This document shows, piece by piece, positions 1 through 57,423 of a stretch of DNA of 57,423 nt (positions within the stretch are counted from its first letter, which is position 1; every line of letters begins with the position of its first letter). This stretch comes from a virus (taxonomy: Duplodnaviria; Caudoviricetes). Below the pieces are notes generated by a model. It ran no database searches. It was given only the letters and a program-made list of their open reading frames with translations, and was not told the DNA's origin. Location of the stretch: IMG/VR virus record IMGVR_UViG_3300042561_000852, positions 1 to 57,423 of that record; one strand, 5' to 3'. The translations under genes and the position numbers were made by a program.

Positions 1-122
1 CCGAAATCACTGGTTCACCGAGGTTTTCTCGGCTGTCGCGCCCAACACCACTCTTGGCGCAATGATTGCCCTGTCTCCGAGCTTCGCGCTGCAGCAGCCG
101 CACCGGACCACGAATCAGCACG
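1..122. repeat. Terminal direct repeat (circular-assembly overlap), identical to 57285-57406
   Basis: Exact 122-bp match read from both ends; implies a 57,284-bp circle. Confidence 0.97.
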
Positions 123-2182
123 TCGCGTTCGTGGGGGCTGCCGAGGGCGTCATCTTCATTCACGACTTGGACGCCGACGGCAATGGCGTGCAGGACAACA
201 ACACGGATGCCCCGGGCGGAACAGCGCTGCAGCAGGCGCTGGCGCCACAGACGCGCTACTACTGGCTGCGCTTCGTCTCGCGCGCCGGCGTCACTGGCCC
301 GTTTGCTCCGTCCGGCACCGGTGCGAGCGGTCGCCCCATGCTCGACCCTGGCCGCGTGCTGGACGCGATGACGGCCAACATCACGAGCAGCACGATCTAC
401 AACAACCTGCGGCGCTTGCTTGGCGGCGGATCGACAGATGCGCAACTGAACCGCATCGACGCATCGGGCGGGCTGGCCAAACTGACGACCGAGACGCTGG
501 ATCAAACCTGGTCGGTGCGCATGCAGAGCACTGGCGGCGGCGTGATCAACTCTGCCGGCTTCGGGCTGGGCCTGACCACGGATCGCGAAACTGGCAGCGC
601 GATCAGCACCTTCATCGTCAACGCCAACCAGTTCGCGATCATGGGACCGACCACGCCTGCAGTGCAGGTCGGGAGCCTGTCTGTGTTCGGCGGAACTGCA
701 ACTCTGACCTATCAGAACGCAGTCACGGGCGCGCCTTTGAGTATTGGGGGCGCAATCCTCACTGCCTTTCAGGACCTTCAGACCGACGGAAAGCCCGTGG
801 TGTTTCTCGCCAGCGAGGATATTGATGCGCCCGCGCAGATCCAAGCGCTCGCCGGCAACGCCTACACGATCGTGTCCGTGGGCAGCTCAAGCATGACCCT
901 GTCCGGCAGCTTCGGCGGCAATGTGAGCGCTGCGGACGCGCGCGCCTGGAATCTGGCCGTTGCTGGCGATGCCTCGATTCCCTTCATCGTCGACACCGTA
1001 AACAACGTGGTCGGCATCCGCGGCAGCCTGATCGTCAACGGACTGATCTCTGCTGACGAGGCCGAATTCAGCAATCTGACGGTCACCACTGGCTTCATCC
1101 AGCACCTGAGCAGCGAAATCATGCGCGCCGATTTGGTCGTCGCGAACCGGCTGATCGCGGGCGTGAGCGAGGCATCCAGTTCAGGCTGGCGCGCGGAAAT
1201 GAACAAGCCCGGCAACCCTGGCGATCAGGCGAACTGGCGGCCGTTCCGGTATTGGGACCCCGGCAGCGGACAAGTCGGCTTCGAAGTCGACGGCCTTGGC
1301 AACGCGACCATCGGCCGAAACCTCGGCGTCGGCGCGAATGCGGTCATCCGCACCACTGGCACCGTCCTGACTTCGATCGGCGGCAACGGATCGGATGGCG
1401 ACTATGCGCTGTGGGTAGGCCCGACTTCCGTGTACGGAACGCAGGGCAACAGCCGCAGCGAGGCCAACGGGCTTTTCTGGATCAAGAGCAACGGCCGCGC
1501 AGGCTTCAACACCGCGCTGTTCAGCGGAGAAAACCCGCTTGAGCCGCCCAGCAGCGACGGCTTCATCACTGTGCAGGCCCAGCGCGGCGGCGGCCCCGGG
1601 CGCGTGTTCTGTACGGCTCTGGTCAGCATTGCGCCGGACGGCAACGGCAGCTTCGACAACACCGTGCTTGGTGTGGATCTGTACCTGGTGGATGCGTCTT
1701 TCTCCGGCCCTGGCGCTCGGACTGGTTCTCTGCGCTCAAGCCTCGCGCCATCCACAGGCATGGCCACGTACCTCGACACGCACGTCGGCATGTATACGAC
1801 ACGCGGGTCGCAGCCATCTGTTTCCGGCGCCTTACTGGCAAGCACTCAGTACGACTGGCGTGGATCTGCGGACGTCAAGAACGTGTCGATCATGGGCAGC
1901 GCGGTGGTGGCCGCTGGAAACTACAAGGTCTTCGTCGCGATCTGGCGAAAGAACAACGACAGCGACACCCTTCACGCGGCGTGGCGGGCCGACTGCTTCG
2001 CCATGCACACGTCGACCGGAAGCGCGCCATCGACGCCGCTCGACACTCCGAAGTCCTCGGGCAGCACTGCCGCATGGACGTCGCCACCGCCCGGCGGTGG
2101 TGGATCTGCGGGCTACGACGACACGGGCGGCGGTGGCGGTGGCCTGTATGACGCAACGTATCCGCCCGAACTGATCCCGTAG
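62..2182 (+). CDS. C-terminal part of the tail tip/host-specificity protein; true start at 56914 across the circular junction (about 850 aa)
   Basis: In frame with ATG 56914 via the overlap (432 nt, no stops); FN3-like RYYWLRFVS and DUF1983-like STFIVNANQFAI...PFIVD motifs. Confidence 0.8.
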   Translation: MIALSPSFALQQPHRTTNQHVAFVGAAEGVIFIHDLDADGNGVQDNNTDAPGGTALQQALAPQTRYYWLRFVSRAGVTGPFAPSGTGASGRPMLDPGRVLDAMTANITSSTIYNNLRRLLGGGSTDAQLNRIDASGGLAKLTTETLDQTWSVRMQSTGGGVINSAGFGLGLTTDRETGSAISTFIVNANQFAIMGPTTPAVQVGSLSVFGGTATLTYQNAVTGAPLSIGGAILTAFQDLQTDGKPVVFLASEDIDAPAQIQALAGNAYTIVSVGSSSMTLSGSFGGNVSAADARAWNLAVAGDASIPFIVDTVNNVVGIRGSLIVNGLISADEAEFSNLTVTTGFIQHLSSEIMRADLVVANRLIAGVSEASSSGWRAEMNKPGNPGDQANWRPFRYWDPGSGQVGFEVDGLGNATIGRNLGVGANAVIRTTGTVLTSIGGNGSDGDYALWVGPTSVYGTQGNSRSEANGLFWIKSNGRAGFNTALFSGENPLEPPSSDGFITVQAQRGGGPGRVFCTALVSIAPDGNGSFDNTVLGVDLYLVDASFSGPGARTGSLRSSLAPSTGMATYLDTHVGMYTTRGSQPSVSGALLASTQYDWRGSADVKNVSIMGSAVVAAGNYKVFVAIWRKNNDSDTLHAAWRADCFAMHTSTGSAPSTPLDTPKSSGSTAAWTSPPPGGGGSAGYDDTGGGGGGLYDATYPPELIP

Positions 2183-2187
2183 CCGGC

Positions 2188-2202
2188 CTGCAATTAAGTG
2201 CC
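2188..2202 (+). promoter_or_regulatory. Putative late promoter/activator motif CTGCAATTAAGTGCC, copy 1
   Basis: Identical 15-mer at 39113; 14/15 match at 47005; AT-rich, intergenic, precedes ejection genes. Confidence 0.7.
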
Positions 2203-2250
2203 AAGCCATGCGGCGCCCCGATCATCGGAGTGTCCCCATGGAGCCCGCGC

Positions 2251-3297
2251 ATGCAGTCCAACGCCCCGCTGATCGTCGACGACTTCCTGAGCCCCGCAGA
2301 GCTTGAGCACGAGCGTGCCGCCGCGATGGCCAGCGAGTTCGATGATTGGCCCGGCCCGGACGGGCAGGTCTACAAGCGAATCTGCCGCGTCCAGCTGGAC
2401 GAAGTGCAGCGCAAGATCGAGTCGATCATGGGTCCAGTCGACATGCACGGCATGGCCTACCGCCTCAACTTCGGCGGCGAGCTGCCGAACGCGGCGATTC
2501 ACTCGGATCTCGGCTGGGGCACGCACGCGATGGTGCTGTATCTGCAGGGTGACCAGACCGGGACCGCGTTCTGGCGTCACCGCGAGACGGGCGCGACGCA
2601 GATCCGCGAGGGCGATCAGGAGCTGCTGCAGAAGGTCGAGGGCGATTGGGACAACCCCGAAGCCTGGGAACAGGTCGCGCACGTCAATGCGCGGCCCGGT
2701 CGGGCGATCTTCTACTCGTCCGCCACCTTCCACAGCCGATGGCCGTTCGCAGCTGCAGGCACGGGCCCGGGCGACGGCCGCTTGATCGTCGTCGCGTTTT
2801 TCACCCCGCACCCTCTGCGCAAGGCGGTCGTGCGGCTGGCCGCTCAGTGCGACAAGCCCGAGATCCTGCGAATGGGTCGGGCGTTCTACGAGAGCACTTC
2901 CTACGCTGACTTCACCGGCTGGTGCGAGGAATCCTGCAATGCCCTGGCTGACGAGCTGCTGGAGCGAGGACTGTTGGTGGTCGCGCGGCACGGCGACCGC
3001 ACCGTCGGTATGGTCGGCATGTACCTGGCGCCGTTCTTGTTCTCGCGCGGGCACCAAGCCGCGCATGAAGTTTTCTGGTGGGTCGACGAAGATTGGCGGG
3101 GGATGGATGTCGGCGCCCGACTACTCGCACACATGGAGCAGGAGGCAGCCGCACGAGGCGTGCGACTGATCCAGATGCTCACGCTTCACAACAGCCCGCC
3201 GCATGCTGCCGCCGCCTACCGGCGCGCTGGATACCAGCACAGCGAGACGTGCTTCACCAAGGTACTCGGGCACATGGACGTGCCCGATCAGGGATAG
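2251..3297 (+). CDS. 2OG-Fe(II) oxygenase (DUF6445-like) fused to a GNAT acetyltransferase
   Basis: IVDDFL, HxD (IHSD), VLYL, GTAFW, distal H (FHS) and R; C-terminal WWVDEDWRGMDVG...YRRAGY GNAT motifs; GGAG SD. Confidence 0.8.
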   Translation: MQSNAPLIVDDFLSPAELEHERAAAMASEFDDWPGPDGQVYKRICRVQLDEVQRKIESIMGPVDMHGMAYRLNFGGELPNAAIHSDLGWGTHAMVLYLQGDQTGTAFWRHRETGATQIREGDQELLQKVEGDWDNPEAWEQVAHVNARPGRAIFYSSATFHSRWPFAAAGTGPGDGRLIVVAFFTPHPLRKAVVRLAAQCDKPEILRMGRAFYESTSYADFTGWCEESCNALADELLERGLLVVARHGDRTVGMVGMYLAPFLFSRGHQAAHEVFWWVDEDWRGMDVGARLLAHMEQEAAARGVRLIQMLTLHNSPPHAAAAYRRAGYQHSETCFTKVLGHMDVPDQG

Positions 3298-3308
3298 GAG
3301 ATCCCGCA

Positions 3309-4079
3309 ATGGCAGTCGTAACCGGAACGGTGGTCGCAGCGGCCGGCGTTGCCGCCAGCGCGTACAGCGCGAACCGAGCTCGCGGACAAGCCCGCGACCA
3401 GCAGCGCGCAGGCGAGCGCGCACAGCAGGAACAGGTCGCGGCAATGCGCGAAATGCAGGGCGAAGCCCGGCAGCGCTATGACGAATGGCGATCGACCTTC
3501 ATGCCTGCCGTCGAGCAGATGGGCCAGCTTGCGATGCGCGAGGCCCGTCCCGACTACGAGCAGATCGATGCCGATGTCGGCATGTCGTTCGACATGGCTC
3601 AGGGCCAGAACCGCCGGCAGCTTGAGCGATTCGGCGTCAATCCCGCTGACGGCGCGTCGCAGGCCTCGGAGCGCGATTACTCCGTCGGCCGTGCGCTGGC
3701 CACCGTCAATGGCCGCAATCAGGCGCGCAACGTCGCGCAGGATCAGCAGTGGCAGCGTCTTGAGGGCTTCGCCGGCTTGGGCGAGGGCATGCGCTCCAGC
3801 GCCGACAGCATGATGTCGGCAGCCTACGGCGGCATCGCCAGCGCGTTCGGTGGGCAGGCCGGGCAGAACTTCGGCATGGCGCAGCAGAGTCAGGAGCGAT
3901 CGGATGCGGCCTGGGCGGACGCAGCTTCTGGCGCTGGCTACATCGCCGGGAACCTGGGCGCCGGTCGCGGACAGCGCACGCCGATGGCGACGTCCCCGAT
4001 GCAGCGCACGCCCGTCAGCTTCAACCAGCCGAACATCCCGAACACGGGGACCGGCCCCATCTACCGCACCGGAGGCTGA
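3309..4079 (+). CDS. Internal virion/DNA ejection protein
   Basis: Gly/Ala-rich hydrophobic N-terminus, Gln-rich coiled coil, GGAG SD, position after the GNAT gene. Confidence 0.7.
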   Translation: MAVVTGTVVAAAGVAASAYSANRARGQARDQQRAGERAQQEQVAAMREMQGEARQRYDEWRSTFMPAVEQMGQLAMREARPDYEQIDADVGMSFDMAQGQNRRQLERFGVNPADGASQASERDYSVGRALATVNGRNQARNVAQDQQWQRLEGFAGLGEGMRSSADSMMSAAYGGIASAFGGQAGQNFGMAQQSQERSDAAWADAASGAGYIAGNLGAGRGQRTPMATSPMQRTPVSFNQPNIPNTGTGPIYRTGG

Positions 4080-4083
4080 CCCC

Positions 4084-5523
4084 ATGGCCGGCATCTTTCA
4101 AAGCATGCTCTACGGCATGAATCAGGCTCGCTCAGAGCAGCGCCAGCGCCGCGAGGACGAGTATGTCGAGGGCGAACGCGCGTATCAGCAGGAGCGCCGC
4201 GGCGTCACCGACCAGCGCGAGGACACCAGTTGGCAGGACAGCCGCGAAGATCGTCAATACGAGGTCGGCGTGCAGCGCCCGCTGCAGACCGAATCCGCGA
4301 AGATGGGCGTGCAGTCGCAGCGCTTCGCCGTGGGCCGCCAGCCGGTCGAAGCGCAGCAGTCCGATGCGAAGTTCCAGCAGGGCATGGTCGCGGGCAATCT
4401 GGCGAACCAGGCCGCGAGCTTTCAGGTCGCGCGCCAGCCGATCGAGGCTCGCCAGCAGGACGCGCGTTTCGGCATGGACATGCAGGGCGCACAGCAAGGG
4501 GTGGTCGCGCGCCAGCTGCAGATCGGCAGCGCCCAGCGTGCGGCGCAGATCGAGGAAGCACAGCAGCCCGACAAGCTCGACGAGATCCGGCTGGAGCGCG
4601 AGCGCCGCGGCGCCATGGACGCGCTGGCGAAGGCTGGACAGCAGTTCGTGCTCACCGGCATGCAGGGTGACAAGCAGAAGGCTGCTCAGCTGATCAATCA
4701 GACCTGGGCCCAGGCCACGGACGACCCCGACGGCGATGCCGGCGTGCGCGTCAACGAGCAGGGCCAGTATTACCTCGAAGGCCCTGACGGCAGGCCTGTG
4801 CTGATGCTGGGCGACGAGGACCAGGTGATGCAGTACGCATTCCAGTTCCTCAGTGATCCGACGACCTTCGCGCAGAGCCGGCAGGCGACCTATGCGGCGC
4901 GCGCGAATGCGCAGGCCAAGGAGGCCGAGGCGCGCGCGACCAACCCGCAGCGCTTCGTCGAGACGATGCAGCAACCGGATGGCACGGTGGCAATGGTCGA
5001 CCGCGTCACCGGCACGGCGCGCTCCGTCACCGATGCCGAAACCGGCAAGCCAGTGCGCGGCGCAGTCGACGGCCGCGCCGGACAGATGCCGGCGCGACTG
5101 CAGGAAGTCGAGGCCGTCGTGGCTCGCATGCGTCCGACGGAAGGCGAGAGCGATGACGACCGCTGGATGCGCGCGTATTCGATGGTCACCAGCCGCGCCG
5201 GGCTCGACCCGGATCAGGCTGCGGCCGACTTCTACGAGACGGTGATGCGCGGGCTGCTGAAGCCCGACCTGACCGGCCGCATCACGCCCGAGGCGGCCCA
5301 GAACGCCCAACAGCAGGCCGCGCAGCTGACCGACGACTTCCGCGCGCGATTCCTGTCTGGCCAGAAGTCGGCCAGCGGCCTGAGCGGCGGCCAAGCTCCG
5401 GCTTCACCAGCGAGCGCGCCTGCGGCGCAGACCCAAGAGAAGCCGGTCCGCACCGGCACCGATCCGGCCACCGGCCGCCGTGTCGGCGAGTTCCCTGACG
5501 GAAGCATCCGCTTCATCGACTGA
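4084..5523 (+). CDS. Internal virion/DNA ejection protein
   Basis: Gln/Ala-rich helical protein in the ejection gene cluster; typical codon bias. Confidence 0.7.
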   Translation: MAGIFQSMLYGMNQARSEQRQRREDEYVEGERAYQQERRGVTDQREDTSWQDSREDRQYEVGVQRPLQTESAKMGVQSQRFAVGRQPVEAQQSDAKFQQGMVAGNLANQAASFQVARQPIEARQQDARFGMDMQGAQQGVVARQLQIGSAQRAAQIEEAQQPDKLDEIRLERERRGAMDALAKAGQQFVLTGMQGDKQKAAQLINQTWAQATDDPDGDAGVRVNEQGQYYLEGPDGRPVLMLGDEDQVMQYAFQFLSDPTTFAQSRQATYAARANAQAKEAEARATNPQRFVETMQQPDGTVAMVDRVTGTARSVTDAETGKPVRGAVDGRAGQMPARLQEVEAVVARMRPTEGESDDDRWMRAYSMVTSRAGLDPDQAAADFYETVMRGLLKPDLTGRITPEAAQNAQQQAAQLTDDFRARFLSGQKSASGLSGGQAPASPASAPAAQTQEKPVRTGTDPATGRRVGEFPDGSIRFID

Positions 5524-5540
5524 TTGCCAAGGAAGGCACC

Positions 5541-8500
5541 GTGACCAATCCGCTGAATCCGGGCTCGATCCAATGGGACACCGATGTAAAGCCGGCCGCG
5601 CCGGCGCCGAGCGCTATCCGCTGGGATGACGATGCTCCAGCCGACCAGAAGACTGGCGCGGGCCCTTCGTGGGACAAGCCGAGCACTTCGGCCGACGTCA
5701 CCCGGACTTGGGGCGAGGCAGCGACCGACACCCTGACCGGCATCGGACAAGCGGGCCTGAGCTCGATTTCCGGCGTGGTTCGCGGAATCAACGATCGAGC
5801 CCCTGGCGCTGCTGAAGCGGAGCGAGAAAGCGGCTTCGTGGCTGGCCTACTCATGGACGTTGGCGGCAAGGTCTACGAGGCCGGGCTTGGCGCCCAGAGA
5901 GCGCTTGGCCAGCTGGCTGGAAACCCGTATGTGATCAACGACGCAAACCGTGGGCTGCAGGAGATCAACGCGCGCCGCGCTGCTTCCGCGCCTGAAGACC
6001 TGAAGCGCGCCAAGGGCGCGGAAGACTTCGCCGGTTTCCTCGACGAGCGCGCAGCCCGCGTGCCGGAAGTGCAATCCGAGAAAGCAAGGCTGATCGCGAG
6101 CGAAATGGGGCAGTTGACGCAGGCCGAAGGCTTGGGTGATCAGGCCTTTGCCACCATTGACTACTTCGCCAGCCCGTTCCTACGCGGCGACCTGTCGACC
6201 GGCGGCGCGCGGGTTTCGAAGATCATGGAAAGCCTGATCCCGTCGCTTGCTGCTGGCGGCATCGCGGCGAAAGCGGTCGGCGCAGCTGGCGCTGGTGCTG
6301 GAATCCAGACTGCGGCCCAGCTCGGTACGATGTCGGTCATGGAAGGCGGCGGCGCGGCCGAAGGCGCCCGCGGCGAGGTGCTGAACACTCCGATCGAATC
6401 CCTGCAGTCAGCGCCCGAGTTCCAGGCGGCGCTGCGCATGACTGGCGGCGACCCGATCCGAGCTCGCGCGCTTCTGGCGGATCAGGCAGCGTCGATCAGC
6501 TTCGGTCTTGGCACTGCTGCTGCTGGCGCAACAATGGGCCTCGGACAAGTCTTCGGCGCCAACGTTGCAGAACAGGCGGTGCGCGAGGGTGTCGGCTCGC
6601 TTGCCACTGGCGCCGGCGTCCGTCAGGCGCTGCTGGGCGTGGCCGGCGCCACCGGAAAGGAGTTCGCCAGCGAGTTCGCCCAAGGCGCGAGCAACCAGGC
6701 CGCGCAGAACGTGGGCGTCACTGCCACCGGCGCGAGCGACAGCCTCGGCCGCGGCGTAGTGGCCGCCGGCATCATGGAAGGCATCGCCGGCGCTGGCAGC
6801 GGCGCAGCTGCGCAGGGTGCGGCCGAAGTCTCGAAGCGCCTCCGGCCGATTTTCGACGGCGAGGATCTTCTGGGCGGATCCAATGTTCAGACGGGCGACC
6901 CTGGCGCAGCGCAGCCCGGCGGCCTGAACCTGCCGGATGACCCTGCGGCGGCGCCGATCACCACGGCCGAAGTCGTCGCCCTGCGCGATCAGCAGCTGTC
7001 CGCCTTGCAGGCCAAGGCCAATGGCCGACCGGATCAGACCGTCGTCGACCCGGTCACCGGCAAGCCGGTCACGGTGCGCGGCGAGCCGCCGCAGCCGCTG
7101 AGCGAGGCCGAGCGGCAAATGCTCGAGTTCTTGCAGAAGTACGCCGACAGTCCGGACAAGCTGGCGCGCTCGCTGGGTCGTCGACTGGATGACTCTGCGG
7201 CCCCGCAGGCTGGCCCCGCTGCTGCGCCAGCACCAGCAGCGGCCCCGAGCGCTGCCGCCCAGCAGCCCCCGGCCGCGCCAGCTCCGCAACCCTCCCAGGC
7301 AGCGCCGCAGCCTGCAGCCGAGCCGGAGCAGCAGCCCGCCCAGGGCGTGCCGACGATGGTCACGCAGCGCATGAAGGCGCAGCTGCGCGAGCGCGGGTTC
7401 ACCGACCAGCAGATTCGCGCGATGACCCCGCAGGCCGCGTGGGACGCGATCAACAGCGGTGCCCAGGCGGCGCCGCAGGCGCAGGCCGCACAGCAGCAGC
7501 CGGCGCCCGCACCCTCTGCGCCTGTCGGCACCGTCGCCGCTGCCCTGCAGCCGCAGACCGCCGATGACCTGTTGCTCGACCGGGCCGCTGCCGAACTGCA
7601 GGGCATGGACGAAACCCCGCCGATCGCCGGGCCCGTCGCGATCGAACCCCAGACCGAGGAAGTCCGCAATGAAGAAGTCCAGCAAGTACCCAATGTCCAA
7701 CCCGCCCCCGCCGAAGTCGCAGGGCAAGGGCTGCAAGGGCAAGAAGAAGTAGCACCGGCGCCAGCCAGCGCCCCGCAGACAGGGGTTGTCGCGGCGGCGC
7801 TGGCGGCCCAATCCGAGCCGGCTGACCCCGATGCTGTCGAGGGTCAGCTTCCGGCCGAAAGCACGTTTGCTGCTGGGCGCGCTGAAGACGTGCCGACCGA
7901 GCGCGCGCCCGAGAGCTTCATCCCGCAAGTGCTGTCCGAAATCGGCTGGCTGGAGAAGGGCGGGCGGATGATCCGCGACCCGAGCACGGCCATTGGCGCG
8001 AGCTCGCAAGCCGAGATTGACCCTGAGCGGGGCGACGTCGTCGGTCGCACGAAGTGGATCGGCAAGCCATCGGCAGACGGAAGGGAGTCGCTTTTCTGGC
8101 GCATGCGCCCCGACCAGAGCTTGAGCGAGTCCGAAGCAACGGCGGCGGTTCAAAAGTGGCGCGAGGGCCGCAAGCTGGGCAAGCGCCAGCAGGCGTTCAT
8201 CGACTACATGCAGAAGGCTGCCCGCGACTATGCGGAGCAGTGGAACACCGAGCGCACGGAGACGCTTCGCGCGATCGTCGAGCTCGAAGCCGAGGGTATC
8301 GTCGAGGAGCGCGACGAGCTGCGCGCTGCTGTGCGCCCTAACCTGAGCCCCGAGGACGAGCGCGAAGCCCTGCAGCTGGATGACCTTCTGCGCCGCGCGG
8401 CCGACGCTGGCGCGACACGCGATCAGCTGTTGGATATTCTGACCAGCCAGCCCGAGCCGCAGCAGGCCCGGACACTCTGGCACTTCATCAAGACCCAGGA

Positions 8501-11500
8501 GCGCGACCGTGGCACTGACCAAGCAGGACCGAGCGAAGCTGCTGGACTTCAGCCTGAAGCAAGCGGCCGAGGGCAAGCCGAGTCTGATCGAGCAGGCGAA
8601 GCAGCGCCACGCGGCGCAGAAGCAGAGCCAGCCGCTGCCCCCGCCGCCGATCCCCGCGCCGAAGGGCTGACGCTCTCCGCGCCGGCCGCGCCGGCAGTCT
8701 CACGGCAGGCCGCGCCGCCCTCGCAGCAGGGCGGCTTGTTCGCGCCCCCGACCCGCGGCGAAGTCCTGGCCGGCGAGCGCAAGCGACGCGACGACGAGCG
8801 CGACGGCAAGAACGCCACCGGCCGCACCGACATGATGGCCGGCGATGGCGAGCTGTTCGCCGGGCCGCGGCCGGAGCAGGCCGATGTTGAGCAGGCGATT
8901 GCTGCCGAGCAAGTCGCCGAGCGCCCGAAGCCCTGGACGGTCAGTTCGTCGGAGTGGATGACTTCAGAGCGAGCCGAGATCGACGCAGCACGCGCTAGCG
9001 AAGACGCTGAAATCCCGAGGTTGCGTGCTCGTGTCGAATACAACCGCAATCAGCTACGCGGCCGGATGCCCAAAACTGACCGTGCTCGGCTTGAGCAGCT
9101 GGTGGATGATGACGAGTTCCGAATCTTGCAGCTTTCATCAAGGCCGCTCGATCCGGATGGGTTCGACATCACTCCGGCGCGTCATCGCCGCATCGTCGAG
9201 AGCGCCATGCGGCGCGGCGAATCCATCCCGGCAGAAGTGTTTGCGGAGTATCCGGATCTCGCAGCCGAAGCACAGTCGGCTCCTCCCTCGCAGGGGGAAA
9301 AGGTCGAGGCTGCGCCTGACTCCCCTGTTGTTCCGCCTGGTGTGCTGGACGCCCCTGCAAATCAGCTTGTTTCTCGTCTGAACAAACTGGTGGAGAAGCG
9401 CGAGAAGTGGAACCTCGCGCACATGCAGAAATACCGAGACGGAAGCGCAACCAGAGCGCAGACCACCACTCACAGCGCGCGAATCGCAGACCTCAACGAG
9501 CAAATCAAAGAGCTGAGAGACGCGATTGCGGCCGAGAAGTCGGTTTCCCCCTCGCAGGGGGAAAAGGTCAAGGCTGCGCGCCAGCCCCTCGAAAACGCGA
9601 CGGCACCAGACGCCGAACAAGAATCAGACCCGGTCATCACCGAGACCCAGGCCCGCCAAGAAATCGAGTGGATCGACATGGGCACTCAGGGCGGCGTCAA
9701 GTCGCTCCGCTTGCGCTTCCGCGGCATGGCTTACGGCGACCTGGAAAAGTCCGGCAAGGGCCGATGGATCATCGAGGGCAGCGGCGAGTCGTTCGTCGGT
9801 CTGGCCGAAGCCAAGCGCGCTGTTGCGGATACCGCCATCGAGCGGCTGATCGCGGATGGGTATGTCGAGCGCGCGCCTGCGGTCGAGGCTGCGCGCCAGC
9901 CCTCCGCAAACACCATTTTCACCGAAGACGCCGCCGAGAAGGCGCGCGCCCGCCTGCGCGCAAAGCTGGGCCGCCCAAACTCCGGCATCGACCCGGAAAT
10001 GCTGCAGGACGGCATCACCCTGGCCGGCTACCACATTGAGCGCGGCGCGCGGACGTTCGCCGCCTACGCTCGCGCAATGGTCGAGGACATGGGCGACGCT
10101 GTGCGCCCATTCCTCAAGAGCTGGTATCTAGGCGTAAAGTTTGACCCGCGCGCGGCTTCGATCGCGTCGGAAATGGACAGCGCCGCCGCCGTTGAGTCGG
10201 CCGACGCCAATCAGGAGTTCGGCGATGTACCAAGTTCCCCCGGAGACGTGGCAGGAGCTGGCCAGTCAGGGCCGGCTGCGGCATCCGACGTGGCAGAAGC
10301 TGATGCCGCTGCCGGTGGAGAAGCTGCTGCCGGCGCTGGACAGCCTAGTGGACGAGTGGGAGCAGGAGCACCCGGAGCGCGCGGTACGCGCGGCCCTGCT
10401 GGTGGCGCCGCTGCTGGTCGAGCGGGCCGCGATCAGCGCGTTCCTGCGCAGCAGCCCGATGGGCGAGAGCCTGCGGCCAGCGATGCCGGAGCTGCTGACG
10501 GTCGAGGAAGCCGTGGCGATGGCGGATCAGGAGTTCAGGCTGAGCGCGACGGAGCGCGAGGCGCTACGGAAGCTGCTGCGCGAGCACGAGGCGACCGCGA
10601 CAAGCTGACCCAGCAGCGCGCGGCCGAGTCGATCCCGGTCAGGCTGGGCGACATCGAGAACATTCGCGCGACCCTGCCGTATCTTCTGGAGGGCCAGCAG
10701 GACGACGTCGCCAAGGCCGAAGCGCGATTCGCCAAGCCTGACGGCTACGGCATGCTGTTCACCAACGGCACCGGCACCGGCAAGACCTTCACCGGGCTAG
10801 GCATCGTCAAACGCTTCCAGCGGCAGGGCAAAACCAACGTCCTGATCGTCGCGCCGTCCGACAAGATCATGTCGGATTGGGTCAAGAGCGGCATTCCGCT
10901 GGGCCTGGACATCACGCAGCTGGCCAGCACGTCCGACGCCGGCCGCGGCATCGTGGTCACTACCTACGCGAACCTGGGCCAGAACGATGCCCTCGCAAAG
11001 CGTGAGTGGGATCTGATCGTGGCCGACGAGGCCCATTACCTCATGCGCAGCGCCGATGGCGAGAGGACGGCCGCGCTCGATGCCCTGCGCGCGATCACCC
11101 TGCACCCGGATGGCTACATGCAGCGCACCAACATGCTGCATCGCGAGCTGGTGGACCGTGGCCGCGATTTGTCGGATCAGGCGAAGCGTGCCCGCATGTC
11201 GGACGATCAGCGCGATTGGTTCCGCGCGAAGGGCCTGGAGGAACAGGCGTCCGCCGCATTCCGCGAGCTGGACGCGCGCCGCAAGGAAGTGCAGGCCGAC
11301 GTGATGGCGAAGCAGGGCGCCTCGCGCACGCGCGCTGTGTTCCTGTCTGCGACCCCGTTCGCCTATGAGAAGACCGTGGATTGGGCGCAGGGCTATCTGT
11401 TCACCTACCCGGAGTCGCAGGGCGGCGGCTACAACTCGCCGGACTCCTTCGGCGCCTTCATGATGTCCAACTTCGGCTACCGCATGCGCTACGGGAAGCT

Positions 11501-14500
11501 GACGGCGCCCGAGGCTGGCGTCGACAGCGGGCTCATGCAGCGCATGTTCAACACGCGCCTCAAGCGTGAGGGCGTGCTGTCTGGCCGGCGCCTGGATGTG
11601 GCCGCCGACTACAGCCGCAACTTCGTGCTGGTCGAGTCGGCCATCGGCCGCCGCATTGATCAGGCCTTGGAGTGGCTGCGCGAGAACGACGGCACCCGCG
11701 AGATTTCCGACAAGCTGCGCGAGTCCTTCGACTACCTCGCGCGCCGGTATACCCTCGAAGCACTGAAGGCGCGCGAGTCGGTCGCGCTGATCCGCGAGCA
11801 CCTGGCGCTTGGCCGCAAGGTCGTGGTGTTCCACGACTACAAGAAGGGCGGCGCGCGCAACCCCTTCGACTTCGACGCCGGCAGCGTCGGCCCCACCGAA
11901 GCACAGACCATCGAGCAGTTCCGCGCCGAGTTCGGCGACCTGATTGAAGGCATGCGCGGGCTGATCTCGCCGATCGACCTGCTGCAGCGCGAGTTTCCCG
12001 ACCTGCTGCTGTTCAACGGCGACGTATCGCCGAAGAACCGCCGCGCCAATGTCGACACCTTCAACGACGACAGCACCGGGCCGCGCGTGATCTTGGTGCA
12101 GACCGATGCAGGCAAGGAGGGAATCAGCCTGCACGACACCACGGGCGAGCATCAGCGCGCGCTGATCAACCTGGGCATGCCGACCAAGCCGACAGACCTG
12201 ATCCAGCAGGAGGGGCGCATCTACCGCACCGGACAGGTCAGCAACGCGATTTTCAGCTATCTCAACACCGGCACGAGCTGGGAGCGCGCGACGTTCGCGC
12301 AGACCATCGCCGGTCGCGCCAGCGCCGCCGAGAACCTGGGCATGGGCGAGGAAGCGCGCGCCCTGAAGGACTCGCTGGTGCAGGCCTTCGAGGACAGCGC
12401 GCAGCTGCGCCCCGGCTACGAGGGCGAAGGCACCGGCGGCAAGGCGGCCGACGCTGCGGCCGCGCGCATGCTGACCGAGCACGACCGCGCTGTCTCGCTC
12501 TACTACGCCAACCAGAAGAAGACCCAGCGCACCAAGAGCGCCGAGGGCACCGACTACTTCGCGACGCCGGAGCCCGTTGGCCTGGCGATGGTGCGGATGG
12601 CTGACATCCGTCCGGGCGAGTCTGCGCTTGAGCCCAGCGCAGGCCACGGCGCCATCGCGCGTTGGTTCGGCGACACGGTGAAGAAGACCGCGGTGGAGCC
12701 AAGCCCGGAGCTTGCGAGCCGTCTTGCGCTGTCCTTCGACGGTCGCATTGTGGATGGGCGTTTCGAGTCGCTTGACCTGGTCAACAAGTTCGACGCCATC
12801 GTGATGAATCCGCCTTTCGGCACCGCGGGGCGCACTGCCGTGGATCACGTCGCCAAGGCTGCGAAGCATCTTCGCGAGGGTGGTCGCATCGTCGCGCTGA
12901 TTCCGACCGGGCCGGCTGCGGATAAGAAGTTCGATGCGTGGCTCTACGAGCAGGACGACAAGGGGCGCGTGGTGCACCCCGACCTGCACCTGGTCGCAAC
13001 CATCGAGCTGCCGGCCGTCACCTTCGAGCGCGCCGGAACCAATGTGCGCACTCGGATCGTGGTCGTCGACAAGCTGCCGGCAGATGTAATGCAGTTGGCA
13101 CAGCAGGATCGCGACCTTTCGAGCGCCGAGACGATCAAGGAGCTGTTCGATCGCGTCGAAAATCTGGAGATTCGCGCTCGCACCAGACCGGCTGAGCCTG
13201 AAGCCGAGACCGCGCCAGCACCAGCACCGCAGACAGAGCGCAAAGCGAAGGCAGAGTCGAGGGATGCGGCGCGCGATACGGCCAAGGCCGCAGGCGTCGC
13301 CCCCACAGGCGAGCCGATCGTCACGCACATCACGGGCAAGGGCAAAGAGCTGGTCGGAGTCGTGCGCACGGGCATCACCAAGGCGCAGGCACAGGCGATC
13401 GACGCCTACACCTTCGCCAAGAACGGCGGCTGGTTCATCCGCGTGGAGCATCTGAAGCCGGCGGGCAACTTCAGCCGACCCCGCAGCGCTGCATTGCCGG
13501 CGGCCGTCGTCGATCAGACGCAAACCCCCGAGTTCCGCCGCTGGTTCGGTAACAGCAAGGTGGTGGATGCCGAAGGGCGGCCGTTGGTGGTGTATCACGG
13601 GACGACCTTCGACTTTGAGGCCTTCAAGACCGGCAAGGCCAAGAAGGGAAACGAACTGCCTTTCGGTGCTCACTTTACCCCTAGCCCGGACATTGCCTCA
13701 CAATTCGCAGATAGCGAATCGGGGAATGTCCTGCCTGTTTACCTGTCGATCCTCGCCCCCCTTGATCTCACTCCGGAGGCTAATGAGTTCGCAGTTGTCG
13801 GCACCCCGGAGGGGATGCTTGCCGAAGAGGCCATAAGGGCCAACAAGCAAGAGCCGAAGCCGTACAGGCGATGGCAGTACCAGCCTTGGACGCAGGGAAC
13901 ACCGAAGGGTGACGATCTTGTTCTTCCGCTCAAGGCTGAGCTTGACGTTTTGAGGGGCGACAGGGGGCGCGCGATCATTCAAAAGGCTGGATACGACGGC
14001 GCGGTCTATTCCGCGACCTACTATCGCGGCCCCTTCGGATCTGGCGGCAGGACGCTTGACCGGAGCTACATCGCCTTCCGCCCCGAGCAGATCAAATCCT
14101 CCACCGGCAACCGCGGCACCTTCGACCCAGCCGACCCGCGCATCGCCTACAGCCAGCCAATGCCCGGCGACCGCATCCCCATGGGCCCGCTGCGTTCCGA
14201 CGCAGCCATGCGTTTCGCCGTCGCGGCAGCGCTGGACGGCTGGGCCGGGCAGAAGCCAATCGTGCGCGTCGTGCGCACCGCTGCCGAGCTGCCGGCCGAC
14301 GCGAAGATGGGCGAGGGCTGGCAGACCGCCGAGGGCTACTTCGACGGTGCTGATGGCGTCTGGCTGGTCACCGAGAACCTGGCCGACCCGCAGCGAGCGC
14401 TCGAAGTCCTGCGGCACGAGGCCGTGGGTCACTTCGGCGTCGAGCGCATCGCGGGCGCGTCCTGGCCGAGCATCCTTGCTGGCGTCGAGTCCTTCCGCGG

Positions 14501-17500
14501 GCAGCGCCGCAACAGCATGTCGAAGCCGATGGCGGCAGCGCTGGCCGAGGCAGAAGCGCGCTACGAGGCCGCAGCCAGCGATGACCCGCTGCTGTTCGCG
14601 AAGGAGCTGCTTGCGGTCATGGCCGAGACGGGCACGCGGGCGACGTGGATGGATCGCATGCTCTCGCAGCTGCGCGCCTTCCTGCGCAAGACTGGTCTGA
14701 TCGGCGATGCCTTCAGTGAGGCCGAGCTGCGCAATGTCCTGTCTGGCGCGTTCCGGCTGGTCGAGCGCGGCGGCAGCCTGACCGCTGGCGCTCCGGTGGC
14801 GGCTGGCGGCATGCAGTCAATCCGGCCCGACGACGTCGCCGCCTACATCCTGCGGATGATGGGCCAGAGCGACGCCGACCTGTTCCGCTACCCGAAGTCG
14901 GACAGCACCAGCTTTGCGAAGGTGGTGAAGGACGTCAGCAAGAACGCGATCGCCGCAGTGAAGCTGGGCGAGGTCGAAGCCAACTTCACCGAGAACCTGG
15001 ACGACATGCTGCCGGCGGTGAAGTGGGGGCTTCGCCTGCCGGACGGCTCGCAGGCCTTCGTCTACATCGAGCAGCCGAGCCCATACACGCCCGACAGCGG
15101 CCTGCGCATGTTCATCGACGCCAGCGCCGGCAACGCAGGCGCGAGCCTGGGCAGCGCCGCCTATGCCGCGCTGTTCCAGTGGGCACTGAACACCGGCCAC
15201 ACCTTCATCGGCGACCCCAACGGGCTGAGCACCGAGGCCCTGCTTCGGCGCACCGAGCACATGCTTTCGGCCGCCCTGAAGCACGGCACCACGCGAATGA
15301 TGGCGCCGCACGCGCGCCAGGTGGACCCCATGGACAAGAAGTGGGGCCCGTCGCAGGATTGGGCGCACCCGCTGGAGTGGACGGACGGCGACGACGTGGC
15401 GAACGTCACGGCGCTGATCCGCACCAGTGTGGAGAATCACCGCGCACTGCTGCAGGGGACCGAGGCCGATGGCGCCGTATATCGTCTTTCCGATGGACAG
15501 TTCATTGGCGCTGGCGGACAGCCTCTCACCGACGAGGGACTGCGACGCGCTGCTGCAACTGCTGGAGCGCGATTCCGAGCGAGTGGCCGCTTTGCCGGTC
15601 CAGAGTCCCGAGCGGCAGCTGTTGGCGGCTCTACGGTGGCGCGCACGCTGGTTCTCGGCTCGCTGCTCGACGGATCGACTGGATCCACGGGACAACGACG
15701 TGAGCTACTGGCTGATCTTGCAGAGCGGCTGTCCGCTCAACGCCTGACCTATGACCGCGCGCGGGGGCTGTTCTACAGCCGGCCGGGCGCATCCCGCCTT
15801 CAGCAAAACATGAGCACCGATCGGTCCGAAGCAATCAGCCAGATCCTCGACGCAATCAAGCGGGATGGCAGGGTCGAAGGCTGGGGGCTCCGGGTTATCG
15901 ACGTGGACCCCGATGTTGGGAGCGATGGCTTCCTGCCGCCAAGCTTCGTGTGGGATAACGGGGATCAGACTGAGGAAACCCTAAATGGAACTTCTGCAGT
16001 CGGCATCCGAGAGCTTTCAGAGTCCGGCATCGATAAGGCGCTGCGCCTCCTTGGTGTCGGCGGAAGCGGTGAAAATGGTTTCTACTTCGGTGATCGCGTC
16101 CTGTTGGTCAACGGCGAACCGAAGGGCTCGGGGGAGGATGCTGGCGAGGTGATCCTTGCGGAGGCCGAGCTGATCGGTCAGTGGAAAAAGTCGGGCAGCG
16201 GCCCCAACGAGATCTTGCCCAATCCGCCTGGCCTTTTCAGCCAGCCCCGCCTCGGCCCCCAGCTTCCGCAGAATCTCGGCCAAGGCCCTGCAGCGTCCGC
16301 CGCCCGCGGCGCGCTGCTCGCTGTCCGCCAGCGCGTCCAGCAGCTCACCAGCCGCGAGACGATCGACCGCCTGCTCTACGAGTTTCAGGACAAGTTCGTC
16401 GACCTGAAGCGCATTCAGGCGCACATCCGAGAGTCCGGCGGCACCGTGTCGGATCTCAATGACGCCTACCTCGGCGAAGAGCTGTATCACTCCCGAGTCA
16501 TGGCGCGGCACGAGCGATTCATGGACTCGGAGCTGAAGCCGCTGCTGGCCGACCTGAACGCGGGCGGCTTTACCATCGAGCAGTTCGAGCAGTTCCTGCA
16601 CGCCCGGCATGCGCCCGAGGCGAACGCGGCGCTCATGAAGCGCAACCCTGACGCCAAGACGGTGCAGGACGAGCGCGATCGCACGGAGCAGGCTGTTCGC
16701 ACACTGCGCGTGCAGCTTCAGCAGGCGCAGAGCGCCGGCACCGCCACGCGCGCGATTGAGCAGGCCTTGGAGCTGGCCGAGCTGGAGCGCGACCGCTGGA
16801 AGCGCACGCAGCCGTTCAAGGGCACTAACACCGAGCGGGCGATGCTGTCGGGCATGTCGGACGCCGACGCGGCCGCGATCATGGCCGCACTGTCGCCGGC
16901 TGATCGCGCCAAGATGGACGCCCTGGCCGCGCGCGTGGATGCGATCAACGCGAAGACGCTCGACCAGCTGGAGCGCTACGGGCTCATGTCGCGCGCCGAC
17001 CTTGACGCCTGGCGCCAGACCTATCAGCACTACGTTCCGCTGCATCGCGACGAGGCCAACCCGGACAGCGTCAGCCATCCGACCGGCTCGGGCTTCAGCG
17101 TCCGCGGCGATGCGGCGAAGTCGCGCACCGGCTCGGCGAAGGCGAAGGTGACCAACATCCTCGCCCACATCGCCATGCAGCGCGAGGCGGCGATCACGCG
17201 CGGCGAGAAGAACGCGGTGGCGAAGCGCCTGTATGTCCTGGCCGGCCAGAACCCGGACCCGGACCTGTGGACGCTGGACAAGGCGCCGACGATCACCCGG
17301 CTGGATCCGGCAACGGGCACCGTGCGATCGATGCCGGACCCGACTTACCGGCAGCAGCCGAATGTGGTCATGGTGCGGATTGCCGGCGAGGACCGCGCCA
17401 TCGTCTTCAGCGAGCGCAACCCGCGCGCGCTGCGGCTGGCCGAGTCTCTGAAGGGCCTCGATGTCGACGACCTGCACGTCGTCTTGGGCTGGTTCTCGAA

Positions 17501-19088
17501 GGCGACGCGCTGGTTCGCCAGTGTCAACACCCAATACAACCCGGTCTTCGGCATCATCAACCTGCTGCGCGACGTGCAGGGCTCTGCGCTGCAGCTGTCG
17601 ACCACACCGCTGAAGGGCCGAGAGCTCCAGGTGGTGCGCCGCATCCCGGCGATGCTGCGCTCGATTTACCGCGAGCGCCGCGGCAAGGGCACGGCCAGCC
17701 CCGATGATGCGCGCCTGCAGCGCCTGTGGGACGACATGCGCATGACCGGCGGCGTCACTGGCTACCGCGACCTGTTCCGTGACCCGATGGAGCGCGCGAA
17801 TGCGATCGAGGCCGAGCTGCGCAAGTCCGAGCGCGGCATGGCCAGCCGCGCCGCGCACGCCGTGGTCGACTGGCTGAGCGACTACAACGAGGCGATCGAG
17901 AACGCGACGCGCCTTGCGGTCTACGAGCAGGGCCTGGCCATCGGCATGACCAAGGAGCGCGCAGCCAGCGTCGCGAAGAACATCACGGTCAACTTCAACC
18001 GGAAGGGCCGTCAGGCGCGCGAGCTGGGCGCCCTGTTCGCCTTCTTCAACGCGGCAGTGCAGGGCACCACGCGCATGGTCGAGACGCTGGCCGGGCCCCG
18101 CGGCCGCGCCATCATGGCCGGCGGCGTTGCGCTGGGCTTCGTGAACAGCCTGATCGGCCTGGCCGTGATGGGCGGCGACGAGTGGGAGAAGATTCCCGAC
18201 CACGTCAAGGAGCGCGCGGTCATCATCCCGATCAGCGGCAGCGACTACATCAGCATCCCGATGCCGCTGGGCTACCACGTCTTCCCGAACATTGGCCGCA
18301 TCGCTGCGGAGTGGATGACCGGCGGCGCGGACAAGTCCATTGCCGGCGGCGCTGCTGAACTGCTGCGGATCGGTGTCGATGCCTTCAACCCGCTCGGCGG
18401 CACGTCGACTCCGCTGCAGATGATCATGCCGACGGCACTGGACCCGATCGCGGCCCTGGCCGAGAACAAGGACTGGACCGGCCGCCCGATCTACCGCGAG
18501 GACTTCAGCAACACTGACCCGACGCCGGGATTCACGCGGGCAAAGGACAGCGCCAGCCTGCCGGCAAAGGTCATGGCGTGGGGCGCCAACGCGCTGAGCG
18601 GCGGCGACGACTATCAGCCCGGCGCCTTCAGCCCGACGCCCGATCAGATCGACTACATCATGGGCCAGCTGACCGGCGGCCTCGGGCGCGAGATCCTGAA
18701 AGCGCAGACCACGCTGGCCGCGCCCTTCAGCGACGACGAGCTGCCGGCGTACAAGATCCCGCTGGTGTCCCGCCTGTACGGCAACACCCGCGGCGAGGCC
18801 GGCGAGAGCCAGCGCTTCTACGAGTCGCTGCGCGAGCTGAACATCATCGAGCGCCGGATCAAGGGCATGGCGCAGGCTGGCGAGGACGTGGATGCCTACA
18901 TGGCGGCCGAGCCCCTGGCGGGTCTGGTCGGCATGGGTACGCGATCGCAGTCGGTGGTGCAGCGCCTGCGCTCCGCCCAGCGTCGAGCCAGTGAGGCCGG
19001 CGACCGCGATCAGGCCGAGGCCATCCGCCTGCAGATCGCCGAAGTGATGGCTGACCTCAACCGCGAAGTGCGCGCAGCCAAGCAATGA
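5541..19088 (+). CDS. Giant DarB-like polyvalent virion protein (4515 aa): SF2/strawberry-notch-type helicase, N6-adenine MTase, ART-PolyVal-like, HExxxH, GNAT-like and LPD38-like domains
   Basis: GTGTGKT 10767-10787, DEAH 11025-11036, SAT; EPSAGHG and NPPF 12807-12818; FRRWFGNSKVVD...VYHGT...QIKSSTGNRGTFD; HEAVGH 14415-14432; C-terminal AKNITVNFNRKG...FFNAAVQG. Confidence 0.9.
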   Translation: MTNPLNPGSIQWDTDVKPAAPAPSAIRWDDDAPADQKTGAGPSWDKPSTSADVTRTWGEAATDTLTGIGQAGLSSISGVVRGINDRAPGAAEAERESGFVAGLLMDVGGKVYEAGLGAQRALGQLAGNPYVINDANRGLQEINARRAASAPEDLKRAKGAEDFAGFLDERAARVPEVQSEKARLIASEMGQLTQAEGLGDQAFATIDYFASPFLRGDLSTGGARVSKIMESLIPSLAAGGIAAKAVGAAGAGAGIQTAAQLGTMSVMEGGGAAEGARGEVLNTPIESLQSAPEFQAALRMTGGDPIRARALLADQAASISFGLGTAAAGATMGLGQVFGANVAEQAVREGVGSLATGAGVRQALLGVAGATGKEFASEFAQGASNQAAQNVGVTATGASDSLGRGVVAAGIMEGIAGAGSGAAAQGAAEVSKRLRPIFDGEDLLGGSNVQTGDPGAAQPGGLNLPDDPAAAPITTAEVVALRDQQLSALQAKANGRPDQTVVDPVTGKPVTVRGEPPQPLSEAERQMLEFLQKYADSPDKLARSLGRRLDDSAAPQAGPAAAPAPAAAPSAAAQQPPAAPAPQPSQAAPQPAAEPEQQPAQGVPTMVTQRMKAQLRERGFTDQQIRAMTPQAAWDAINSGAQAAPQAQAAQQQPAPAPSAPVGTVAAALQPQTADDLLLDRAAAELQGMDETPPIAGPVAIEPQTEEVRNEEVQQVPNVQPAPAEVAGQGLQGQEEVAPAPASAPQTGVVAAALAAQSEPADPDAVEGQLPAESTFAAGRAEDVPTERAPESFIPQVLSEIGWLEKGGRMIRDPSTAIGASSQAEIDPERGDVVGRTKWIGKPSADGRESLFWRMRPDQSLSESEATAAVQKWREGRKLGKRQQAFIDYMQKAARDYAEQWNTERTETLRAIVELEAEGIVEERDELRAAVRPNLSPEDEREALQLDDLLRRAADAGATRDQLLDILTSQPEPQQARTLWHFIKTQERDRGTDQAGPSEAAGLQPEASGRGQAESDRAGEAAPRGAEAEPAAAPAADPRAEGLTLSAPAAPAVSRQAAPPSQQGGLFAPPTRGEVLAGERKRRDDERDGKNATGRTDMMAGDGELFAGPRPEQADVEQAIAAEQVAERPKPWTVSSSEWMTSERAEIDAARASEDAEIPRLRARVEYNRNQLRGRMPKTDRARLEQLVDDDEFRILQLSSRPLDPDGFDITPARHRRIVESAMRRGESIPAEVFAEYPDLAAEAQSAPPSQGEKVEAAPDSPVVPPGVLDAPANQLVSRLNKLVEKREKWNLAHMQKYRDGSATRAQTTTHSARIADLNEQIKELRDAIAAEKSVSPSQGEKVKAARQPLENATAPDAEQESDPVITETQARQEIEWIDMGTQGGVKSLRLRFRGMAYGDLEKSGKGRWIIEGSGESFVGLAEAKRAVADTAIERLIADGYVERAPAVEAARQPSANTIFTEDAAEKARARLRAKLGRPNSGIDPEMLQDGITLAGYHIERGARTFAAYARAMVEDMGDAVRPFLKSWYLGVKFDPRAASIASEMDSAAAVESADANQEFGDVPSSPGDVAGAGQSGPAAASDVAEADAAAGGEAAAGAGQPSGRVGAGAPGARGTRGPAGGAAAGRAGRDQRVPAQQPDGREPAASDAGAADGRGSRGDGGSGVQAERDGARGATEAAARARGDRDKLTQQRAAESIPVRLGDIENIRATLPYLLEGQQDDVAKAEARFAKPDGYGMLFTNGTGTGKTFTGLGIVKRFQRQGKTNVLIVAPSDKIMSDWVKSGIPLGLDITQLASTSDAGRGIVVTTYANLGQNDALAKREWDLIVADEAHYLMRSADGERTAALDALRAITLHPDGYMQRTNMLHRELVDRGRDLSDQAKRARMSDDQRDWFRAKGLEEQASAAFRELDARRKEVQADVMAKQGASRTRAVFLSATPFAYEKTVDWAQGYLFTYPESQGGGYNSPDSFGAFMMSNFGYRMRYGKLTAPEAGVDSGLMQRMFNTRLKREGVLSGRRLDVAADYSRNFVLVESAIGRRIDQALEWLRENDGTREISDKLRESFDYLARRYTLEALKARESVALIREHLALGRKVVVFHDYKKGGARNPFDFDAGSVGPTEAQTIEQFRAEFGDLIEGMRGLISPIDLLQREFPDLLLFNGDVSPKNRRANVDTFNDDSTGPRVILVQTDAGKEGISLHDTTGEHQRALINLGMPTKPTDLIQQEGRIYRTGQVSNAIFSYLNTGTSWERATFAQTIAGRASAAENLGMGEEARALKDSLVQAFEDSAQLRPGYEGEGTGGKAADAAAARMLTEHDRAVSLYYANQKKTQRTKSAEGTDYFATPEPVGLAMVRMADIRPGESALEPSAGHGAIARWFGDTVKKTAVEPSPELASRLALSFDGRIVDGRFESLDLVNKFDAIVMNPPFGTAGRTAVDHVAKAAKHLREGGRIVALIPTGPAADKKFDAWLYEQDDKGRVVHPDLHLVATIELPAVTFERAGTNVRTRIVVVDKLPADVMQLAQQDRDLSSAETIKELFDRVENLEIRARTRPAEPEAETAPAPAPQTERKAKAESRDAARDTAKAAGVAPTGEPIVTHITGKGKELVGVVRTGITKAQAQAIDAYTFAKNGGWFIRVEHLKPAGNFSRPRSAALPAAVVDQTQTPEFRRWFGNSKVVDAEGRPLVVYHGTTFDFEAFKTGKAKKGNELPFGAHFTPSPDIASQFADSESGNVLPVYLSILAPLDLTPEANEFAVVGTPEGMLAEEAIRANKQEPKPYRRWQYQPWTQGTPKGDDLVLPLKAELDVLRGDRGRAIIQKAGYDGAVYSATYYRGPFGSGGRTLDRSYIAFRPEQIKSSTGNRGTFDPADPRIAYSQPMPGDRIPMGPLRSDAAMRFAVAAALDGWAGQKPIVRVVRTAAELPADAKMGEGWQTAEGYFDGADGVWLVTENLADPQRALEVLRHEAVGHFGVERIAGASWPSILAGVESFRGQRRNSMSKPMAAALAEAEARYEAAASDDPLLFAKELLAVMAETGTRATWMDRMLSQLRAFLRKTGLIGDAFSEAELRNVLSGAFRLVERGGSLTAGAPVAAGGMQSIRPDDVAAYILRMMGQSDADLFRYPKSDSTSFAKVVKDVSKNAIAAVKLGEVEANFTENLDDMLPAVKWGLRLPDGSQAFVYIEQPSPYTPDSGLRMFIDASAGNAGASLGSAAYAALFQWALNTGHTFIGDPNGLSTEALLRRTEHMLSAALKHGTTRMMAPHARQVDPMDKKWGPSQDWAHPLEWTDGDDVANVTALIRTSVENHRALLQGTEADGAVYRLSDGQFIGAGGQPLTDEGLRRAAATAGARFRASGRFAGPESRAAAVGGSTVARTLVLGSLLDGSTGSTGQRRELLADLAERLSAQRLTYDRARGLFYSRPGASRLQQNMSTDRSEAISQILDAIKRDGRVEGWGLRVIDVDPDVGSDGFLPPSFVWDNGDQTEETLNGTSAVGIRELSESGIDKALRLLGVGGSGENGFYFGDRVLLVNGEPKGSGEDAGEVILAEAELIGQWKKSGSGPNEILPNPPGLFSQPRLGPQLPQNLGQGPAASAARGALLAVRQRVQQLTSRETIDRLLYEFQDKFVDLKRIQAHIRESGGTVSDLNDAYLGEELYHSRVMARHERFMDSELKPLLADLNAGGFTIEQFEQFLHARHAPEANAALMKRNPDAKTVQDERDRTEQAVRTLRVQLQQAQSAGTATRAIEQALELAELERDRWKRTQPFKGTNTERAMLSGMSDADAAAIMAALSPADRAKMDALAARVDAINAKTLDQLERYGLMSRADLDAWRQTYQHYVPLHRDEANPDSVSHPTGSGFSVRGDAAKSRTGSAKAKVTNILAHIAMQREAAITRGEKNAVAKRLYVLAGQNPDPDLWTLDKAPTITRLDPATGTVRSMPDPTYRQQPNVVMVRIAGEDRAIVFSERNPRALRLAESLKGLDVDDLHVVLGWFSKATRWFASVNTQYNPVFGIINLLRDVQGSALQLSTTPLKGRELQVVRRIPAMLRSIYRERRGKGTASPDDARLQRLWDDMRMTGGVTGYRDLFRDPMERANAIEAELRKSERGMASRAAHAVVDWLSDYNEAIENATRLAVYEQGLAIGMTKERAASVAKNITVNFNRKGRQARELGALFAFFNAAVQGTTRMVETLAGPRGRAIMAGGVALGFVNSLIGLAVMGGDEWEKIPDHVKERAVIIPISGSDYISIPMPLGYHVFPNIGRIAAEWMTGGADKSIAGGAAELLRIGVDAFNPLGGTSTPLQMIMPTALDPIAALAENKDWTGRPIYREDFSNTDPTPGFTRAKDSASLPAKVMAWGANALSGGDDYQPGAFSPTPDQIDYIMGQLTGGLGREILKAQTTLAAPFSDDELPAYKIPLVSRLYGNTRGEAGESQRFYESLRELNIIERRIKGMAQAGEDVDAYMAAEPLAGLVGMGTRSQSVVQRLRSAQRRASEAGDRDQAEAIRLQIAEVMADLNREVRAAKQ
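7669..7752 (+). CDS. Nested +1-frame basic peptide MKKSSKYPMSNPPPPKSQGKGCKGKKK (27 aa)
   Basis: GAGGA SD 7656-7660, 8 nt before ATG; host frame here is acidic linker. Confidence 0.45.
   Translation: MKKSSKYPMSNPPPPKSQGKGCKGKKK
8509..8670 (+). CDS. Nested +1-frame small protein MALTKQDRAKLLDFSLKQAAEGKPSLIEQAKQRH... (53 aa)
   Basis: AGGAG SD 8497-8501, GTG start; host frame switches to A/T-ending codons and low-complexity sequence over this span. Confidence 0.6.
   Translation: MALTKQDRAKLLDFSLKQAAEGKPSLIEQAKQRHAAQKQSQPLPPPPIPAPKG
9285..9903 (+). repeat. In-frame direct repeats (PSQGEKVxAA/VxAARQP) at 9285-9315, 9549-9588 and 9881-9903
   Basis: 31-bp copies with 1 mismatch 264 bp apart; third partial copy 315 bp further. 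Confidence 0.85.
10225..10608 (+). CDS. Nested +1-frame helical protein MYQVPPETWQELASQGRLRHPTWQKL... (127 aa)
   Basis: AGGAG SD 10213-10217; CTG/GAG-rich phage-typical codons; host frame reads as GCT/GGA/CGA-rich Gly-Ala-Arg junk over the same span. Confidence 0.8.
   Translation: MYQVPPETWQELASQGRLRHPTWQKLMPLPVEKLLPALDSLVDEWEQEHPERAVRAALLVAPLLVERAAISAFLRSSPMGESLRPAMPELLTVEEAVAMADQEFRLSATEREALRKLLREHEATATS
15469..15747 (+). CDS. Nested +1-frame protein MAPYIVFPMDSSLALADSL... (92 aa)
   Basis: Host frame shows A/T-ending codons (GCT GCT GCA ACT GCT GGA) while the +1 frame is open and Leu-rich; weak SD. Confidence 0.5.
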   Translation: MAPYIVFPMDSSLALADSLSPTRDCDALLQLLERDSERVAALPVQSPERQLLAALRWRARWFSARCSTDRLDPRDNDVSYWLILQSGCPLNA

Positions 19089-19139
19089 GTGCGCGGCCGG
19101 CGGCGATCATCTTGCCGCCGGCCCAGCACCAGGAGCGGA

Positions 19140-19168
19140 TTACGTCGCGGGCGAGCATGGGGTATGCT
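19140..19168 (+). promoter_or_regulatory. Sigma70-like promoter for the downstream ncRNA
   Basis: TTACGT-N17-TATGCT; predicted start coincides with the 5' end of the RNA closing stem. Confidence 0.55.
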
Positions 19169-19172
19169 CCGG

Positions 19173-19303
19173 ATCGGTGGATGCGTAGGCTGATGCGCTA
19201 CGACGATAAACGCGACAGGGCCAAACCGAGGGCGAAACGTCTCTCCCGCCTGCTGAAATGCAGGCAGCTCCTAGCAAGCCGGAGATCAGCGCCGGCCACC
19301 GAT
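19173..19303 (+). ncRNA. Kissing-loop structured RNA A
   Basis: Closing stem ATCGGTG/CACCGAT; hairpins GCGTA-GGCTGA-TGCGC and GCCGG-AGATCAGCG-CCGGC; GCTGAT/ATCAGC complementary; own promoter and terminator. Confidence 0.8.
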
Positions 19304-19305
19304 AT

Positions 19306-19334
19306 GGCCCTGCCAGCAATGGTGGGGCCTTTTT
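19306..19334 (+). terminator. Rho-independent terminator
   Basis: GGCCCTGCCA-GCAA-TGGTGGGGCC-TTTTT. Confidence 0.85.
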
Positions 19335-20482
19335 CATTCCGGCAGCAGGTAATCGGCCCAGGCCTGCATGAGCTGGCGCCGCTTCTCCAGCAGGTTGCCG
19401 CGGCGATATGCGGCCTCGACCTTGTCGCGGATCGTGTGCGCCAGCGCCATTTCGGCGACTTCGCGCTCGGTCGCGGTCTGCTCGGCCGTCCAGTCGCGGA
19501 AGGTGCTGCGAAACCCGTGCACGGTGTATGGCAGGCCCAGGCCCTTGGGCGGCGGGCGCTGCAGCAGGTAGAGCATCGCGTTCTCGGACAGGGCGAACGG
19601 CGGGCGGCTCCGGGGCAAGATCTCGAGAACTGCGACAGCCTGGCGCGACAGCGGGACGACGTGCTCGCGCGCCGCCTTCATCCTTGCGGCCGGGATCGTC
19701 CACGTCGCCGCCTGCAGGTCAATCTCGGGCCAGTCGGCGCCGGTGACTTCGCCCGTGCGCGCGGCCGTGAGGATCGTCCACGCCAGTGCTCGCCGACTGA
19801 TGCTCTGTCCCGACAGCAGGGCCGCCATGAAGGCCTGGGCGTCTGCGTAGGGCATGGCTGCGTGGTTCTCGACCTTGCGCACTTTCTCTGGTGGCGGCAG
19901 TAGGTGCTGTAGGTGGCCTTTCCAGCGCGCAGGGTTCTCGCCAGCGACCGCGCCGGCGACGCGCTCGGCATCCCAGATGCGTTCGATGCGCGCCCGGATC
20001 CGCGTTGCCGTCTCGGTCTTCCCGGTCCAGATCTTGCGAAGGCATCGCAGGATCAGCGGTGTGTCGATGGCGGATACGGGCAGCTCGAAGTCGGGCCCAT
20101 GGTCGCGCAGCGACTGCAGCCATTGGTCGGCCTGCGCCTCGTTCTTCCAACCGACGGCCTGCGTTGCAATGAACTCTGCGACGGCTTCGCCCCAGCTCCG
20201 CGCAGGCGAGCCCCTGGCGGCCTTGCGCGCCTCGATCGGGTCAATGCCATCGGCTCGAAGCTTGCGCTGCTCAGCGGCGCGCACGCGAGCCTCGGCGAGG
20301 CTGAAGTCCTGCGTGGAGCCGAGCCCCATGTCTCGAAGTCGGCCCAGGTGGCGAAAGCGGAAGATCCAGCTTCGCGCGCCGGTAGGCTTCACCAGCAGGT
20401 ACAGGCCGCCGCCGTCAGAGTGCAGGCCGGGCCCGAGATTCTGGACGGACTTGGCCGTCAGCTTGTGTAGCGCCCGCCCCAT
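19334..20482 (-). CDS. int: Tyrosine integrase, P4/IntA-like with arm-binding domain
   Basis: DGGGLYLLV...WIFRF N-domain; TAARTGE, RMK, VHGFRSTF, LAH, AY catalytic motifs. Confidence 0.95.
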   Translation of the reverse strand: MGRALHKLTAKSVQNLGPGLHSDGGGLYLLVKPTGARSWIFRFRHLGRLRDMGLGSTQDFSLAEARVRAAEQRKLRADGIDPIEARKAARGSPARSWGEAVAEFIATQAVGWKNEAQADQWLQSLRDHGPDFELPVSAIDTPLILRCLRKIWTGKTETATRIRARIERIWDAERVAGAVAGENPARWKGHLQHLLPPPEKVRKVENHAAMPYADAQAFMAALLSGQSISRRALAWTILTAARTGEVTGADWPEIDLQAATWTIPAARMKAAREHVVPLSRQAVAVLEILPRSRPPFALSENAMLYLLQRPPPKGLGLPYTVHGFRSTFRDWTAEQTATEREVAEMALAHTIRDKVEAAYRRGNLLEKRRQLMQAWADYLLPE

Positions 20483-20692
20483 ACTTCGCCCCAAACTCCG
20501 GAGCGAGACAGCATGCGACTAAATGAGACTGAATGCGACAGCTACCCGCGCTGCTGCTGGCTTGCGTGGACTGCATGAGACCACATGCGACAGTCTCGCC
20601 GGACTCCTTCTCCGCCATACAAACGCCGAAGGCCCTGAGAAATCAGGGCCTTTCGCGTTCTTGGGCCTGACGTCCCACACCCTGTCCCATAC
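20476..20692. other. attP: core CTCCTTCTCCGCCA (20604-20617, tRNA-Ser-like 3' end), paired arm sites and 10-bp-period repeats
   Basis: Arm pairs GCCCCATAC/GCCCCAAAC (20476, 20488) and GTCCCACAC/GTCCCATAC (20672, 20684); ATG(C/A)GAC at 20513, 20523, 20533, 20575, 20585; core ends in CCA and is followed by a hairpin. Confidence 0.75.
20629..20654. terminator. Terminator hairpin after the att core
   Basis: AAGGCCCTGA-GAAA-TCAGGGCCTT. Confidence 0.7.
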
Positions 20693-20873
20693 TCGGGGCG
20701 GCGCTTACGGCAGCATCCGCAGCCGCCCTGATCTTGTCGCCGACCCTCTCCCAACAGTCTGAGCGCCACCCCGCATAGTGCGGGCCTTCGTCCTGGTATC
20801 CGTCGCACGCCTCCAGCAGCTTTTCAAGCTGCTCGGGCGTCAGGTCGATCGTGATCCGAATCTGCTTGTCCAT
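20643..20873 (-). CDS. Hypothetical protein
   Basis: GGGAGG SD; last gene of the leftward operon. Confidence 0.6.
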   Translation of the reverse strand: MDKQIRITIDLTPEQLEKLLEACDGYQDEGPHYAGWRSDCWERVGDKIRAAADAAVSAAPSMGQGVGRQAQERERP

Positions 20874-21052
20874 GTCCACCCCTCCCCGCCCGCGTCGGTT
20901 CGGGGCTGTTCGGTGGTCGGCTCAGACCACTGGATGTCGATCCTCTGGACGACCCACCATCCCGCAACGGCTATCGCGATCACGCCGACTGCTGCGAGCA
21001 CCAGCAGAACCTTGAAACAGCCTTCGAGCCCGTCAAAGTTCGGGACCATCAC
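20840..21052 (-). CDS. Small single-pass membrane protein
   Basis: One hydrophobic helix; SD; coupled to the upstream stop. Confidence 0.6.
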   Translation of the reverse strand: MMVPNFDGLEGCFKVLLVLAAVGVIAIAVAGWWVVQRIDIQWSEPTTEQPRTDAGGEGWTWTSRFGSRST

Positions 21053-21349
21053 TTACCCCTCCCTCGCCGCGCGGGCGGCGTCGTCTGCGGGCGGCTCTGG
21101 CACCCAATAGACTCGCCTGCTGCGCCCTGTGTATCCACATTCCGGGCAACCGCCGCCGTAGGATCGGTCCGGGTAGTAGCCCTCGTAGCAGCCGCTGCAA
21201 GCCTCCGACCATCGGATCAAGACATAGACCAGCGAGCCGGTGAGATTGCACGGCACTCCATCTTCCGGCGTCGCGTAGCGGCGGCGTCTATCGAGTCTGC
21301 CGCCGTGAAGCTGCTCGGCTTCCGCGATTGAAAGGTCACGCATGCTCAT
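21053..21349 (-). CDS. Small zinc-finger protein
   Basis: CSGC...CPECG; ATGA overlap. Confidence 0.7.
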   Translation of the reverse strand: MSMRDLSIAEAEQLHGGRLDRRRRYATPEDGVPCNLTGSLVYVLIRWSEACSGCYEGYYPDRSYGGGCPECGYTGRSRRVYWVPEPPADDAARAAREG

Positions 21350-21375
21350 GACGGCTCCCTCGCCGCGCGGGCGGC
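21059..21375. repeat. 21-bp direct repeat CTCCCTCGCCGCGCGGGCGGC at 21059-21079 and 21355-21375
   Basis: Exact copies at the 3' ends of two adjacent genes; includes the GGGAG SD of the next gene. Confidence 0.85.
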
Positions 21376-22515
21376 CAGTATTTCGCGCGCCTTGCGCACG
21401 GGATCAAGGTCGCGCTCGACTCGACGCGGCAGGTCGCCGCGAGCTTTGACTTCGGCTTCGAGATCATCGGCACACTCGGCGCGGAGGCGGTGGGCAGCAG
21501 AGAGAACAGAGTCCGGGCAGTTCTTGTCAGCGCCAAGTGCGGAAGCGACAGCATCCCACTGAGCCTTTGCCTCGATCGTCTGTGGGTGCTTCATCCACTC
21601 CCGCTCTAACTCTGCGCGTGCGGCGTCCGACCTGCGCTGTAGCGCGGCCCGAATCTGTTCTGGCGCGTCTCGCTTGAAGTCGATGGATGGATGCGCGGTG
21701 TTGTCCTGCATTTCGCCATCGTCTCGATAGGCCCGCATTCCAGCGTGCGCACTGCAAAGCAAATCCCGCAGCGACTCGTTCTCGGCGCGGAGGAGGTCGC
21801 GGTCGGCCTCGGCTTCGGCCCGCAGCTCGTGCGCGGTCTTGCCGGCCACCCGCTGGACAGTGACCACAAAAGCTTCACCGGGTGCAGAGTGCTGAGAGGT
21901 GAAGCTGAGCTGCAGGTAATTCACAGCCGCGCTGTCGGCGTATTGCTTCGCCAGAATCTCCGCAAGCAGCTGTGCGCCACCGCCTTCAAGCGATAGAGAA
22001 AGCCCTCCGTTTTCGACAGCGATGTCGAGGATTCGAGTTCCGCCGGCTACTGCGTCGGCTATTGCGTCGGCAGCAATTTCACGCTGCCGACCGACCTCCC
22101 GCTCCAGCTCCGCGACCCTCTCACGCAGCGAGTCCCTGTCAACGGCGAGAAGCAAATATTCCTCCTGCGCTGCTGCCATTGCCTGACGAAGCTTCTCGCC
22201 CTCGCCGCACGCCTCGTCATAGTCGGCGCGAAGCTGGCGCACTGCATCGACAGCGCGAGGGGCAAGCCGCCAGTTTTCTTTGCCGTCCGGGTCGGACCCG
22301 CTCAGGCGGAAGCACTGGCCGAGCTGGTCCCGCAGCGGCCCCGCCACCTGCTCGTCGCAGGCCGCGAAACACTGAGCGCCGTAGTTCTCGACCTCTGCGC
22401 GCAGGCTTTGGTCGACTTCCTTCGCTTGCCTCCAAGTAAGCCAGCCCGAATCGCGCAGGGTAGTGCGCAGCTCCGGCTCTCCCGGCAACACCGGCCCCGC
22501 GTTGGTGTTAGTCAT
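21346..22515 (-). CDS. Coiled-coil early protein (Ead/Ea22-like mosaic)
   Basis: 389-aa ORF, AGGAG SD, repeated LRAE coiled segments. Confidence 0.65.
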   Translation of the reverse strand: MTNTNAGPVLPGEPELRTTLRDSGWLTWRQAKEVDQSLRAEVENYGAQCFAACDEQVAGPLRDQLGQCFRLSGSDPDGKENWRLAPRAVDAVRQLRADYDEACGEGEKLRQAMAAAQEEYLLLAVDRDSLRERVAELEREVGRQREIAADAIADAVAGGTRILDIAVENGGLSLSLEGGGAQLLAEILAKQYADSAAVNYLQLSFTSQHSAPGEAFVVTVQRVAGKTAHELRAEAEADRDLLRAENESLRDLLCSAHAGMRAYRDDGEMQDNTAHPSIDFKRDAPEQIRAALQRRSDAARAELEREWMKHPQTIEAKAQWDAVASALGADKNCPDSVLSAAHRLRAECADDLEAEVKARGDLPRRVERDLDPVRKAREILAARAAREPS

Positions 22516-22524
22516 GGCGTGCTC

Positions 22525-22723
22525 CTATTCTGACTCAAATCGGGTTTCGCAGACATTGCATTCGTACAAATTGGGGGATTTCCTATCGGGCTTGTGGAAT
22601 ACGTTGCATCCGCAATTGCACCGAAATGGTTTCCCCCCCTACGCGGACTGTGAAGTTTTCAACATCCCCGGAAGTGGTGCGAACTGCGTTTGCGTAACGG
22701 TCATGGACAGGCAGACAATTCAT
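22525..22723 (-). pseudogene. Zinc-ribbon protein gene frameshifted at a G7 run (22633-22639)
   Basis: Removing one G gives a 65-aa ORF MNCLPVH...VGGKPFRCNCGCNVFHKP...YECNVCETRFESE that exactly fills the gap between neighbours. Confidence 0.7.
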
Positions 22724-23007
22724 TCTGGCGCGCTCCCGTAGACCTTGGCGATGGCGGTGTCCACTTTGCGCCAGAAAATGTTAGGCCCGCCGTGGGTTTC
22801 TTCGTCGATCATTTCCAACGCCTCCAAACACTCCAGCGCCCCGCATTCGGTGAGGGCGGCTTGGGCTGCAAGAATCAGATTTTCGCTCTCGTTGGCCCAC
22901 AGCTCGCTGTCTGACTCTCGCATCTGCCGTGCGACTTCTCTGCACAGTCCGCGCGCCGCCTTCATCACCATCGGGTGGGCCGGGCCGCGGTCGTTTGTCG
23001 TGGTCAT
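22720..23007 (-). CDS. Hypothetical protein (95 aa)
   Basis: AGGAG SD before ATG 23007. Confidence 0.7.
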   Translation of the reverse strand: MTTTNDRGPAHPMVMKAARGLCREVARQMRESDSELWANESENLILAAQAALTECGALECLEALEMIDEETHGGPNIFWRKVDTAIAKVYGSAPE

Positions 23008-23027
23008 TCGTGTCTCCTGTTGATTTG

Positions 23028-23136
23028 CGAGGGTGGCCGGGTGCGAGTCCGGCATGGCGGTGAACAGGCAGTTGCCCCACATAACGTTGCCGCCGCGTGT
23101 CCTCTTAGCGGGTCGCCCCCGCGTGCAACACCCTCG
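23028..23136 (-). ncRNA. Kissing-loop structured RNA C
   Basis: Closing stem CGAGGGTG/CACCCTCG; hairpins GCGGG-GGCGA-CCCGC and GCCGG-ACTCGCAC-CCGGC; GCGA/TCGC complementary. Confidence 0.65.
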
Positions 23137-23372
23137 GGCCTGAACCCTGTCGCCAAGGCGCAGGCCGGAGAGTGCCGCAAGGTGAATCGGAGTGCAGGCG
23201 GGTCCAGGGCGTCCCCCGTACAGCGCCGCGCGTGTGGTGTCGAACCCGGCATCTGCGGGGAGAGAGCAGGCCAGAGCCCACGCCCACCTGTGTGCATCCC
23301 CGTCAGTTGATCAGCCCGCTTCCACGCTGTTCCGCCCGCACTCCGATTGACCCTGCCATGTGCCGCGCCGGG

Positions 23373-23564
23373 CTAGGGCGCGGCGGCGCTCTTCCGCTTC
23401 TTCCGCTTCACCGCTGCGGCCGCATTGATGGCGAGACGCGCCAGGGCAACCCACCGCTTCGACCTCGGGTTTTCGTCGCTCATGATGCAAGCGCCCGAAT
23501 ATGCCCAGCCCTCGGCATTCATGATTGCCAAAGCTGCCGCCTCGACTTCCGCTCTCGTTGCCAT
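23373..23564 (-). CDS. Small basic-tailed hypothetical protein (63 aa)
   Basis: GGAGG SD; MATRAEVEAAALAIMNAEG... Confidence 0.6.
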   Translation of the reverse strand: MATRAEVEAAALAIMNAEGWAYSGACIMSDENPRSKRWVALARLAINAAAAVKRKKRKSAAAP

Positions 23565-23608
23565 ACCGCCCTCCATCGTGAGTAGGCGCCCCGTAGGGCG
23601 TGTGTGTC

Positions 23609-23774
23609 GCTGTCTTGGGTCTGGGCACTTGCGTCGCATCAGCCGTTCGGTGTCACGGACGATATGCGCAGCGCCGGTCTATTCGCGATTAACCGCCCAC
23701 CAGCAGGATTTCTATCCCTGCCCTTCTTCGTCTGCGGGACAAGCCCGCCGCCAAGTGCCCAGACCGAAAACAGC
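23609..23774 (-). ncRNA. Structured RNA E with a long closing stem
   Basis: Perfect 14-bp GGTCTGGGCACTTG/CAAGTGCCCAGACC extended to about 22 bp; inner hairpins GCGGG-CTTGT-CCCGC and CCGT-GACACCGA-ACGG. Confidence 0.65.
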
Positions 23775-23793
23775 GCCCCGGTGTCGTCGGGGC

Positions 23794-23962
23794 GGTTGCC
23801 GTGTACGTCTCCGGCGCGGGGCTCTCACCGCCGTGGTGCCTTGGCCTGCATGCAGGGCGCAATTCCCGTCTGTGCCTTTACGTCGAACTGTTCAGCACGG
23901 GCTTCCCGACGTTGCCCGCCTTTCACGGCGGCGGGCTGCCGTCTTCGCTCACCTTCCCAACC
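23794..23962 (-). ncRNA. Structured RNA D (larger kissing-loop variant)
   Basis: GGTT/AACC closure; GGC-AACGTCGGGAA-GCC and GCCG-GAGACGTACA-CGGC with ACGTC/GACGT; T-loop-like GCGG-TGAGAGCC-CCGC and GTGAAA-loop hairpins. Confidence 0.55.
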
Positions 23963-23965
23963 AAA

Positions 23966-24032
23966 CCGGAGCGCGGGAAGCTACGCAACCTTGGTTTCGT
24001 CCCTCCGGACTCTTCAGGCGTAGATGCTCCGG
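23966..24032 (-). ncRNA. Type I hammerhead ribozyme
   Basis: CUACGC-CUGAAGA-GUCC(GGAG)GGAC-GAAA-C(CAAG)G-UU/GCGUAG; complete core; stem I extended by CCGGAGC/GCUCCGG. Confidence 0.8.
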
Positions 24033-24097
24033 CCCGCCCTGCTACTTGCGAAGAATTGCAGGGGTATGCAAGTGCCGGCGCATCCCCGCCGGCTGGG

Positions 24098-24237
24098 GTG
24101 GTGGCCGGAGGCGAGCCCGGCTGTCTGGTGTATCCGTTACGGCCCTCTTGGAATCACAGGCACTGAGTCCTGCCGGGTATGGTCATCACCCACTATTGCC
24201 AGCACCTATCGGCGCATCGCCACTGCGCTATCACCAC
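24098..24237 (-). ncRNA. Kissing-loop structured RNA B
   Basis: Closing stem GTGGTG/CACCAC; hairpins GCGCA-GTGGCGA-TGCGC and GCCGG-GCTCGCCT-CCGGC; GGCGA/TCGCC complementary. Confidence 0.75.
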
Positions 24238-24265
24238 TGCCGCGACTCCCGCGGCGCTACGGCGG

Positions 24266-24604
24266 TCAGTCCGCCGCTTTCTCCAACTCCGTGCATTCGA
24301 ACGACATCAGCGTCTGCGGCTTCGGCAGCAGGCTTCGGCGCACGGCGACCAGCAGGCACGACGGCATCGCCTGGCCGGGTTGCAGCTGCACGATGTAGTC
24401 ACCAGTTGCGACGTCGCCGGGTGCGGGTCTGGCCCTGATCTCCAGCGTTGAGCAAGAGCCCACCAGCACCCCGCCGGACATCCCGACCAGGTACTGCGGA
24501 TTGCAGGCCTCCGCGACGATGACGCGCGTCTCGGTCAGGATCTCGATGCGATGCTCGCCAGCCGGCTCGAAGCTGGTCGCGAAGATCAGGGCCAGGGCGA
24601 TCAC
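24266..24604 (-). CDS. Small exported hypothetical protein
   Basis: Hydrophobic N-terminus, 4 Cys, GTGA overlap with the upstream gene. Confidence 0.6.
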   Translation of the reverse strand: MIALALIFATSFEPAGEHRIEILTETRVIVAEACNPQYLVGMSGGVLVGSCSTLEIRARPAPGDVATGDYIVQLQPGQAMPSCLLVAVRRSLLPKPQTLMSFECTELEKAAD

Positions 24605-25437
24605 GGCCGGAAGTTCCCGCGGTAGATCTTGGCGCTGGCGCAGCCCGCGATAGTCAGACCGTCGCGCACGAGCGACACAAACTCCGTCGCGATTCGCTCC
24701 TGTGCGTCAGCCATCGCGACCACTCGCAGCACCAGCTTCGGCGGGTCGGTCATGGTGACGCTGAGGCGCAGGCGGAAAGCGACGGGCTCGAAACAGTCGA
24801 AGGGCTGGGCGGTGAAGATGAAGCCGCTCGGCAGCTGCAGTGCTTCCTGCTTCGCTCGGGCCTCGATCTGCTCTATTGCCGTGCGACTAGCCCCGAAATC
24901 GCTGTCTTCGTGCGTCTTCGTGCTGCCGGCCTTGATTTCGATGCTGCGCACCGCCTGGATGGCAACGCCCAAGTTCGGCCGGACCTCGTCGCCATAGAAC
25001 GGCTGTGCGCAGTCGCTCCAGTCTTCCAGCCACTCAGCCAGCTGGCGCTGATTGAACTGCTTTCCGTCCAGTGCGAGCAGCGCGCGGTAGGCGCTGGTCG
25101 GCTGCAGGGTCAGGTGCGCACGGTCGTCGCCGTGGCCCGGATTGTGCTCGTCGCCGAGATTGAAGAAGGCCTCGGCCTTGCCGTTCTGGGCGTCGATGAA
25201 CACGACAGGCGTGTGCAGGCGGCTCGCGGAGTAGCTGGTCAGGTCGGCGATGCTGCTGGTGGAGTAATTGCCGCGGTAGCGAGCGCGGCCCTCCTGCAGG
25301 TGCTCGATGTTCTCGATCGTCACGCCATCGCTGCCGGCGATCAGAAGCGCAGGGGTGTGGGTGTCCAGCGTCGTCGGCTGCACGGTGCGCTGGATCAGCG
25401 TCTGCAGCGACTGGATGGCCTCGTGTGTGAGTTCCAT
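24601..25437 (-). CDS. DUF2303/YfdQ family protein
   Basis: RARYRG...FNLG...PGHGD...QRQLAEWLEDW signature. Confidence 0.85.
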   Translation of the reverse strand: MELTHEAIQSLQTLIQRTVQPTTLDTHTPALLIAGSDGVTIENIEHLQEGRARYRGNYSTSSIADLTSYSASRLHTPVVFIDAQNGKAEAFFNLGDEHNPGHGDDRAHLTLQPTSAYRALLALDGKQFNQRQLAEWLEDWSDCAQPFYGDEVRPNLGVAIQAVRSIEIKAGSTKTHEDSDFGASRTAIEQIEARAKQEALQLPSGFIFTAQPFDCFEPVAFRLRLSVTMTDPPKLVLRVVAMADAQERIATEFVSLVRDGLTIAGCASAKIYRGNFRP

Positions 25438-25475
25438 GGATCAGGTGTCCTGTGTGGGGTGTGGTGTTGCCGCGA

Positions 25476-25862
25476 TCAGTTCGCGGTGCGAGGGGCAGGG
25501 CCCAGGTGGGAAGTCGCCGAGCCAGTGGCCGCGCCGGCGCCGAGCTCCATGCGGGTCTGGGTGTTCGGGAACAGGGACAGCGCGCCGCCTTTCGCGACAT
25601 GCAGCGGCGTCTCGCTTTCGGATTCCTCGACGATGCGGCCGCGCGGCTTCGGCGTAACGCTCTTGAGGCTGTGGGTCACGGTGACCTGGTTGCTCTCGCC
25701 GATCTGCTTGACCGACAGCTTGATCGTGAGCTCGCCCTTCTTGCCGTGGGTCACGACGTTTGCGGCGATGTCGGTCAGGGCGTGGTTGATCTGTTCCTCG
25801 AACACGCCTGCATTGAGCTCGCCGAGCAGTTCGGCGAAGTTGGTTTTGCTACGGTCGGACAT
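25476..25862 (-). CDS. YfdP-like protein, usual partner of DUF2303
   Basis: ELNAGVFE...KKGELTIKL...TPLHVAKGG; AGGAG SD; adjacent to the YfdQ-like gene. Confidence 0.75.
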   Translation of the reverse strand: MSDRSKTNFAELLGELNAGVFEEQINHALTDIAANVVTHGKKGELTIKLSVKQIGESNQVTVTHSLKSVTPKPRGRIVEESESETPLHVAKGGALSLFPNTQTRMELGAGAATGSATSHLGPAPRTAN

Positions 25863-25978
25863 GGCTCGGCTCCTGGTGATTGGGGTTGCACGGTGACCGC
25901 ACCGGCCGTGCCTCGGGTTGCGTGGTCGCGCTCGTGGGGGAGGTCGCGCGACCGACTGGCGGTCTCAGTTGTGGTTCT

Positions 25979-26446
25979 TCAAAAGGGAATTTCGTCCTCG
26001 AAGTTGTCCCCGCTCATGGGTATTCCGCCGGGCGGGAGTTCTTCGCGCGCTGGCGCCGACTGCTGCCGCGTGCCGCTGCGCTGCTGGCCGCCTTCGCTGC
26101 GCTGTCCATCGCCACCGGCGCCGCCGAGCATCTGCATTTCGCGGACGTAGATCTTCGTGGCGTACCGCTTGATCCCGTCTTTCTCGTATTCCTCGGTGCG
26201 CAGCTGCCCCTCGATGTAGACCTGCTTGCCTTTGCGCAGGTACTCGGCGGCGATCTCTGCAAGGCGCCCGAAGAAAACGACGCTATGCCAGTCGGTGCGG
26301 CTCTGGCGCTCGCCCGTCTGCTTGTCCTTCCATTCCTCGTTGGTGGCGAGGCGGGCGTTCGTGATGGCCGTGCCGGATGCGGTGTAGCGGGTTTCTGGAT
26401 CGGCGCCGAGGGTGCCGACGATGATTACTTTGTTCACGCCGCGCAT
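25979..26446 (-). CDS. ssb: Single-stranded DNA-binding protein
   Basis: [10 protein letters not shown]...[12 protein letters not shown]...EDEIPF tail. Confidence 0.97.
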
Positions 26447-26640
26447 TGTTGTTCCTCAAACTTCTGCAGCAGGCCATGCAGCCCGCGTCGGATGTGGTAG
26501 TCGCGCAGCCGCTCGGCGTTGCTCTGCGGGCGTCGCGGCCTTGTCTTCCCGGTCACGCACTCGACCGGCAGGGACTGCAGCGCCATGCGTGCGGACTGGC
26601 GCATCAGCTCCTGGGCGTCAGCCTTCGGCAGGGGCGGCAT
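26434..26640 (-). CDS. Hypothetical protein
   Basis: Fills the gap in the operon; start uncertain. Confidence 0.45.
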
Positions 26641-26944
26641 GGTCGACCCCGTACAGCTGGTAGGCAGTTGGCCCGTTGGGCGCATCGCCAGTTCCAACAT
26701 CAACGCCCAGAGCGCGCGGAAGCGGGTAGCGCGCCGGGTCAGTGGTGGCGTCAATGACGCGGCTGGACGTGATGCCCAGCTCCATGACCTCGACCGGCGT
26801 CAGCGGCTCGGAGACGATCAGGCTGGCCACGGCGTTGACTGCGCCGGCCTTGGTCAGAGCCTTGACGAAGTGCTCGGCGCCGGCCGGGCCGGTGACTCGG
26901 TACAGCTTCGGCTCTGTGGTTCGGGTGCGGGTTGCGGTTTCCAT
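26618..26944 (-). CDS. Hypothetical protein
   Basis: GAGGA SD, typical codon usage. Confidence 0.65.
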   Translation of the reverse strand: METATRTRTTEPKLYRVTGPAGAEHFVKALTKAGAVNAVASLIVSEPLTPVEVMELGITSSRVIDATTDPARYPLPRALGVDVGTGDAPNGPTAYQLYGVDHAAPAEG

Positions 26945-26961
26945 GGGTTCCTCTCGGGTGA

Positions 26962-27762
26962 TCAGCGGCTGCGGACGGTGGTGGACTGCTCGGAGAAGAC
27001 GCGGACGCCGGGAATGCTGGTCTTGCCCTTCATTCCTTGGACGGTGCCGCGGATGGCCTTTTCGTCGGCCTGCAGGTAGCCGATCAGCTCGGGGCGCTCG
27101 GCAGCGGCCTTGACCAGCGCGGCCAGGTCGGTGATCTCGAACTTCCAGATTTCGCGACTGCTCACGCCGGCGACCTTCGGCGCTTCGACTGCGACCGGCA
27201 TCGGCGGCGGTGCGATCTCGGCAATCTCGGCGACCTCGCGCGCCTCCTCGGCCTGCTGCTGGGCGCGCTGAAGGGCTTCCGCATCGGCGCCTTCCTTCGC
27301 CAGCCGGTCGGCCTCCTGCTGCGCCTCGCGCGCCTTGCGGGCGGCTTCCTCGCGCTCGGCGCGGGCCTGTGCTTCCGCCTTTGCGCGGGCTGCTGCAGCC
27401 TCCTGCGCCTTCTTCGTCTGGTAGCCGCTGACGGCTTTGCGCAGAAGCCCCTCAGCCTCGCCCAGCATGTCGCCGGCCGGACGGAACAGGTCCATGATTT
27501 CGGCCTTCGCCTCGTCGAGCGGCTTCGTGTACTGCATGCGCAGCGCGGTCAGCTGCTTGCCGGCGCCGGCGATCTTGGTCAGCTCGTCGGCGGCGTAGGC
27601 CAGCGTGCTGTCGTCATCGACGGTGATCGCCAGGGCCAGCTCGCGCGCATCCTCGGCGACCGGAAGGGCCAGCGTGCTCACTGCTTCTCGGGCAGCGTTG
27701 ATTGCGGCGCCGCCAGCGGCGAGACAAACAGGGTTGTGGGTGGTTTCGGCGATGGCGTTCAT
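26962..27762 (-). CDS. Coiled-coil protein of the recombination module
   Basis: TKPLDEAK...F.P, Ala/Glu coil, C-terminal WKFEITD...IPGVRVF; AAGGA SD. Confidence 0.75.
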   Translation of the reverse strand: MNAIAETTHNPVCLAAGGAAINAAREAVSTLALPVAEDARELALAITVDDDSTLAYAADELTKIAGAGKQLTALRMQYTKPLDEAKAEIMDLFRPAGDMLGEAEGLLRKAVSGYQTKKAQEAAAARAKAEAQARAEREEAARKAREAQQEADRLAKEGADAEALQRAQQQAEEAREVAEIAEIAPPPMPVAVEAPKVAGVSSREIWKFEITDLAALVKAAAERPELIGYLQADEKAIRGTVQGMKGKTSIPGVRVFSEQSTTVRSR

Positions 27763-27980
27763 CGGCTGCGTCCTTTGTTCCAGTGCGTGTTTAATTTGGT
27801 GTATGCCGGGCATTTGCTTTCGGCTTTCATCACGTATGGGCGAATGTCCCTCGCCTTTACCTCAAAGAACTGCGCCCGATCCACGAAACCCATGCGCAGG
27901 TCGCTATCGCTTTCCTCGAACATTTGCCGCAGCTCCTCAAATCCGATCCAGCAGATCGGGATGGTTATTTCCCTTCTCAT
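27759..27980 (-). CDS. Hypothetical protein (lower GC)
   Basis: ATGA overlaps on both sides. Confidence 0.6.
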   Translation of the reverse strand: MRREITIPICWIGFEELRQMFEESDSDLRMGFVDRAQFFEVKARDIRPYVMKAESKCPAYTKLNTHWNKGRSR

Positions 27981-28570
27981 GCTGCCTTGGCTTGCCAGTT
28001 GTGCAGGGTCAGCGCGGCGAGAAAAACGCGCTGGTCCGCGGGATCGGTAAGGGGGATCAGGCGGAACTTGTCGTCGACCAGCTGCAGGGCGTAGCGGTCG
28101 ATGCGGACGCCGGGCGGCAGTGCCATTTCTTCGCGCAGAGCGATTTCATAGCCGGCGGTCTGTGGGCCGGTGGTGCGCTGCACCTGGGCGACGCGCTTGG
28201 CGTCAACCAGTGCGCGCTGTCCGTGGATCAGCAGGTACAGGTCGAGCGTTCCAGCGAAGCCGTAGCGGCGACTGGCGACGCGCATTTCCGATCTCAGGAT
28301 CTCGGCGCGACTCTCGACCAGAAACCGGCGCCACGCCGGCAGGTACTGCTCGATGCTCGGGTGCAGGCTCAACTCGTCGAGCACGCCCTGAACGTCCAGC
28401 TCGATCATCTTGTGCACGGCCGTTCCGATCTCGGCCGCGCGCTCCATGACCTCCTGAGAAACGCCGCGGTAGGCGTTCGCGGACAGTGGCGCCAGCACCT
28501 GGGTGACGCTGGGCAGCACGCGGCCGGTTTCGTCTCGGTAGGTGTGCGTGTCCTGGTCGAAGGCGATCAC
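27977..28570 (-). CDS. PD-(D/E)XK exonuclease
   Basis: HTY...PSVTQVL...GTAVH...E...FAGTLD...DAK...QTAGY; GTGA overlap with RecT. Confidence 0.85.
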   Translation of the reverse strand: MIAFDQDTHTYRDETGRVLPSVTQVLAPLSANAYRGVSQEVMERAAEIGTAVHKMIELDVQGVLDELSLHPSIEQYLPAWRRFLVESRAEILRSEMRVASRRYGFAGTLDLYLLIHGQRALVDAKRVAQVQRTTGPQTAGYEIALREEMALPPGVRIDRYALQLVDDKFRLIPLTDPADQRVFLAALTLHNWQAKAA

Positions 28571-29391
28571 GACTCGGCCTTTTCTGCGAGCTCGCGCAGC
28601 GACTTCAGGGTTGCGGTGATGTTGGCCGGCGTGATGCTCGGGAACTTGGCCAGCAGTTCGGCCTCGTTGAGCCCGGCGCGCTGTGCGGACGCCAGCACCA
28701 CCTTGCGCTGGCCCTCGGCCAGTTCTGACAGGCCGGCGCCGTCCTGCTGCTCGTTGTTTCCGGCTTCGCCGCCGAGAGGGTCGGAAGCCGGCGCCTGCTC
28801 GTGCTCGTGCTGGATCGCAGCAGCTGGCTTCGCCTTCGGCATCAGGTCGGTGGCTGGCTTGACCTCGGCGGCCGTTCCGTTGATCACGGTCGGGTCGTCC
28901 ATTTCGTCGGGCGTATAGACGCCAAGCAGAGCCTCGGGAGCGTGGCGGCGTGCCCACTGGCGCGCGCCGCGGTAGGCCAGCATGTCGTCCGGCGACTTCT
29001 TCCAATTGCCGTTGTCGGTCTGCCACGCGCCGACCGTGCCCTCGATCGTGCGGTCTTCGTGCTCGCCGCGAAGACGGCCAATGACGCGCACTTTGCGGTT
29101 CTGGCCCTCGCCCGAATACTCGTAGCGCAGCCGGCCCTCAAGCACGCCCATGCTGTAGAGCACGGCGGCGACCAGCTTGCCCTCGTAACAGAGCTTGCCG
29201 CGCACCACGGACGTGCACTGAGCCACGCTCAGTGCGTCCATGCCCCAGCGCTGGGCCTGCATCACGACGAGCAGGCAGTCGCCTGCAGAGCCGCGCAGAT
29301 GATCGGGCACCAGCTTCGCGGTGCTCAGGACTCGGGACAGGCTTTCAGCTTCGCCGACGTTGGTCGGCACGAGTGCGGTCATTGCATTCAT
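28567..29391 (-). CDS. recT: RecT-family ssDNA annealing protein
   Basis: VPDHLRG...DCL...QAQRWGMD...W.K.P..MLAYR.AR.WAR...PE.LLGVYTPDE. Confidence 0.85.
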   Translation of the reverse strand: MNAMTALVPTNVGEAESLSRVLSTAKLVPDHLRGSAGDCLLVVMQAQRWGMDALSVAQCTSVVRGKLCYEGKLVAAVLYSMGVLEGRLRYEYSGEGQNRKVRVIGRLRGEHEDRTIEGTVGAWQTDNGNWKKSPDDMLAYRGARQWARRHAPEALLGVYTPDEMDDPTVINGTAAEVKPATDLMPKAKPAAAIQHEHEQAPASDPLGGEAGNNEQQDGAGLSELAEGQRKVVLASAQRAGLNEAELLAKFPSITPANITATLKSLRELAEKAES

Positions 29392-29525
29392 CAGATTGCT
29401 CCAGCCCGCCAGAACAGCCCGGCGAGCAACAGAAGGGAAAGGGGCAGGGACACGCGCAGGTCGAGCAGGAAGCGCTCGGCGCGGTCGGAGAAGGCCATCA
29501 CGGCGCGGTCAATCCTCGTAATCAC
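29391..29525 (-). CDS. Small membrane peptide (about 44 aa)
   Basis: Open frame fills the gap; Leu-rich C-terminus; TGATG overlap with recT. Confidence 0.4.
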   Translation of the reverse strand: MITRIDRAVMAFSDRAERFLLDLRVSLPLSLLLLAGLFWRAGAI

Positions 29526-29865
29526 GGGGACCGTCCTTCGCCATGCGGCGCGAGGCCTCGGCGTCGATGGCGTTGCGCAGGCTGCGGGCTACTCCCTGGA
29601 CTGCAATAAGCGTCCGCACCAGCGGCGTGCCCTGCGGCAGTTTCTCGATCAGGCGTCCCAGCTCGTCGACGCAATCGGAAGCGCTGGCGAACACCATCGT
29701 CTGAACGTCGCTGTCCACCAGCCGGCACAGCGTCGCGTCGATGAATGCGTCGTCATCCTCTACTTCGGTCTGCGCGGCGAGCCAGCCATCGACGTCCGCC
29801 TCGTTCGGGTTGTCCGACATCAGGTGCGCGTCGAGCGATGCCATGGTCAGGCCGAGCATGCTCAT
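29509..29865 (-). CDS. Hypothetical protein
   Basis: ATGA overlap; acidic helical protein. Confidence 0.65.
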   Translation of the reverse strand: MSMLGLTMASLDAHLMSDNPNEADVDGWLAAQTEVEDDDAFIDATLCRLVDSDVQTMVFASASDCVDELGRLIEKLPQGTPLVRTLIAVQGVARSLRNAIDAEASRRMAKDGPRDYED

Positions 29866-30107
29866 GCGGCGGCCTGCTGCGATTCGTCGACAAGCTCCAG
29901 CCGAAGGCACTTCACGCCGGCAGCGCGCTCGCCGCGCCAGAACTCGCGAGTGGTGCGGAGGCGCACGCCGTTGCGCTCCCAATGAATCCAGCGCGCGTCA
30001 ACCTCGACGATTCGCAGCGGCGTCGGCTCGACTTCTCGGCCATCCAGCGGTACGACGCACACCAGATCGCCAACGCGCGGGTCGGTTTCAACGTTGCGGC
30101 GGCTCAT
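29862..30107 (-). CDS. Hypothetical protein
   Basis: ATGA overlaps. Confidence 0.65.
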   Translation of the reverse strand: MSRRNVETDPRVGDLVCVVPLDGREVEPTPLRIVEVDARWIHWERNGVRLRTTREFWRGERAAGVKCLRLELVDESQQAAA

Positions 30108-30337
30108 GACATCACCGGAATGCGGGCGATGACCGGGGCGATCACGCGGATGGTCGCGTTGTCGGTGCCGTAGGTGGTGTTGACCGAAGGGCCGCCGGCT
30201 TCGGCAGCGGCCTGAATCGCGGCGCGGCGGCCGGGGCTCAGATACAGGCCCGTGGCCTGGAATGCGTCGTCCCAGCTGCCGACAACTTGGCGAGCCGCGG
30301 CGTGCGCTGGCTTCACCTCAAAGATGAACTCTTGCAT
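30104..30337 (-). CDS. Hypothetical protein, first gene of the PL operon
   Basis: GGAGAGG SD downstream of PL. Confidence 0.65.
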   Translation of the reverse strand: MQEFIFEVKPAHAAARQVVGSWDDAFQATGLYLSPGRRAAIQAAAEAGGPSVNTTYGTDNATIRVIAPVIARIPVMS

Positions 30338-30375
30338 GTGCCTCTCCCCCGCCGGTCCACACCGGCGATGGGGAG

Positions 30376-30447
30376 AAGATAAGGCATGCCTTTCTGCCTG
30401 TCAACAGGCAAGCCTTATTTAGTTTCATCGCAGATGCGGCATGCCTT
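30376..30447 (-). promoter_or_regulatory. PL promoter with three OL operators
   Basis: TTGACA(30404-30399)-N17-TATCTT(30381-30376); operators AAGGCATGCCTT 30381, CAGGCAAGCCTT 30405, GCGGCATGCCTT 30436. Confidence 0.85.
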
Positions 30448-30506
30448 GCGTGGCATCTTGCGCGCTCCCCGTCTACGCTAAGCGGCCAGCCACAGGGCTT
30501 CGATCC

Positions 30507-30848
30507 ATGACGTGGACGCTATTTCTGGCGTGGTCTGCCGTCTTTGCTTTCGCATCCGACCATGCGCGCTCGGCTAGAAACTTCCGTGGCGCCTCGCAGG
30601 CGTTCGAGACAATGCTCGGCCTGTCTGCGCTGCTTGCCTTGGTGGCGACGCTGGTTTTGCTGGTATGGATAGGCTGGGCCACGGCTTGGTGGTGGGCGCC
30701 AGTGCTGTTCGCGACCGCTTCAATTGGGGGCGGGCTGGCGCTTGGCTTCGCTCAGTCGCCCGGGGCGAGGCTTGCGGTCGCGCTTGCAGGATTCATCGCT
30801 TGGCCATTCTTCGCCGGGGTTTGCGTGTACCTGCTGCTCGCGGACTGA
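30507..30848 (+). CDS. Multi-pass membrane protein in the immunity region
   Basis: About 4 hydrophobic helices in 113 aa; convergent with cI. Confidence 0.7.
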   Translation: MTWTLFLAWSAVFAFASDHARSARNFRGASQAFETMLGLSALLALVATLVLLVWIGWATAWWWAPVLFATASIGGGLALGFAQSPGARLAVALAGFIAWPFFAGVCVYLLLAD

Positions 30849-30863
30849 TCCGCATGCGGGCGA

Positions 30864-31580
30864 TCAGAGGCTGACGGGCGTCCACACAGCCCGACCAATG
30901 ATCTGCAGGGCATCTTCCGCGATCTCCCACGGCGCGTACAGCGTGGAGGGGTTGTCGCTGCGCACGCGTACCAGGCCGCCCGGCAGCCGATCGAGCCGCT
31001 TCAGTAGCGTCTCGCCTTCGATCGCCAGCGCGTAGACGCGCCCCGACTGGATGCGCTTGGCGCTGGTGTCGATCACCACCGGCGCGCCGTCTTGGATGGT
31101 CGGCTCCATCGAATCCCCACGGCACCGCATCGTGTAGTGCGTGCGCGGGCTCCAGCCCTGAGCCTTGAGCCAATCGGCGCGGAAGGGCGTGGTTTTGTCC
31201 GTCCGCTCGATCGCGTCCGCGCTCGGCCCGCCGTGGCCGGCCGACAGGTAGGCGTCCAGGTGCGGCAAGAATCCGAACTCGCCTTCCGGCAGGTCTTCGG
31301 GCCGGTCCCATGAGCTGATTGGGCGCAGGTAGCCGGTTGGTGCGGCCGCCGGCCGCGTGCCGTGCGGCAGCCCGGAGCTGCGCCCGGTCAGTATCCAGTC
31401 CGGCGAGGTTTGCAGCGCCTCGGCAACAGCCATCAGGTTCGACCCTTCGATGGCCTTGGTCTTGCCCTTTTCCCAGTCGTGAACAGACGGTGGCTTAAGG
31501 CCGCAGCGCCGCGCCAGTTCGGCAACGGTCATTCCCAGTTCTTGCCGGCGCTGGGCGATCCGGGTTCCCCATTCAGTCAT
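30864..31580 (-). CDS. cI: CI-like repressor (XRE HTH plus S24 peptidase)
   Basis: ELARRCG...VHDWEKG; SAGHG cleavage site; GDSMEP; LKRL. Confidence 0.95.
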   Translation of the reverse strand: MTEWGTRIAQRRQELGMTVAELARRCGLKPPSVHDWEKGKTKAIEGSNLMAVAEALQTSPDWILTGRSSGLPHGTRPAAAPTGYLRPISSWDRPEDLPEGEFGFLPHLDAYLSAGHGGPSADAIERTDKTTPFRADWLKAQGWSPRTHYTMRCRGDSMEPTIQDGAPVVIDTSAKRIQSGRVYALAIEGETLLKRLDRLPGGLVRVRSDNPSTLYAPWEIAEDALQIIGRAVWTPVSL

Positions 31581-31645
31581 AAGGCAATCCTAACGCGCAG
31601 ACGGTGAGGCATCCCTTGCAAGGCATGCCTTACGCGGTGTAAGGT
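31581..31645. promoter_or_regulatory. OR region with three operators, PR and PRM
   Basis: AAGGCAATCCTA 31581, GAGGCATCCCTT 31606, AAGGCATGCCTT 31620; TTGCAA-N18-TAAGGT on plus; TAGGAT -10 on minus. Confidence 0.8.
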
Positions 31646-31652
31646 GCGCCGC

Positions 31653-31916
31653 ATGAGCGCAGACACCCCCACCCCGACACAGACCCTCGTCAAGGAGCTC
31701 GGCGGCCTGACTGCTGCTGCGCGCCTGTTCGAGATTCGGACGCCAAGCGTCACCGACTGGCTGAAGCGCGGCATTCCTGCCGCACGTCTTCAGACCCTCC
31801 GCGCATGGGCTCGCCTCCCCGATTCTGAGCCGCTGCCTGAGCCGACCATCACCCCGAAGCGGGTGCGGGCCGCCCTGCGCGCCGCGAACTTGGCAGAGCC
31901 GAGACGCCGGGCATGA
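31653..31916 (+). CDS. cro: Cro-like repressor
   Basis: LGGLTAAARLFEIRTPSVTDW..RGIP; divergent from cI. Confidence 0.85.
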   Translation: MSADTPTPTQTLVKELGGLTAAARLFEIRTPSVTDWLKRGIPAARLQTLRAWARLPDSEPLPEPTITPKRVRAALRAANLAEPRRRA

Positions 31917-32137
31917 GCGCCGAACTCCGCGACCTCCGCTCGAAGATCACGGTTGAGGCCGACTGCGCCCTCAGTGCTGTGAGCCAAGCCAGCGGCAAGG
32001 ACAAGGCCGAGATTGTTCGGGACGTGCTGCATGCCTGGGCGCTCCAACAGATCGACGAGGCCATGCTGCTCCAGCGGCTGTTGATGCGCGAGGGACTGGC
32101 GCGGGAAGTTCAGGGCGCGGGAGGGAATCGCGCATGA
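31913..32137 (+). CDS. Small DNA-binding protein at the cII position
   Basis: RHH-like KAEIVRDVL; ATGA overlap. Confidence 0.65.
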   Translation: MSAELRDLRSKITVEADCALSAVSQASGKDKAEIVRDVLHAWALQQIDEAMLLQRLLMREGLAREVQGAGGNRA

Positions 32138-32174
32138 CTGCTCAGTTTAGTAACGAATTCACGGGGGCGCGGGC

Positions 32175-32513
32175 ATGATCGGCGCCAAGCGCATGACCGC
32201 GGCCGAGCGCGAGCACATCGGCCGAGTGAAGGCTACCGCATGCCTCGCGTGCCAGATCGAAGGCGTCAATGCCGGCACCGGCAGCGAGGCGCATCACCTG
32301 CTCAGCGGCGGGCGTCGCATCGGACACATGGCAGTCGTGGCGCTCTGCCCGTGGCATCACAGAGCCGTGCCGCTGGACCGCTGGACCGCGCCCGAAATGC
32401 GCGCGGCGTTCGGCCCGAGCCTCATGGATGGCAGCAAGCCCTTTCGGGCGCGTTACGGCACCGACACCGAACTGCTGGAAATGCAGCGGCGATTGCTGGA
32501 ACGCGCCGCATGA
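32175..32513 (+). CDS. Ref-like HNH nuclease
   Basis: CLAC...EAHH...LCPWHHR...F...YG. Confidence 0.8.
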   Translation: MIGAKRMTAAEREHIGRVKATACLACQIEGVNAGTGSEAHHLLSGGRRIGHMAVVALCPWHHRAVPLDRWTAPEMRAAFGPSLMDGSKPFRARYGTDTELLEMQRRLLERAA

Positions 32514-32665
32514 GCCCGCACGCCGACCCCAAACAACTCGACTGGATGGCCCGCTGCATCGCGTGGGCCGACGTCGAGCACACCCCCGAACAACTCGAAG
32601 CGGCGGAACGCGCACTCGCGCAACCGCCGCGCACGCTGCGGCAGGAATCGCTGCCGCTGTCGTGA
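32510..32665 (+). CDS. Hypothetical protein (51 aa)
   Basis: ATGA overlap. Confidence 0.55.
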   Translation: MSPHADPKQLDWMARCIAWADVEHTPEQLEAAERALAQPPRTLRQESLPLS

Positions 32666-32766
32666 TGGCTACCGCCCCGGCTACATCCGCGGAGTCATGA
32701 CCGTGGAGACAGCCCAGCCCTCAGGGTTGCCGGGTAGCGGTTTCTGGTGAGGGCCAGAGGATCGAC

Positions 32767-33021
32767 ATGGAACAGCAGCAGACCGAACCGCAGCCGCCCT
32801 GGATGGCCTACCACCCGGGCCAGAACTGGCCGACCGAAAGCCTGACCATCGTCAGCGTCACGTCGCGCACCGGCATGACGAAATCGAGCTGGTACAGGGC
32901 GATTCAAGCCAAGCGCGCGCCAGCTGCGCGCCTGCGCGGCGGCCGCGCTGTGTGGGACTCGCGCGAAATCGAGGCCTGGAATCGCTGGCAGATGGACACG
33001 CTGCCGCGGAGGGCTGGGTGA
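32767..33021 (+). CDS. AlpA-family regulator/excisionase
   Basis: V.SRTGMTKSSWY..I....P.....GGRAVW...EIEAW; GAGGA SD. Confidence 0.8.
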   Translation: MEQQQTEPQPPWMAYHPGQNWPTESLTIVSVTSRTGMTKSSWYRAIQAKRAPAARLRGGRAVWDSREIEAWNRWQMDTLPRRAG

Positions 33022-33893
33022 TGTCAGCCGACTGGATCAAGATGCGCGCGAACCTGTGGGACGACCCCCGGGTCGCCGCGCTCTGCGACGCCTGCGACTG
33101 CGGCGAGGCCGTAGCCATCGGCGCGCTGTACTGGCTGTGGGCCGCAGCGGACCAGCACTCCGAGGATGGGATGCTGCCGGGCATGACGTCGCGGCAGATC
33201 GACCGCAAGACTGGCGTTCCTGGCTTTGCTCAGGCCGTCGCGGCGATCGGTTGGCTGGAGCTGTCCTCAGATGGGGCGCGAATCGTCCGCTTCGAGGAAC
33301 ACAACGGCACCAGCGCAAAGCGCAGATCGTCCGAGTCTCGTCGCAAAATGTCCGCACGCGATGCGGACAAGTTGCGCGCAGCGTCCGCATTCGATGCGGA
33401 CAGCCAGCGGACTGGCAGCGGAAGTTATGCGCACCTAGAGAAAGAGAAAGAACAAGAGCAAGAACCCCCCTATATCCCCCCTTGCGGCGAGAGCGATCCC
33501 GCCGCTGCCGCGGCGGCCTCACCGGGTGCGCCTGCGGCTGAACAGCCGAAGCCGAGAGCCAAGCGCGAGAGCAAGCCGCTTCAGGCCCTGCGCACCTTCC
33601 GCGCCGACGGCGGCCTGCTGGTCAAGGCCGGCGAGGATCCACTGCTCGACTACATCGACCGCATCGGCCTGCCCGAGGACTTCCTGCGGGTCGCTGTGCA
33701 CGCCTTCGACCAGCGCTTTCTGCACACGGACCAGAAGCAGCGCGACTGGCCGGCGCACTTCCGCAACGCGGTGCAATCCAACTGGTTTCGCCTGTGGTGG
33801 GACGACGGCGGGACGTGGCGGCTGACCACGCAGGGCAAGCAGGCCGAGCGCGAGCTGCAGGCCCTGGCTGAGCAGCAGCGGGGTGCGGCGTGA
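33021..33893 (+). CDS. Replication initiator protein
   Basis: N-terminal DWIKMR..L.DDPRV; C-terminal DW...F.NAV..NW; upstream of DnaB. Confidence 0.8.
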   Translation: MSADWIKMRANLWDDPRVAALCDACDCGEAVAIGALYWLWAAADQHSEDGMLPGMTSRQIDRKTGVPGFAQAVAAIGWLELSSDGARIVRFEEHNGTSAKRRSSESRRKMSARDADKLRAASAFDADSQRTGSGSYAHLEKEKEQEQEPPYIPPCGESDPAAAAAASPGAPAAEQPKPRAKRESKPLQALRTFRADGGLLVKAGEDPLLDYIDRIGLPEDFLRVAVHAFDQRFLHTDQKQRDWPAHFRNAVQSNWFRLWWDDGGTWRLTTQGKQAERELQALAEQQRGAA

Positions 33894-34387
33894 GCGCTTG
33901 GGAACCCAACACCGGCGCCACCGACGAGTGGTACACGCCGCGCGGCGTCTTCGACGCTCTGGCCGTTCGCTTCGACATGGACGTGGCCGCGCCGCGCGAA
34001 GGTCCGCGTCATGTTCCGACGTCACGCTGGCTGTGGCGCGACTCGCTTGAATCCGCATGGTCCGGCTTCGTGTGGATGAATCCGCCCTTCGGCGCTCGCA
34101 ACGGGCTGGAGCCGTGGCTACACAGGTTCTTTAATCACGGCAACGGCGTGGCGCTCACGCCTGATCGCACATCGGCGCCATGGTGGCAGCAGGCCGCTCG
34201 ACAGGCCGACGCGATCTTGCTGACGGATGGGAAAGTGAAGTTCGAACGGCCCGACGGAACAGTCGGCGCATCGCCGGGCGCGGGCGTCACCCTGTGGGCT
34301 GCTGGTCCGCTTGGCGTGATGGCGCTGCTCAATGCGCAGCGCGCAGGGCTTGGCTGCGCCTGGGTTCCCTTCAGGGGTGCCGCATGA
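33890..34387 (+). CDS. Phage DNA N6-adenine methyltransferase
   Basis: DEWYTP...FDMDVA...VWMNPPF. Confidence 0.85.
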   Translation: MSAWEPNTGATDEWYTPRGVFDALAVRFDMDVAAPREGPRHVPTSRWLWRDSLESAWSGFVWMNPPFGARNGLEPWLHRFFNHGNGVALTPDRTSAPWWQQAARQADAILLTDGKVKFERPDGTVGASPGAGVTLWAAGPLGVMALLNAQRAGLGCAWVPFRGAA

Positions 34388-35745
34388 GCGCAAAGCCAAT
34401 CACTGCCGGCGCCAAAGCCGAGCGCGCCCTGCTTCACTGCCTCGTGACCGTGCCGGCCTGCTGGTGGCGCGTTGCTGGCAAGGTCGAATCTCGGCACCTG
34501 GCGGCGCCCGCGCTGCGGCAGGTGTTCGAGCTGGTCGGCCAGTGCATTGACCGCAACAGCGCCTGCGACGTCATCGAAGTGCTGGAAGCCGCCGAGCACG
34601 AGGGCAGCGAGCTGCGCGACGTCGTCAGTGACCTGCTGAGCGACTTCGCGGCCGTGGCCAACGTCGAGCACTACGCGGACCTGGTGCGAGACGCGAGCAC
34701 GAAGCGCGAGCTGCAGGCCGCGGGGCACGCGATCGTGCAGGCAGCACAGGAAGCGCCGACCGCCGCCGATGCCATGAGCGACGCCCAGCGCGCGCTGTCC
34801 GCGGTGATGACCGCGCAGCCGGCGACTTGGGTCGGCGCGAAGCAGGCGGCGAAGCTGGCTTATGCCGAGTTCAAGTCCCGCCTGTCGGGCGCGAAGTCCA
34901 GCGGACTGCCGACTGGCTTTGCTGACCTGGACAACTTCATCGAGCTGGAGCCCGGCCGCGTCTACGGCATCGGCGCACGCCCGAAGATCGGCAAGTCGGT
35001 GCTGGCCGCGAACATCGCGTGTCACCTGACGTTCGAGCTGGGCAAGTGGGGTGCGATCTGGACCGGCGAAATGGGTGTGCGCGAGTACGCCGAGAGGATC
35101 ATCGCGCACCGCGGGAACGTCACGCTGAAGGGCATCAAGTCTCCGAAGGACATGCTCGAAGACGAAATGCGCCGGTTCACCGCGGCGGTGCAGGCGCTGG
35201 CGGACTCGCGCATCCACATCACGGACGCGACCGACGTCACGATCGAGCACATCGAGGCGCAGGCGCGGTTTCTCCACGCCCGCGGCGAGCTCGACTATCT
35301 CGTCATCGACTACCTGGGCTTGCTGAAGCTGCCCAAGGCCGACCGACACGACATCGCGATCGGGCACATCAGCCGGCGCTGCAAGATCATCGCGAAGGAT
35401 CTGAACATCCCCGTGATTCTGGTCTTCCAGTTGAACCGCGCCAGCGAGACGGGCACCACTGTTCGCCCGCCGCGCCCCAGCGACGCGCGCGACTCCGGAA
35501 ACATTGAGCAGGATCTGGACGTGATGCTGCTGCTGCATCGCTGGTCGGTCTACGACCCGACAGCAGAGCCAGGCCTGCGCCTTGAAGTCGCGCTGAACCG
35601 CAGTGGCCCGACCGGGCTGGTGAAGCTGGGCGACCGCCTGAGCACTGCGAGTTTCCTGAGCCTGTACCACGGCGTTGCCGCTGATGATCCGTTCTGGACG
35701 CGGGGCAGCGCGTCGAGCAAGCCGCAGCAGCGGGGTGGGATGTGA
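34384..35745 (+). CDS. dnaB: Replicative helicase, DnaB family
   Basis: TGFADLD, GARPKIGKS, IDYLGL, QLNR, RDSGNIEQD. Confidence 0.93.
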   Translation: MSAKPITAGAKAERALLHCLVTVPACWWRVAGKVESRHLAAPALRQVFELVGQCIDRNSACDVIEVLEAAEHEGSELRDVVSDLLSDFAAVANVEHYADLVRDASTKRELQAAGHAIVQAAQEAPTAADAMSDAQRALSAVMTAQPATWVGAKQAAKLAYAEFKSRLSGAKSSGLPTGFADLDNFIELEPGRVYGIGARPKIGKSVLAANIACHLTFELGKWGAIWTGEMGVREYAERIIAHRGNVTLKGIKSPKDMLEDEMRRFTAAVQALADSRIHITDATDVTIEHIEAQARFLHARGELDYLVIDYLGLLKLPKADRHDIAIGHISRRCKIIAKDLNIPVILVFQLNRASETGTTVRPPRPSDARDSGNIEQDLDVMLLLHRWSVYDPTAEPGLRLEVALNRSGPTGLVKLGDRLSTASFLSLYHGVAADDPFWTRGSASSKPQQRGGM

Positions 35746-36173
35746 ACCTGATCATCAACGGAACCTTGAGCCTGCAGAAAGCGCAGAAGCAGCTGGCCGA
35801 CGCATGGGAGAAGCACAAGTTTCTCCGGATCACCATCGCGTGCGGATACGACAGGAGCGTCGTGCAGAACCGCTTGTCGCACGTCTGGTATCAGCAGGTC
35901 GGCCGGGAAACCGGCGACAGCCCGGCCGAGGTTCAGGCCTTCTGCAAGCTGACGTTCGGCGTCCCGGTGCTGCGCATGGAGTCGGAAGACTTCGCCCGCA
36001 GCGCCGAGTACCTGATCGACCCACTGCCCTACGAGCAGCAGATCGAGGCGATGCAGTGGCTCCCGGTCACGCGCCTGCTGACCGTGCAGGGCATGACCAC
36101 CTACCTGACCAACATGCAGCACTACTACGGGCGCCATGGCATCGCGCTCGCCGGCTTGGAGAAACAGCACTAA
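35742..36173 (+). CDS. NinB-like protein
   Basis: RSVVQNRLSHVW; nin position. Confidence 0.65.
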   Translation: MNLIINGTLSLQKAQKQLADAWEKHKFLRITIACGYDRSVVQNRLSHVWYQQVGRETGDSPAEVQAFCKLTFGVPVLRMESEDFARSAEYLIDPLPYEQQIEAMQWLPVTRLLTVQGMTTYLTNMQHYYGRHGIALAGLEKQH

Positions 36174-36517
36174 TGAGCGCACAACTCAAGCCCGCCGAGC
36201 GGGCCCGCATCCGCAAAATGAGCTACGCCCTGCGCGACGCGAACCGCGTCGAGGTCGCAGCGAAACAGTGGCGGGGCAGAGTCCTCGTTGCGCTCGCTGA
36301 TGGCCCAGCCACGCGCTACGAGCTGGCTGTCGAGCTGTGCGGCCGAGGCACAAGCCCGAGCACGCCCACGAAAAACGCGATCGACTCGGCTTTGCGCAAG
36401 CTGATCGCCGAGGGTCTGGTGCGGGAGCGGCCAGAACTGGAGCCGGGCGGCCGCCGCGTGCGCGTCGAGCCCGTGGTGGTGCTGGAGCTGGTCGAGCAGG
36501 GGAGTGCGGCGGCATGA
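36173..36517 (+). CDS. Winged-helix-like hypothetical protein
   Basis: VLVAL.DGP.T..ELA...LRKLIAEGLV; TAATG overlap. Confidence 0.6.
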   Translation: MSAQLKPAERARIRKMSYALRDANRVEVAAKQWRGRVLVALADGPATRYELAVELCGRGTSPSTPTKNAIDSALRKLIAEGLVRERPELEPGGRRVRVEPVVVLELVEQGSAAA

Positions 36518-36996
36518 CCACTCCGAGCGAGACAGTGCAGGCGGCGCAGCGCCTGCTGGCAGAGCGCGAGATCGTCGGGCTGGCGAAGTACGGCACGACG
36601 GTGGACCGCACGGACCTGCAGGCCGGCGACTGGCTGCAGCATGCGATTGAGGAGGCTTCGGATCTGCTGCTGTATTTGATCAGGCTGCAGCAGACGGCGG
36701 CGGGCTTCATGCCGCGCGTCACAAGTCCCTTCACAAGCGACGATGGAGACGCGCCAGTTGAAGACCCCGACCGCGCCGCCTACCTCGCCCGCTGGGCCAA
36801 TGCGCCGGCTGAGGCGACGCATCTGAGCGAGGACAGCAAGGGGATTGCAGACTGGTGGAAATGTGAGCCGAAGCAATACGTGGAGGGAGACGGCCACAAG
36901 ATCTGGATCGGTGCGCACTACTGCAGGCCTGCGCCTACGTCAATCCTAGGCCGCGTCGCCTGCGAGCCGCGCCCTGGGGCGGAGGGGGAGCGGTGA
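36514..36996 (+). CDS. Protein with a MazG-like nucleotide pyrophosphohydrolase domain
   Basis: GLAKYGTT..R.DL...WLQHAIEEASD...Y. Confidence 0.6.
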   Translation: MTTPSETVQAAQRLLAEREIVGLAKYGTTVDRTDLQAGDWLQHAIEEASDLLLYLIRLQQTAAGFMPRVTSPFTSDDGDAPVEDPDRAAYLARWANAPAEATHLSEDSKGIADWWKCEPKQYVEGDGHKIWIGAHYCRPAPTSILGRVACEPRPGAEGER

Positions 36997-37199
36997 GCGC
37001 GCAAGCGAAGTGCCGTCGCGCGTTGCGTTGGTCCGGCCTCTGGCTGTTCGCATGGCCTGCCTTCGTCTGGATGTGCGCGTGGCTGCACGGGGACTTCCCT
37101 GAGATTGTCGCAGCTCTCGCCTTGGGCCTTGGAGCGCTGAACGCAGCCTCGCACGCCTTCGACGCTGGGCGCCTATCGACCGAACGGTGGCGCCAGTGA
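36993..37199 (+). CDS. Small two-helix membrane protein
   Basis: Hydrophobic; GTGA overlaps. Confidence 0.55.
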   Translation: MSAQAKCRRALRWSGLWLFAWPAFVWMCAWLHGDFPEIVAALALGLGALNAASHAFDAGRLSTERWRQ

Positions 37200-37543
37200 G
37201 CGGCATCTACAGCCAGCCCGTGCAGCACCCCGGCAAGCCCGAGAACGCCATGCGAGCGCGGGCTGGCCTGCGGCCGCTGTGCTTCGACCGGCCGGGCTTT
37301 CCAGAGACTCAGACCGTCAATGACGGCTGGACATGGGACGGGATGCGTCAGCTTGAATCAGTGCGAAATCCGATGTCCAAGCACTGCGCGTCGTGGTCTG
37401 TCGCAGCCCACGAAGACCCAGCAACCGAATCCGTGCCCGGGCGCGAGTCTTGGCGATGCCTCGGCTGCCGGCACATGCCAACCGATCCGCGCGTGATCGA
37501 GCGCGCCCGGCTGTCCGAATGCGCGACCCCGACGACGACATGA
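37196..37543 (+). CDS. Hypothetical Cys-containing protein
   Basis: GTGA overlap; CLGC. Confidence 0.55.
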   Translation: MSGIYSQPVQHPGKPENAMRARAGLRPLCFDRPGFPETQTVNDGWTWDGMRQLESVRNPMSKHCASWSVAAHEDPATESVPGRESWRCLGCRHMPTDPRVIERARLSECATPTTT

Positions 37544-37662
37544 CCGGCGACCTGTTCGCGCCAGCGCAACGGAAGCGCGGCACCGGCTGGTGCTGGCTCT
37601 GCCAAGGCGAACGCGAGTGCGACGAGCCAGAACCCTGCTACCCAGAAGAGACAGACCAGTGA
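37540..37662 (+). CDS. Small Cys-rich hypothetical protein (40 aa)
   Basis: Coupled overlaps on both sides. Confidence 0.45.
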   Translation: MTGDLFAPAQRKRGTGWCWLCQGERECDEPEPCYPEETDQ

Positions 37663-37934
37663 CCCCAAAGCTTAGATCCAAGGCCAGATCGATCGCCGCC
37701 ACAGTCAACGTCAGTGGTGAACCTGCCTGCGTGTGGATTCTTGACCGAGGCGCTGACGTCGGCAGCGGCCCTGAATACCCGCCACGCGTTCCGTTCGCCA
37801 AGCACGTCGGCCGCTATTCGGCGCCGTGCTCGCATGGGGACATTGCAGACGACATCGAGCACGTCCTCGACGAGCTCGCACACAACCCGAAGCCGGGGCA
37901 GGGCCCGCGAGGCAAGCCGAGGAAGGCCACATGA
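37659..37934 (+). CDS. Hypothetical protein
   Basis: Coupled overlaps. Confidence 0.55.
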   Translation: MTPKLRSKARSIAATVNVSGEPACVWILDRGADVGSGPEYPPRVPFAKHVGRYSAPCSHGDIADDIEHVLDELAHNPKPGQGPRGKPRKAT

Positions 37935-38161
37935 CCAACGTGATCAAGCTCAACACCCGCAGCAAGAGCCCGGCCGACCTGCTTGAAGTGCTGCGACAGA
38001 AGATCGAAGCGGGCGAGGTCGAGGTGCTGATGTTCTGCATAGTCGACACGGCCGGCTGCACCAGCACCCGCTTCTCGACAGCGTCCGTGCACACGCTTCT
38101 CGGCATGGCCGCGGTCGTGGACTTCGACGTCAAGCAGTCATGCCTCGGCGGTGACTCGTGA
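37931..38161 (+). CDS. Hypothetical protein
   Basis: GAGGAAGG SD; NVIKL start. Confidence 0.65.
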   Translation: MTNVIKLNTRSKSPADLLEVLRQKIEAGEVEVLMFCIVDTAGCTSTRFSTASVHTLLGMAAVVDFDVKQSCLGGDS

Positions 38162-38670
38162 GCTGCGCCACTGAGCACGAAGAAGCCAAGGCCCTGGTAC
38201 AGGCCGTGACACTCAATGAAGCCCGACACCCTGAGCTGCGCATGCTGTTCGCCGTCCCCAACGGCGGCGATCGGCACAAAGCCACGGCCGGAAAGCTGCG
38301 CGCCGAGGGCGTCAAGCCCGGCGTGCCCGACTACGTCCTACCCGTCGCCCGAGGCGGGTTTCATGGCCTGGTGATCGAGCTCAAGAGAGAGCGCGGCGGC
38401 CGCACATCAGGGGAGCAAGAACAATGGATCGAAGCATTCCGGCAGCAAGGCTGGCGCGCGGAGGTGTGCAAGGGCTGGATTCAGGCCCTGATGGTCCTGT
38501 CCGACTATCTCGGGGTCAGGCTCGCAGGCAGCGAGCTGGGCGAACACTCGAGTACCGGACAGTCCCCGTCGCCGAAGTCTGGTCGGCGATCCTCGCCGCA
38601 GACCCGGCGCTCAGCCCCTGGCTGCGCTGGCGCATCCCCGATCCGAGCGAGCAGGGCGTGGAAGTGGTGA
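38158..38670 (+). CDS. VRR-NUC nuclease
   Basis: EHEE...AVPNGG...GVKPGVPD...IELK...Q..W. Confidence 0.9.
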   Translation: MSCATEHEEAKALVQAVTLNEARHPELRMLFAVPNGGDRHKATAGKLRAEGVKPGVPDYVLPVARGGFHGLVIELKRERGGRTSGEQEQWIEAFRQQGWRAEVCKGWIQALMVLSDYLGVRLAGSELGEHSSTGQSPSPKSGRRSSPQTRRSAPGCAGASPIRASRAWKW

Positions 38671-38978
38671 CCTACCGCTGGATAGCCGAGATCTGCCGCA
38701 GGGAGCTGCACATGGCCGGCTGCTCACTGCGCGCCGGAACCGAGTACCGATGGGCGAGCACGATCATGCTGGACATCGGGAGACAGAAGCCCCTCGCCGC
38801 GTACTTCCGCGTCTCGTACTCGGGTGCGAACTACCAAGACTGGATGCGGCGCGGGCTAGATCGGCCGTATAGCGCGGCGAAGGCTGTCGTAGAGCGGGCG
38901 ATATCTCGGATTGAGGGCAGCATCAAGGTCGAAGTGCCTTCCGGCTTAGGGCTGCGACGCATGATTGTTGCGCGATAA
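38424..38978 (+). CDS. Hypothetical protein at the late-regulator (Q) position; start uncertain
   Basis: Protein-like C-terminal 140 aa; last gene before the intergenic late region. Confidence 0.55.
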   Translation: MDRSIPAARLARGGVQGLDSGPDGPVRLSRGQARRQRAGRTLEYRTVPVAEVWSAILAADPALSPWLRWRIPDPSEQGVEVVTYRWIAEICRRELHMAGCSLRAGTEYRWASTIMLDIGRQKPLAAYFRVSYSGANYQDWMRRGLDRPYSAAKAVVERAISRIEGSIKVEVPSGLGLRRMIVAR

Positions 38979-39112
38979 GGGAGCTTCCTTCCCTAAAACG
39001 GCGTCATCTGGTCGATTGACGCAACAATAATTCGACCTCGCCGAGTGGATATGCAAGGAAGTTGCGTGGAGCGTTCCGCCAGCGCAACGATCCAACGCCT
39101 TCAGGCCAGTTG

Positions 39113-39127
39113 CTGCAATTAAGTGCC
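39113..39127 (+). promoter_or_regulatory. Late motif CTGCAATTAAGTGCC, copy 2
   Basis: Identical to 2188-2202; upstream of the lysis cassette. Confidence 0.7.
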
Positions 39128-39254
39128 GGCCGCTCTCAGTGCGCGAACCTCGCCAAGCCCGGCATGGATGCGGGGCGCAACCCCAGGGACGGGGCCGGGG
39201 CGGTCGGTGCAACGCCGGCCGCCCCGCTTTGACGAGGCGAGGTGAGGCGAGAGC

Positions 39255-39578
39255 ATGGACTTGACGACGTTTCTGACGATTGCGGGCGGCTTGGTGACGG
39301 TGGGCGGAACCATCGTCGGCTGGGTGCTGATCCTGCAACGCCGCCTGCATGAGCTGGACAAGCGCGTGCAGAGACTGGAAGACACCAGCGTCAAAACGCC
39401 CGAGCTGGCCACGGCAATGCGCGAGCTGCGCGAGTACCTGGACCGGCGATTCAAGGAAATCGAGCAAGACCTAGAGCCGATCAAGAGGCGCCTTGCGGTG
39501 CTGGCTGACCGCGAGGGCCTGGAAGAGGGCGGCTACGAGGGTCCGAACGCGAGAGCGAGGGCCCGGGCGGGTGGATAA
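39255..39578 (+). CDS. Putative holin/antiholin-like membrane protein
   Basis: N-terminal TM plus coiled coil; first late gene; GAGG SD. Confidence 0.6.
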   Translation: MDLTTFLTIAGGLVTVGGTIVGWVLILQRRLHELDKRVQRLEDTSVKTPELATAMRELREYLDRRFKEIEQDLEPIKRRLAVLADREGLEEGGYEGPNARARARAGG

Positions 39579-39858
39579 CGGAGACGACAACCTGCCGGCG
39601 CTGCTGCGTGCCCTGCGCGGCAGCAACACCACGACGGTCAACGTCAACGCTGGCGGCGTAGGCGTCTGGCTATGCCTGACGGCCCTGTGCGTCGTGTGCG
39701 TCGTGTCAGTCATGACCGCAAACGAGCGGGCCAAGGACGTGGCACGCCAAGACAGAGAAATCAGCGACCTGCGCGACGACGTGCAGGCCCTGAACGACTA
39801 CCTGAGCGCCATCTACATGCAGGCGCCGCACTTGAAGCCGAAGGAGCCCGAGCAATGA
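39571..39858 (+). CDS. Single-TM lysis-cassette protein
   Basis: TM plus coiled coil; overlaps the previous stop. Confidence 0.6.
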   Translation: MDNGDDNLPALLRALRGSNTTTVNVNAGGVGVWLCLTALCVVCVVSVMTANERAKDVARQDREISDLRDDVQALNDYLSAIYMQAPHLKPKEPEQ

Positions 39859-39992
39859 GCCGTCCGACCATCATCATCATCACGCCACCGCCGCCGGCTG
39901 AAGAGCTGGCCGCGATCGTCGCTGCGCTGGCGGCGACCCCACTGCCGACGGCGCCGCCGACCAGCCCCCCCGCCGCGGAGCGTGTCGAGTGA
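39855..39992 (+). CDS. Small Pro-rich hypothetical protein
   Basis: AAGGAG SD; overlaps on both sides. Confidence 0.5.
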   Translation: MSRPTIIIITPPPPAEELAAIVAALAATPLPTAPPTSPPAAERVE

Positions 39993-40504
39993 AGCCGCAA
40001 AGCAAGGTCATCGGCGGCGGCGCGGCCGCGGTGATCATCGGCGCGTCCGCGATCCTCATGTCGGGCGAAGGGCTGGTGCTGCGCACCTACGGTGACCCCG
40101 TGTGGGGCGAGCGCGTGCCGACCGCCTGCGTAGGCGAGACGGGCCCGCATATCCGCATGGGCCAGACGTTCACGCACGAGCAGTGCATGCAGATGCTCGG
40201 CAAGCGGGTCGAACTGTCCTGGCAGCGGATCGATCGCTGCTTGCAGCGCCCGGTGCCGGTCAATGTGGCCGTCTCGCTGGTGGACCTGGGATACAACGTC
40301 GGCGAGCAGGCCGTGTGCGAAAGCACGCTGATGCGTCAGATCAATGCCGGTCAGCCGCCGGCCGTCTACTGCGAGCAGTTTCGCCGCTGGGTGTTCGTCG
40401 GCGGCCGAGATTGTCGCGTTCAGAGCAACAACTGCCGGGGCATCGTTGCGCGAAGGGAACACGCGCGCTCGCTGTGTCTCGGAAACGTCCCCGTCCCTCG
40501 ATAG
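39989..40504 (+). CDS. Endolysin, GH24 lysozyme, likely SAR type
   Basis: EG.....Y.D.......T.C.G.T; YNVG...STL; Gly/Ala-rich N-terminal helix. Confidence 0.9.
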   Translation: MKPQSKVIGGGAAAVIIGASAILMSGEGLVLRTYGDPVWGERVPTACVGETGPHIRMGQTFTHEQCMQMLGKRVELSWQRIDRCLQRPVPVNVAVSLVDLGYNVGEQAVCESTLMRQINAGQPPAVYCEQFRRWVFVGGRDCRVQSNNCRGIVARREHARSLCLGNVPVPR

Positions 40505-40513
40505 GAAACCCCC

Positions 40514-41317
40514 ATGCGCACCTTGATCCTGATCCTGTTGATCCCCCTGCTGTCGGGCTGCATCGCCGGCAAGCAGCAATACGACAGCTACCTCAACACC
40601 AAGACCGAGATTGCAAAGCAGGAGGCCGTCGAAGAGCAGAAGCGCTCGGAGCGGTGGCAGGCTATGGCTGAAGCCTGCAAGGGCGACTCCGACTGCATCA
40701 AGGACGTGGCCCGAGAGGCGACGCTATCCGACGCGTTCGCAGCGCTCCAGAAGTCTGGCGGCGGCGGGAGCGGCGACATCCAGCAGTTCCAGGTGCAGGC
40801 GCATCCGGCGACGGCGGCGCTTACCTCGTTGGGCGGCGTGGCGCTTCAGCAGGGCATTCAGGGCGCCGTGCAGATCCGGCAGAGCGACAACAACGCGGCG
40901 GTCGCGATCAACGCCAACACGATGCAGGCGCAGACGCAGCAGGCAGCCATCGGCCTGGGCATCGCCGCGGTCAACAGTTCCGCGGGCGCGGTCACTTCGG
41001 TCGCGAACATCCTGCCCAACCTGGCGCCGACGCAGACGTACACGTCGGGCGGCCCGATGGCGCTCGGCAACCAGAACATCGGCGATCAGGTCGGCCGAGA
41101 CAACGTGCGCGACGGCTCGCAGGTAGGCCACAACACCGGGCCGATCAACACCGGAACTCAGAACCGCGGCGGCGTGATCGGCAGCGGTCAGATTGGCAAC
41201 GGCAGGCAGAACGCGCCCGGCCCGTTCACCGACAACAACAACACCGGCCCTCGATGCTCCGGCGAGCTGTGTCAGCAGACCGTTCCGCCGCCGCCTGTTG
41301 ATCCGGAGGGCGAGTGA
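40514..41317 (+). CDS. Lipoprotein of unknown function
   Basis: Lipobox LLSGC; Gly/Asn/Gln-rich C-terminus. Confidence 0.75.
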   Translation: MRTLILILLIPLLSGCIAGKQQYDSYLNTKTEIAKQEAVEEQKRSERWQAMAEACKGDSDCIKDVAREATLSDAFAALQKSGGGGSGDIQQFQVQAHPATAALTSLGGVALQQGIQGAVQIRQSDNNAAVAINANTMQAQTQQAAIGLGIAAVNSSAGAVTSVANILPNLAPTQTYTSGGPMALGNQNIGDQVGRDNVRDGSQVGHNTGPINTGTQNRGGVIGSGQIGNGRQNAPGPFTDNNNTGPRCSGELCQQTVPPPPVDPEGE

Positions 41318-41949
41318 TGCGAGCGCCCATATCGCTCCCCGAAAGCGTAGGCGGCGAGCCGCTGCTTGCCAAACTGATGAAGCTCTTTGGCGAGTTCTCG
41401 CTGGTGCCGTTTGAAGCTCAGCGAAGCCGCGAGCTGCGGCTTGATGATGTGAAGCTGGCGGTGGCGTATCGCGACGCCACTGGACAGGCGCCGGGCTCCC
41501 ATTGGGTGACTGTGCTGGTCGACCAGCGGTCTGAGGACGTCACTGCAGAGCGCTTCCGCGAAGCCCTGGCCGAGAAGTTCCCAGAGCGAGCGCCGAAGCC
41601 GAAGCCTGCCGAGGCGCCGCGCGTCACGCCGGCCGACATCGAGGCAGAAATCGCCAGCGAGCACTACTTCACGGCAGCCGATGGCGCGTACCAAGCTGGT
41701 CGAGGCAGCGATTACACCGAAATCGAATGGGCAGCGATCAAGGGCCCCCTGGGTCTGCTGACCTTCTGCGTCCTGCTGCTGCGCAACGGCTGCAAGGTGG
41801 TCGGCATCAACCACGGCCCGGTCGACCCGGCCAACTTCGATGCCGAGCACGGCCGCCGCGACGCGCGCGAGGACGCCATTCGACAGGTCTGGCCGCTGCT
41901 GGGCTTCCGTCTCCGCGATCGGCTGGCCAGTGAAGCCCCTCAACCCTGA
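41314..41949 (+). CDS. Gp49-family (Phage_gp49_66) domain protein with an extra N-terminal domain
   Basis: RVTPADIEA.I..EHYF...LTFCVL.LRNG..V.G....VDPANFDAE.G...A...A...VWPLLGF.L. Confidence 0.8.
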   Translation: MMRAPISLPESVGGEPLLAKLMKLFGEFSLVPFEAQRSRELRLDDVKLAVAYRDATGQAPGSHWVTVLVDQRSEDVTAERFREALAEKFPERAPKPKPAEAPRVTPADIEAEIASEHYFTAADGAYQAGRGSDYTEIEWAAIKGPLGLLTFCVLLLRNGCKVVGINHGPVDPANFDAEHGRRDAREDAIRQVWPLLGFRLRDRLASEAPQP

Positions 41950-42086
41950 AGCCCGCTGCAGCCGGTGCCAGCACTGGCGAGCAGCAACCTACGCCTGCGC
42001 CCTGTCGCCCCCGGGGCGCTGGCTTCCGTTCTGGGGCGATAGCGGCACGCGATGCCGCGAGTACGAAAGGCAAGGAAGCCGACACC

Positions 42087-42485
42087 ATGATCCAGATACC
42101 CGCGTTGAAGCTGGCCGGCTGGCCACTTCTGTCGCTGGGCCTGGTCGCTCTGGGCTCGATCGCGTTCAACACGATCCTGCTGTACCAGACCGGCCGGCTC
42201 GCGAACCAAGCTGAAACCGCGGCAGATGCCCGCGAGTACATCGTCCGCACCGAGCTGGCTGTGGCCGACAACAACGCGCTTCGAACGCACATCGGCCTGT
42301 CGGCGCTGGTCACCGGCTGGCTGGCCTCCGACCGAGTCGAGATCATGAAGGGCCTGAACGCTGTGGCAGAGCGTGCGCAGGTCCGAGACGTGCGATGGCG
42401 TGACCGCGACGTCCCGGCGCCTGCCTGTGGGCCGGGTCAGGAGTTCGTCGACGCGACCAACGAGCTGATCGGGGGTGAGCCGTGA
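42087..42485 (+). CDS. Putative i-spanin (Rz-like)
   Basis: N-terminal TM, periplasmic helix, C-terminal Cys; precedes a lipoprotein. Confidence 0.6.
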   Translation: MIQIPALKLAGWPLLSLGLVALGSIAFNTILLYQTGRLANQAETAADAREYIVRTELAVADNNALRTHIGLSALVTGWLASDRVEIMKGLNAVAERAQVRDVRWRDRDVPAPACGPGQEFVDATNELIGGEP

Positions 42486-42904
42486 TCCGCCGGCTGCTGG
42501 CCGACTGCATCGATTCCGCCTTCCGCGAGGACATCCGCGAGACGTGCGCGCGACAGGATGCGTCTCGCCTGTACGCATGGGTGCGCCTGGGCGCCCTGCT
42601 GCTGCTGGCGATGGCCCTGGCCGGCTGTGATCGCATGACGCAGACGGTGACGCGCCCCACGCCGCCGCTGGCCGTCATCTGCGACGAGGCCTGCAAGGCG
42701 CCGTGTCCGGAAGTGGCCGCGATCCGCTGGCAGCCGCCTGACGTCAACTCTGGCGAGGCTTGGAAGCTGCTGGTGTCCGACGTGGTCGCGAAGCTGGTCG
42801 AGTCCGGCGAGCAGTGCGAAGAGCAGCGCGCCGCGTGCAGCCGCTGCATCCAGACGATCGAGCGCAGCGGGCGCGTGTGCGGCACCTTCGAGGCCTGCCA
42901 GTGA
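42482..42904 (+). CDS. Putative o-spanin (Rz1-like lipoprotein)
   Basis: Lipobox LAGC, Pro/Cys-rich; start may be further downstream. Confidence 0.6.
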   Translation: MIRRLLADCIDSAFREDIRETCARQDASRLYAWVRLGALLLLAMALAGCDRMTQTVTRPTPPLAVICDEACKAPCPEVAAIRWQPPDVNSGEAWKLLVSDVVAKLVESGEQCEEQRAACSRCIQTIERSGRVCGTFEACQ

Positions 42905-43500
42905 GCGCGCGCAAGGGCAAGGCGCCAGCCAAGAAGTCGCCGAGCGACGCGCCGAAGAGGGGCCCAGGCCGCCCTCGCAACCCGCCCAAGCCGCCGCCGC
43001 CGCCAAAGGAGGAATCCGCGCGTGCTGGCGGCCTGAAGGCTGGCACCGGCCGCGGGCTCTACCGCCCCGAGTACGTGTCAATCGCTCGAAAGATGTGCCA
43101 GATGGGCGCGATCGACAAGGATCTGGCCGAGGCGTTCGGTGTGTCAGACAGGGCCATCAAGGACTGGCGTGCCGCGCATCCCGACTTCGCCGAGGCTTGC
43201 GCGATCGGCAAGGAGGCAGCCGACGACATGGTCGAGCGCGCGCTGTTTCACCGCGCCATCGGCTACGAGCACCCTGCCGAGAAGATCTTCAACAACAACG
43301 GCACCATCGTCCGCGCGGAAACGGTCGAGCACTACCCGCCCGACACCGCGGCCGCGTTCATCTGGCTCAAGAACCGCAAGCCAAAGAGCTGGCGCGACAG
43401 GCAGGAGATCGAGGTCACCGACCTGACAGCAACGGGCGAGGCTCTGCGCAAGGCGCGCGAGCGGCTGAAGAAGGCACAGGGCAGCAGTGACGCCGGCTGA
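42901..43500 (+). CDS. terS: Terminase small subunit
   Basis: GA.D..LA..FGVS..I..W...HP.F...PPDT.AAFIWLKNR. Confidence 0.9.
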   Translation: MSARKGKAPAKKSPSDAPKRGPGRPRNPPKPPPPPKEESARAGGLKAGTGRGLYRPEYVSIARKMCQMGAIDKDLAEAFGVSDRAIKDWRAAHPDFAEACAIGKEAADDMVERALFHRAIGYEHPAEKIFNNNGTIVRAETVEHYPPDTAAAFIWLKNRKPKSWRDRQEIEVTDLTATGEALRKARERLKKAQGSSDAG

Positions 43501-44947
43501 GCATGCAGCCATGTGCGAGGCGCTGGCCGGGTTCGAGTTCGACCCGGTCGGCTTCGTGCATTGGGCCTATCCGTGGGGTGAGCTTGGCACAGCGCTGGAG
43601 CATGACGTCGGTCCTGAGCAGTGGCAGATCGATCACCTGAAGCGGATCGGCGGCGAGCTGCTGGCCGGTGGCGACTTGGGCGCCGTGGTCGAGGAAGACA
43701 CGCCCGCAGGGCACGGCGTCGGCAAGTCCGCCGTCGTGTCTTGGCTGATCCATTGGGCGATCAGCACCCGCGAGAACACCCGCGGCGTGGTCACGGCGAA
43801 CACCGATACCCAGCTGCGCACGAAGACGTGGGCCGAGCTGGGCAAGTGGCATCAGCTGTTCATAGCTCGAGAACTGTTCACCCTGACCGCGACGGCGATC
43901 TACTCGTCCGACCCGGGCATGGACAAGACCTGGCGCATCGATCAGATCCCATGGAGCAAGGAGCGCTCCGAGGCCTTCGCAGGCCTGCACAACAAGGGCA
44001 ATCGCATCCTTGTGGTCTTCGACGAGGCTTCGGCGATCGATGACAAGATCTGGGAAGTCACCGAAGGCGCGCTCACCGACGAGCGAACCCAGATCATCTG
44101 GGCGCGATACGGCAACCCGACCCGCACATCCGGTGAGTTCTACCGTCGTTGCAACAAGCCGCGCAACAACCACGTCACCCGGATCGACTCGCGCACTGTC
44201 CGCTTCACAAACAAGGCGAAGATCGCGGATTGGATCGACGAGTACGGCGAGGACAGCGACTTTGTGCGCGTCCGCGTCCGCGGCATGTTCCCGCGCGCCG
44301 GCGCCAGCAACTTCATCAGCGCCGAAATGGTCGAGGTCGCGCGCCGCCGCGTGATTCCCCTCGGCGAGTACCAACTGTGGCCGAAGATCCTGAGCGTAGA
44401 CCCGGCGCGATTCGGCGACGACTGGACGAAGATCACGCTTCGCCAGGGGTACAAGGTCCACTGGCAGAAGGGCATGCAGGGATTCGACGGGATCGACGTC
44501 GCCGGCCGCGTGCGCGAGCTCTGCGAGGCAAACCCGGGCATCAAGTTCCTCGTATACGACGCCAACGGCAACGGCGCGGATCTGGATTCGGCGCTGCGTC
44601 GCATGTCCGGCCTTCCCGAGCTGGTGCCGGTCATGTGGGGCGTCCCTGCGAAGGACAGCAAGCAGTATTTCAACCAGCGCGCCGAGTGCTGGGGTCGCAT
44701 GCGCGAGTGGCTGAAGTACGCGGACATCCCTGACGACGACGAGCTGGCCAACGAGCTCACAAGCCTCGACTACGGGTATGACTCGCAATTCCGTATCCAG
44801 CTGCAGAGCAAGCGCGACATTAAGCGGAATGGCGGCAAGAGCCCAGACGGAGCCGACTCGCTGGCCCTGTCTTTCGTGATCGACACGCTCGACATGAAGG
44901 CCACCAGCGTCAAGGCGCGGCCGGTGCAGCCGCGCAGGATTGTCTAA
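43487..44947 (+). CDS. terL: Terminase large subunit
   Basis: GHGVGKS, VFDEAS, GNPT, VDPARFGDD, SPDGADSLA. Confidence 0.95.
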   Translation: MTPAEHAAMCEALAGFEFDPVGFVHWAYPWGELGTALEHDVGPEQWQIDHLKRIGGELLAGGDLGAVVEEDTPAGHGVGKSAVVSWLIHWAISTRENTRGVVTANTDTQLRTKTWAELGKWHQLFIARELFTLTATAIYSSDPGMDKTWRIDQIPWSKERSEAFAGLHNKGNRILVVFDEASAIDDKIWEVTEGALTDERTQIIWARYGNPTRTSGEFYRRCNKPRNNHVTRIDSRTVRFTNKAKIADWIDEYGEDSDFVRVRVRGMFPRAGASNFISAEMVEVARRRVIPLGEYQLWPKILSVDPARFGDDWTKITLRQGYKVHWQKGMQGFDGIDVAGRVRELCEANPGIKFLVYDANGNGADLDSALRRMSGLPELVPVMWGVPAKDSKQYFNQRAECWGRMREWLKYADIPDDDELANELTSLDYGYDSQFRIQLQSKRDIKRNGGKSPDGADSLALSFVIDTLDMKATSVKARPVQPRRIV

Positions 44948-44959
44948 GGGAAGGAACCC

Positions 44960-47014
44960 ATGGCAGGCAACGGATACGGGCTGATCGCAGTCCTGAACAA
45001 CCAGCAGCTGGACGAGCGCAATGCCGCGATCCAGCAGCAGCGCAGCGGGATGATGCCGTCTTCAGACCCCTATGCCGGGCTGGCAGACCGATTCAGCAGC
45101 TACGTCCGGACGTGCTTTCAGCAGGCGAAGGACGCGCGCAACCACATCGAGCTGCAGATGCTCGAAGACCTGCGCCAGCGAGAAGGCATCTACCCGCACG
45201 ACAAGCTGCACGAGATCCGGAAGCAGGGCGGCTCCGAGATCTTCATGATGCTGACCAACAACAAGTGCCGCGCGGCCGAGGCGTGGATTCGCGACGTCAT
45301 CTTTCAGCCAGGAGAGCGGCCTTACTACGGCAAGCGCACTCCCGTGGTCGAGCTGCCGCCCGAGCTGATGGATCAGCTGGCGCAGATGGTCGTGGGCGAG
45401 GCGCAGGATGCCATTGCCTCCGGGCTGGTAGTCACTGAGCGCGAGGTATTCGAGCGCGCCCAGGCTGTAGCGCGAGAGACGAAAACGCGGATGGAGCAGG
45501 AGGCCGATCGCCGCGCCAAGCTGATGGAAGACGCGATCGATGACAAGTTCCTCGAAGGCGGCTTCTATGACGCATTGGAGTGCATGATCCCCGACCTGGT
45601 CGCGTTGCCCTGCGGCGTGCTCAAGGGCCCGGTGATCCGCAACAAGCGAAAGCTGAAGTGGGCGAAAGACCCACGAACAGGCAAAAGCACCCCGCAGGCC
45701 ATCGACGAGCTGACGCCCTGCTACTACGCGCCGAGCCCGCTGGACCTGTACCCGAGCGCGGATAGTCGCAGCCCTGACGATGGCTTTCTGATCGAGCGCA
45801 TCCCCGTCCGCCGCCGCGCGCTCTACGCAATGATCGGCGTGCCGGGCTACAAGGAAGAGGCGATCAGGGCGGCCCTGAGCGAGTACCAGAAGGGCCACAC
45901 GCTCGAAGTCGGCTTCGATCAGCAGCGCCGCGAGATCGAGGGCGCGCGCAACTGGCAGCTTGCGCCAGACAAGGCCATCGACGTGCTGGAGTTCCACGGC
46001 AGCGTACCGGGCGAGCTTCTGATCGAGTGGGGCATGGAGCCCGAGCGTGTGCCGGACCCGGATGCGGACTATGAGGTCACCGCTTGGCTTGTCGGCCGCT
46101 TCGTCGTGCGCTGCGTGCTCAACGAGGATCCGCTGCGCCGCCGACCGTACATGATCGCGAGCTACGACAAGATCAACGGCAGCTTCTGGGGCCGCGGCGT
46201 GCCGCGCCTGATCCGCGACAGCCAGGACACCTGCAATGCCGCAGCCCGGTCGCTGATCAACAACATGGCCTTCGCCTCTGGGCCCATGTACGAGGCCGAG
46301 ATGGATCGGCTCGCCGACGGCGAAGACCCGACCGTTATCTATCCGTGGCGAGCGTTCCAGACCAAGGCCAGCGGCACGACACCGGCGCCGGCGATCCGCT
46401 TCTTCGTGGTTCCGAGCATCGCGAACGAGCTGATGCAGGTCTACCAGTTCTTCAGCCAGCTGGCAGACGCCTACAGCGGCGTGCAGAGCTTCGAGCACGG
46501 CCAGAACCAGACCCGCGGCGCAGCTGGCACCGCCAGCGGCCTGAGCATGCTGTTCAACGCCGGCAGCCGATTGGTCAAGCGGGTGATCGCGAATATCGAC
46601 CGCTGCATCGTCGGCATGGTCGAGCGCACGCACACGCACATCATGCTGCACGCGCCCGAGCACTACATGAAGGGCGACATCGAGGTCGAGGCCCGCGGCG
46701 CTACTGCGCTGCTGGTGAAGGAGACGCAGCAGATGCGCTTGGCCGAATTCATGGGTGCGACGGCGAACCCGATCGACGGTCAGATCATGGGCGCCGAGGG
46801 TCGTGCGGAGCTGCTGCGCGAGGCCGTCAAGGCGCTTTCAATCGACCCGGACAAGGTGATCCCGAGCGAGGACAAGATGCGCGCGCAGATGATGATGGCG
46901 CAGATGCAGGCCATGGCCCCGCAGGCCCAGCCAGGGCCCGGACAGGGCTCTGCGTCGCGCGAGCTCACGCCGGCTGGCGATGACGCGGGCGGCATGAATC
47001 TGGTCAGCAATTAA
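44960..47014 (+). CDS. Portal protein
   Basis: 684 aa after terL; FWGRGV...D.Q...N...R...NN; TASGLSML. Confidence 0.9.
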   Translation: MAGNGYGLIAVLNNQQLDERNAAIQQQRSGMMPSSDPYAGLADRFSSYVRTCFQQAKDARNHIELQMLEDLRQREGIYPHDKLHEIRKQGGSEIFMMLTNNKCRAAEAWIRDVIFQPGERPYYGKRTPVVELPPELMDQLAQMVVGEAQDAIASGLVVTEREVFERAQAVARETKTRMEQEADRRAKLMEDAIDDKFLEGGFYDALECMIPDLVALPCGVLKGPVIRNKRKLKWAKDPRTGKSTPQAIDELTPCYYAPSPLDLYPSADSRSPDDGFLIERIPVRRRALYAMIGVPGYKEEAIRAALSEYQKGHTLEVGFDQQRREIEGARNWQLAPDKAIDVLEFHGSVPGELLIEWGMEPERVPDPDADYEVTAWLVGRFVVRCVLNEDPLRRRPYMIASYDKINGSFWGRGVPRLIRDSQDTCNAAARSLINNMAFASGPMYEAEMDRLADGEDPTVIYPWRAFQTKASGTTPAPAIRFFVVPSIANELMQVYQFFSQLADAYSGVQSFEHGQNQTRGAAGTASGLSMLFNAGSRLVKRVIANIDRCIVGMVERTHTHIMLHAPEHYMKGDIEVEARGATALLVKETQQMRLAEFMGATANPIDGQIMGAEGRAELLREAVKALSIDPDKVIPSEDKMRAQMMMAQMQAMAPQAQPGPGQGSASRELTPAGDDAGGMNLVSN

Positions 47015-47019
47015 GTGCC
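47005..47019 (+). promoter_or_regulatory. Late motif CAGCAATTAAGTGCC, copy 3
   Basis: 14/15 match; overlaps the portal stop codon; upstream of scaffold/capsid. Confidence 0.65.
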
Positions 47020-47030
47020 CGAGGAAGCGC

Positions 47031-47312
47031 ATGCGATTCAATGAGGACGAAGTCATAGCTCTGGCGCGACTGGAGCATGACCGCAGTTTTGACGTGGTGC
47101 TGAAGGCATTGCAGTTGGAGCTGGACGAGTGCAGGGCGCGGCTGCTGAAGGCATCCGACCCTGTGTCCATCTACCGCGAGCAAGGCCGAGCCGAAGTGCT
47201 CGACACCATCGTCAGGAGCGCAGCCGAGGCGCCGAAGCGCGCCCGAGAGCTGCAGGAGCTGAAGACCCCGGCCCGATCTGCAGTCGGACACCGAGGACCA
47301 TGGACAGGTTGA
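47031..47312 (+). CDS. Conserved small protein between portal and scaffold
   Basis: GAGGA SD; IYREQGRA. Confidence 0.75.
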   Translation: MRFNEDEVIALARLEHDRSFDVVLKALQLELDECRARLLKASDPVSIYREQGRAEVLDTIVRSAAEAPKRARELQELKTPARSAVGHRGPWTG

Positions 47313-47379
47313 CCGAACACCCGGAAGGGCTCGGCGCCAGCGAATACCGCGATAGCGGCTCGACAAGGAACGTCACAAC

Positions 47380-48282
47380 ATGAATTTGCCGAAGCAGGTG
47401 CAGGAACAGGAACGAAAGGCCAACGAGGCGCTTGACCGGATTCGCCAGGGCGGTACGCCCCCGGCCGGAAACGAAGCGCCGCCCCAGCAAGAACCCATCG
47501 CCCAGGCTCCGGCCCCGGATTGGGAAGCGCGCTACAGGGCGCTGCAGGGGAAATACAACGCCGAAGTGCCGCGGCTGTCCGAGCTGGTGAAATCCCAGCA
47601 AGAGCAGATCGAGGCAGCCAGGCGCGAAATCGAGGCCCTGAAGTCCCGTCCGCCTGCGGCAGACACTCGCATCGATCTGACTGCGAGCCTGCCCGAGGAA
47701 GTGAGGGATCGCTACGACCCGGAAATGCTGCAGACGATGGCTCAGATCGCCCAGCAGGCGGCCGAGAAAGAAGCCAAGGAAGCGAGAGAGGAAGCGGAGC
47801 GGGCGCGACAAGAGCGCCTACAGCGATCCGATGCGCTGCTCACAGAGCAGCGGAAGGCGGAAATGCTGGACGCTCTGGACGATCTTTCGCCCGACTGGCG
47901 CGTCATCGACAAAAGCCCGGGCTTTGTTGCCTACCTCAATCAGCCCGACCCTGCCACAGGCAAGCATCTGCGGGACACGCTCAACGCTGCGGTTCAGCGA
48001 TTCGATGCGGCCACGGCCGCGCGCATTTTCAACCGCTTCGCGATGACCGCCCTGCCCCAAACCCCTGCGGCACCGCCGACTCCGAGCTTGGAGTCTCAGC
48101 GAGTGCCGGAAATTGCTGGCGCCGGACTGAGCGCGCCGGCCGGCGACAAGCGGATTTTCACCAAGGCCGAGGCCAAGGCGGAATACACGCGAGCCGCTGG
48201 GCTGGTGATCAGCAACCCCAAGCGCGCAGCAGAAATCGAGCGCGAAATCGACCTCGCACATGCCGAGGGCCGTATTCGCTGA
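47380..48282 (+). CDS. Capsid scaffolding protein
   Basis: WEARY..LQGKY, coiled coil, C-terminal EID.A..EGRI; precedes the capsid gene. Confidence 0.85.
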   Translation: MNLPKQVQEQERKANEALDRIRQGGTPPAGNEAPPQQEPIAQAPAPDWEARYRALQGKYNAEVPRLSELVKSQQEQIEAARREIEALKSRPPAADTRIDLTASLPEEVRDRYDPEMLQTMAQIAQQAAEKEAKEAREEAERARQERLQRSDALLTEQRKAEMLDALDDLSPDWRVIDKSPGFVAYLNQPDPATGKHLRDTLNAAVQRFDAATAARIFNRFAMTALPQTPAAPPTPSLESQRVPEIAGAGLSAPAGDKRIFTKAEAKAEYTRAAGLVISNPKRAAEIEREIDLAHAEGRIR

Positions 48283-48338
48283 ACCTGTAGGCCTGCACAG
48301 GACGTGCGGGCTCTGTCTCAAGGACCGAGGACAACACC

Positions 48339-49259
48339 ATGGGCGTTACCGCCGCTTCTGGCTTCCCGCAGAACTCGGGGACTCTGATTCCCGAAATCTG
48401 GTCGGGCAAGCTGCTCACCAAGTTCTATTCCAACACCGTCATCCCGGCGATCTCCAACACCGACTACGAGGGCGAAATCTCGAAGCAGGGCGACGTCGTC
48501 AAGATCCGCACCGTGCCGGACATCATCATCCGCGACTACGAGAAGGGTCAGCCGCTCGAAACCCAGACCCCGGAAACGGGCCTGGTGGATCTCGAAATCA
48601 ACAAGGCGCATTACTTCAACTTCGCAGTCGACGACATCGACAAGTTCCAGTCCGACATCGACTTCATGTCGAAGTGGACCGAGGATGCCGCGAAGCAGCT
48701 GAAGATCTACCAGGATCGCCTGATTCTGGCGGACGTGTACGCCGATGCGGCCACCCCCAACCAGGGCGCCAACGCGGGCAAGCTGACCGCCGGCTTTGCG
48801 CTGGGCGTCCCTGGCACCCCGATTGCTCTGACGGCGGCCAACGTTCTGGACTTCATCGTCGATTTGGGCACCGTGCTCGACGAGCAGGACATCCCGGACG
48901 AGGACCGCAAGCTGGTTCTGCCTGCTTGGGCGGTTGCCCTGATCAAGAAGTCCGACCTGAAGGACGCGAGTCTCGCCGGTGACGGCACCTCGATCCTGCG
49001 CAACGGTCGCGCCGGCATGGTTGACCGCTTTGAGATCTACAGCTCGAACCTGATTTCGAGCGTGGTCGACGGAGTCAACCGCGCCTTCAACGCCATGGCC
49101 ATGCACACGCAGGCGCTCACCTACGCGGCCCAGATCGTCAACTCGGAAGTGATCAAGTCCGAGCTGAGTTTCGGCCACAAGGCGCGCGGCTTGCTGGTCT
49201 ACGGCTACAAGGTGAAGAACCCCGAGGCGCTGGTCCACGCGTACATCCGCAAGGGCTGA
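48339..49259 (+). CDS. Major capsid protein
   Basis: IPEIWSGKL...NTDYEGEI...GD.V.I; very strong codon bias; GL.VYG.KV. Confidence 0.92.
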   Translation: MGVTAASGFPQNSGTLIPEIWSGKLLTKFYSNTVIPAISNTDYEGEISKQGDVVKIRTVPDIIIRDYEKGQPLETQTPETGLVDLEINKAHYFNFAVDDIDKFQSDIDFMSKWTEDAAKQLKIYQDRLILADVYADAATPNQGANAGKLTAGFALGVPGTPIALTAANVLDFIVDLGTVLDEQDIPDEDRKLVLPAWAVALIKKSDLKDASLAGDGTSILRNGRAGMVDRFEIYSSNLISSVVDGVNRAFNAMAMHTQALTYAAQIVNSEVIKSELSFGHKARGLLVYGYKVKNPEALVHAYIRKG

Positions 49260-49263
49260 TCGT

Positions 49264-49290
49264 GAGCGGGGCCGCTTCGGCGGCCTCGCT
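49264..49290 (+). terminator. Hairpin after the capsid gene
   Basis: AGCGGGGCCGC-TTCG-GCGGCCTCGCT; weak U tract. Confidence 0.6.
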
Positions 49291-49317
49291 TCCGTCCACT
49301 GATTCGAGGATCCGAAA

Positions 49318-49731
49318 ATGTCCACCAAGCTTCCGTACACGTCGATCTCGGGCACTGTCGTGCTCAAAAGCACGATCGACTTCAAGGCCGCGCCGGCACT
49401 GGCTGCTGCTGTTGTGGCTGCTCTGGCAATCCCGGCTGGCACCCTGGTGCAGCGCGTCGGCTACACCGTCATCACCCCCGAGGGCGGCACCGCTGCCGGC
49501 ACGCTGGGCGATGGCGCTGACGTCGATGGCTACATCGCGGCCGTCAACCTCAACTCTGCCGCCGGCACCAAGGCGATCAGCACGCTCGCTCTGACCACTG
49601 GCACGCCCAACACCGTCACCGGCTACAGCAACGGCAAGTTCTACACCGTCGCCGACACCATCGACTTCATCCCGGGCAATGACCTGGATGCGGCCGTGGT
49701 CGAGTTTTGGGCGATCTGCGTCCAGCCGTAA
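49318..49731 (+). CDS. Capsid decoration/cement protein
   Basis: Beta-rich; IPAGT.V...G..GD..D.DGY; follows the capsid gene. Confidence 0.7.
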   Translation: MSTKLPYTSISGTVVLKSTIDFKAAPALAAAVVAALAIPAGTLVQRVGYTVITPEGGTAAGTLGDGADVDGYIAAVNLNSAAGTKAISTLALTTGTPNTVTGYSNGKFYTVADTIDFIPGNDLDAAVVEFWAICVQP

Positions 49732-49785
49732 CAGGATCGCCCCGGCTTCGGCTGGGGCGATTCTCCCCGTCCAAGGAGTAGGACC

Positions 49786-50139
49786 ATGCGTTTCCTGTTG
49801 CAGAGCAAGACCGGCAAGATCCTTGCCTACACGCCAGAGCTCGCCAAGCGCACCGACATGACCGAGGTTTCGGCCGAGATTGCCGCGGCCGTGAGAATCA
49901 ATCGCCCGCTGCCGGTGCAGGCCCAGGCCGAAGACATCGAGCCGCGCGAGCAGCACAGCCTTCCGACCGAAGAAGTCCCGCCAGAGCTGAATGAAGTCGC
50001 CACCATCATGGCGTTCGACGACAAGACTGCTCTGGAAGAGTGGGCGCGCGCCAAGGGCATCGAGCTCGACCGTCGCAAGAGCCTCGCGAACCTGAAGCAA
50101 GAGACTCTGCAGTTCCTCGGCCACCAGACTGAGGGCTGA
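49786..50139 (+). CDS. Hypothetical head-region protein
   Basis: AAGGAG SD; GIELDRRKS. Confidence 0.7.
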   Translation: MRFLLQSKTGKILAYTPELAKRTDMTEVSAEIAAAVRINRPLPVQAQAEDIEPREQHSLPTEEVPPELNEVATIMAFDDKTALEEWARAKGIELDRRKSLANLKQETLQFLGHQTEG

Positions 50140-50141
50140 CC

Positions 50142-50828
50142 GTGCTGGCGTCCGACGTCCTGACCCCTGCGCGCGATGCGCTGTTCGACACCGCCGGCAC
50201 GCGCTGGGCGGACGCCGAACTGCTGCGCTACCTGTCCCACGGGCAGGTCGTCGTCGTGGGTCTGCGTCCGGACGCCAACTCGATCACAGAGACGCTGCGG
50301 CTGGCTGGCGGCACGCTTCAGAGCATCCCCGCGGCCGGCACGCGCCTGCTGCGGGTGGTGCGCAACCGGAGCGCTGTTGCCGCTGATGCTGCGCCAGGCC
50401 GGGCCGTTCGAATCACCAGCCGCGAAGCGCTCGACACCGAAGACCCGAATTGGCACACGCGGCGCCCGTCGGCTCGCATCGAGCACTACATGGTCGATGC
50501 CTACACGCCGCGGCAGTTCTACGTCTACCCGCCAGCGCTGGGGACTGTAGGCGCAGTTCCCGCAGGCGGTCAGCCGGCATCGCACGTCGAAGTCGTGTAT
50601 TCGGCCAACCCGGCAAACGTCACCAACACCGGCGCGACGCTGACCCTTCCGGATCAGTACCTGACCCCGTTGGTCGAGTTCGTCCTGTACCGCGCCTTTG
50701 CCAAGGACTCGAGTGCTGCCGGAAACATGCAGCGCGCGCAGATGCACCTTCAGGCCTTCGCCCAGGCGCTTGGCCTCAACTTCAGCGCGGAGCTGCAGGC
50801 CGTCGCCGCCGCTCCGCAGGGAGCCTGA
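50142..50828 (+). CDS. Head-tail adaptor (DUF6682-like)
   Basis: RW...EL..YL...RPDA...FYVYPP...LYRAF.KD. Confidence 0.8.
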   Translation: MLASDVLTPARDALFDTAGTRWADAELLRYLSHGQVVVVGLRPDANSITETLRLAGGTLQSIPAAGTRLLRVVRNRSAVAADAAPGRAVRITSREALDTEDPNWHTRRPSARIEHYMVDAYTPRQFYVYPPALGTVGAVPAGGQPASHVEVVYSANPANVTNTGATLTLPDQYLTPLVEFVLYRAFAKDSSAAGNMQRAQMHLQAFAQALGLNFSAELQAVAAAPQGA

Positions 50829-50831
50829 CCT

Positions 50832-51467
50832 GTGGCCTTGCTCGATGACCTGCTTCCCGAGACTCGCCCGGGCCTCTCGCAGCTTCCCGACGTCTCGCTT
50901 GTGGCCGCCCTGCGCCGCGGCGCGCAGCGGTTTCTCCGCGAGTCGCAGGTCTGGGCCGATGACTTGGAAGCCTTCGCGCTGGTCGTCGGCCGGCACACGT
51001 ACCCGCTGCCGCTGCCTGATGGCGCGCGCGTCGAGCGGATCTTGACCGTCAAGGTCAACGGCAGAGAGATCGACGTGCAGATGCGCCCCCGCGAGCTGCG
51101 TGCGCTGGCCGATACCGACGGCCCACCGACCGCATGGGCGATCTTCGATTCCCAGGACGAGCAGGTCATCGCCTTCGATCGCACGCCGCGCGCAGCCGAG
51201 GCTGGTTTTTCCGTCGCGATCCACGCATCCCTGGCGATTACCAACGAGGCCGCGGAGCTTCCCGACTGGATCGTCAACGACTGGCATGACGGCATCGTCG
51301 CAGGCGCGCGCATGGAGCTTCTGGGGCAGCGCGGCACGCCGCACTACGACCCGGACGCAGCGGCGCGAGAGCGCTTCAACTTCTCGATGGACGTTGCCCG
51401 CGCCAAGCGCGTGCAGGTGAGCGGTCGGCATGCGCTGCTGCGGGCTCAGCCGCGGCCGTGGGTGTGA
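50832..51467 (+). CDS. Tail/adaptor structural protein
   Basis: F...SQVW...LP......W.D.I..GA; position. Confidence 0.7.
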   Translation: MALLDDLLPETRPGLSQLPDVSLVAALRRGAQRFLRESQVWADDLEAFALVVGRHTYPLPLPDGARVERILTVKVNGREIDVQMRPRELRALADTDGPPTAWAIFDSQDEQVIAFDRTPRAAEAGFSVAIHASLAITNEAAELPDWIVNDWHDGIVAGARMELLGQRGTPHYDPDAAARERFNFSMDVARAKRVQVSGRHALLRAQPRPWV

Positions 51468-51470
51468 GCC

Positions 51471-51695
51471 ATGTTCAACGGCTTCCGCTTCAATGGCGCG
51501 GCCTTCAACTCCTTCGGCTTCGCCATCGGCCTTCAGAGCGATGCCCGCGAGCCGGATTTCCGCTGGCTCATGGTCGACGCGCAGGACTTCACCGTCAGGC
51601 TTGCACCACAGGACTTCGGCATTCGCGTCCTGCCCGGCGGGGATCGCCTGACCGTACCGCCGCGGACCAAGACCATCACCGTGCGCAAGGACTGA
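51471..51695 (+). CDS. Small virion protein
   Basis: FNGF.FN N-terminus; tail region. Confidence 0.6.
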   Translation: MFNGFRFNGAAFNSFGFAIGLQSDAREPDFRWLMVDAQDFTVRLAPQDFGIRVLPGGDRLTVPPRTKTITVRKD

Positions 51696-51699
51696 CGCA

Positions 51700-52011
51700 G
51701 TGAAGACGTTTCCTAAGCAGCCAGCAGAGCGCCTGGCCTACGACATCGACCTAACCGACTGGTTTCAGGCTCTGATTGACGTCGACCAGCTGGATAGCGC
51801 GACGCTGGACATTGTGTCAGCGACCGATGGCGATCCTGACAGCATGACCGCCGAGCTCAACGCCAGCTTTCTCGGCACGCCGCCGACCATCGTCAAGGTC
51901 TGGGTCCAGGGCGGTCTGACCGGTGTCGACTACCAGCTCACCGTGCGAGCAACGACGACGCAAGGGCGGATCAAAGAGGTCGATTTTCGCGTGCGCGTGA
52001 GGGAGCTCTGA
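51700..52011 (+). CDS. Fibre-tail adaptor-like protein
   Basis: F.KQP.E.L.YDID...VKVW..GG..G..Y..T....T..GR. Confidence 0.7.
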   Translation: MKTFPKQPAERLAYDIDLTDWFQALIDVDQLDSATLDIVSATDGDPDSMTAELNASFLGTPPTIVKVWVQGGLTGVDYQLTVRATTTQGRIKEVDFRVRVREL

Positions 52012-53888
52012 TGCAGGCCTTCACCATCGAGAACGATGTCCTGGCTGGCGTCATCGGGCCTGTTGGCCCTGGCGACACCACGATCAGCCTGCGCGCTCCT
52101 GTCGCGCCCTTCCGTGCGCCGCCTGCGCCCCTGGATTCTGGCCGACCCGGCGTCCTGACCATCGTCGACCGTCTGTCGATGCCAACGGCGATCGAGGTCA
52201 TCACCTACACGACGCGCACGATCAACGGCGACGGCTCTGTCACCCTCGGCGGCGTCACGCGCGGCCTGCAGGGCACCACCGGCCGGGCCTGGACGAATGC
52301 GGCTCAGGCCTATCAGGCGCCGACCCGCGACCAACTGCAGCAGACGACGCTCGGCGCGCAGCTTGGCTCTGTTGCGGACGCCGCCGCTGCGCGCGCGCTG
52401 ATCGGCGCCGGCACTGGCAATGGCACGATCACCGGCGTGGGCGTGGATGCGCCGCTGCAGAGCACTGGCGGCGCTTCGCCGACGCTGTCGATGCCCGCAG
52501 CCACCGCCGCAAGCGACGGCCACATGACTAGCGCACAGGCCGCGAAGCTCAACGGCATCGCCGCAGGCGCGCAGGTCAACGTCGGCACCAACCTGGCTGT
52601 CGGCGGCAGCGGAAACGCTCGCACCTTGACCAGCAGCACCGGCGACGACGCGGATCTGCCGCTGTCCTCTGGCGCTGCTGCTGGCCTCATGTCTCTGGAG
52701 CAGCACACAAAGCTGGCCGGCATCGCTACCGGCGCGACCGCGTACACCAACGCAATGGTGCGCGCGCAGATCGAGTCGATGCTGCAGAACGGCACCAACG
52801 TCACCTTCAGTTTCAGCGGCAGCGGCGACAGCAGAGCCCTGACGATCAACGCCAGCGGCGGCGGTGTCGGCGGAAGCCCTGGCGGCCCTGACCGCAGCAT
52901 CCAGTTCAACAACGCGGGCGCATTCGCAGGCTCGGAGCAGCTGACGTGGTCGGCGGACTTCACCGGCCTCGTAGTGCCTGCGGTCTACGGGTTCGATCGC
53001 GTCTTCGTGACTAGCGTCATCGACCCGGAAGTCGGCACCGCCGCGGTGGCCACCGAGACGATGGCCGTGTCCGAAGTCGAGGGTGTCGCCTCCTGGCAGC
53101 TGCAGCTGCGTTCCCGAGACGGCGGTGGCCTCGTGCGCATGCGTCTGCGCTCGGACGATGTCGGCCCGCAGATCGCTTTCGGCTCCGGCGACTTCGTCGG
53201 CTTCTGGCACGCCGAGAATTTCGACCCGACCCAAGGCCCCGAGGTCGAAACGGTCGCGGGCACCACCTACGACTTCGTCAACAGCGATTCGGGCAAGTAC
53301 AAGCGCGCGACCGCCACCGGCGCCAAGACCTTTGTGGTGGACGCGACGGTCACAAAGCCGCGGTGGGAGTGCCACGTTCACAATTCGGCCACGAGCGGGA
53401 ACCTGACGATTGCCGGCGACGGCGTGACGATCAACGCCGTGGCCGACGGATCTGTGATCCTGCCTCCTGGCGCGTTCGCGACGATGCGCAGGACGGCGGC
53501 GGGGGAGTTCGAGGCCCAGGCTGTTCTGGTGCAAAGCGTCGCAGGGCGCATCGGCGCCGTCGTGCTGTCGGATGCCGATGTGCCGGCGACGGTAGAGGAG
53601 TGGGACACCACCACCAAGACCACAGCACTTGCAGACCGCGGCAAGTACATCTACGCGACCGCGACCGGCGCCAAGACACTCACGTTCGACACTGTCGCGG
53701 GTGGGGCTGATGGCGAGTACCACTACCGAAACGACGCGGAGTCAGGTGATTTGACGCTGATTGCCGACGGCGTAACGCTCAAGGCGCCAAAGGGCGGGAC
53801 ACTTGTTCTTGAACCTGGCGACACTGTGACCGTAAAGCGCGTGGAGTCGAACGTGCTGCATGTTTTTGGCTCTACTAAGGCGGCCTGA
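52011..53888 (+). CDS. Tail fibre protein
   Basis: V.RG.QGT; two KL.GIA.GA repeats; duplicated C-terminal domain. Confidence 0.8.
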   Translation: MQAFTIENDVLAGVIGPVGPGDTTISLRAPVAPFRAPPAPLDSGRPGVLTIVDRLSMPTAIEVITYTTRTINGDGSVTLGGVTRGLQGTTGRAWTNAAQAYQAPTRDQLQQTTLGAQLGSVADAAAARALIGAGTGNGTITGVGVDAPLQSTGGASPTLSMPAATAASDGHMTSAQAAKLNGIAAGAQVNVGTNLAVGGSGNARTLTSSTGDDADLPLSSGAAAGLMSLEQHTKLAGIATGATAYTNAMVRAQIESMLQNGTNVTFSFSGSGDSRALTINASGGGVGGSPGGPDRSIQFNNAGAFAGSEQLTWSADFTGLVVPAVYGFDRVFVTSVIDPEVGTAAVATETMAVSEVEGVASWQLQLRSRDGGGLVRMRLRSDDVGPQIAFGSGDFVGFWHAENFDPTQGPEVETVAGTTYDFVNSDSGKYKRATATGAKTFVVDATVTKPRWECHVHNSATSGNLTIAGDGVTINAVADGSVILPPGAFATMRRTAAGEFEAQAVLVQSVAGRIGAVVLSDADVPATVEEWDTTTKTTALADRGKYIYATATGAKTLTFDTVAGGADGEYHYRNDAESGDLTLIADGVTLKAPKGGTLVLEPGDTVTVKRVESNVLHVFGSTKAA

Positions 53889-53890
53889 TT

Positions 53891-54577
53891 ATGATTCTTG
53901 GAATGCCAGCGCGGAGGCTTGCGGCTCCTGCAATCGAGGCAGCGTGGGCAGCGGCGCCGTCTGTTAATGCCATCCGTTCCGAGTCAAACAGACGGTTTGA
54001 GGCCGACGTTTCCGGCTCTGGAACATATGCAAACGTAGTTTGCGACAAGGTTTTGCAAAATCTTGGGTATTACTCAGCCGAAGTTAACGTTGAAGGCGGG
54101 GAGGTCTCCGCTGTTGGTTTATGCTATTACGCAACCGATTTTGATGCTTCAAACGCTGAACACTGGTCTGGCGTAGCGGTTAGCGGATTTGTTACTGGCG
54201 AATCTAACCTTGGATTTTGGGGAAATACAGGCATCATTTACAGGAGGTCATTAGCGGTAGCATCGCTTCCCGCATCTAATTCCGTAGATTTGCAAATAGC
54301 GGTCAGAAGAGAAGGATCATCTTGGCGCGTATGGATGCGAACTGACGGTGGAAATTGGAACAATATCTCTCCGTCTCCAGGGTCTCCCGATCCTGTTGCA
54401 GACACTGGGCCTTTCTTCGTGTTCACGGACGACACAGAGACCAGACTCCAGCTAATCGCTACAATTCAGAGATCTGGCGCATCGTCGGCTCGCTTTGTGC
54501 GGTTGCACGGAAATGCGTCTGAGACGACCGGGGCTGTGCCGGATGGATTTACTGCTGCTCTCTTTGCGGACCCATAA
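53891..54577 (+). CDS. Low-GC beta-sandwich protein, putative receptor-binding subunit
   Basis: Marked A/T-ending codon usage; directly after the fibre gene. Confidence 0.65.
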   Translation: MILGMPARRLAAPAIEAAWAAAPSVNAIRSESNRRFEADVSGSGTYANVVCDKVLQNLGYYSAEVNVEGGEVSAVGLCYYATDFDASNAEHWSGVAVSGFVTGESNLGFWGNTGIIYRRSLAVASLPASNSVDLQIAVRREGSSWRVWMRTDGGNWNNISPSPGSPDPVADTGPFFVFTDDTETRLQLIATIQRSGASSARFVRLHGNASETTGAVPDGFTAALFADP

Positions 54578-54617
54578 TGACAACCCGCACCCACGCTCTA
54601 TTCATCGGATGCTTCAA

Positions 54618-54830
54618 ATGAAAACCTCCCTCGATTGGACAAAGCAAGCCCTTCTCGACTACGCCGACACGCTCCCCAAGTCGGCGCAGCAACCTGTGCT
54701 TGCCTGTGCCGACTATCACGTCCGCGCGATCGAGAAAGACTTGGCCGAACTCGCGAGCCTGAAGCAGAAGATCGCTTCGCTTGAGTCCCAGATGGACAAC
54801 ATCGGTGCGCCGGCAGGACTGGAGGGCTGA
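54618..54830 (+). CDS. Small coiled-coil hypothetical protein
   Basis: Fills the gap before the tail gene; start uncertain. Confidence 0.5.
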   Translation: MKTSLDWTKQALLDYADTLPKSAQQPVLACADYHVRAIEKDLAELASLKQKIASLESQMDNIGAPAGLEG

Positions 54831-54832
54831 GC

Positions 54833-56917
54833 ATGGCGGCTATCGTCATCAACGACTTCGGCGGCATGGCGCCGATCTTCCGGCCGCGGAAGCTGCCGGA
54901 CGCGATGGCGGTCACCGCTCGCGATACTCGATTCGAGGGCTCTGGCGTAGGGCCGCGCATGCAGTCCCGCGCGCTGGATGGATCGGACGGCATCAGCGTG
55001 TCAGACCTGAGCGCGCAGAACTGGCGCACCCTGTTCGCGCACGAGCGCAGCGACGGCAGCGTCGAGCTTCTGGCATGGCCTGACGGGCACGGGCTGGTCC
55101 ATGCGGTGCGCAGCCCTGTGCCCGGCGAGACGGCCAATCGCGTCTACTGGAGCCGGGCCGGCACGTTCCCGCGCGTGGCGTCGCAGCCGAGCGCTGCGAT
55201 CATCGCAGCCGATTCCGTGGGCGTGGTGCGCCGCCTTGGCATCCCCGACGTCCGCAATGCGGCGAATCCCGGGATTCTGTCTCCGGTGACGGCGACGCAA
55301 TCGAGCGACGTCGAGACGCTGGCGTTCGGGCAGGTCGGCAGCCTGAGCCAGACCAACCCGGTGACCGTGTCGGCGACCGTGACGCCGCCATTCAAGGCTG
55401 GCCAGACGGTGCGCGTCGAGCATCAGGGGACGACAACGACATCCGGCCAGCCGGTCAACATGAGCGAGCTCAACGGCCGCACGTTCGTGGTCGGCACGGT
55501 GACAGGCAACACCTTCACCCTGATCGGCGCCAATGGCACAACCCTGAGCGCTGCAGCGACGCCCGCCAACATCCGCCTCGTGCGCGTCTACACCGAAGCG
55601 GACAAGGTCACCCGCAGCTATTTGGCGACCCTGGTCAGCACCGACGGCGAGGAAGGGCCGCCGTGCGTTCCCTCGACTCCCGCGGAGTTCAACGTCGGCG
55701 TTCCGATCGGCGTCAGCTTGCAGGGCGTGTTCCCTGATCTGACCTGGGCGCAGCGGACTGCGATCAACCGCATCCGCATCTACCGCACCAGCACCGGCAG
55801 CGAGACCACGGATTTCTTCTTTCTGGCCGAGGTCGCCATCAGCACCAACAGTGGATCCACTGCGATCCCGCAGACTGGCGCGGCCACCTTCAGTGACCCG
55901 AACAACGACGAAACCCAAGTGCTCGGGGAGGTGCTGCCCTCGAAGGACTGGCAGGCACCTCCGACCAACCTGCGCGGCCTGACGCGGATGCCGAACGGCT
56001 ACCTTGTCGGCTACGTGGGCAACACGCTCTATGCAAGCGAGCCCTACCAGCCGCATGCGTGGCCGGATCGCTACCGCCGCACCACCAACAGCGAGATTCG
56101 CGGCCTGGCCGTGTTCGGCGACACGCTGGTCATCGCAACCACCGGGAAGCCCTACATCGCGCAGGGCGCCGATCCGTCGAGCCTGTACCTGCAGGAGCTT
56201 GACGAGCCAGCGCCGTGCATTTTCGAGCGCACCGTGGTGCCTGTTGGCATCGGTGTGGCTTGGGCAAGCCGAGAGGGCGTGACCCTGGTCAATTCTGGCG
56301 GGCCGCGCAACATCACTGCATCGATCTTCACCCGCGCACAGTGGGAAGAGCTTTTGTCCAGCTTCACTGCGCAGGACTGGATTTTCCACAACCGCCGCCT
56401 GATCGCGCTGTCGCCTGAAGACTCGACGCCACTGCGGAGCTGGACGATCGAGTTCCAGCCCGGCGGCCGATTCGACTTCTCGCAGATCACCACGTTCGGG
56501 CGCGCGCCGGTGCTGAACCCGGCCACGGGACGTGTCGTGCATCTGGCCAGAACTGTCGTGCTGTCGCAGGCGGCCTACAGGACGATCGACGTCCTCGAAG
56601 GCGGCGCGCTGCCTGCCACCCTGGTCTGGCGCAGCAAGGTGTTCACGATGAAGCAGCCGATGAACTTCGGCGCCGCCCAGGTGTTCGCCGACGCATACCC
56701 CCTGACCCTGCGCGTGCGCTACGGCGCTCCGGCCAGCCCCGGAGCGCAGCCTCCGGCAGAGCCGACCACAGCGTTCTCTGTCGTCCTGAATGGCTCCGAC
56801 CCCGTGCGCCTTCCTGCTGGCTTCCTGTCGCGCGAGTGGCAGGTCGAGATTGAGGGCGGCGTCAATGTGGCTTCGGTCGTGCTGGGCGAGACGATGGAAG
56901 AGATCCGCCAGCTATGA
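54833..56917 (+). CDS. Tail nozzle/stabilisation protein
   Basis: I..F.G..P....LP...A; EEGPP; MPNG...SEPYQPHAWP; W.SK.F; GGAGG SD. Confidence 0.8.
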   Translation: MAAIVINDFGGMAPIFRPRKLPDAMAVTARDTRFEGSGVGPRMQSRALDGSDGISVSDLSAQNWRTLFAHERSDGSVELLAWPDGHGLVHAVRSPVPGETANRVYWSRAGTFPRVASQPSAAIIAADSVGVVRRLGIPDVRNAANPGILSPVTATQSSDVETLAFGQVGSLSQTNPVTVSATVTPPFKAGQTVRVEHQGTTTTSGQPVNMSELNGRTFVVGTVTGNTFTLIGANGTTLSAAATPANIRLVRVYTEADKVTRSYLATLVSTDGEEGPPCVPSTPAEFNVGVPIGVSLQGVFPDLTWAQRTAINRIRIYRTSTGSETTDFFFLAEVAISTNSGSTAIPQTGAATFSDPNNDETQVLGEVLPSKDWQAPPTNLRGLTRMPNGYLVGYVGNTLYASEPYQPHAWPDRYRRTTNSEIRGLAVFGDTLVIATTGKPYIAQGADPSSLYLQELDEPAPCIFERTVVPVGIGVAWASREGVTLVNSGGPRNITASIFTRAQWEELLSSFTAQDWIFHNRRLIALSPEDSTPLRSWTIEFQPGGRFDFSQITTFGRAPVLNPATGRVVHLARTVVLSQAAYRTIDVLEGGALPATLVWRSKVFTMKQPMNFGAAQVFADAYPLTLRVRYGAPASPGAQPPAEPTTAFSVVLNGSDPVRLPAGFLSREWQVEIEGGVNVASVVLGETMEEIRQL

Positions 56918-57406
56918 GCACGAAGGGCACTCAAGTCCCATCGATCCCGGCTGTCGGTGACGCCAGCAACCCGGAGCAAGTTCAGCGCGCGCTGACGGCG
57001 CTGCGTGAGGCAATGGAGGTCGGATACGGCCGCCGCGGCGAGAAGCTGGATCGCTTCGTGACTCTGCGCGAGCTCGAAGGGGCGGGCATCGTCAAGACCG
57101 CTGGCGGTCAGCTGCAGGGCGCCGGGCTTGCGATCACCGGCCCGGGCGCTGGCGCCACGCTTCCGCTGCCGCCCCCTGATGACTTCGGCGAGACGGACTT
57201 CACCGTGCCGCCGGCGCCGACCGGAATCCGCGTGCGCGGCGTCTCTCCGACATCGATCGCGGTCACCTTCGACCCGCCGCCCTACCGAAATCACTGGTTC
57301 ACCGAGGTTTTCTCGGCTGTCGCGCCCAACACCACTCTTGGCGCAATGATTGCCCTGTCTCCGAGCTTCGCGCTGCAGCAGCCGCACCGGACCACGAATC
57401 AGCACG
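56914..57406 (+). CDS. N-terminal part of the tail tip protein (continues into 62-2182)
   Basis: ATGA overlap; MSTKGTQVPSIP...GRRGEKLDRFVTLREL...PPAPTG; no stop before the window end. Confidence 0.8.
57285..57406. repeat. Terminal direct repeat, identical to 1-122
   Basis: Exact match. Confidence 0.97.
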
Positions 57407-57423
57407 AAGCTCGGAGACAGGGC

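Follow-up and report, generated by a model that had tools for sequence, protein, structure and literature searches.

Whether the gene of a giant injected virion protein can also encode small separate proteins in a second reading frame is the question raised by this locus. The window, by which we mean the whole stretch of DNA analyzed (57,423 nucleotides), is the entire virus record IMGVR_UViG_3300042561_000852. It contains a giant gene with the following features, all read in what we call the host frame.

5541 to 19088, plus strand: giant polyvalent (DarB-like) virion protein gene, 4515 aa, host frame of all nested ORFs
9906 to 10223, plus strand: "LKSWY" module (aa 1456 to 1561), immediately 5' of ORF3, without a Pfam name
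10698 to 12908, plus strand: SNF2-type helicase followed by an adenine-methylase-like domain (Pfam ResIII/SNF2/Helicase_C at aa 1720 to 2260 and MTase at aa 2403 to 2456)
13566 to 14123, plus strand: ART-PolyVal (aa 2676 to 2861; Pfam)
14856 to 15668, plus strand: LPD37 (aa 3106 to 3376; Pfam, E 3e-48)
Giant protein aa 4213 to 4409: LPD38 (Pfam)

The product is a single polypeptide built of many unrelated effector-type domains, and its gene lies amid virion genes, the organization that defines polyvalent proteins; the neighbors include genes for a terminase, a portal, an internal virion protein, and an acetyltransferase, among others. The assembly was supported by contigs from other lake runs, which matched positions 8140 to 8555, 8461 to 8750, and 10056 to 11340 with 0 differences.

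A preliminary description of this DNA had proposed a set of four genes overprinted in the +1 frame of the giant gene, three of them preceded by a Shine-Dalgarno (SD) motif at 7 to 8 nt. All four ORFs were present in that frame, as were the three motifs.

7669 to 7752, plus strand: ORF1, candidate, 27 aa, lysine-rich, ATG start; GAGGA at 7656 to 7660, 8-nt spacer
8509 to 8670, plus strand: ORF2, candidate, 53 aa, GTG start; AGGAG at 8497 to 8501, 7-nt spacer
10213 to 10217, plus strand: AGGAG, SD-like core 7 nt 5' of the ORF3 ATG
10225 to 10608, plus strand: ORF3 (family 1), judged real, 127 aa, ATG start, N terminus MYQVP, TGA stop
15469 to 15747, plus strand: ORF4, judged probably real, 92 aa, ATG start

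For ORF4, the SD-like sequence was poor, with only GAGG (3 nt) or GGGGA (9 nt) ahead of the start. Across the whole giant gene, the host frame had GC1/2/3 values of 0.71/0.51/0.81. As had been described, its preference for G/C-ending codons was lost over the ORFs, where GC3 fell to 0.45, 0.47, 0.47, and 0.52 (ORF1 to ORF4, respectively), below the 5th percentile of equal-length windows, and GC1 was 0.79 to 0.93. The edges of the dip coincided with the borders of ORF2, ORF3, and ORF4, while the ORF1 dip was diffuse. By codon-usage log-odds, the +1 frame outscored the host frame in each of the four spans, with a strong preference at 8511 to 8675 and 10221 to 10610. The spans of ORF1 to ORF3 also read by eye as low-complexity linker, in agreement with the preliminary description; the ORF4 span lies within LPD37.

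The simplest alternative is that all four are chance ORFs, long off-frames being expected at the 67% GC of the giant gene and SD-like words arising from Glu/Gly-rich stretches. In 500 synonymous shuffles, +1 ORFs were about as numerous and as long as those observed (33.9 versus 37 of at least 25 aa, and 7.4 versus 8 of at least 90 aa), and the number and length of +1 ORFs in the giant gene are thus not above chance. An SD-like core was found at 25 of the 160 +1-frame start codons of the gene (16%), and antisense ORFs of 722 to 1022 aa are also present. The sharp GC3 dips at ORF borders, however, are left unexplained by chance. Longer +1 ORFs than those singled out in the preliminary description also exist, for example at 14056 to 14700 (214 aa).

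We then compared ORF3 with other phages. In tblastn searches, its peptide matched Pseudomonas phage Skulduggery (E 6e-10), Serratia phage Parlo, Klebsiella phage ZX1, and two Vibrio phages. All matches in these five cultured phages lay in the +1 frame relative to the annotated giant coding sequence and none was annotated, in line with the earlier view that gene callers overlook it. Among 21 loci drawn from viral, metagenome, and genome collections, every one had an ATG-started +1 ORF of 124 to 138 aa within the open giant frame, and all but one (MQQVP) encoded the N terminus MYQVP. A +1 homologue was likewise present in three of three further phage records and in all 22 family-positive loci. 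An SD-like core was found at positions −16 to −4 in 17 of 18 homologous loci, so that the homologous giant genes keep the +1 frame open with both start and SD. The homologues included phages of 38 to 40% GC. When calculated from the +1 stop density of each locus itself, the probability that the frame is open by chance was 0.07 in the window but 0.0003 to 0.0007 per locus in these low-GC phages. Conservation at low GC, together with the selection on the nested frame and the predicted fold described below, refutes chance as the origin of ORF3.

The position of ORF3 was constant. In every one of the 21 loci, the host frame extended beyond the nested stop by at least 476 nt, and ORF3 lay immediately 5' of the SNF2 helicase module regardless of upstream content, the helicase sequence behind it being read in two loci (L019 and L103) and aligned in 15. 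The claim that the nested gene travels with its module was therefore upheld for ORF3. When the window was compared with phages of 38 to 40% GC, the LKSWY module upstream showed 65 to 74% amino acid identity; in P0015 and P0039, this module stands behind an ORF3-like domain as an in-frame fusion.

Conservation of a +1 frame might be a passive by-product of conservation of the host frame, an explanation that bears on ORF4 and on close homologues of ORF3. We assessed selection on ORF3 from site variability and from pairwise amino acid differences in pairs of intermediate divergence. Variability was lowest at nested second positions, followed by first and third positions (37, 20, and 9 invariant sites, respectively). 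Over the same DNA, the nested product differed less than the host product, at 0.30 versus 0.57 in the pair L017-L018 and 0.39 versus 0.64 in L002-L006; in the closest pairs, the two were equal (0.17 versus 0.16 in L007-L009). A control region in the helicase gave the normal host-frame pattern. Judged from these comparisons, the nested frame of ORF3 is under purifying selection, and the nested versus host differences, read with the helicase control, exclude passive conservation for this ORF.

AlphaFold2 (AF2) predicted a confident fold for ORF3 from 18 sequences (pLDDT 93.2, pTM 0.85). A profile search retrieved 527 protein clusters, formed at 50% identity, at an E value of ≤1e-3; none was named, and the majority were 115 to 140 aa long and aligned from residue 1. 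Neither ORF3 nor ORF4 had a match in Pfam, PHROGs, or PDB sequence or fold searches. Taken together, comparative sequence evidence indicates that ORF3 is a genuine nested gene.

Two explanations would retain the +1 reading of ORF3 while denying it an independent product. Phages use frameshifting to make alternative products, and here both frames are open on one mRNA; programmed ribosomal frameshifting out of the giant frame could accordingly yield truncated trans-frame isoforms. However, the ORF3 ATG and SD are conserved, and in five loci (L003, L006, L010, L011, and L012) a stop codon stands immediately 5' of the nested ATG, so that no shift site could fit ahead of the conserved N terminus. 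The alignment of most of the 527 clusters from residue 1 argues in the same direction, and we regard frameshifting as scarcely credible. Alternatively, the +1 reading could be a relic, a former frame of the giant protein displaced by two compensating indels and encoding no separate protein. This would account for native codon usage in the +1 frame, poor usage in the host frame, and the occurrence of the +1 frame in every case, because no other shift leaves the host frame open. Against it, all loci examined, from phages only very distantly related, kept the two-frame layout of ORF3, the start and SD were conserved, the five loci named above had the stop next to the ATG, and no giant protein with the ORF3 domain in frame occurred among the 150 matches listed, the longest of which was 408 aa. 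A relic origin is improbable.

The same linker also holds a second gene family. Among 58 loci with the LKSWY module but without family 1, 30 had an unrelated +1 family in this position. For this family 2, the nested amino acid difference was smaller than the host difference in 12/12, 22/22, and 68/68 pairs, and comparison with the ORF3 family gave an hhalign probability of 0.5%, indicating that the two are unrelated. Like TnpV (PF14198) of conjugative transposons, family 2 is a small helical protein of mobile elements. Matches to TnpV were weak, however (5 of 16 members, best E 3.5e-4, none for the first member), and fall short of acceptable membership; the ORF3 family of the window is itself unrelated to family 2. 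The finding of an unrelated second family in the same linker therefore supports the earlier idea that linkers act as hidden gene slots, although ORF4 departs from it by lying over a conserved domain rather than a linker.

ORF4 overlaps the C-terminal part of LPD37. Eight homologues were found, each of 95 aa and 57 to 65% identical (the three with a score had E values of 6e-26 to 3e-30). All eight shared PYVIFPM close to the start and LQSGCPLNA at the C terminus, with the last 8 residues and the stop kept, a coincidence that chance leaves unexplained. The best AF2 model reached a pLDDT of 80.9, and the other four of the five models 52 to 67. No DNA of the homologues was found in the collections searched. 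Their occurrence on long contigs does not prove a free-standing gene, because nested ORFs can be called on such contigs: in a control, 3 of 10 known-nested peptides were present in the protein collection, one of them from a 99.8-kb contig.

Passive conservation has its best case here. The host frame across the ORF4 span aligns with the giant protein of Erwinia phage PEp14, the best-conserved block of ORF4 coincides with the best-conserved host block, and homologues were gathered only where the frame was open, which introduces an ascertainment bias. In a host-only control, a host identity of 86 to 90% by itself gave a +1 identity of 62 to 66%. The ORF4 peptide alignments, however, require that the host second position has changed in 27% of codons or more, and host identity can thus be at most about 0.71 to 0.73. 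The passive +1 identity predicted for ORF4 is then about 0.49, against the 0.57 to 0.65 observed. The start region, the length, and the C terminus were preserved in all eight homologues, and the GC3 dip fits the ORF borders. We therefore consider passive conservation rather unlikely, and the sequence evidence suggests that ORF4 is probably a second nested gene.

In the nested frame of ORF2, only 3 of the 53 sense codons do not end in G or C (read by eye), whereas the host reading of this span relies on rare A/T-ending codons. The host GC3 dip was sharp (8515 to 8649), and the +1 log-odds value was +0.77. No homologues of the peptide were found in the collections searched, nor were relatives of the part of the giant gene that carries ORF1 and ORF2. 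A frameshift relic is possible for ORF2, which has no homologue to compare; against this, its GTG, with AGGAG 7 nt upstream, is located right at the composition switch. ORF2 may be a third nested gene. The ORF1 peptide had no matches in local searches, and its GC3 dip lies within a longer A/P/Q/E-rich stretch; at 27 aa and with a diffuse dip, it is probably a chance ORF. The "set of four" was therefore too strong, with ORF3 real and ORF4 probable, but chance as the origin of all four is very improbable.

We conclude with high confidence that the giant virion protein gene is dual coding at defined places. On its late mRNA, ribosomes would initiate internally at the SD and ATG of ORF3 and produce, in step with the giant protein, a 127-aa, mildly acidic, presumably all-helical protein; the ORF3 stop would fall right where the conserved host-frame helicase sequence starts. 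ORF4, laid over the end of LPD37, would be the probable second nested gene, and ORF2 perhaps the third. The host frame over ORF3 appears to be an unstructured G/A/R/D/E-rich linker. This reading is the shadow of a real overlapping gene, as the preliminary description had suggested, and its odd A/T-ending codons reflect the second codon positions of the nested gene. Codon usage suggests that the nested frame came first and that the linker reading arose later, as does the broad occurrence of the ~125-aa family as stand-alone proteins. The ORF3 product might act with the helicase-methylase or the LKSWY module as a partner, regulator, or loading factor.

A broader and more doubtful reading is that polyvalent linkers are general dual-coding slots, in which exchangeable small genes encode module-specific partners and giants have grown by read-through. 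Two or more unrelated families would occupy the slots, with ORF4 and ORF2 as potential further cases; the partner, made in the producer cell, could be a chaperone, loading factor, or brake of the helicase-methylase; and flanking genes would have fused as giant genes read through small genes in an open off-frame.

Embedded same-strand overlapping genes are known from phiX174-type nested genes. Rz1 inside Rz of phage JC1 is a further example (PMC9144972). Our case resembles both in that an entire gene with its own start is enclosed in the +1 frame of a same-strand gene, relatives retain it, and synonymous sites of the host are constrained by it. It differs in that the host is a polyvalent virion protein of 3,000 to 4,500 aa whose disordered interdomain linker is filled by the nested gene, in that native codon usage and the stronger selection reside in the nested rather than the host frame, and in that unrelated families occupy the same slot in different phages. 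It offers a clean natural case of a nested frame more constrained than its host. As in overprinting reviewed in PMC8227390, one DNA stretch yields two proteins, one folded and one apparently disordered. In classic overprinting, it is the short nested frame that is new, whereas here the linker reading seems derived.

The giant protein shares with the polyvalent, DarB-like methylase-helicase dyads described by Iyer et al. 2017 (PMC5512222) a build of SNF2 helicase, adenine methylase, ART-PolyVal, LPD37, and LPD38 and a gene situated among virion genes, but here the helicase precedes the methylase. In the available text of that paper, "overlapping," "frameshift," "linker," and "TnpV" do not occur, and nested genes lie outside its description. 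Because the best nested gene represents a large, widespread, unannotated family, routine phage annotation misses real genes: a widespread unnamed family is encoded inside what pipelines treat as a single coding sequence, and at least some "low-complexity linkers" of giant phage proteins appear to be the off-frame shadow of a gene for a folded protein. Unrelated families in one slot beside different downstream modules provide a testable handle on the regulation or assembly of DarB-like anti-restriction modules, and on the way in which smaller genes are combined into polyvalent giants.

The nested genes had also been proposed to encode possible inhibitors or chaperones of toxic modules, as a nested effector/immunity system. 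The adjacency to a toxic domain that such pairs would show was not observed: ART-PolyVal, the sole clearly toxin-like module, contained no nested ORF with a coding signal by codon-usage log-odds, ORF3 flanks the helicase, and ORF4 overlaps LPD37. The ART-PolyVal module is itself absent in a variant strain, in which contigs from runs X4 and X5 replace positions 13477 to 14164 with 16 nt.

The window is a complete virus record of 57,423 bp with a GC content of about 66% and contains genes for the large terminase, a portal/adaptor protein, an internal virion protein, an acetyltransferase, and a DnaB-like helicase. It also carries a giant open reading frame (ORF) with Pfam matches to a SNF2/ResIII helicase, an adenine-methylase-like domain, ART-PolyVal, LPD37, and LPD38. 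Based on this domain set, we assign its product to the polyvalent virion proteins of DarB-like type, as these are defined in PMC5512222. Close relatives of positions 7000-16000 were scarce: Megablast returned a single 41-nt match in phages and none in plasmids. The host-frame piece 7758-8510 had no relatives in viral contigs or phages, and the piece 14838-15890 had none in viral contigs and matched only Erwinia phages among phages. The features considered here are as follows.

5541-19088, plus strand: giant ORF (host frame), 4,515 aa
7669-7752, plus strand: ORF1
8509-8670, plus strand: ORF2
9906-10223, plus strand: LKSWY module, read in the host frame
10225-10608, plus strand: ORF3, 127 aa
15469-15747, plus strand: ORF4, 92 aa
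6408-8576, minus strand: antisense ORF opposite the giant gene, 722 aa
10797-13673, minus strand: antisense ORF opposite the giant gene, 958 aa
16017-19085, minus strand: antisense ORF opposite the giant gene, 1,022 aa

The preliminary description had reported four small ORFs in one frame of the giant gene, Shine-Dalgarno (SD) cores upstream, and a loss of G/C-ending codons in the host frame, and we could confirm these observations. ORF1 to ORF4 all lie in the +1 frame, and GAGGA or AGGAG is found 7-8 nt upstream of the start in three of the four. Over the four spans, host-frame GC3 drops from 0.81 to 0.45-0.52 and GC1 rises to 0.79-0.93. The edges of the GC3 dip coincide with the borders of ORF2, ORF3, and ORF4; the dip is diffuse for ORF1. 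A log-odds score based on codon usage in well-behaved stretches of the giant gene likewise favored the +1 frame in the spans, most strongly at 8511-8675 and 10221-10610. The existence of the ORFs alone says little, because 500 synonymous shuffles yielded +1 ORFs in equal number and length (37 observed versus 33.9 of at least 25 aa, and 8 versus 7.4 of at least 90 aa) and an SD-like core precedes 16% of +1 start codons. The informative signal is composition, not frame openness. Assembly frameshifts could be excluded as its cause, since 8140-8555, 8461-8750, and 10056-11340 were recovered with no differences in contigs of other lake-water runs. Of 200 differences in the contig comparison, 40 were listed, and none of these 40 fell within the ORF spans. 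Contigs of runs X5 and X4 differ from the window at 71 and 8 sites, respectively, in the region of about 14325-15789.

ORF3 is a real nested gene. Following the check suggested in the preliminary description, we searched for its peptide by tblastn and found matches in Pseudomonas phage Skulduggery (40% identity, E value of 6e-10), Serratia phage Parlo, Klebsiella phage ZX1, and two Vibrio phages. In Skulduggery, the nested ORF3 homologue occupies record positions 33577-33966 (9016-9405 of L001). In all five records the match lies in the +1 frame of the annotated giant coding sequence and is itself unannotated, which bears out the expectation that standard gene callers would miss such genes. 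We obtained further loci by scanning contigs from viral, metagenome, and genome collections; plasmids gave no match. At 21 of 21 loci, an open giant frame, which runs on into the helicase, encloses an ATG-initiated ORF of 124-138 aa with the N-terminus MYQVP (MQQVP once). In the phages with 38-40% GC, their own density of +1 stops puts the per-locus probability of an open +1 frame at 3e-4 to 7e-4. An SD-like core was present upstream of the nested start at 17 of 18 loci, and a stop codon immediately before the nested ATG at five loci argues for initiation at this ATG rather than entry by frameshifting.

The pattern of substitution showed the same frame to be constrained. In a comparison of 10 sequences, conservation was highest at nested position 2, which corresponds to host position 3; invariant sites numbered 20, 37, and 9 at positions 1, 2, and 3 of the nested codons, respectively. 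For pairs of intermediate divergence, the same DNA gave smaller amino acid differences in the nested than in the host reading (for example, 0.30 versus 0.57, 0.39 versus 0.64, and 0.32 versus 0.60); the adjacent helicase, used as a control, showed an ordinary host-frame pattern. In the closest pairs the two readings differed equally (0.17 nested versus 0.16 host). Change at nested position 3 in close pairs was 0.11, compared to 0.30 at position 3 of the helicase, as expected under double constraint.

To characterize the ORF3 product, we ran AlphaFold2 on an 18-row alignment and obtained an eight-helix fold (pLDDT 93.2, pTM 0.85). When 1.84 billion representatives were searched with a profile, 527 clusters matched at an E value of ≤1e-3, 408 of them at ≤1e-10. 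Most were 115-140 aa long and matched from the first residue, and there was no giant protein among the 150 matches listed. PHROGs gave nothing, and Pfam gave only a weak, below-cutoff match to DUF3482 (E value of 0.004). Foldseek found no relatives in PDB or BFVD at an E value of ≤1e-3, and a wide VIA search gave no clear relative (best Z score of 4.5), neither of which shows that the fold is new. The alignment shows no obvious conserved residues of a catalytic type, and we infer that the product may have a binding or adaptor role. The proteins are only mildly acidic (pI 4.1-5.4); a DNA mimic was considered and set aside.

The nested stop coincides with the start of the conserved helicase N-terminus. 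At one locus from a metagenome-assembled genome (MAG) contig (L019, about 10900-10932), the giant frame breaks just past the DEAH-like motif of the helicase and continues as a junk reading, probably because of a frameshift error or because the copy has decayed. Upstream of ORF3 there is usually the LKSWY module, with other modules in its place at some loci. This module, for which there is no Pfam model, retains 65-74% amino acid identity between phages of 67% GC and phages of 38-40% GC, compared to about 44% for the adjoining helicase. In two stand-alone proteins (P0015 and P0039), an LKSWY domain lies in frame behind an ORF3-like domain, a Rosetta stone hint that ORF3 and LKSWY might work together. 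In these two and P0011 (all 230-330 aa), the ORF3-like domain stands ahead of, and in frame with, the type of module found upstream of the nested ORF in giant genes; giant genes have the opposite order. In viral contigs, the P0015-like arrangement was found at none of the 17 loci at which tblastn of P0015 matched both parts and none of the 22 recovered by profiles; all 17 and all 22 had the usual order of LKSWY and then the +1 nested gene.

We then scanned for the LKSWY module itself and obtained 80 loci. The ORF3 family was present at 22, in the +1 frame and spanned by the host frame in every case, and a second +1 family occupied the linker after LKSWY at 30 of the remaining 58. We analyzed 28 of these 30, examples of which (among L028-L107) are listed below.

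L041, 6245-6550: second-family nested ORF, +1 frame
L053, 6245-6553: second-family nested ORF, +1 frame
L072, 6305-6625: second-family nested ORF, +1 frame

The ORFs encode 81-117 aa, start with ATG (25) or GTG (3), and have an SD-like core in 25 of 28 cases. The two families are unrelated (hhalign probability of 0.5%), and 5 of 16 members of the second matched Pfam TnpV weakly. In the three lowest divergence bins, conservation of the nested protein exceeded that of the host reading in 12/12, 22/22, and 68/68 pairs. At least one locus (L063) has no linker: LKSWY passes straight into the next domain, and no long +1 frame is present. L063 and the second family support a view of the linker as both the shadow of a nested gene and a reusable slot, and the proposal that linkers act as hidden gene slots thus held up, with unrelated families after LKSWY. 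In the same slot, L034/L094, L046/L047, and L039 carry protein-like +1 ORFs of 115-136 codons that belong to neither family and may represent additional nested families. L039 is the only locus with a +1 ORF outside the ORF3 family in this slot that was read past the first 420 residues, and methylase-like sequence follows there.

For ORF4, we identified eight homologous proteins of 95 aa with 57-65% identity (E values of 6e-26 to 3e-30 for the three scored), which have in common PYVIFPM at the N-terminus, an invariant block of 13 residues, and an identical C-terminal end. To account for the aligned peptides, at least 27% of host codons must have changed at their second position, which caps host identity over ORF4 at about 0.73. 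At that host identity the helicase control gave an off-frame identity of about 0.49, against 0.57-0.65 observed, which indirectly favors selection on a putative ORF4 product over passive similarity. The best AlphaFold2 model reached a pLDDT of 80.9, the remaining four 52-67. PHROGs and Pfam returned nothing for its function, and Foldseek and VIA nothing clear (best Z score of 4.0). DNA encoding the homologues was not found in phages, viral contigs, plasmids, or three MAGs, nor in 401 genomes of the order and 401 of the family of genome G002. Two loci, L022 and L023, were rejected, their weak matches being off-frame junk inside another gene. We also dropped the argument that the homologues are free-standing because they were called on contigs of 150-208 kb, as a control showed that a long-contig call proves nothing of the kind. 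The host frame over ORF4 is not a linker; across the whole ORF4 span it aligns with the giant protein of phage PEp14, in which no ORF4 match was found. Taken together, ORF4 is probably a real nested gene.

ORF2 shows a sharp switch in composition at a GTG with AGGAG upstream; its nested codons are nearly all G/C-ending and typical of the genome, and the host frame uses rare A/T-ending codons. Homologues were absent from every collection searched, and this region of the giant gene has no relatives among viral contigs or phages. Phages at 80-90% identity do exist, as seen from the short contigs behind P0003-P0005. A lineage-specific gene and the relic of a compensated frameshift appear about equally likely, and we list ORF2 only tentatively as a candidate nested gene. 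ORF1 encodes 27 lysine-rich residues within a longer A/P/Q/E-rich stretch and is very unlikely, on these features, to be a gene. The interpretation in the preliminary description was partly supported: nested genes and slots held up, the results did not bear out a full set of four, and an immunity or chaperone function for the products is hypothetical.

Three observations suggest that the linker reading is derived and the nested frame the older of the two: codon usage is native in the nested frames, the distribution of the ORF3 family reaches far beyond any single giant-gene architecture, and the host reading is of low complexity. Giant genes may have incorporated small genes by fusing across them and reading them in the off-frame in which, given G/C-rich third positions, stops are rare. 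Embedded same-strand phage genes are well known, as PMC9144972 describes for Rz1 in Rz, and ORF3-type nesting, which has same-strand embedding in common with that pair, is therefore of a known kind. The novelty lies in the location, in which of the two frames is the more constrained, in how large the family is, and in the use of one slot by families that are unrelated; our literature searches turned up no account of genes nested within DarB-like or polyvalent ones.

The three antisense ORFs are presumably shadow ORFs of the sort commonly seen opposite G/C-rich genes. Directly downstream of the giant gene lies a gene at 19085-19903, whose ATG overlaps the giant-gene TGA (ATGA, 19085-19088), which suggests possible translational coupling. 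In contigs of two other lake runs (X4 and X5), 688 nt (13477-14164) are exchanged for 16 nt, an in-frame change that removes 224 codons and with them the ART-PolyVal domain; because these contigs lack it, this toxin-like module appears to be a cassette gained or lost between strains.

Follow-up and report, generated by a model that had tools for sequence, protein, structure and literature searches.

Evidence for a conserved gene nested in the +1 frame of a giant DarB-like polyvalent protein gene of a tailed phage

Background

Can the DNA for a folded and conserved protein lie wholly within a much larger gene of the same strand, and, if so, what is left for the enclosing frame to encode over the shared bases? 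This question is raised by the region 10225..10608 of a virus of the class Caudoviricetes (IMG/VR record IMGVR_UViG_3300042561_000852), the whole analysed stretch of which, 57,423 nucleotides in length, is hereafter termed the window. The original prediction, made from the nucleotide sequence, held that this region is a nested gene whose product might regulate the helicase-methylase module of the surrounding giant protein. Here we evaluate this prediction by examining the homologous loci, the selection acting on either frame and the predicted structure and affinities of the product.

Results and discussion

The giant gene and the open reading frame nested in it

The enclosing gene (5541..19088, + strand, 4515 codons) encodes a DarB-like polyvalent protein, as seen from its Pfam matches to LPD37 (3e-48), LPD38 (7e-45), ART-PolyVal (2e-23), ResIII, Helicase_C and, weakly, MTS. 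In combining LPD37, LPD38, ART-PolyVal, an SNF2-type helicase and a methylase in one chain it is a typical member of the polyvalent proteins of phages and conjugative elements (Iyer, Burroughs, Anand, de Souza, Aravind 2017, PMC5512222). Two hallmarks of such proteins are found, namely the presence of many unrelated effector and LPD domains in a single chain and a phage with a portal-terminase packaging system, the 57-kb virus record also encoding the small and large terminase subunits, a portal, a major head protein and an internal virion protein.

The nested open reading frame (10225..10608, + strand) lies wholly within this gene, on the same strand and at an offset of +1, and extends over 127 codons from an ATG at 10225 to a TGA at 10606-10608. 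Directly upstream of it the giant protein has a conserved domain of helical structure (9900..10211, + strand), here termed domain X, which matches no Pfam family and for which DNA-level matches were obtained in 41 phage records. Downstream of it is the SNF2/ResIII-type helicase module (10698..12233, + strand; Pfam ResIII at residues 1720-1837 and Helicase_C at residues 2156-2231), which contains the Walker A motif NGTGTGKT at 10764-10787; 53 codons separate this motif from the nested stop, in good agreement with the earlier estimate of about 50. The AGGAG-N7-ATG arrangement noted in the original prediction is likewise present, the Shine-Dalgarno-like AGGAG occupying 10213..10217 (+ strand) with a spacer of 7 nt to the ATG, and its predicted pairing with a generic anti-Shine-Dalgarno sequence (-6.9 kcal/mol) ranks among the strongest 3.6% found at any position within the 5 kb around it.

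Coding bias changes frame exactly at the nested open reading frame: in 150-nt windows across 10240-10570 the GC3 reaches 0.92-0.96 for the nested frame as against 0.41-0.53 for the host frame, which on both flanks has a GC3 of 0.78-0.92. The codon usage of the nested frame, earlier described as near-perfect for the phage, nevertheless departs from it in the makeup of the third positions, which relative to the flanks are rich in G (0.68 versus 0.37) and poor in T (0.03 versus 0.11). Over the same bases the host frame (linker at 10221..10607, + strand) reads GAGQSGPAAASDVAEADAAAGG..., a stretch rich in Ala, Gly, Arg and Asp, and in an AlphaFold2 (AF2) model it is predicted to be disordered, with pLDDT values of 26-37 and no secondary structure over residues 200-314 of the modelled segment (nt 10221-10565), as against 82-93 on both of its flanks, domain X included.

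Contigs from four other public runs speak to the integrity of the stretch. One of these (X3) reproduces both frame junctions with zero changes, two (X4 and X8) reproduce one junction each, and the fourth (X7) contains the whole stretch with no indel at either junction, indicating that the nested stretch is not an assembly artefact. A search for RNA runs containing the stretch listed none. At the 67% GC of the window, resampling the host frame with synonymous codons leaves the +1 frame open in 87% of cases; thus, the open frame of the window is by itself within chance, and the case for a nested gene rests on its relatives at 41 loci.

Conservation of the nested frame and its start signals

An ATG-initiated homologous open reading frame of 120-136 codons occurs in the +1 frame inside a long open reading frame at all 41 related loci, which range from 38 to 68% GC. 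These comprise the window, three cultured phages, Ruegeria phage 45A6, 22 viral contigs, 10 bacterial genome contigs, two further AT-rich viral contigs, a Vibrio phage and a Comamonas plasmid-like record. The start codon is ATG in every one of them, and Shine-Dalgarno-like pairing of -4 kcal/mol or stronger was detected at each of the 34 distinct loci, falling in the top 10% of positions at 27 and being only middling at seven. At 17 of the 41 loci a stop in the +1 frame lies 0-12 nt ahead of the nested ATG, and at two loci of 39-41% GC (L046 and L047) no other open stretch in the same frame within 12 kb is as long as the nested open reading frame. As judged from these motifs, the nested gene possesses translation start signals of its own. 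We infer that it is translated by internal initiation at this Shine-Dalgarno motif and ATG on the mRNA of the giant gene, and such independent initiation would lead to its co-expression with the giant protein. Annotation of the nested gene was found in none of the phage records examined, and the whole records of the phages PBC5 and GP4 contain no member of the nested family.

Selection on the two frames

Amino acid identity is greater in the nested than in the host frame in 274 of 276 pairwise comparisons, and substitutions per site at nested codon positions 1, 2 and 3 amount to 0.39, 0.33 and 0.47, respectively. The nested dN/dS is 0.48 over the full set of pairs and 0.32 (CI 0.25-0.43) among the 55 with at least 60% identity, the corresponding host-frame values over the overlap being 1.33 and 1.20; these pairs are not independent of one another, and the alignment was built in the nested frame, which slightly favours that frame. 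In the adjacent helicase, used as a control, the pattern is reversed, with a dN/dS of 0.36 in the host frame and of 0.89 in a virtual +1 frame. The original prediction had staked itself on homologues under purifying selection in the nested frame, and such homologues were indeed found. On the basis of these substitution patterns, it is the nested frame, not the host frame, whose amino acids are under selection.

The openness of the host frame was assessed at 24 loci by holding the nested protein fixed and drawing its codons from the usage of the flanks. The host frame was open in 0-23% of the draws, with values of 5% or less at 13 of the 24 loci, and at each of three loci of 38-40% GC it was open in none of 3000 draws; at these three loci the fraction of T at the nested third position is 0.07, versus 0.36-0.38 in the flanks. 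Judging from these resamplings, the outer frame is maintained over the overlap by selection for openness only, without amino acid constraint. The comparison of the homologous loci thereby shows 10225-10608 to be a genuine protein-coding gene, offset by +1 from the giant gene that contains it, with both frames under selection, and it lends strong support to the earlier claim that the nested gene is real. The nested frame bears the amino acid constraint and codes for an acidic protein of about 127 residues that is compact and has eight helices. For the host frame the DNA of the overlap provides no more than a disordered spacer, which links domain X to the helicase and is kept free of stops mainly through avoidance of T at the nested third codon position.

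The nested protein and its family

The product of the nested gene in the window is acidic (pI 5.1) and comprises, in accord with the original prediction, 127 residues with three tryptophans; the globular helical nature then proposed for it is also that of the AF2 model, which is predicted with high confidence to be all-helical (pLDDT 91.8, pTM 0.83). Sequence searches recovered a family of at least 536 sequence clusters (E<=1e-3), most of them of 105-150 residues and with the match beginning at residue 1, and the database proteins begin at the Met of the nested ATG. Each of the 24 members for which charge was computed is acidic, with a pI of 4.05-5.69 and a net charge of -2 to -12.5. The members present in the databases are only unnamed fragments from short contigs. 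Among the 150 members listed by an exhaustive protein search 18 are of 200-408 residues and none of these 150 best matches exceeds 408 residues, so that no in-frame copy within a giant protein was seen; a word-indexed search for longer proteins of the family (239-2000 residues) also returned none.

Structural comparisons of the nested product provided no significant match in Foldseek searches of the PDB (best E 1.0) and BFVD (best E 1.2), a wide VIA-align search (best Z 4.5) or a sequence profile search of the PDB (best E 1.4), and two queries of the ESM Atlas gave no usable match. Pfam, PHROGs, NCBIfam and PADLOC contained no profile matching it above threshold; the Pfam domain DUF3482 was considered and set aside, its score of 16.9 bits being below the cut-off of 29.2.

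Linkage to domain X and the helicase, and a possible role

The nested gene is placed between an X-type domain and the helicase in 20 aligned loci, in all of which an invariant TNGTGTGKT helicase motif follows the nested stop, and the nested family is absent from both of the giant genes that lack a helicase at this place (GP4 and Bcep22). Hence, the link to the helicase module put forward in the original prediction is supported at the level of position. Furthermore, certain free-standing proteins combine the nested domain with domain X within one frame (P0124 and P0162; domain X recovers the C-terminal half of P0162 with a BLASTP E-value of 1e-25), and another, from a cluster of 23 (P0012), combines it with a variant of X. 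In these fusion proteins, which are known only from short contigs, the order of the domains is nested domain followed by X, the reverse of the gene order in the window. Scanning viral and metagenome sequences with P0124/P0162 and P0175 as queries yielded no DNA context for them, and a scan with P0012 re-found only the known loci, over its nested part, plus L046 and L047.

The fusions are the sole functional lead, and they point as much to domain X as to the helicase. From these fusions with the domain that precedes it, a partner role for the nested protein appears likely. More specifically, because the nested domain and X are fused in one chain in some free-standing proteins, we propose that the nested protein might be a dedicated partner subunit that docks on domain X beside the helicase, a reading to which we accord somewhat less than an even chance. 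Such a partner could serve as a chaperone in assembly or packaging, or could restrain the helicase-methylase up to the moment of ejection.

It is also conceivable that the gene is real and that its product acts on the host cell apart from the giant protein, for instance as an acidic anti-defence protein or DNA mimic, the linker merely being free to carry it. The acidity of all 24 computed family members would suit such a role, as would the unrelated small gene that occupies the same slot in other phages (see below), as if this were a general cargo site, and PADLOC and the other libraries gave no match for the nested product either way. However, the strict placement at the 20 aligned loci, after an X-type domain and ahead of the helicase, and the in-frame fusions with X count against a protein acting independently, and we consider this reading rather unlikely.

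Other accounts of the change of frame

A programmed +1 ribosomal frameshift would yield a truncated isoform of the giant protein, composed of its N-terminal part, domain X and the nested domain as a new C-terminus. An architecture of X followed by a small helical end is in fact seen in frame in Sinorhizobium phage PBC5, in which an annotated upstream open reading frame extends from domain X into a small helical, TnpV-like domain (E 5e-4) and then stops. Nevertheless, frameshifting is improbable on several counts: the ATG is kept at 41 of 41 loci, with a Shine-Dalgarno-like motif at the 34 analysed for it; the +1-frame stop 0-12 nt before it at 17 of these leaves almost no room for a shift site; no common slippery heptamer is evident by eye around the start (A ATG TAC/CAG CAA GT); and the database proteins of the family begin at the nested Met. 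Avoidance of stops in the host frame would be required under frameshifting as well as under internal initiation, and so favours neither.

Two compensating indels would also be expected to leave a segment whose coding bias lies in another frame than that shared by its flanks. In that case, or in that of assembly errors, the giant protein would ancestrally have been read in the nested frame, and no separate protein would be made. This is highly improbable, given that the same +1 offset, ATG and stop recur at all 41 loci from 38% to 68% GC, that the contigs of four other runs are without an indel at either junction, and that no in-frame copy in a giant protein is present among the 150 best matches (maximum 408 residues). 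Finally, a frame that is open by chance because the DNA is GC-rich, or the conservation of a signal in RNA or DNA instead of a protein, can hardly be entertained, for although at 67% GC the frame is open by chance in most resamplings, this reading is contradicted by the persistence of the open frame at 38-41% GC, which has a chance probability of 0.6-0.8% per locus, by the codon-position pattern 3>1>2 and the dN/dS of 0.32-0.48, and by the confident predicted fold of a family of at least 536 clusters.

Other small genes after domain X and comparison with known systems

In Bcep22-like phages of Burkholderia and in phages of Ralstonia we recovered a different nested gene (type 2, that of the window being type 1) of 107-112 codons directly after domain X, which is unannotated in the records seen. 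It shares with the gene of the window the +1 frame, the ATG with a strong Shine-Dalgarno motif, the slot after X and the type of host-frame linker, here rich in Gly, Ala, Arg and Asp. It differs from it in sequence, the two nested proteins having no detectable similarity (hhalign probability 0.5%), and in what lies downstream, which is a different part of the giant protein and not the helicase. Comparison of the post-X domain of PBC5 with the type 2 protein likewise gave no significant similarity (E 0.22).

In the lambda-type spanin genes Rz1 lies wholly inside Rz in the +1 frame, and both frames code for constrained functional segments. The pair in the window is comparable in that a small phage gene lies wholly within a larger one of the same strand, in the +1 frame and with start signals of its own, and in that both products presumably serve one process. 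Unlike in Rz/Rz1, only the inner frame encodes a fold, the outer one amounting to a disordered spacer free of constraint (dN/dS about 1.2), and the outer gene is a 13.5-kb gene for a polyvalent virion protein, not a lysis gene; the two pairs have no sequence or fold relation. The Parlo announcement speaks of "embedded spanin genes" (PMC6606913).

DarB of phage P1 is a large, virion-packaged methylase-helicase that depends on small helpers, its accessory proteins being DarA, DdrA, DdrB, Hdf and Ulx, and in the Bcep22-like phage JC1 the DarB-like gp69 was found in virions with 51 unique peptides (PMC9144972). The same source reports no identified homologues of the P1 helpers in the JC1 phage group. 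By analogy with JC1 gp69, the only relative for which this is known, the giant protein of the window may be carried in the virion and enter the cell along with the DNA. The P1 helpers are ordinary separate genes, whereas the candidate helper of the window is encoded inside the giant gene. The concept of polyvalent proteins (PMC5512222) does not include genes hidden in linkers, and the words "overlapping" and "frameshift" are absent from the text of that description. Literature searches of abstracts and article passages turned up no account of a nested gene within DarB-like or polyvalent ones.

With regard to origin, the nested gene was probably once a separate small gene that was engulfed as the genes flanking it fused, the fused frame reading through it in another frame. 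Counting against engulfment, no unfused intermediate, that is, a free-standing and non-overlapped copy between two genes, occurs at the 41 loci. Taken as a whole, a genuine embedded gene with internal initiation is the best explanation of the observations, and we consider it quite probable, the partner role and the engulfed origin being its more tentative parts. More tentatively, we suggest that giant injected polyvalent proteins might carry their own partner or antidote genes in the DNA of their disordered linkers, with the nested protein docking on X and holding the helicase-methylase silent or packaging-competent until ejection, and with unrelated small proteins having been captured in the same slot by different lineages of phages.

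Conclusions

Long and deeply conserved cases of a gene within a gene are few, and gene callers forbid such cases by design, as a result of which the nested family is missing from every phage record examined. The arrangement described here shows a way in which overlaps can persist, with one frame encoding a fold and the other a disordered spacer that needs only to avoid stops. It also puts forward the nested protein as a specific candidate for a helper of giant virion proteins of the DarB-like or polyvalent type, and cultured and harmless phage systems, such as Pseudomonas phage Skulduggery with P. fluorescens SBW25, are at hand in which this candidate can be examined. If it is true that such proteins carry genes in the DNA of their linkers, these genes would constitute a general, unannotated layer of phage gene content, which would arise whenever adjacent genes fuse by read-through of a small gene.

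The nested gene and the enclosing polyvalent protein gene

The window comprises an entire virus record (57,423 bp, 99% complete) of a temperate tailed phage, which encodes an integrase, a CI-like repressor, RecT, a DnaB-type helicase, a terminase, a portal and a major head protein. Its largest gene, a 4,515-codon ORF on the plus strand (5541-19088), carries LPD37, LPD38, ART-PolyVal and ResIII/Helicase_C domains and a weak methyltransferase match, a domain set that makes its product a 'polyvalent protein' as Iyer et al. 2017 use the term. Annotations of relatives read 'DarB-like antirestriction' or 'PLxRFG protein'. The description of the Bcep22-like phage JC1 (PMC9144972) places its DarB-like protein in the virion, with 51 unique peptides, and states that homologues of the P1 DarB helpers were not found.

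The +1 frame of the giant gene contains, on the same strand, an ATG-initiated ORF of 127 codons (10225-10608), with an AGGAG 7 nt upstream. Across 10240-10570 the nested frame has a third-position GC of 0.92-0.96, as against 0.41-0.53 for the host frame, which returns to 0.78-0.92 on both flanks. All features named in the original prediction are present in the sequence. A similar shift is seen elsewhere in the giant ORF, at 15441-15741, 7611-7881 and 8451-8721, where host-frame GC3 falls to 0.46-0.58 and that of the +1 frame climbs to 0.82-0.94; a +1-frame ATG ORF of 92 aa (15469-15747) overlaps the first of these segments. These segments might be further nested genes or low-complexity linkers.

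Contigs from four other public runs cover the nested stretch. One (X3, 10079-10950) spans both frame junctions, two from a second run (X4, 9900-10369 and 10341-10642) span one junction each and another (X8, 10239-10651) spans the 3' junction, all with no difference from the window. The fourth run (X7) spans all of 9900-10950 with a single change within the nested gene, G10575T, which is synonymous in the nested frame (CTG to CTT) and replaces Ala by Ser in the host frame. As other runs reproduce the frame junctions, the nested arrangement is not an assembly artefact. Near the end of its matching part, the X7 contig also shows a 1-base insertion behind 10914 and a 1-base deletion at 10918, a compensating pair that alters one or two helicase-region codons.

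Conservation of the arrangement and of its start signals

Searches with the nested protein (tblastn) recovered Pseudomonas phage Skulduggery, Serratia phage Parlo and Klebsiella phage ZX1 (5 records, 33-41% identity), all matches lying under an annotated giant CDS and offset by 1 modulo 3 from its start. A profile search revealed the same arrangement in Ruegeria phage 45A6, a scan of IMG/VR yielded 22 loci (3 of these duplicates), and a species-genome collection contributed 10 loci from Burkholderiales, Moraxellaceae and Methylococcaceae bins and a Comamonas isolate; further loci came from two AT-rich viral contigs, Vibrio phage 1.232.O and a 57.7-kb Comamonas 'plasmid'. At 41 of 41 loci the homologous ORF begins with ATG, spans 120-136 codons and is fully contained in a longer ORF whose frame is -1 to its own. 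No member of this family occurs in the giant gene of Ralstonia phage GP4 or in that of Sinorhizobium phage PBC5. At two loci from bacterial genome bins the enclosing ORF is much shorter than at the others, the host frame being open only over 5199-6932 (L033) and 3147-8981 (L031), which may reflect either split giant genes or assembly frameshifts.

The predicted pairing of the 17 nt upstream of the start with a generic anti-SD sequence is -4 kcal/mol or stronger in all 34 distinct loci (median -7.05), and in 27 of them it is among the strongest 10% of positions within the 5 kb around the gene. A nested-frame stop codon lies 0-12 nt before the ATG in 17/41 loci.

A profile search run exhaustively against 1.84 billion representatives retrieved 536 clusters at E<=1e-3 (418 at E<=1e-10); in nearly all of the best 150 of these 536 members the match covers the called protein from its first residues on. 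None of the 60 members found by a word-indexed search has a Pfam domain or a name beyond 'hypothetical protein', and the family has no match in Pfam, PHROGs, NCBIfam, PADLOC or PDB sequences. The nested gene is annotated in none of the phage records inspected. Literature searches of main texts brought up no account of genes nested within DarB-like or polyvalent ones; embedded spanin genes are the sole such mention in the passages covered of the Parlo announcement (PMC6606913), and the words 'overlapping' and 'frameshift' occur nowhere in the text of the polyvalent-protein paper (PMC5512222).

Selection and predicted structure in the two frames

Twenty-four distinct sequences, aligned in the nested frame, gave 276 pairs, which share ancestry and are hence non-independent. 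Amino-acid identity is higher in the nested than in the host frame in 274 of these pairs (means 0.51 vs 0.35), and differences per site at nested codon positions 1/2/3 are 0.39/0.33/0.47, which is the usual coding pattern for the nested reading and its inverse for the host reading. With an OLGenie-style partition, nested dN/dS is 0.32 (bootstrap CI 0.25-0.43) for the 55 pairs at >=60% identity and 0.48 over all 276 non-independent pairs; the respective host-frame values are 1.20 (0.96-1.56) and 1.33. The same script, applied to the 600 codons after the nested stop, returned 0.36 for the host and 0.89 for the virtual +1 frame, indicating that the method behaves as it should. Homologues under purifying selection in the nested frame, the lack of which would have counted against the original prediction, are thus found (dN/dS 0.32-0.48 in the 24 sequences).

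The host frame is nevertheless kept open. When the nested protein was held constant and its codons were redrawn from flank usage, the host frame was stop-free in only 0-23% of redraws across 24 loci (<=5% in 13 of them, 7.8% in the window), and in 0/3000 at each of three loci of 38-40% GC. The nested third position is the host first position, where TAA, TAG and TGA begin, and avoidance of T at this position is the main way in which the host frame is kept stop-free: the frequency of T there is 0.02-0.15 vs 0.06-0.38 at flank third positions, and in AT-rich loci 0.07 vs 0.36-0.38, with G enriched. At two loci of 39-41% GC (L046 and L047), where stops in the +1 frame average about one per 16 codons, no open stretch of that frame within 12 kb is longer than the nested ORF. 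Given the amino-acid constraint on the nested frame and the openness of the host frame, both frames are under selection, of different kinds.

The nested product is predicted to assume a fold of eight helices (AlphaFold2, 21-sequence alignment; mean pLDDT 91.8, pTM 0.83). It is unmatched in fold searches (Foldseek E of 1 or worse, best Z 4.5), which is not proof of a new fold. All 24 nested proteins computed are acidic (pI 4.05-5.69) and lack a hydrophobic segment. In the predicted host-frame fold (translation of 9624-11057, 20-sequence alignment), residues 200-314, exactly the overlapped part, have a pLDDT of 26-37 and no secondary structure, and the domains before and after the overlap, namely the helical domain X (9900-10211) and the helicase lobe, reach 82-93.

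Association with domain X and the helicase

The position just upstream of the helicase, part of the original prediction, is borne out by 20 aligned loci, in which the invariant TNGTGTGKT of the SNF2/ResIII helicase follows the nested stop by ~50 codons. The 200 codons upstream of the nested gene are more variable: 11 of the 20 loci have the conserved domain X there and others an X variant. Domain X also occurs in many giant genes without this nested gene. Two free-standing database proteins, P0124 (328 aa) and P0162 (283 aa), with a full-length identity of 49%, are made up of the nested domain and, behind it in one continuous frame, domain X (profile E 4e-18 and 8.6e-22; P0162 against domain X of the window, BLASTP E 1e-25). 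A third, P0012 (232 aa, a cluster of 23 sequences), joins the nested domain to the X variant found upstream of the nested gene in locus L030 (E 3e-13). These fusions, all of 232-328 aa and from short contigs only, suggest by the fused-domain argument that the nested protein probably acts jointly with domain X.

A second nested family in the same slot

A Gly/Ala/Arg/Asp-rich host-frame linker also lies behind domain X in Bcep22, JC1, GP4 and relatives, and its +1 frame contains a different ATG ORF of 107-112 codons with a strong SD. This second family is unrelated to that of the window (no similarity, hhalign probability 0.5%) and was detected by tblastn in 41 phage records (31 Ralstonia, 10 Burkholderia), being unannotated in those seen. 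The ORF lies in the linker of the DarB-like gene in Bcep22 (L048:2778-3101), JC1 (L051:601-939), GP4 (L027:2843-3166) and four further loci (L052-L055, from position 601); it is in the +1 frame inside an open host frame in 7/7 loci examined, with an offset of 1 modulo 3 from the annotated CDS start in the 6/6 computed. In PBC5 the upstream DarB-like CDS continues past domain X, in frame, through a TnpV-like helical domain (Pfam E 5e-4, below cut-off) to a stop (L026:2702-3148); 1.6 kb of unannotated sequence (L026:3149-4779) precedes a second DarB-like CDS. Either an unfused state or old sequencing frameshifts could account for this.

Expression, origin and function

The best reading of these observations is a real small protein, which would be made by independent internal initiation. 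That its function is instead independent of the giant protein and directed at the host is a minority prospect, to which we give perhaps one chance in five. The main rival, an isoform of the giant protein produced by programmed +1 frameshifting, is considerably less probable still, as the ATG and the SD are universal and stops lie just upstream of the ATG. A chance open frame or RNA-level constraint is contradicted by the comparative and selection data, and compensating indels by these and by the contigs of other runs.

A folded, constrained inner frame within an unconstrained outer spacer fits an origin in which a once-separate gene was engulfed when its neighbors fused by read-through. Such engulfment would be easy at high GC, because the off-frame stays open without any selection in 8-23% of resamplings; no unfused intermediate was seen among the 41 loci. 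Alternatively, the nested gene might have been born within a linker. By either route, a nested protein translated by internal initiation would be co-expressed with the giant protein and, judging from its position and the fusions, is probably a partner of the latter's X-helicase region.

What the first reader, a model, noticed from the sequence alone, without database searches (positions are those of the whole stretch)
23028..24237. Non-coding RNA operon: array of kissing-loop scaffold RNAs with variable cargo plus a ribozyme
Seen: about 1.2 kb of the early leftward operon holds only one credible small ORF. It has four closed-stem RNAs (B 24237-24098, D 23962-23794, E 23774-23609, C 23136-23028) and a hammerhead. 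A, B and C share the plan: closing stem ending GGTG; GCG hairpin; variable 55-90 nt insert; GCCGG hairpin; CACC. Their loop-loop pairs covary (GCTGAT/ATCAGC, GGCGA/TCGCC, GCGA/TCGC; ACGTC/GACGT in D). Inference: a stable tRNA-like chassis presenting interchangeable inserts, cut from the early transcript. Possible roles are antisense/guide RNAs, protein decoys (e.g. against anticodon nucleases, CRISPR or toxin-antitoxin defences) or antitermination elements. Upstream YfdP/YfdQ-like proteins are possible partners, by proximity only.
Basis: partly seen in the sequence, partly recalled or inferred. Interest (0 to 1): 0.9.

Follow-up and report, generated by a model that had tools for sequence, protein, structure and literature searches.

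The report
Phage tRNA-shaped kissing-loop scaffold RNAs
This stretch of a lake-water phage genome carries copies of a very widespread but apparently uncatalogued phage RNA that is shaped like a tRNA, holds its two side loops together by base pairing and carries a swappable insert, next to a hammerhead-type self-cutting RNA.

Summary
Elements B (24238-24097, -) and C (23135-23029, -), with A (19173-19303, + strand, outside the given range), belong to one RNA family. It has a 6-10 bp closing stem, a 3-nt linker, a 5-bp hairpin, a variable 19-162 nt insert, and a second 5-bp hairpin that abuts the 3' strand. The two hairpin loops are complementary. My covariance model finds only these three copies in the window. 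It finds the family in IMG/VR contigs, 142 cultured-phage records and over 120 bacterial species. Rfam 15 has no match. All stems and the loop-loop helix covary (96.8-97.6% of cells paired; 0 of 500 shuffles reach this). When tRNA genes are near, they are always on the same strand. One insert recurs, letter for letter, in the anticodon-arm position of a canonical tRNA-frame gene. The hammerhead has a complete core but a truncated stem III and scores 33.0 bits against a cut-off of 34. D is not supported as drawn. E and an unlisted element F are very stable long-stem structures, and E keeps its stem but swaps its interior in relatives. No ORF across the region hits a protein family. Function is unknown. 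My best reading is a tRNA-like carrier or mimic.

The parts
24097..24238 (-). Chassis copy B. Closing stem GUGGUG/CACCAC, hairpin 1 GCGCA-GUGGCGA-UGCGC, 90-nt insert, hairpin 2 GCCGG-GCUCGCCU-CCGGC. Loop-loop pair GGCGA/UCGCC.
   Evidence: R1 37.5 bits, E 4.3e-8; anatomy. Lies 28 nt after the stop of the 112-aa ORF 24604-24266.
23981..24023 (-). Type I hammerhead. Stem I CUACGC/GCGUAG, core CUGAAGA...GAAA, stem II GUCC-GGAG-GGAC, very short stem III. Predicted cut between 23987 and 23986.
   Evidence: Rfam RF00163, 33.0 bits against a cut-off of 34, E 7.5e-6. A homologous hammerhead with the same stem I and a 4-bp stem III sits inside a chassis insert in L032.
23794..23942 (-). Core of element D, a conserved non-coding block. 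It contains the hairpin GCCCGCC-GCCGUGAAA-GGCGGGC (23936-23914), which recurs in related phages.
   Evidence: About 90% identical to L356, with 1 compensatory pair of 37. The hairpin occurs 3 times in relative L021 and in 7 other viral contigs. Fold z +0.36.
23764..23794 (-). Terminator-like hairpin CGCCCCG-ACGACAC-CGGGGCG followed by CUGUUUUCGG. The U run overlaps the 5' strand of E.
23609..23774 (-). Element E: a stem of about 22 bp that closes a branched interior of about 120 nt.
   Evidence: MFE -80.7 kcal/mol, z -4.48, 0 of 200 shuffles as good. L354, L355 and L360 have the same closing stem and a wholly different interior. Not matched by R1.
23373..23564 (-). Small ORF of 63 aa with GGAGG upstream. 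This is the only plausible coding sequence inside the region.
   Evidence: No Pfam or PHROG hit. Its 5' leader hairpin plus SD also stands before a different gene in L358.
23185..23348 (-). Element F, a further closed-stem structure with a closing stem of about 17 bp.
   Evidence: MFE -87.6 kcal/mol, z -3.75, 0 of 200 shuffles as good. No homolog found.
23029..23135 (-). Chassis copy C. Closing stem GAGGGUG/CACCCUC, hairpin 1 GCGGG-GGCGA-CCCGC, 55-nt insert, hairpin 2 GCCGG-ACUCGCAC-CCGGC. It ends 21 nt before the ATG of the 95-aa ORF 23007-22720.
   Evidence: R1 37.7 bits, E 3.7e-8. 79-83% identical to a copy in 22 Pseudomonas phage records, where in D3 it lies between tRNA-Met and tRNA-Gly.
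19173..19303 (+). Chassis copy A, close to the family consensus. Stem AUCGGUG/CACCGAU, loops GGCUGA/AGAUCAGCG, 79-nt insert.
   Evidence: R1 75.8 bits, E 2.8e-18. Lies 85 nt after the stop of ORF 5541-19088.
19306..19337 (+). Intrinsic terminator directly after A: 10-bp stem, then UUUUUCAUU.
   Evidence: The integrase gene 19334-20494 (-) abuts it.

Best explanation
SHOWN. B and C (with A elsewhere in the genome) are copies of a widespread phage non-coding RNA with the topology of a tRNA cloverleaf.
- An acceptor-like closing stem stacks directly on a 5-bp T-arm-like hairpin.
- A 3-nt linker (AAU in most copies) leads to a 5-bp D-arm-like hairpin.
- The two loops form a 5-6 bp Watson-Crick kissing helix in place of the usual D-loop/T-loop contacts.
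- A variable insert takes the place of the anticodon arm.

INFERRED. The RNA is made as part of longer phage transcripts and folds into a compact, nuclease-resistant body shaped like a tRNA. It is handled by the host like a tRNA: excised or trimmed by tRNA-processing enzymes where its flanks allow. It then acts as a tRNA or tmRNA-acceptor-domain mimic that engages a conserved host factor, while displaying its insert. The near-invariant letters of both hairpins, across phages of alpha-, beta- and gamma-proteobacteria, argue for one conserved partner.

The neighbouring hammerhead, if active, cuts the transcript between B and D. E and F are separate long-stem modules of the same non-coding cassette region.
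For: Family and structure.
- R1 hits only A, B and C in the window.
- R1 gives 97 matches in 100 IMG/VR loci and 96 matches in 100 bacterial loci.
- The HK620 copy matches 142 cultured-phage records.
- Pair counts on A3 (41 distinct rows): 96.8% of cells paired against 82.4% in shuffles, 15 of 22 pairs changed on both sides, 0 of 500 shuffles reach this, and slid controls pair 29-48%.
- The kissing helix was not part of the model. It is 96.1% paired, and 3 of its 5 pairs covary (UA 15/CG 10/GC 3/UG 3/AU 1; UA 19/CG 16).
- Independent bacterial set A4 (94 distinct rows): 97.6% paired against 78.4%, and 16 of 17 pairs covary.
- G-U pairs occur in the stems, which fits RNA of this strand.

tRNA likeness.
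- 17 of 93 distinct viral copies have a tRNA gene within 300 nt, all on the same strand and none opposite. The bacterial set gives 3 of 52.
- In D3 the copy sits between tRNA-Met and tRNA-Gly.
- In ZCKP8 and phiEt88 it sits directly before tRNA genes.
- The HK620 insert sits at 100% identity over 34 nt in a canonical tRNA frame of phage SP-9-14.
- Downstream of a tmRNA-like tag module, different phages carry an ordinary tRNA, a canonical D/T-arm frame on the acceptor UUGUGGUG, or the kissing-loop chassis on that same acceptor.
Against: - No RNA data: no run listed as RNA holds this phage, so neither accumulation nor ends are shown.
- The closing stem is not fixed at 7 bp (6-10 mostly, up to 21). 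RNase P measures 12 bp, so some copies cannot be classical substrates.
- There is no preference for U at -1 and no consistent encoded CCA.
- ARAGORN and Rfam tRNA/tmRNA models do not call any copy.
- There is no G3:U70 pair in the window copies.
- Most copies (74 of 93 viral, 49 of 52 bacterial) have no tRNA gene within 1 kb.
- Many copies sit in leaders or 3' UTRs, which fits a cis role as well.
- B and C do not fold better than shuffles.
- The alignments were fitted to the model, and many rows are related, which inflates shuffle tests.
Confidence: 0.6

Rival explanations
1. Cis-acting punctuation or stability element. The folded body marks boundaries in polycistronic phage mRNA. It is cut at its edges, or it blocks exonucleases and 5'-end-dependent decay, so flanking genes get their own mRNA ends. 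The insert would be a tolerated variable region with no function of its own. The hammerhead does the same job by self-cleavage.
For: - C ends 21 nt before a gene start. In relative L021 two paralogous genes each carry their own chassis at the same distance.
- B starts 28 nt after a stop codon, and A lies 85 nt after a stop with a terminator 2 nt behind it.
- A terminator-like site lies within 150 nt downstream in 25 of 139 copies, against 7.1% of random windows. 13 of these are within 0-11 nt.
- Prophage hammerheads that flank genes have been proposed to process long transcripts (PMC3088659, passages read).
Against: - The hairpins show near-invariant sequence across proteobacterial classes, not only conserved structure. 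That is more than a roadblock needs.
- An identical insert is shared with a true tRNA frame.
- In D3 and ZCKP8 the copy lies between tRNA genes, with no mRNA to protect.
Confidence: 0.2
2. Cis-acting processive antitermination RNA, comparable in role to the put elements of phage HK022. It would fold on the nascent transcript, bind RNA polymerase and let it read through downstream terminators.
For: - In HK620 it lies between the annotated qut site and the late terminator tQ.
- In phiEt88 and D3 it lies after the Q-like gene region.
- In Stx2a_WGPS2 and 10 further loci it lies between the repressor region and the first genes of the leftward operon, 640-1700 nt upstream of YfdQ/DUF2303.
- In the window, B precedes a terminator-like hairpin by about 300 nt.
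- A conserved sequence would fit a conserved partner such as RNA polymerase.
Against: - A is followed at 2 nt by a strong terminator at the end of a convergent unit, where read-through would run antisense into the integrase gene.
- Copies inside tRNA clusters of lytic phages and in CDS-free gaps do not sit in promoter-proximal leaders.
- Insert sharing with a tRNA frame is unexplained.
- What I say about put is recalled. I ran no comparison with put sequences.
Confidence: 0.1
3. DNA-level feature: inverted repeats that mark recombination or attachment sites, or cassette boundaries, with no role as RNA.
For: - A lies where attP is expected, just beyond the 3' end of the integrase gene.
- E keeps its 22-bp inverted repeat while its interior is replaced in relatives.
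- One contig of a related sample skips 23592-23914.
Against: - G-U pairs occur in the stems; they would be A-C mismatches on the other strand.
- The orientation relative to tRNA genes is strictly the same strand (19 of 19 within 1 kb).
- Covariation of a loop-loop helix has no meaning in duplex DNA.
- Most copies are far from integrase genes.
Confidence: 0.04
4. Unrecognised protein-coding sequence spans the region.
For: Long ORFs exist on the + strand (337 aa at 23425-24438; 139, 137, 124, 121 and 111 aa).
Against: - None of them hits Pfam or PHROGs.
- None passes a simple codon-position GC filter that the neighbouring genes pass.
- Arg/Pro/Ala-rich frames of this kind are usual in 66% G+C DNA.
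- The family is conserved as paired stems with variable inserts of 19-162 nt, not as a frame.
Confidence: 0.02

Closest known systems
tRNA (Rfam RF00005) and tRNA-frame small stable RNAs in phage tRNA clusters (T4 rnaC/rnaD, species 1 and 2 RNAs)
   Same: - Four-way junction with an acceptor-like stem that is continuous with a 5-bp T-arm-like hairpin.
- A short linker leads to a D-arm-like hairpin, and the loops touch each other.
- It is co-oriented with and adjacent to phage tRNA genes.
- A long insert stands where the anticodon arm would be. T4 rnaC also combines a T arm with a long insert.
   Different: - No T-loop GUUCRA consensus, no D-loop GG and no anticodon arm.
- The loop contact is a 5-6 bp Watson-Crick helix.
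- The closing stem is 6-10+ bp, and CCA is not consistently encoded.
- It is not called by ARAGORN or the Rfam tRNA model.
- R1 does not match the T4 region (best 5.3 bits), so this is an analogy and not membership.
tRNA-like domain of tmRNA, and 'TLD-only' phage ssrA (mycobacteriophage DS6A)
   Same: - An acceptor/T-arm domain with a large insertion in place of the anticodon arm.
- In several enterobacterial phages the chassis lies 150-300 nt downstream of a tmRNA-like tag module.
- A TLD-only molecule has been reported to inhibit tmRNA, perhaps by titrating SmpB (PMC4131195 and PMC11915505, passages read).
   Different: - No G3:U70 pair, no tmRNA T-loop, and the tag lies outside the closing stem.
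- The window has no tag-like ORF.
- ARAGORN finds no tmRNA in 222 loci.
- Rfam tmRNA hits are weak (11-33 bits against a cut-off of 47-50) and do not cover the chassis.
Hammerhead ribozyme type I (Rfam RF00163) in prophage transcripts
   Same: Complete catalytic core, 4-bp stem II, 6-bp stem I open at both ends, and a location between cassettes of a phage operon, as described for prophage hammerheads (PMC3088659, passages read).
   Different: It scores 1 bit under the curated cut-off, and stem III is reduced to 2-3 pairs. Activity is unknown.
phi29 packaging RNA (pRNA) and other kissing-loop RNAs
   Same: Two hairpin loops of one phage RNA are complementary, and they keep that complementarity through compensatory change.
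   Different: The pRNA loops pair between molecules to build a ring on the portal (recalled, not tested). Here the tRNA-like geometry would allow pairing within one molecule, but pairing between molecules is not excluded. There is no link to packaging genes.
E. coli RydB sRNA (Rfam RF00118)
   Same: An 18-nt hairpin GCCGGAGAUAAGCGCCGG differs by one letter from hairpin 2 and is flanked by a short closing stem.
   Different: It has no hairpin 1 and so no loop-loop pair. The match is weak (17.7 bits against a cut-off of 50) and may be chance.

Membership tests
   A 75.8, C 37.7 and B 37.5 bits (E 2.8e-18 to 4.3e-8). D, E and F do not match; the next window hit scores 13.9 bits. A, B and C were among the 44 training rows, so their match is partly by construction. 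C-type and consensus-type copies from other phages score 74-95 bits.
   B has linker AUA, C has UUGCAC and A has GA or GAU. There are 0 nt between hairpin 2 and the closing strand in all three.
   - Window copies: A GCUGA/UCAGC, B GGCGA/UCGCC, C GCGA/UCGC.
- Other variants in the family: GUCGA/UCGAC, UGCGA/UCGCA, GUUGA/UCAAC, GAUGA/UCAUC.
tRNA | Called by ARAGORN or by the Rfam tRNA model | tested here: not met
   0 tRNA genes in the window, and no Rfam hit at gathering score.
tRNA | Anticodon arm and T-loop/D-loop consensus letters | tested here: not met
   Read directly from the sequences: the loops are GGCUGA-type and AGAUCAGCA-type, and the insert is 55-90 nt.
tRNA | Processing by RNase P and 3' trimming, CCA end, aminoacylation | not testable with these tools
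   No RNA run is listed for this phage. An encoded NCCA follows the stem in only some copies.
Hammerhead ribozyme type I | Core CUGANGA ... GAAA, A15.1-U16.1 pair, and a non-G at position 17 | tested here: met
   The alignment to RF00163 shows CUGAAGA, GAAA, A...U and U17.
Hammerhead ribozyme type I | Reaches the curated Rfam score | tested here: not met
   33.0 bits against 34, and no hit at gathering threshold.
Hammerhead ribozyme type I | Three stable stems around the core | tested here: inconclusive
   Stem I has 6 bp and stem II has 4 bp. Stem III is ACC-AA-GGU, so at most 2 pairs with a 4-nt loop, and two pairs are flagged non-standard. The related L032 copy has a 4-bp stem III.
Hammerhead ribozyme type I | Self-cleavage | not testable with these tools
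   Needs in vitro transcription of about 24040-23960.
tmRNA / tmRNA tRNA-like domain | G3:U70 in the acceptor stem, ACCA end, tmRNA T-loop | tested here: not met
   The window closing stems have no G-U at the third pair and no ACCA. The tails read CCCAGCC for B, GCAAAUC for C and AUGGCCC for A.
tmRNA / tmRNA tRNA-like domain | Tag reading frame | tested here: not met
   There is no AN[DE]...A[AV]-stop frame anywhere in the window. It is present upstream of chassis copies in some enterobacterial phages only.
Processive antitermination RNA (put-like) | Promotes read-through of terminators in cis | not testable with these tools
   Only the position in leaders of other phages was seen.
Protein-coding gene across the region | Match to a protein family, or codon-position bias like the neighbours | tested here: not met
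   No Pfam or PHROG hit for the 7 long non-annotated frames tested, plus the 105-aa frame in Pfam only. None passes the GC3 filter. The large sequence databases were not searched.

The most novel reading that the evidence does not exclude
The kissing-loop chassis may be the acceptor-type domain of a phage system that taps into ribosome rescue.

In many enterobacterial phages it (or a canonical tRNA frame on the same acceptor stem) follows a promoter-driven module that encodes tmRNA-like tags. The tags seen are ANDDVVLMAA, ANEEMYLAVA, ANDNVFLAVA and others, and the module matches 757 phage records. The arrangement 'tag module first, closed tRNA-like domain second' is not a tmRNA gene form I found described.

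Standalone copies such as A, B and C would then be tag-less mimics. They would bind SmpB, EF-Tu or the ribosomal A site and so tune or block host trans-translation (or another tRNA-handling pathway) during infection, with the insert setting specificity.
Probability: 0.18. Interest if true: 0.92.

Novelty: new variant of a known kind. Interest (0 to 1): 0.8.

Why it matters
If the family is truly undescribed, it is one of the most widespread structured RNAs of proteobacterial phages still without a name. It occurs in temperate and lytic phages of Escherichia, Klebsiella, Salmonella, Pseudomonas, Erwinia and Aeromonas, and in prophages of alpha-, beta- and gamma-proteobacteria.

It shows a natural solution to an engineering idea, the tRNA scaffold for carrying foreign RNA. 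It also shows a new way to build a tRNA elbow, with a Watson-Crick loop-loop helix.

Because cultured model phages (HK620, D3) carry it, its function is directly testable.

It also points to unannotated non-coding cassette regions in phage genomes that hold ribozymes, long-stem modules and tmRNA-like tag modules. These regions are currently annotated as 'hypothetical protein' or not annotated at all.

Tried and rejected
- Rfam. There were no hits at gathering score in the window. Permissive scans of 22600-24700, 19050-19400, L021, HK620, ZCKP8 and four other phage loci gave nothing on the chassis except a weak rydB hairpin match.
- Thermodynamic tests alone do not support B, C, D or the hammerhead stretch.
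- A loose structural scan shows that the 'plan' is common by chance in this G+C-rich DNA.
- Flanking-protein route. The DUF2303 protein found no relative in viral contigs by the search for related loci.
- RNA evidence. No RNA holder is listed for this phage. The four runs laid are DNA contigs, nearly identical to the window, and gave no covariation. One contig skips 23592-23914.
- Homologs of D. The metagenome scan with an 18-nt word returned 20 stretches, all with unrelated flanks, so they are chance matches.
- Relative G001 shares only the D hairpin from the B-to-F segment.
- E. coli K-12 chromosome: no R1 hit (stricter filters applied).
- T4 rnaC/rnaD are not family members.
- My crude ORF caller gave unusable figures for gene overlap and flank orientation (63 of 93 'overlaps'; flanks same/same 37, mixed 25, opposite 14). 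I draw nothing from them.
- RNase P signature: there is no U preference at -1 and no fixed stem length.
- Literature. There were no hits for the hairpin words or the tag peptides. Four keyword searches found no description of this RNA. Two more on phage tmRNA led to PMC4131195 and PMC11915505, which list phage tmRNAs found by standard tools only.
- The Pas sRNA preprint (outline and passages) concerns Hfq-type sRNAs, not this element.
- The catalogue of about 10,000 candidate viral structured RNAs (PMC10690425, passages read) may contain this motif.
- Complex prediction, structure prediction, fold search, the large protein searches and the Atlas were not used.
Full report
**What the window is.** The window is a complete IMG/VR virus record (57.4 kb, 66% G+C, 99% complete). 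It carries a P4-type integrase (19334-20494, -) and a 4515-aa ORF. Its terminase is distantly related to those of epsilon15-like phages. DNA runs that hold it are lake-water metagenomes, and none is on record as RNA.

The finding lies on the - strand, downstream of SSB (26446-25979), a DUF2303/YfdQ-family gene (25437-24601) and a 112-aa ORF (24604-24266).

**Anatomy of 24265-23008 (- strand).** In order along the strand:
- chassis B;
- a 74-nt spacer;
- a hammerhead;
- block D;
- a terminator-like hairpin;
- long-stem element E;
- a 63-aa ORF with a GGAGG upstream;
- chassis C;
- after 21 nt, the 95-aa ORF 23007-22720.

None of the long frames across the region on either strand hits Pfam or PHROGs, and none shows the third-position G+C bias of the neighbouring genes.

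**The chassis is a real and very widespread family.** BLAST of the region against cultured phages matched only element C. It hit 22 Pseudomonas phage records at 79-83% identity. In phage D3 the match lies between tRNA-Met and tRNA-Gly, under an annotated 'orf86'. The D3 copy has a different closing stem and a different loop pair from C.

- 104 of 144 word matches had a downstream 5-bp hairpin whose loop holds the complementary word.
- These gave 85 distinct sequences with inserts of 27-162 nt.
- Of 83 distinct copies, 62 had 7 of 7 closing pairs and 10 had 6 of 7.

I aligned 44 copies including A, B and C and built model R1.
- In the window, R1 finds only A (75.8 bits), C (37.7) and B (37.5).
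- It gives 97 matches in 100 viral loci.
- It gives 96 matches in 100 bacterial loci that carry a 19-nt hairpin-1 word.

Those bacterial loci come from Enterobacterales, Pseudomonas, Xanthomonadales, Burkholderiales, Rhizobiales and others, and that scan was also capped. The HK620 copy alone matches 142 cultured-phage records, among them Klebsiella 58, Escherichia 36 and Salmonella 13. Rfam 15 has no family for it.

**Covariation, including the loop-loop helix.** All copies found through the hairpin-1 word share loop 1. I therefore scanned for variants at one loop position (77 loci) and aligned all R1 matches (58 rows, 41 distinct). Loop 2 follows loop 1 in these variants:
- GGCUGA with UCAGC;
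- GGUCGA with UCGAC;
- GUGCGA with UCGCA;
- GGUUGA with UCAAC;
- GUGAUGA with UCAUC;
- in the window, GGCGA with UCGCC (B) and GCGA with UCGC (C).

Pair counts, with the kissing helix written as a pseudoknot:
- 96.8% of cells are paired, against 82.4% in shuffles.
- 15 of 22 pairs changed on both sides.
- 0 of 500 shuffles reach any of the five measures.
- Slid controls pair 29-48%.
- The kissing helix is 96.1% paired, and 3 of its 5 pairs covary.

The bacterial set gives 97.6% against 78.4%, with 16 of 17 pairs covarying.

Caveats:
- The rows are related.
- The alignments were fitted to the nested structure.
- Hairpin 1 was fixed by the way the copies were found.
- The kissing helix, however, was not in the model.

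Hairpin 2 was not selected for, yet it is nearly invariant in sequence. That points to a sequence-specific partner.

**Why tRNA-like.**
- Topology. The closing stem runs straight into hairpin 2, as the acceptor stem runs into the T arm. A short linker leads to hairpin 1, as to a D arm. The insert stands where the anticodon arm would be.
- Context. 17 of 93 distinct viral copies have a tRNA gene within 300 nt and 2 more within 1 kb. All 19 are on the same strand. Examples are D3, ZCKP8, phiEt88 and IME11.
- Cargo exchange. 34 nt of the HK620 insert occur at 100% identity in Salmonella phage SP-9-14. There they lie between an ordinary D arm and an ordinary T arm of an 86-nt gene annotated tRNA-Pro. 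ARAGORN reads this gene as a tRNA with an undefined anticodon.
- Slot sharing. This is described in the paragraph on tag modules near the end of this report.

Against a strict tRNA reading:
- The closing stem is 6-10 bp in most copies and reaches 21 bp.
- The 3' flank is C/A-rich, with NCCA in only some copies.
- No tRNA or tmRNA finder calls any copy.

**Other contexts.**
- In HK620 the copy lies between the annotated qut site and the late terminator.
- In an Stx2-converting prophage and 10 further loci it lies 640-1700 nt upstream of a YfdQ/DUF2303 gene on the same strand. These 11 loci look orthologous.
- A terminator-like site follows within 150 nt in 25 of 139 copies, against 7.1% of random windows. 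13 of these are within 0-11 nt, as for A.

These positions keep the cis-acting rivals (punctuation or stability; antitermination) alive.

**Hammerhead.** Rfam Hammerhead_1 aligns 24023-23981 at 33.0 bits (cut-off 34, E 7.5e-6).
- The core letters are all present.
- Stem II is GUCC/GGAC and stem I is CUACGC/GCGUAG.
- Stem III is cut down to ACC-AA-GGU.

In viral contig L032 a hammerhead with the same stem I and a 4-bp stem III sits inside a chassis insert. So ribozyme and chassis do travel together. Perreault et al. 2011 (PMC3088659, passages read) describe prophage hammerheads that flank genes and cleave in vitro. Whether this truncated copy cleaves is open.

**D, E and F.**
- D as drawn is not supported (z +0.36). 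Its core is about 90% identical to one other contig, L356, where a chassis copy follows it. There is 1 compensatory pair among 37 predicted pairs.
- The 23-nt hairpin inside D recurs 3 times in the 64-kb relative L021/G001 and in 7 other contigs. In three of these it is followed by a U run and the E stem, so there it acts as a terminator stem.
- E is exceptionally stable (z -4.48). In L354, L355 and L360 it keeps its 22-bp stem while the interior of about 115 nt is wholly different. It is a second 'same frame, other content' module, although recombination between inverted repeats would look the same.
- F is comparably stable (z -3.75) and has no homolog in hand.
- One contig from a related sample replaces 23592-23914 with 16 other letters.

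The B-to-F segment is therefore an accessory, cassette-like non-coding region.

**tmRNA-like tag modules (seen in passing, partly followed).** Upstream of the chassis, HK620, ZCKP8, IME11 and Magnus carry a conserved module that gives weak Rfam tmRNA hits (11-33 bits). The module encodes short frames that start at GCA AAC GA and end in two stops or one. The tags seen are ANEEMYLAVA, ANDDVVLMAA, ANDDVILMAA, ANEERFLMAA, ANDSEVLMAA, ANDNVFLAVA and ANDNEMRAVA.

The IME11 module matches 757 phage records, almost all unannotated at that place.

In the 12 loci I read, the element downstream of the module is:
- the chassis in 5 (L143 and L144 at 83.8 bits, L351 at 74.3, L350 at 53.9, L384 at 24.5);
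- a canonical D/T-arm frame on the same acceptor strand UUGUGGUG in 2 (L382, L383);
- an ordinary tRNA-Arg in 1 (L387);
- a tRNA-like domain with a G-U third pair and ACCA in FelixO1 (L381);
- stretches with T-arm-like words in 2 (L386, L388);
- no such domain that I could see in 1 (L385).

ARAGORN calls none of these as tmRNA. The two tmRNA census papers I read in passages list phage tmRNAs found by standard tools only. The window itself has no tag-like frame. This observation therefore bears on what the chassis may be for, not on what is in the window.

**Verdict.** D and the single-operon picture are not supported. Function is unknown.

My odds:
- about 0.6 for a tRNA-like carrier or mimic that acts through a conserved host factor;
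- about 0.2 for a cis processing or stability mark;
- about 0.1 for a cis antitermination RNA;
- the remainder for DNA-level or coding explanations.

I found no description of the family in Rfam 15 or in eight literature searches. It may still be hidden in large unnamed catalogues.

Noticed in passing
L351:975-1135 (Escherichia phage IME11), L143:~1200-1430 (HK620), L144, L350, L381-L388: A conserved, promoter-preceded, unannotated module carries a tmRNA-like resume context and tag frames (ANDDVVLMAA**, ANEEMYLAVA*, ANDNVFLAVA** and others). It matches 757 cultured-phage records, including FelixO1-like, Vi1-like, N4-like, T1/Jersey-like and P22-like phages. A closed tRNA-like domain follows it instead of enclosing the tag. 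ARAGORN does not call it, and Rfam tmRNA models score 11-33 bits.
   Followed up: partly
L222:678-766 (Salmonella phage SP-9-14, annotated tRNA-Pro): A canonical tRNA frame carries a 22-nt loop on a 5-bp stem where the anticodon arm should be. The loop is identical to the insert of the HK620 chassis. ARAGORN reports an undefined anticodon.
   Followed up: partly
   Followed up: partly
window 23914-23936 (-); L021 three copies; L354-L360: The 23-nt hairpin GCCCGCC-GCCGUGAAA-GGCGGGC is a mobile module. It stands before genes, before a chassis, or (with a U run) as a terminator stem in front of the E stem.
   Followed up: partly
window 24024-24097 (-): The spacer between B and the hammerhead holds a GC hairpin (GCCGGCG...CGCCGGC). 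It also holds two interleaved complementary pairs (CUUGC/GCAAG and CCCUGC/GCAGGG) that could form an H-type pseudoknot. This may be chance.
   Followed up: no
L223:1214-1281 (E. coli K-12 rydB): The RydB sRNA contains a hairpin that differs by one letter from hairpin 2 of the chassis, inside a short closing stem. It could be a decayed relative or a coincidence.
   Followed up: partly
L381:1247-1639 (FelixO1) and L381:274-759: HNH endonuclease genes are annotated directly against, or overlapping, tRNA and tRNA-like genes of the FelixO1 cluster. The ORF45 start overlaps the T arm of the tRNA-like domain.
   Followed up: no
L351:173-2257 (IME11) and L386 (phage SJ3, whole 1.5-kb stretch): These are CDS-free gaps of 1.5-2 kb in lytic phage genomes. 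They hold the tag module, the chassis or T-arm-like words, and tRNA genes. They are non-coding RNA arrays comparable to the one in the window.
   Followed up: partly
window 5541-19088 (+): A single ORF of 4515 aa takes up about a quarter of the genome. It ends 85 nt before chassis A.
   Followed up: no
window 23592-23914: One contig of a related lake sample lacks this 323-nt stretch (E plus most of D) and has 16 other letters there. Depth is 4.2, and 27 letters lie on the shorter side.
   Followed up: no

Follow-up and report, generated by a model that had tools for sequence, protein, structure and literature searches.

The viral genome analysed here carries, on its minus strand, a conserved RNA module of about 130 nt in which a type I hammerhead ribozyme with a complete catalytic core is surrounded by further helices that covary among relatives. 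The module would quite probably fold during transcription and cut itself between U23987 and G23986 of the minus strand. The window, i.e., the whole stretch of DNA that was analysed, is an entire IMG/VR virus record of 57,423 nt with 66% G+C and an estimated completeness of 99%, and its PHROG matches point to a lambda-like temperate phage. The early-left operon of this phage runs from the CI repressor side through RecT, the exonuclease, SSB, and the YfdQ-like gene toward the integrase, and the module lies within this operon in a non-coding stretch that contains two strongly folded domains (Table 1). Codon-position GC periodicity is absent across approximately 23080-24150, with a spread of 0.03-0.15 versus 0.2-0.45 in the neighbouring genes. 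The strand of the module is that of the surrounding genes, i.e., the transcribed strand, and the RNA was read from the minus strand because its helices hold G-U pairs, which would be A-C mismatches on the opposite strand.

Table 1. Elements of the hammerhead module and genes of its setting in the window, with positions counted from the first letter of the window.
Feature	Position	Strand	Remarks
Whole conserved module, ~130 nt (about 128)	23942-24069	minus	GCAUAC, P0, hammerhead, and 3' clamps to d'
Hairpin P0, CCCUGC/GCAGGG	24037-24063	minus	15-nt loop ending in conserved AAGUA
d, UCUUCGC	24048-24054	minus	In P0 loop; pairs with d'
Stem I extension a, 5' strand CCGGAGC	24026-24032	minus	Pairs with 23966-23972; followed by AU
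Type I hammerhead (proximal stem I, core, stems II and III)	23981-24023	minus	RF00163
Stem I 5' strand (b), CUACGC	24018-24023	minus	
Core CUGAAGA (C3-A9)	24011-24017	minus	CUGANGA in 12/12 members; N7 alone varies
Stem II, GUCC/GGAC	23999-24010	minus	GGAG loop; closed by G10.1-C11.1
Stem III, ACC-AA-GGU	23988-23995	minus	
Predicted scissile bond	3' of U17 (23987) / 5' of G1.1 (23986)	minus	Hammerhead consensus position
Stem I 3' strand (b'), GCGUAG	23981-23986	minus	Followed by an 8-nt stretch before GCUCCGG
c, CUUCCC	23975-23980	minus	Starts right after stem I; pairs with c'
Stem I extension a', 3' strand GCUCCGG	23966-23972	minus	Within the loop of hairpin c-c'
c', GGGAAG	23953-23958	minus	
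Conserved GUGA	23949-23952	minus	
d', GCGAAGA	23942-23948	minus	3' tail, directly after conserved GUGA
Hairpin e, GCCCGCC...GGCGGGC	23914-23936	minus	After the module; read by eye, uncounted
Integrase	19334-20494	minus	Same strand as the module, farther downstream
389-aa ORF		minus	Downstream; listed between the 120-aa ORF and the integrase
120-aa ORF	22720-23082	minus	Flanks the non-coding stretch downstream
Non-coding stretch, ~1.2 kb	23083-24265	minus	Holds the module; inside the co-directional operon
112-aa ORF	24266-24604	minus	Flanks the non-coding stretch upstream
YfdQ/DUF2303-like protein	24601-25437	minus	Early-left operon
phrog_204 gene		minus	Early-left operon; listed between SSB and the YfdQ-like gene
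SSB	25979-26446	minus	Early-left operon; PHROG match
Exonuclease	26962-27813	minus	Early-left operon; PHROG match
RecT	28567-29391	minus	Early-left operon; PHROG match
CI-like repressor	30864-31580	minus	PHROG match
Terminase small subunit	42760-43500	plus	
Terminase large subunit	43487-44947	plus	
DnaB-like helicase, portal		plus	

The sequence elements named in the original prediction were all found on the minus strand between 24032 and 23966. The catalytic positions (CUGAAGA...GAA-A...U-U, 24017-23987, minus strand) are intact, with GAA sitting between stem II and stem III, and the core-adjacent pairs are C-G at 1.1-2.1, G-C at 10.1-11.1, and A-U at 15.1-16.1. The topology is that of type I, as stem I is open and stems II and III are capped, stem III by 2 nt only. 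The hammerhead consensus fixes the cut 3' of position 17, in agreement with the cut site that had been predicted (23987/23986). In covariance-model searches, the Rfam type I hammerhead model (RF00163) matched over its positions 1-45 of 45 with 33.0 bits (E 5e-7 when 141 nt were searched and 4.8e-8 for the 57-kb genome in full). This is 1 bit short of the gathering score of 34 bits, which is a curation threshold and not a biological feature, and the window copy misses it because loop III has only 2 nt; the nearest relative (L015) reaches 36.8 bits, above the cut-off. In a set of 14 control genomes, no RF00163 match exceeded this score. A gathering search of the whole window against Rfam reported nothing, and an E-value search of 3 kb gave one noise match only; the hammerhead was missed in both of these searches, where the filters are stricter.

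Taken by itself, the core motif has no evidential value, as it is about as frequent as chance predicts: the bare pattern CTGANGA-N8-38-CGAAA has one match in the window versus 0.78 expected, and at least one match in 53 of 100 shuffles. The fold energy of the 67-mer is likewise ordinary (z -1.27; 24 of 200 shuffles fold as well). These two observations, together with a score under the Rfam gathering threshold, are what could be said for a fortuitous resemblance of GC-rich non-coding DNA to the hammerhead consensus. Set against this, the RF00163 match has an E of 4.8e-8 per genome, the sequence belongs to a family of 12 members with compensatory changes in all helices, and the family's own covariance model scores the window at 126 bits, so that we regard the probability of a chance match as negligible. 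At the level of sequence, the hammerhead status is settled by these homologues and their compensatory changes, and the complete-core type I hammerhead that had been proposed is thus borne out by the RF00163 match and the family together.

The family was assembled from IMG/VR, where hammerheads of types I and II are plentiful among viral contigs. A pattern scan with stem II and the core returned at least 120 stretches, and among the matches listed, L015 is homologous past the core, with 76.8% identity over 138 nt (blastn; window 23935-24069); its contig has no similarity to the window outside the module. A pattern that kept stem I and the core and left stem II free retrieved five more members (L230, L231, L232, L233, and L239), as well as L234, which is more distant, three type I hammerheads of a different subfamily, and three matches due to chance. 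A pattern that kept the upstream motifs and left stem I free retrieved L242 and L243 (the latter identical to L246), along with two chance matches. Overall, the family has nine distinct IMG/VR members, i.e., the window and eight further copies. Three other patterns recovered L015 only: it was the single genuine match among seven stretches for the P0 loop and among 16 stretches for the 3' flank, and it alone matched a pattern with stem II fixed. A scan of metagenomes with a pattern that fixed parts of P0 and stem II gave one stretch (L143), unrelated beyond the core, and a scan of bacterial genome contigs with stem II fixed as GUCC/GGAC gave 83 stretches, none of them of the module family; as both patterns are too narrow, these two scans say little on rarity.

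The module is also present in cultured phages. A blastn search with one member against GenBank phages found it in 15 Klebsiella phage records, comprising Taipeivirus phages (e.g., UPM 2146 and Magnus) and ~46-kb phages (e.g., DP01), and three of these copies were fetched and added to the nine IMG/VR members to give the 12-member set used below. A covariance model built from seven members (R1; 128 positions, 26 pairs) scores the window at 126.2 bits over 23945-24071, the IMG/VR members left out of its building at 82-87 bits, and the three Klebsiella phage copies at 99.8-105 bits. Run against 151 genomes drawn from one phylum, R1 had no matches, and against five genomes it had two weak ones, both to other type I hammerheads.

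All 12 members follow one plan. From the 5' end, GCAUAC is followed by the 5' strand of P0 (6 nt), 3 nt, d (7 nt), AAGUA, and the 3' strand of P0; then come 3-4 nt, a (7-9 nt), 0-8 nt, b (6 nt), CUGANGA, stem II, and GAA. After stem III and H17 with the predicted cut, the plan continues with b' (6 nt), c (6 nt), 2-3 nt, and a', and it ends, 5-7 nt further on, with c', GUGA, and d' (7 nt). The catalytic positions are intact in every member, and H17 is U, A, or C but never G. Little or no variation is seen in the unpaired motifs GCAUAC, AAGUA, and GUGA, and the spacing from GCAUAC to AAGUAG is constant at 16 nt. Two other explanations of these motifs were dropped, namely a short ORF starting from the GUG in the 3' flank, which would have 9 codons in the window, and a promoter role of GCAUAC, for which transcription would start within the covarying P0.

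The three helices outside the Rfam model were counted from fixed sequence anchors, with no fitting, in the 12 members. On this count, P0 is paired in 72 of 72 cells with compensatory changes at five of its six pairs, d-d' in 83 of 84 cells with compensatory changes at all seven pairs, and c-c' in 72 of 72 cells with compensatory changes at five of six. When the partner strand was slid by 1-3 nt in the nine IMG/VR members, only 23-28 of 63 cells were paired for d-d' and 24-37 of 54 for c-c', and pairing strands across different sequences of the same nine gave 0.59 and 0.67, respectively. RNAalifold on two sequences also predicted c-c'. For a-a', an alignment-free comparison found a helix of 6-12 bp within each sequence, versus a mean of 5.4 across sequences.

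The covariance-model alignment follows the structure of the model to which it was fitted; on it, 97.4% of the 234 cells of the nested helices are paired versus 71.0% in shuffles (none of 500 reaches the observed value), compensatory changes occur in 18 of the 26 pairs, and slid controls give 25-38%. By helix, the compensatory pairs number seven of seven in distal stem I, two of six in proximal stem I, three of four in stem II, and one of three in stem III; the stem I extension is paired in 92.1% of cells, and the four pairs of stem II and three pairs of stem III in 100%. The 6-bp stem I with a 7-bp extension, as originally described, therefore stands, with the extension covarying at every pair. 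What had been read as an 8-nt internal loop of stem I is a strand of hairpin c-c', whose loop carries a'.

The flanks of the hammerhead had been taken for two separate RNAs (B and D) on either side of it. The direct flanks are instead the covarying helices P0, c-c', and d-d', and on this evidence the immediate surroundings of the ribozyme appear to be parts of one pseudoknotted module. As no nucleotide is claimed by two helices, the helices can be read as one fold with two pseudoknots, not as alternative folds, and we infer a single double-pseudoknot cage in which all helices would form together. Of the ~130 nt of the module, the Rfam model accounts for 43, and Rfam has no family that matches the flanks: searches of 23560-23990, 23080-23580, and 24020-24300 gave only noise matches to miRNAs.

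As had been pointed out, stem III is unusually small: three base pairs close a loop of 2 nt (alternatively, two base pairs close a loop of 4 nt), which makes it the family's shortest and weakest. The family norm, found in seven of the nine members, is A-U, C-G, C-G, sometimes extended to 4 bp, with a 4-nt loop (AAUA, ACAU, GAUA, AUUU, GAAA, GCAA, or GGUG), and L015 has ACAC-UU-GUGU. As an isolated hairpin, stem III is computed at +1.6 kcal/mol in the window and +1.7 kcal/mol in L015, compared with -0.9 to -5.0 kcal/mol in the other seven members. Given so weak a stem III, the window copy could be slow or dead.

A short stem III had also led to the suggestion that the ribozyme cleaves as a dimer, in which two RNAs would pair via ACCAAGGU as a double hammerhead and cleavage would be bimolecular and concentration-dependent. 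Dimeric hammerheads with a short palindromic stem III are known, as described in the part of PMC3088659 that was available, and while the window's own stem III hairpin is unstable, a homodimer of the 8-mer has a computed energy of -4.7 kcal/mol. This energy would probably be too weak between separate mRNAs at cellular concentrations, and the segment itself lacks the necessary symmetry: CCAAGG, described as near-palindromic, is no palindrome, as its reverse complement reads CCTTGG, but belongs to a plain 3-bp hairpin with a 2-nt loop, and the near-palindromic look is a property of any tiny-loop hairpin. ACCAAGGU is not self-complementary, nor is the stem III segment of any of the nine members, so that a dimer would contain a tandem A.A mismatch in the window and UU in L015. 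The ordinary 3-4-bp stem III with a 4-nt loop in seven of the nine members indicates a family built for monomers, and the three intramolecular clamps favour a self-contained fold. A tandem partner is also lacking, as the 57-kb genome has one RF00163 match above noise (the next is at 13.9 bits, E 0.1) and no match to the type II model. The dimeric reading is therefore very unlikely.

We consider cis cleavage of the early-left operon transcript the most likely action of the module. In the nascent transcript, the module would fold on its own, and the 2'-OH of U23987 would attack the next phosphate, giving an upstream product with a terminal 2',3'-cyclic phosphate and a downstream product whose first nucleotide, G23986, has a 5'-OH. 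The clamps probably keep the GC-rich flanking RNA from interfering with the ribozyme fold and offset the weak stem III. They probably also leave both new ends buried in structure, with the 5'-OH end directly before hairpin c-c'. The usual decay enzymes do not readily attack structured ends with a 2',3'-cyclic phosphate or a 5'-OH, and both product ends would be expected to behave in this way here. By this route, the recombination genes and the integrase-proximal part of the operon might be expressed and decay separately, with the module serving as an insulator or end-maker. A simple separation of two mRNAs is not obvious, since approximately 20 bp (b-b', a-a', and d-d') would hold the products together.

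It is also conceivable, if unlikely, that the window copy is crippled or very slow and that the scaffold acts mainly as a structured RNA, with the core kept for folding; such a scaffold might serve as 5' or 3' protection, be bound by a protein or by RNA polymerase, or direct processing by host RNases. The window has the weakest stem III of the family, the unpaired GCAUAC, AAGUA, and GUGA are conserved nearly without change, and the Klebsiella phage copies keep the full scaffold (P0, a-a', c-c', and d-d') around a C.A or A.A mismatch at 10.1-11.1, a pair that is usually G-C. The last combination hints that the scaffold is perhaps selected for something besides cleavage. On the other side, the catalytic core is intact in all nine IMG/VR members, and natural hammerheads with core variants are documented as active in the accessible part of PMC3088659. 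An intact core in which H17 is never G would be hard to explain without selection for cleavage, which remains the reading that we prefer.

More tentatively, the module may represent an undescribed class of phage RNA of approximately 130-165 nt, a 'caged' hammerhead whose products would be kept paired by the approximately 20 bp named above, so that cleavage would leave a held nick. That the Klebsiella copies combine a non-canonical 10.1-11.1 pair with an intact cage suggests a separate, selected role for the cage. If true, a reversible cleavage-ligation switch would be possible, or an end-protecting insulator placed before terminase genes, tRNA arrays, or the integrase-proximal part of an early operon. 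It would also be a new form of hammerhead stabilisation, with flank-to-flank clamps replacing the contact between stem I and loop II, and a natural counterpart of synthetic 'insulator' ribozymes. We found no description of such an architecture in the literature, only stem I-stem II pseudoknots, although the supplementary alignments of the 2011 survey (Perreault et al., PMC3088659) may list members. The occurrence of a hammerhead in a temperate phage is itself already known, with prophage examples since 2011.

The neighbourhoods of the relatives are varied. In every case, the module is intergenic and has the same orientation as its neighbours; the neighbouring genes differ, and the carriers are unrelated temperate and virulent phages. 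Terminase genes lie 0.04-2.2 kb downstream in L231, L230, L015, and L239 (four of the nine metagenomic members, with the window counted among the nine), and a RusA-like resolvase gene lies upstream of the module in L232. Among the members found, only the window has the module in an early-left operon. In the Klebsiella phage DP01, 6 nt separate the end of the module from an array of tRNA-Ser, tRNA-Arg, and tRNA-Met; in UPM 2146, the module lies within 3.3 kb that have no annotation, and two tRNAs follow 2 kb downstream. The idea that the hammerhead processes an RNA array to which it belongs is thus unproven in the window, where ARAGORN found no tRNA or tmRNA; in DP01, however, the module does directly precede a tRNA array.

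This variety matches what has been reported for prophage hammerheads, of which the available portion of PMC3088659 describes hundreds of bacterial examples near integrases, with neighbouring genes that are not constant; processing of long phage transcripts was suggested as their role, and some cleave in vitro and in E. coli. The window module shares with these type I hammerheads of prophages and phages (RF00163; PMC3088659, as far as its available text goes) the catalytic core, the three-stem junction, and the open stem I, as well as a position a few kb from an integrase, a long same-strand transcript, and a varied gene context. It differs in that P0, c-c', d-d', and the stem I extension enclose the ribozyme, in the conserved single-stranded GCAUAC, AAGUA, and GUGA, and in being a single copy, unlike the hammerhead pairs that flank a gene. 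Watson-Crick pseudoknots outside the core are a feature shared with pseudoknot-stabilised hammerheads, according to the accessible parts of PMC3088659 and PMC11300833, the latter on a crystal structure; in both cases they stabilise, or would stabilise, the active fold. The known pseudoknots link stem I or loop I with loop II or its tail, whereas in the window module one pseudoknot (d-d') connects the 5' and 3' flanks and the other (a-a'/c-c') connects the stem I extension with the loop of a downstream hairpin. Inspection of the 12 members found no covarying partner of loop II and no conserved contact between stem I and loop II, of the kind by which hammerheads cleave fast at low Mg2+; the GGAG of loop II in the window could pair with the UUCC of strand c, yet c pairs with c' in all members.

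A very short stem III is common to the window module and the double hammerheads of avocado sunblotch viroid, newt satellite 2, and Aedes and Nematostella repeats. The window module differs from these in that stem III and its loop are not palindromic, tandem copies are absent, and the stem III of its relatives is monomeric. Synthetic insulators of the RiboJ type consist of a cis-cleaving hammerhead followed by a hairpin, and they give the downstream RNA a structured start with a 5'-OH. Both RiboJ and the window module have a hammerhead directly before a hairpin, and the latter is natural, more elaborate, and would clamp the 5' product too. With respect to tRNA genes, the DP01 module resembles the theta (HDV-like) ribozymes, which adjoin tRNAs in gut phages as reported in the part of PMC10879173 that we could draw on: in both cases a small ribozyme of self-cleaving type lies beside tRNA genes, although the class differs, and the window, unlike the theta ribozyme loci, is without a tRNA.

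The module offers a defined handle on the role of prophage hammerheads, as it is compact and has three extra helices with many compensatory changes, and its presence in cultured Klebsiella phages makes it possible to test directly whether the RNA cleaves, what the clamps do, and how downstream expression is affected. For annotation, it is worth noting that the 45-position Rfam model, used with the gathering score and default filters, overlooks such copies in whole-genome scans.

With blastn, the only similarity found for the 1.2-kb stretch spans 60 nt (23050-23110) and is to D3-like Pseudomonas phages; positions 20000-30000 had no megablast match among GenBank phages, and a search of IMG/VR with the YfdQ-like neighbour protein did not find relatives. 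Contigs from three lake-water DNA runs are identical across the module and hence without informative variants. No RNA run is listed as containing this phage; in a run labelled as RNA-seq, which is probably DNA, 23914-24419 is uncovered. Strong intrinsic terminators, read by eye, lie within approximately 40 nt after d' in L230, L232, and L243, and in several relatives a hairpin with a GAAAG-type loop, also read by eye, occupies the place of hairpin e.

In three of the IMG/VR relatives (L230, L232 and L243), the pseudoknotted hammerhead module is directly followed by a strong intrinsic terminator, consisting of a GC-rich hairpin and a run of 5-7 U, within ~40 nt of d', the 3' tail strand of the module. 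The predicted 3' cleavage product in these relatives would be a small RNA of ~100 nt.

The module is also present, unannotated, in the cultured Klebsiella phages DP01 (L249, 2500-2890), UPM 2146 (L250) and Magnus (L251), and in Magnus tiny "hypothetical" ORFs overlie it. The closing pair of stem II in these copies is C.A or A.A rather than G-C. In DP01, a tRNA-Ser/Arg/Met array starts 6 nt past the module end.

Other hammerheads were encountered outside the module family. A scan of genome_contigs with a pattern designed for the family returned 83 stretches (L144-L223), nearly all of which are type II hammerheads in Patescibacteria MAGs (Saccharibacteria, Paceibacteria and similar), often two per contig. 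Among other type I phage hammerheads in IMG/VR, three (L234, L022 and L235) gave weak full-length matches to the family covariance model (31-40 bits), and two of them, L234 and L022, judged by eye, also carry a hairpin right behind stem I with a loop that could pair upstream. The stem I pseudoknot may thus be distributed more widely than the module family.

Within the non-coding stretch near the module, two folded domains of ~170-180 nt apiece were identified, each closed by a long inverted repeat, with fold z-scores of -4.0 for the first and -4.6 for the second and no equally good fold among 200 shuffles; neither matched an Rfam family. Adjoining the second domain is a terminator-like hairpin whose U-run contributes to the long stem of the domain.

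Structured features in the non-coding stretch near the module
Feature	Window position	Strand	Closing inverted repeat
Folded domain 1	23177-23356		24-25 nt, 88% complementary
Folded domain 2	23608-23775		24-25 nt, 92% complementary
Terminator-like hairpin	23794-23774	(-)	

In one lake-water sequencing run (X3), a variant contig has 16 nt in place of window 23592-23914. The run also contains contigs that diverge from the window precisely where the module has its 3' edge, at 23941/23942. This pattern suggests cassette-like exchange in the phage population.

The sole nucleotide-level link to known phages within the 1.2-kb query around the module is a 60-nt segment (23050-23110) that spans the start of the 120-aa ORF; 22 records of D3-like Pseudomonas aeruginosa phages match it at 84-86% identity. 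Elsewhere in the genome, past the tail region and just ahead of the integrase end, a single ORF of 4515 aa occupies 5541-19088(+), with a normal coding GC bias (GC3 0.81).
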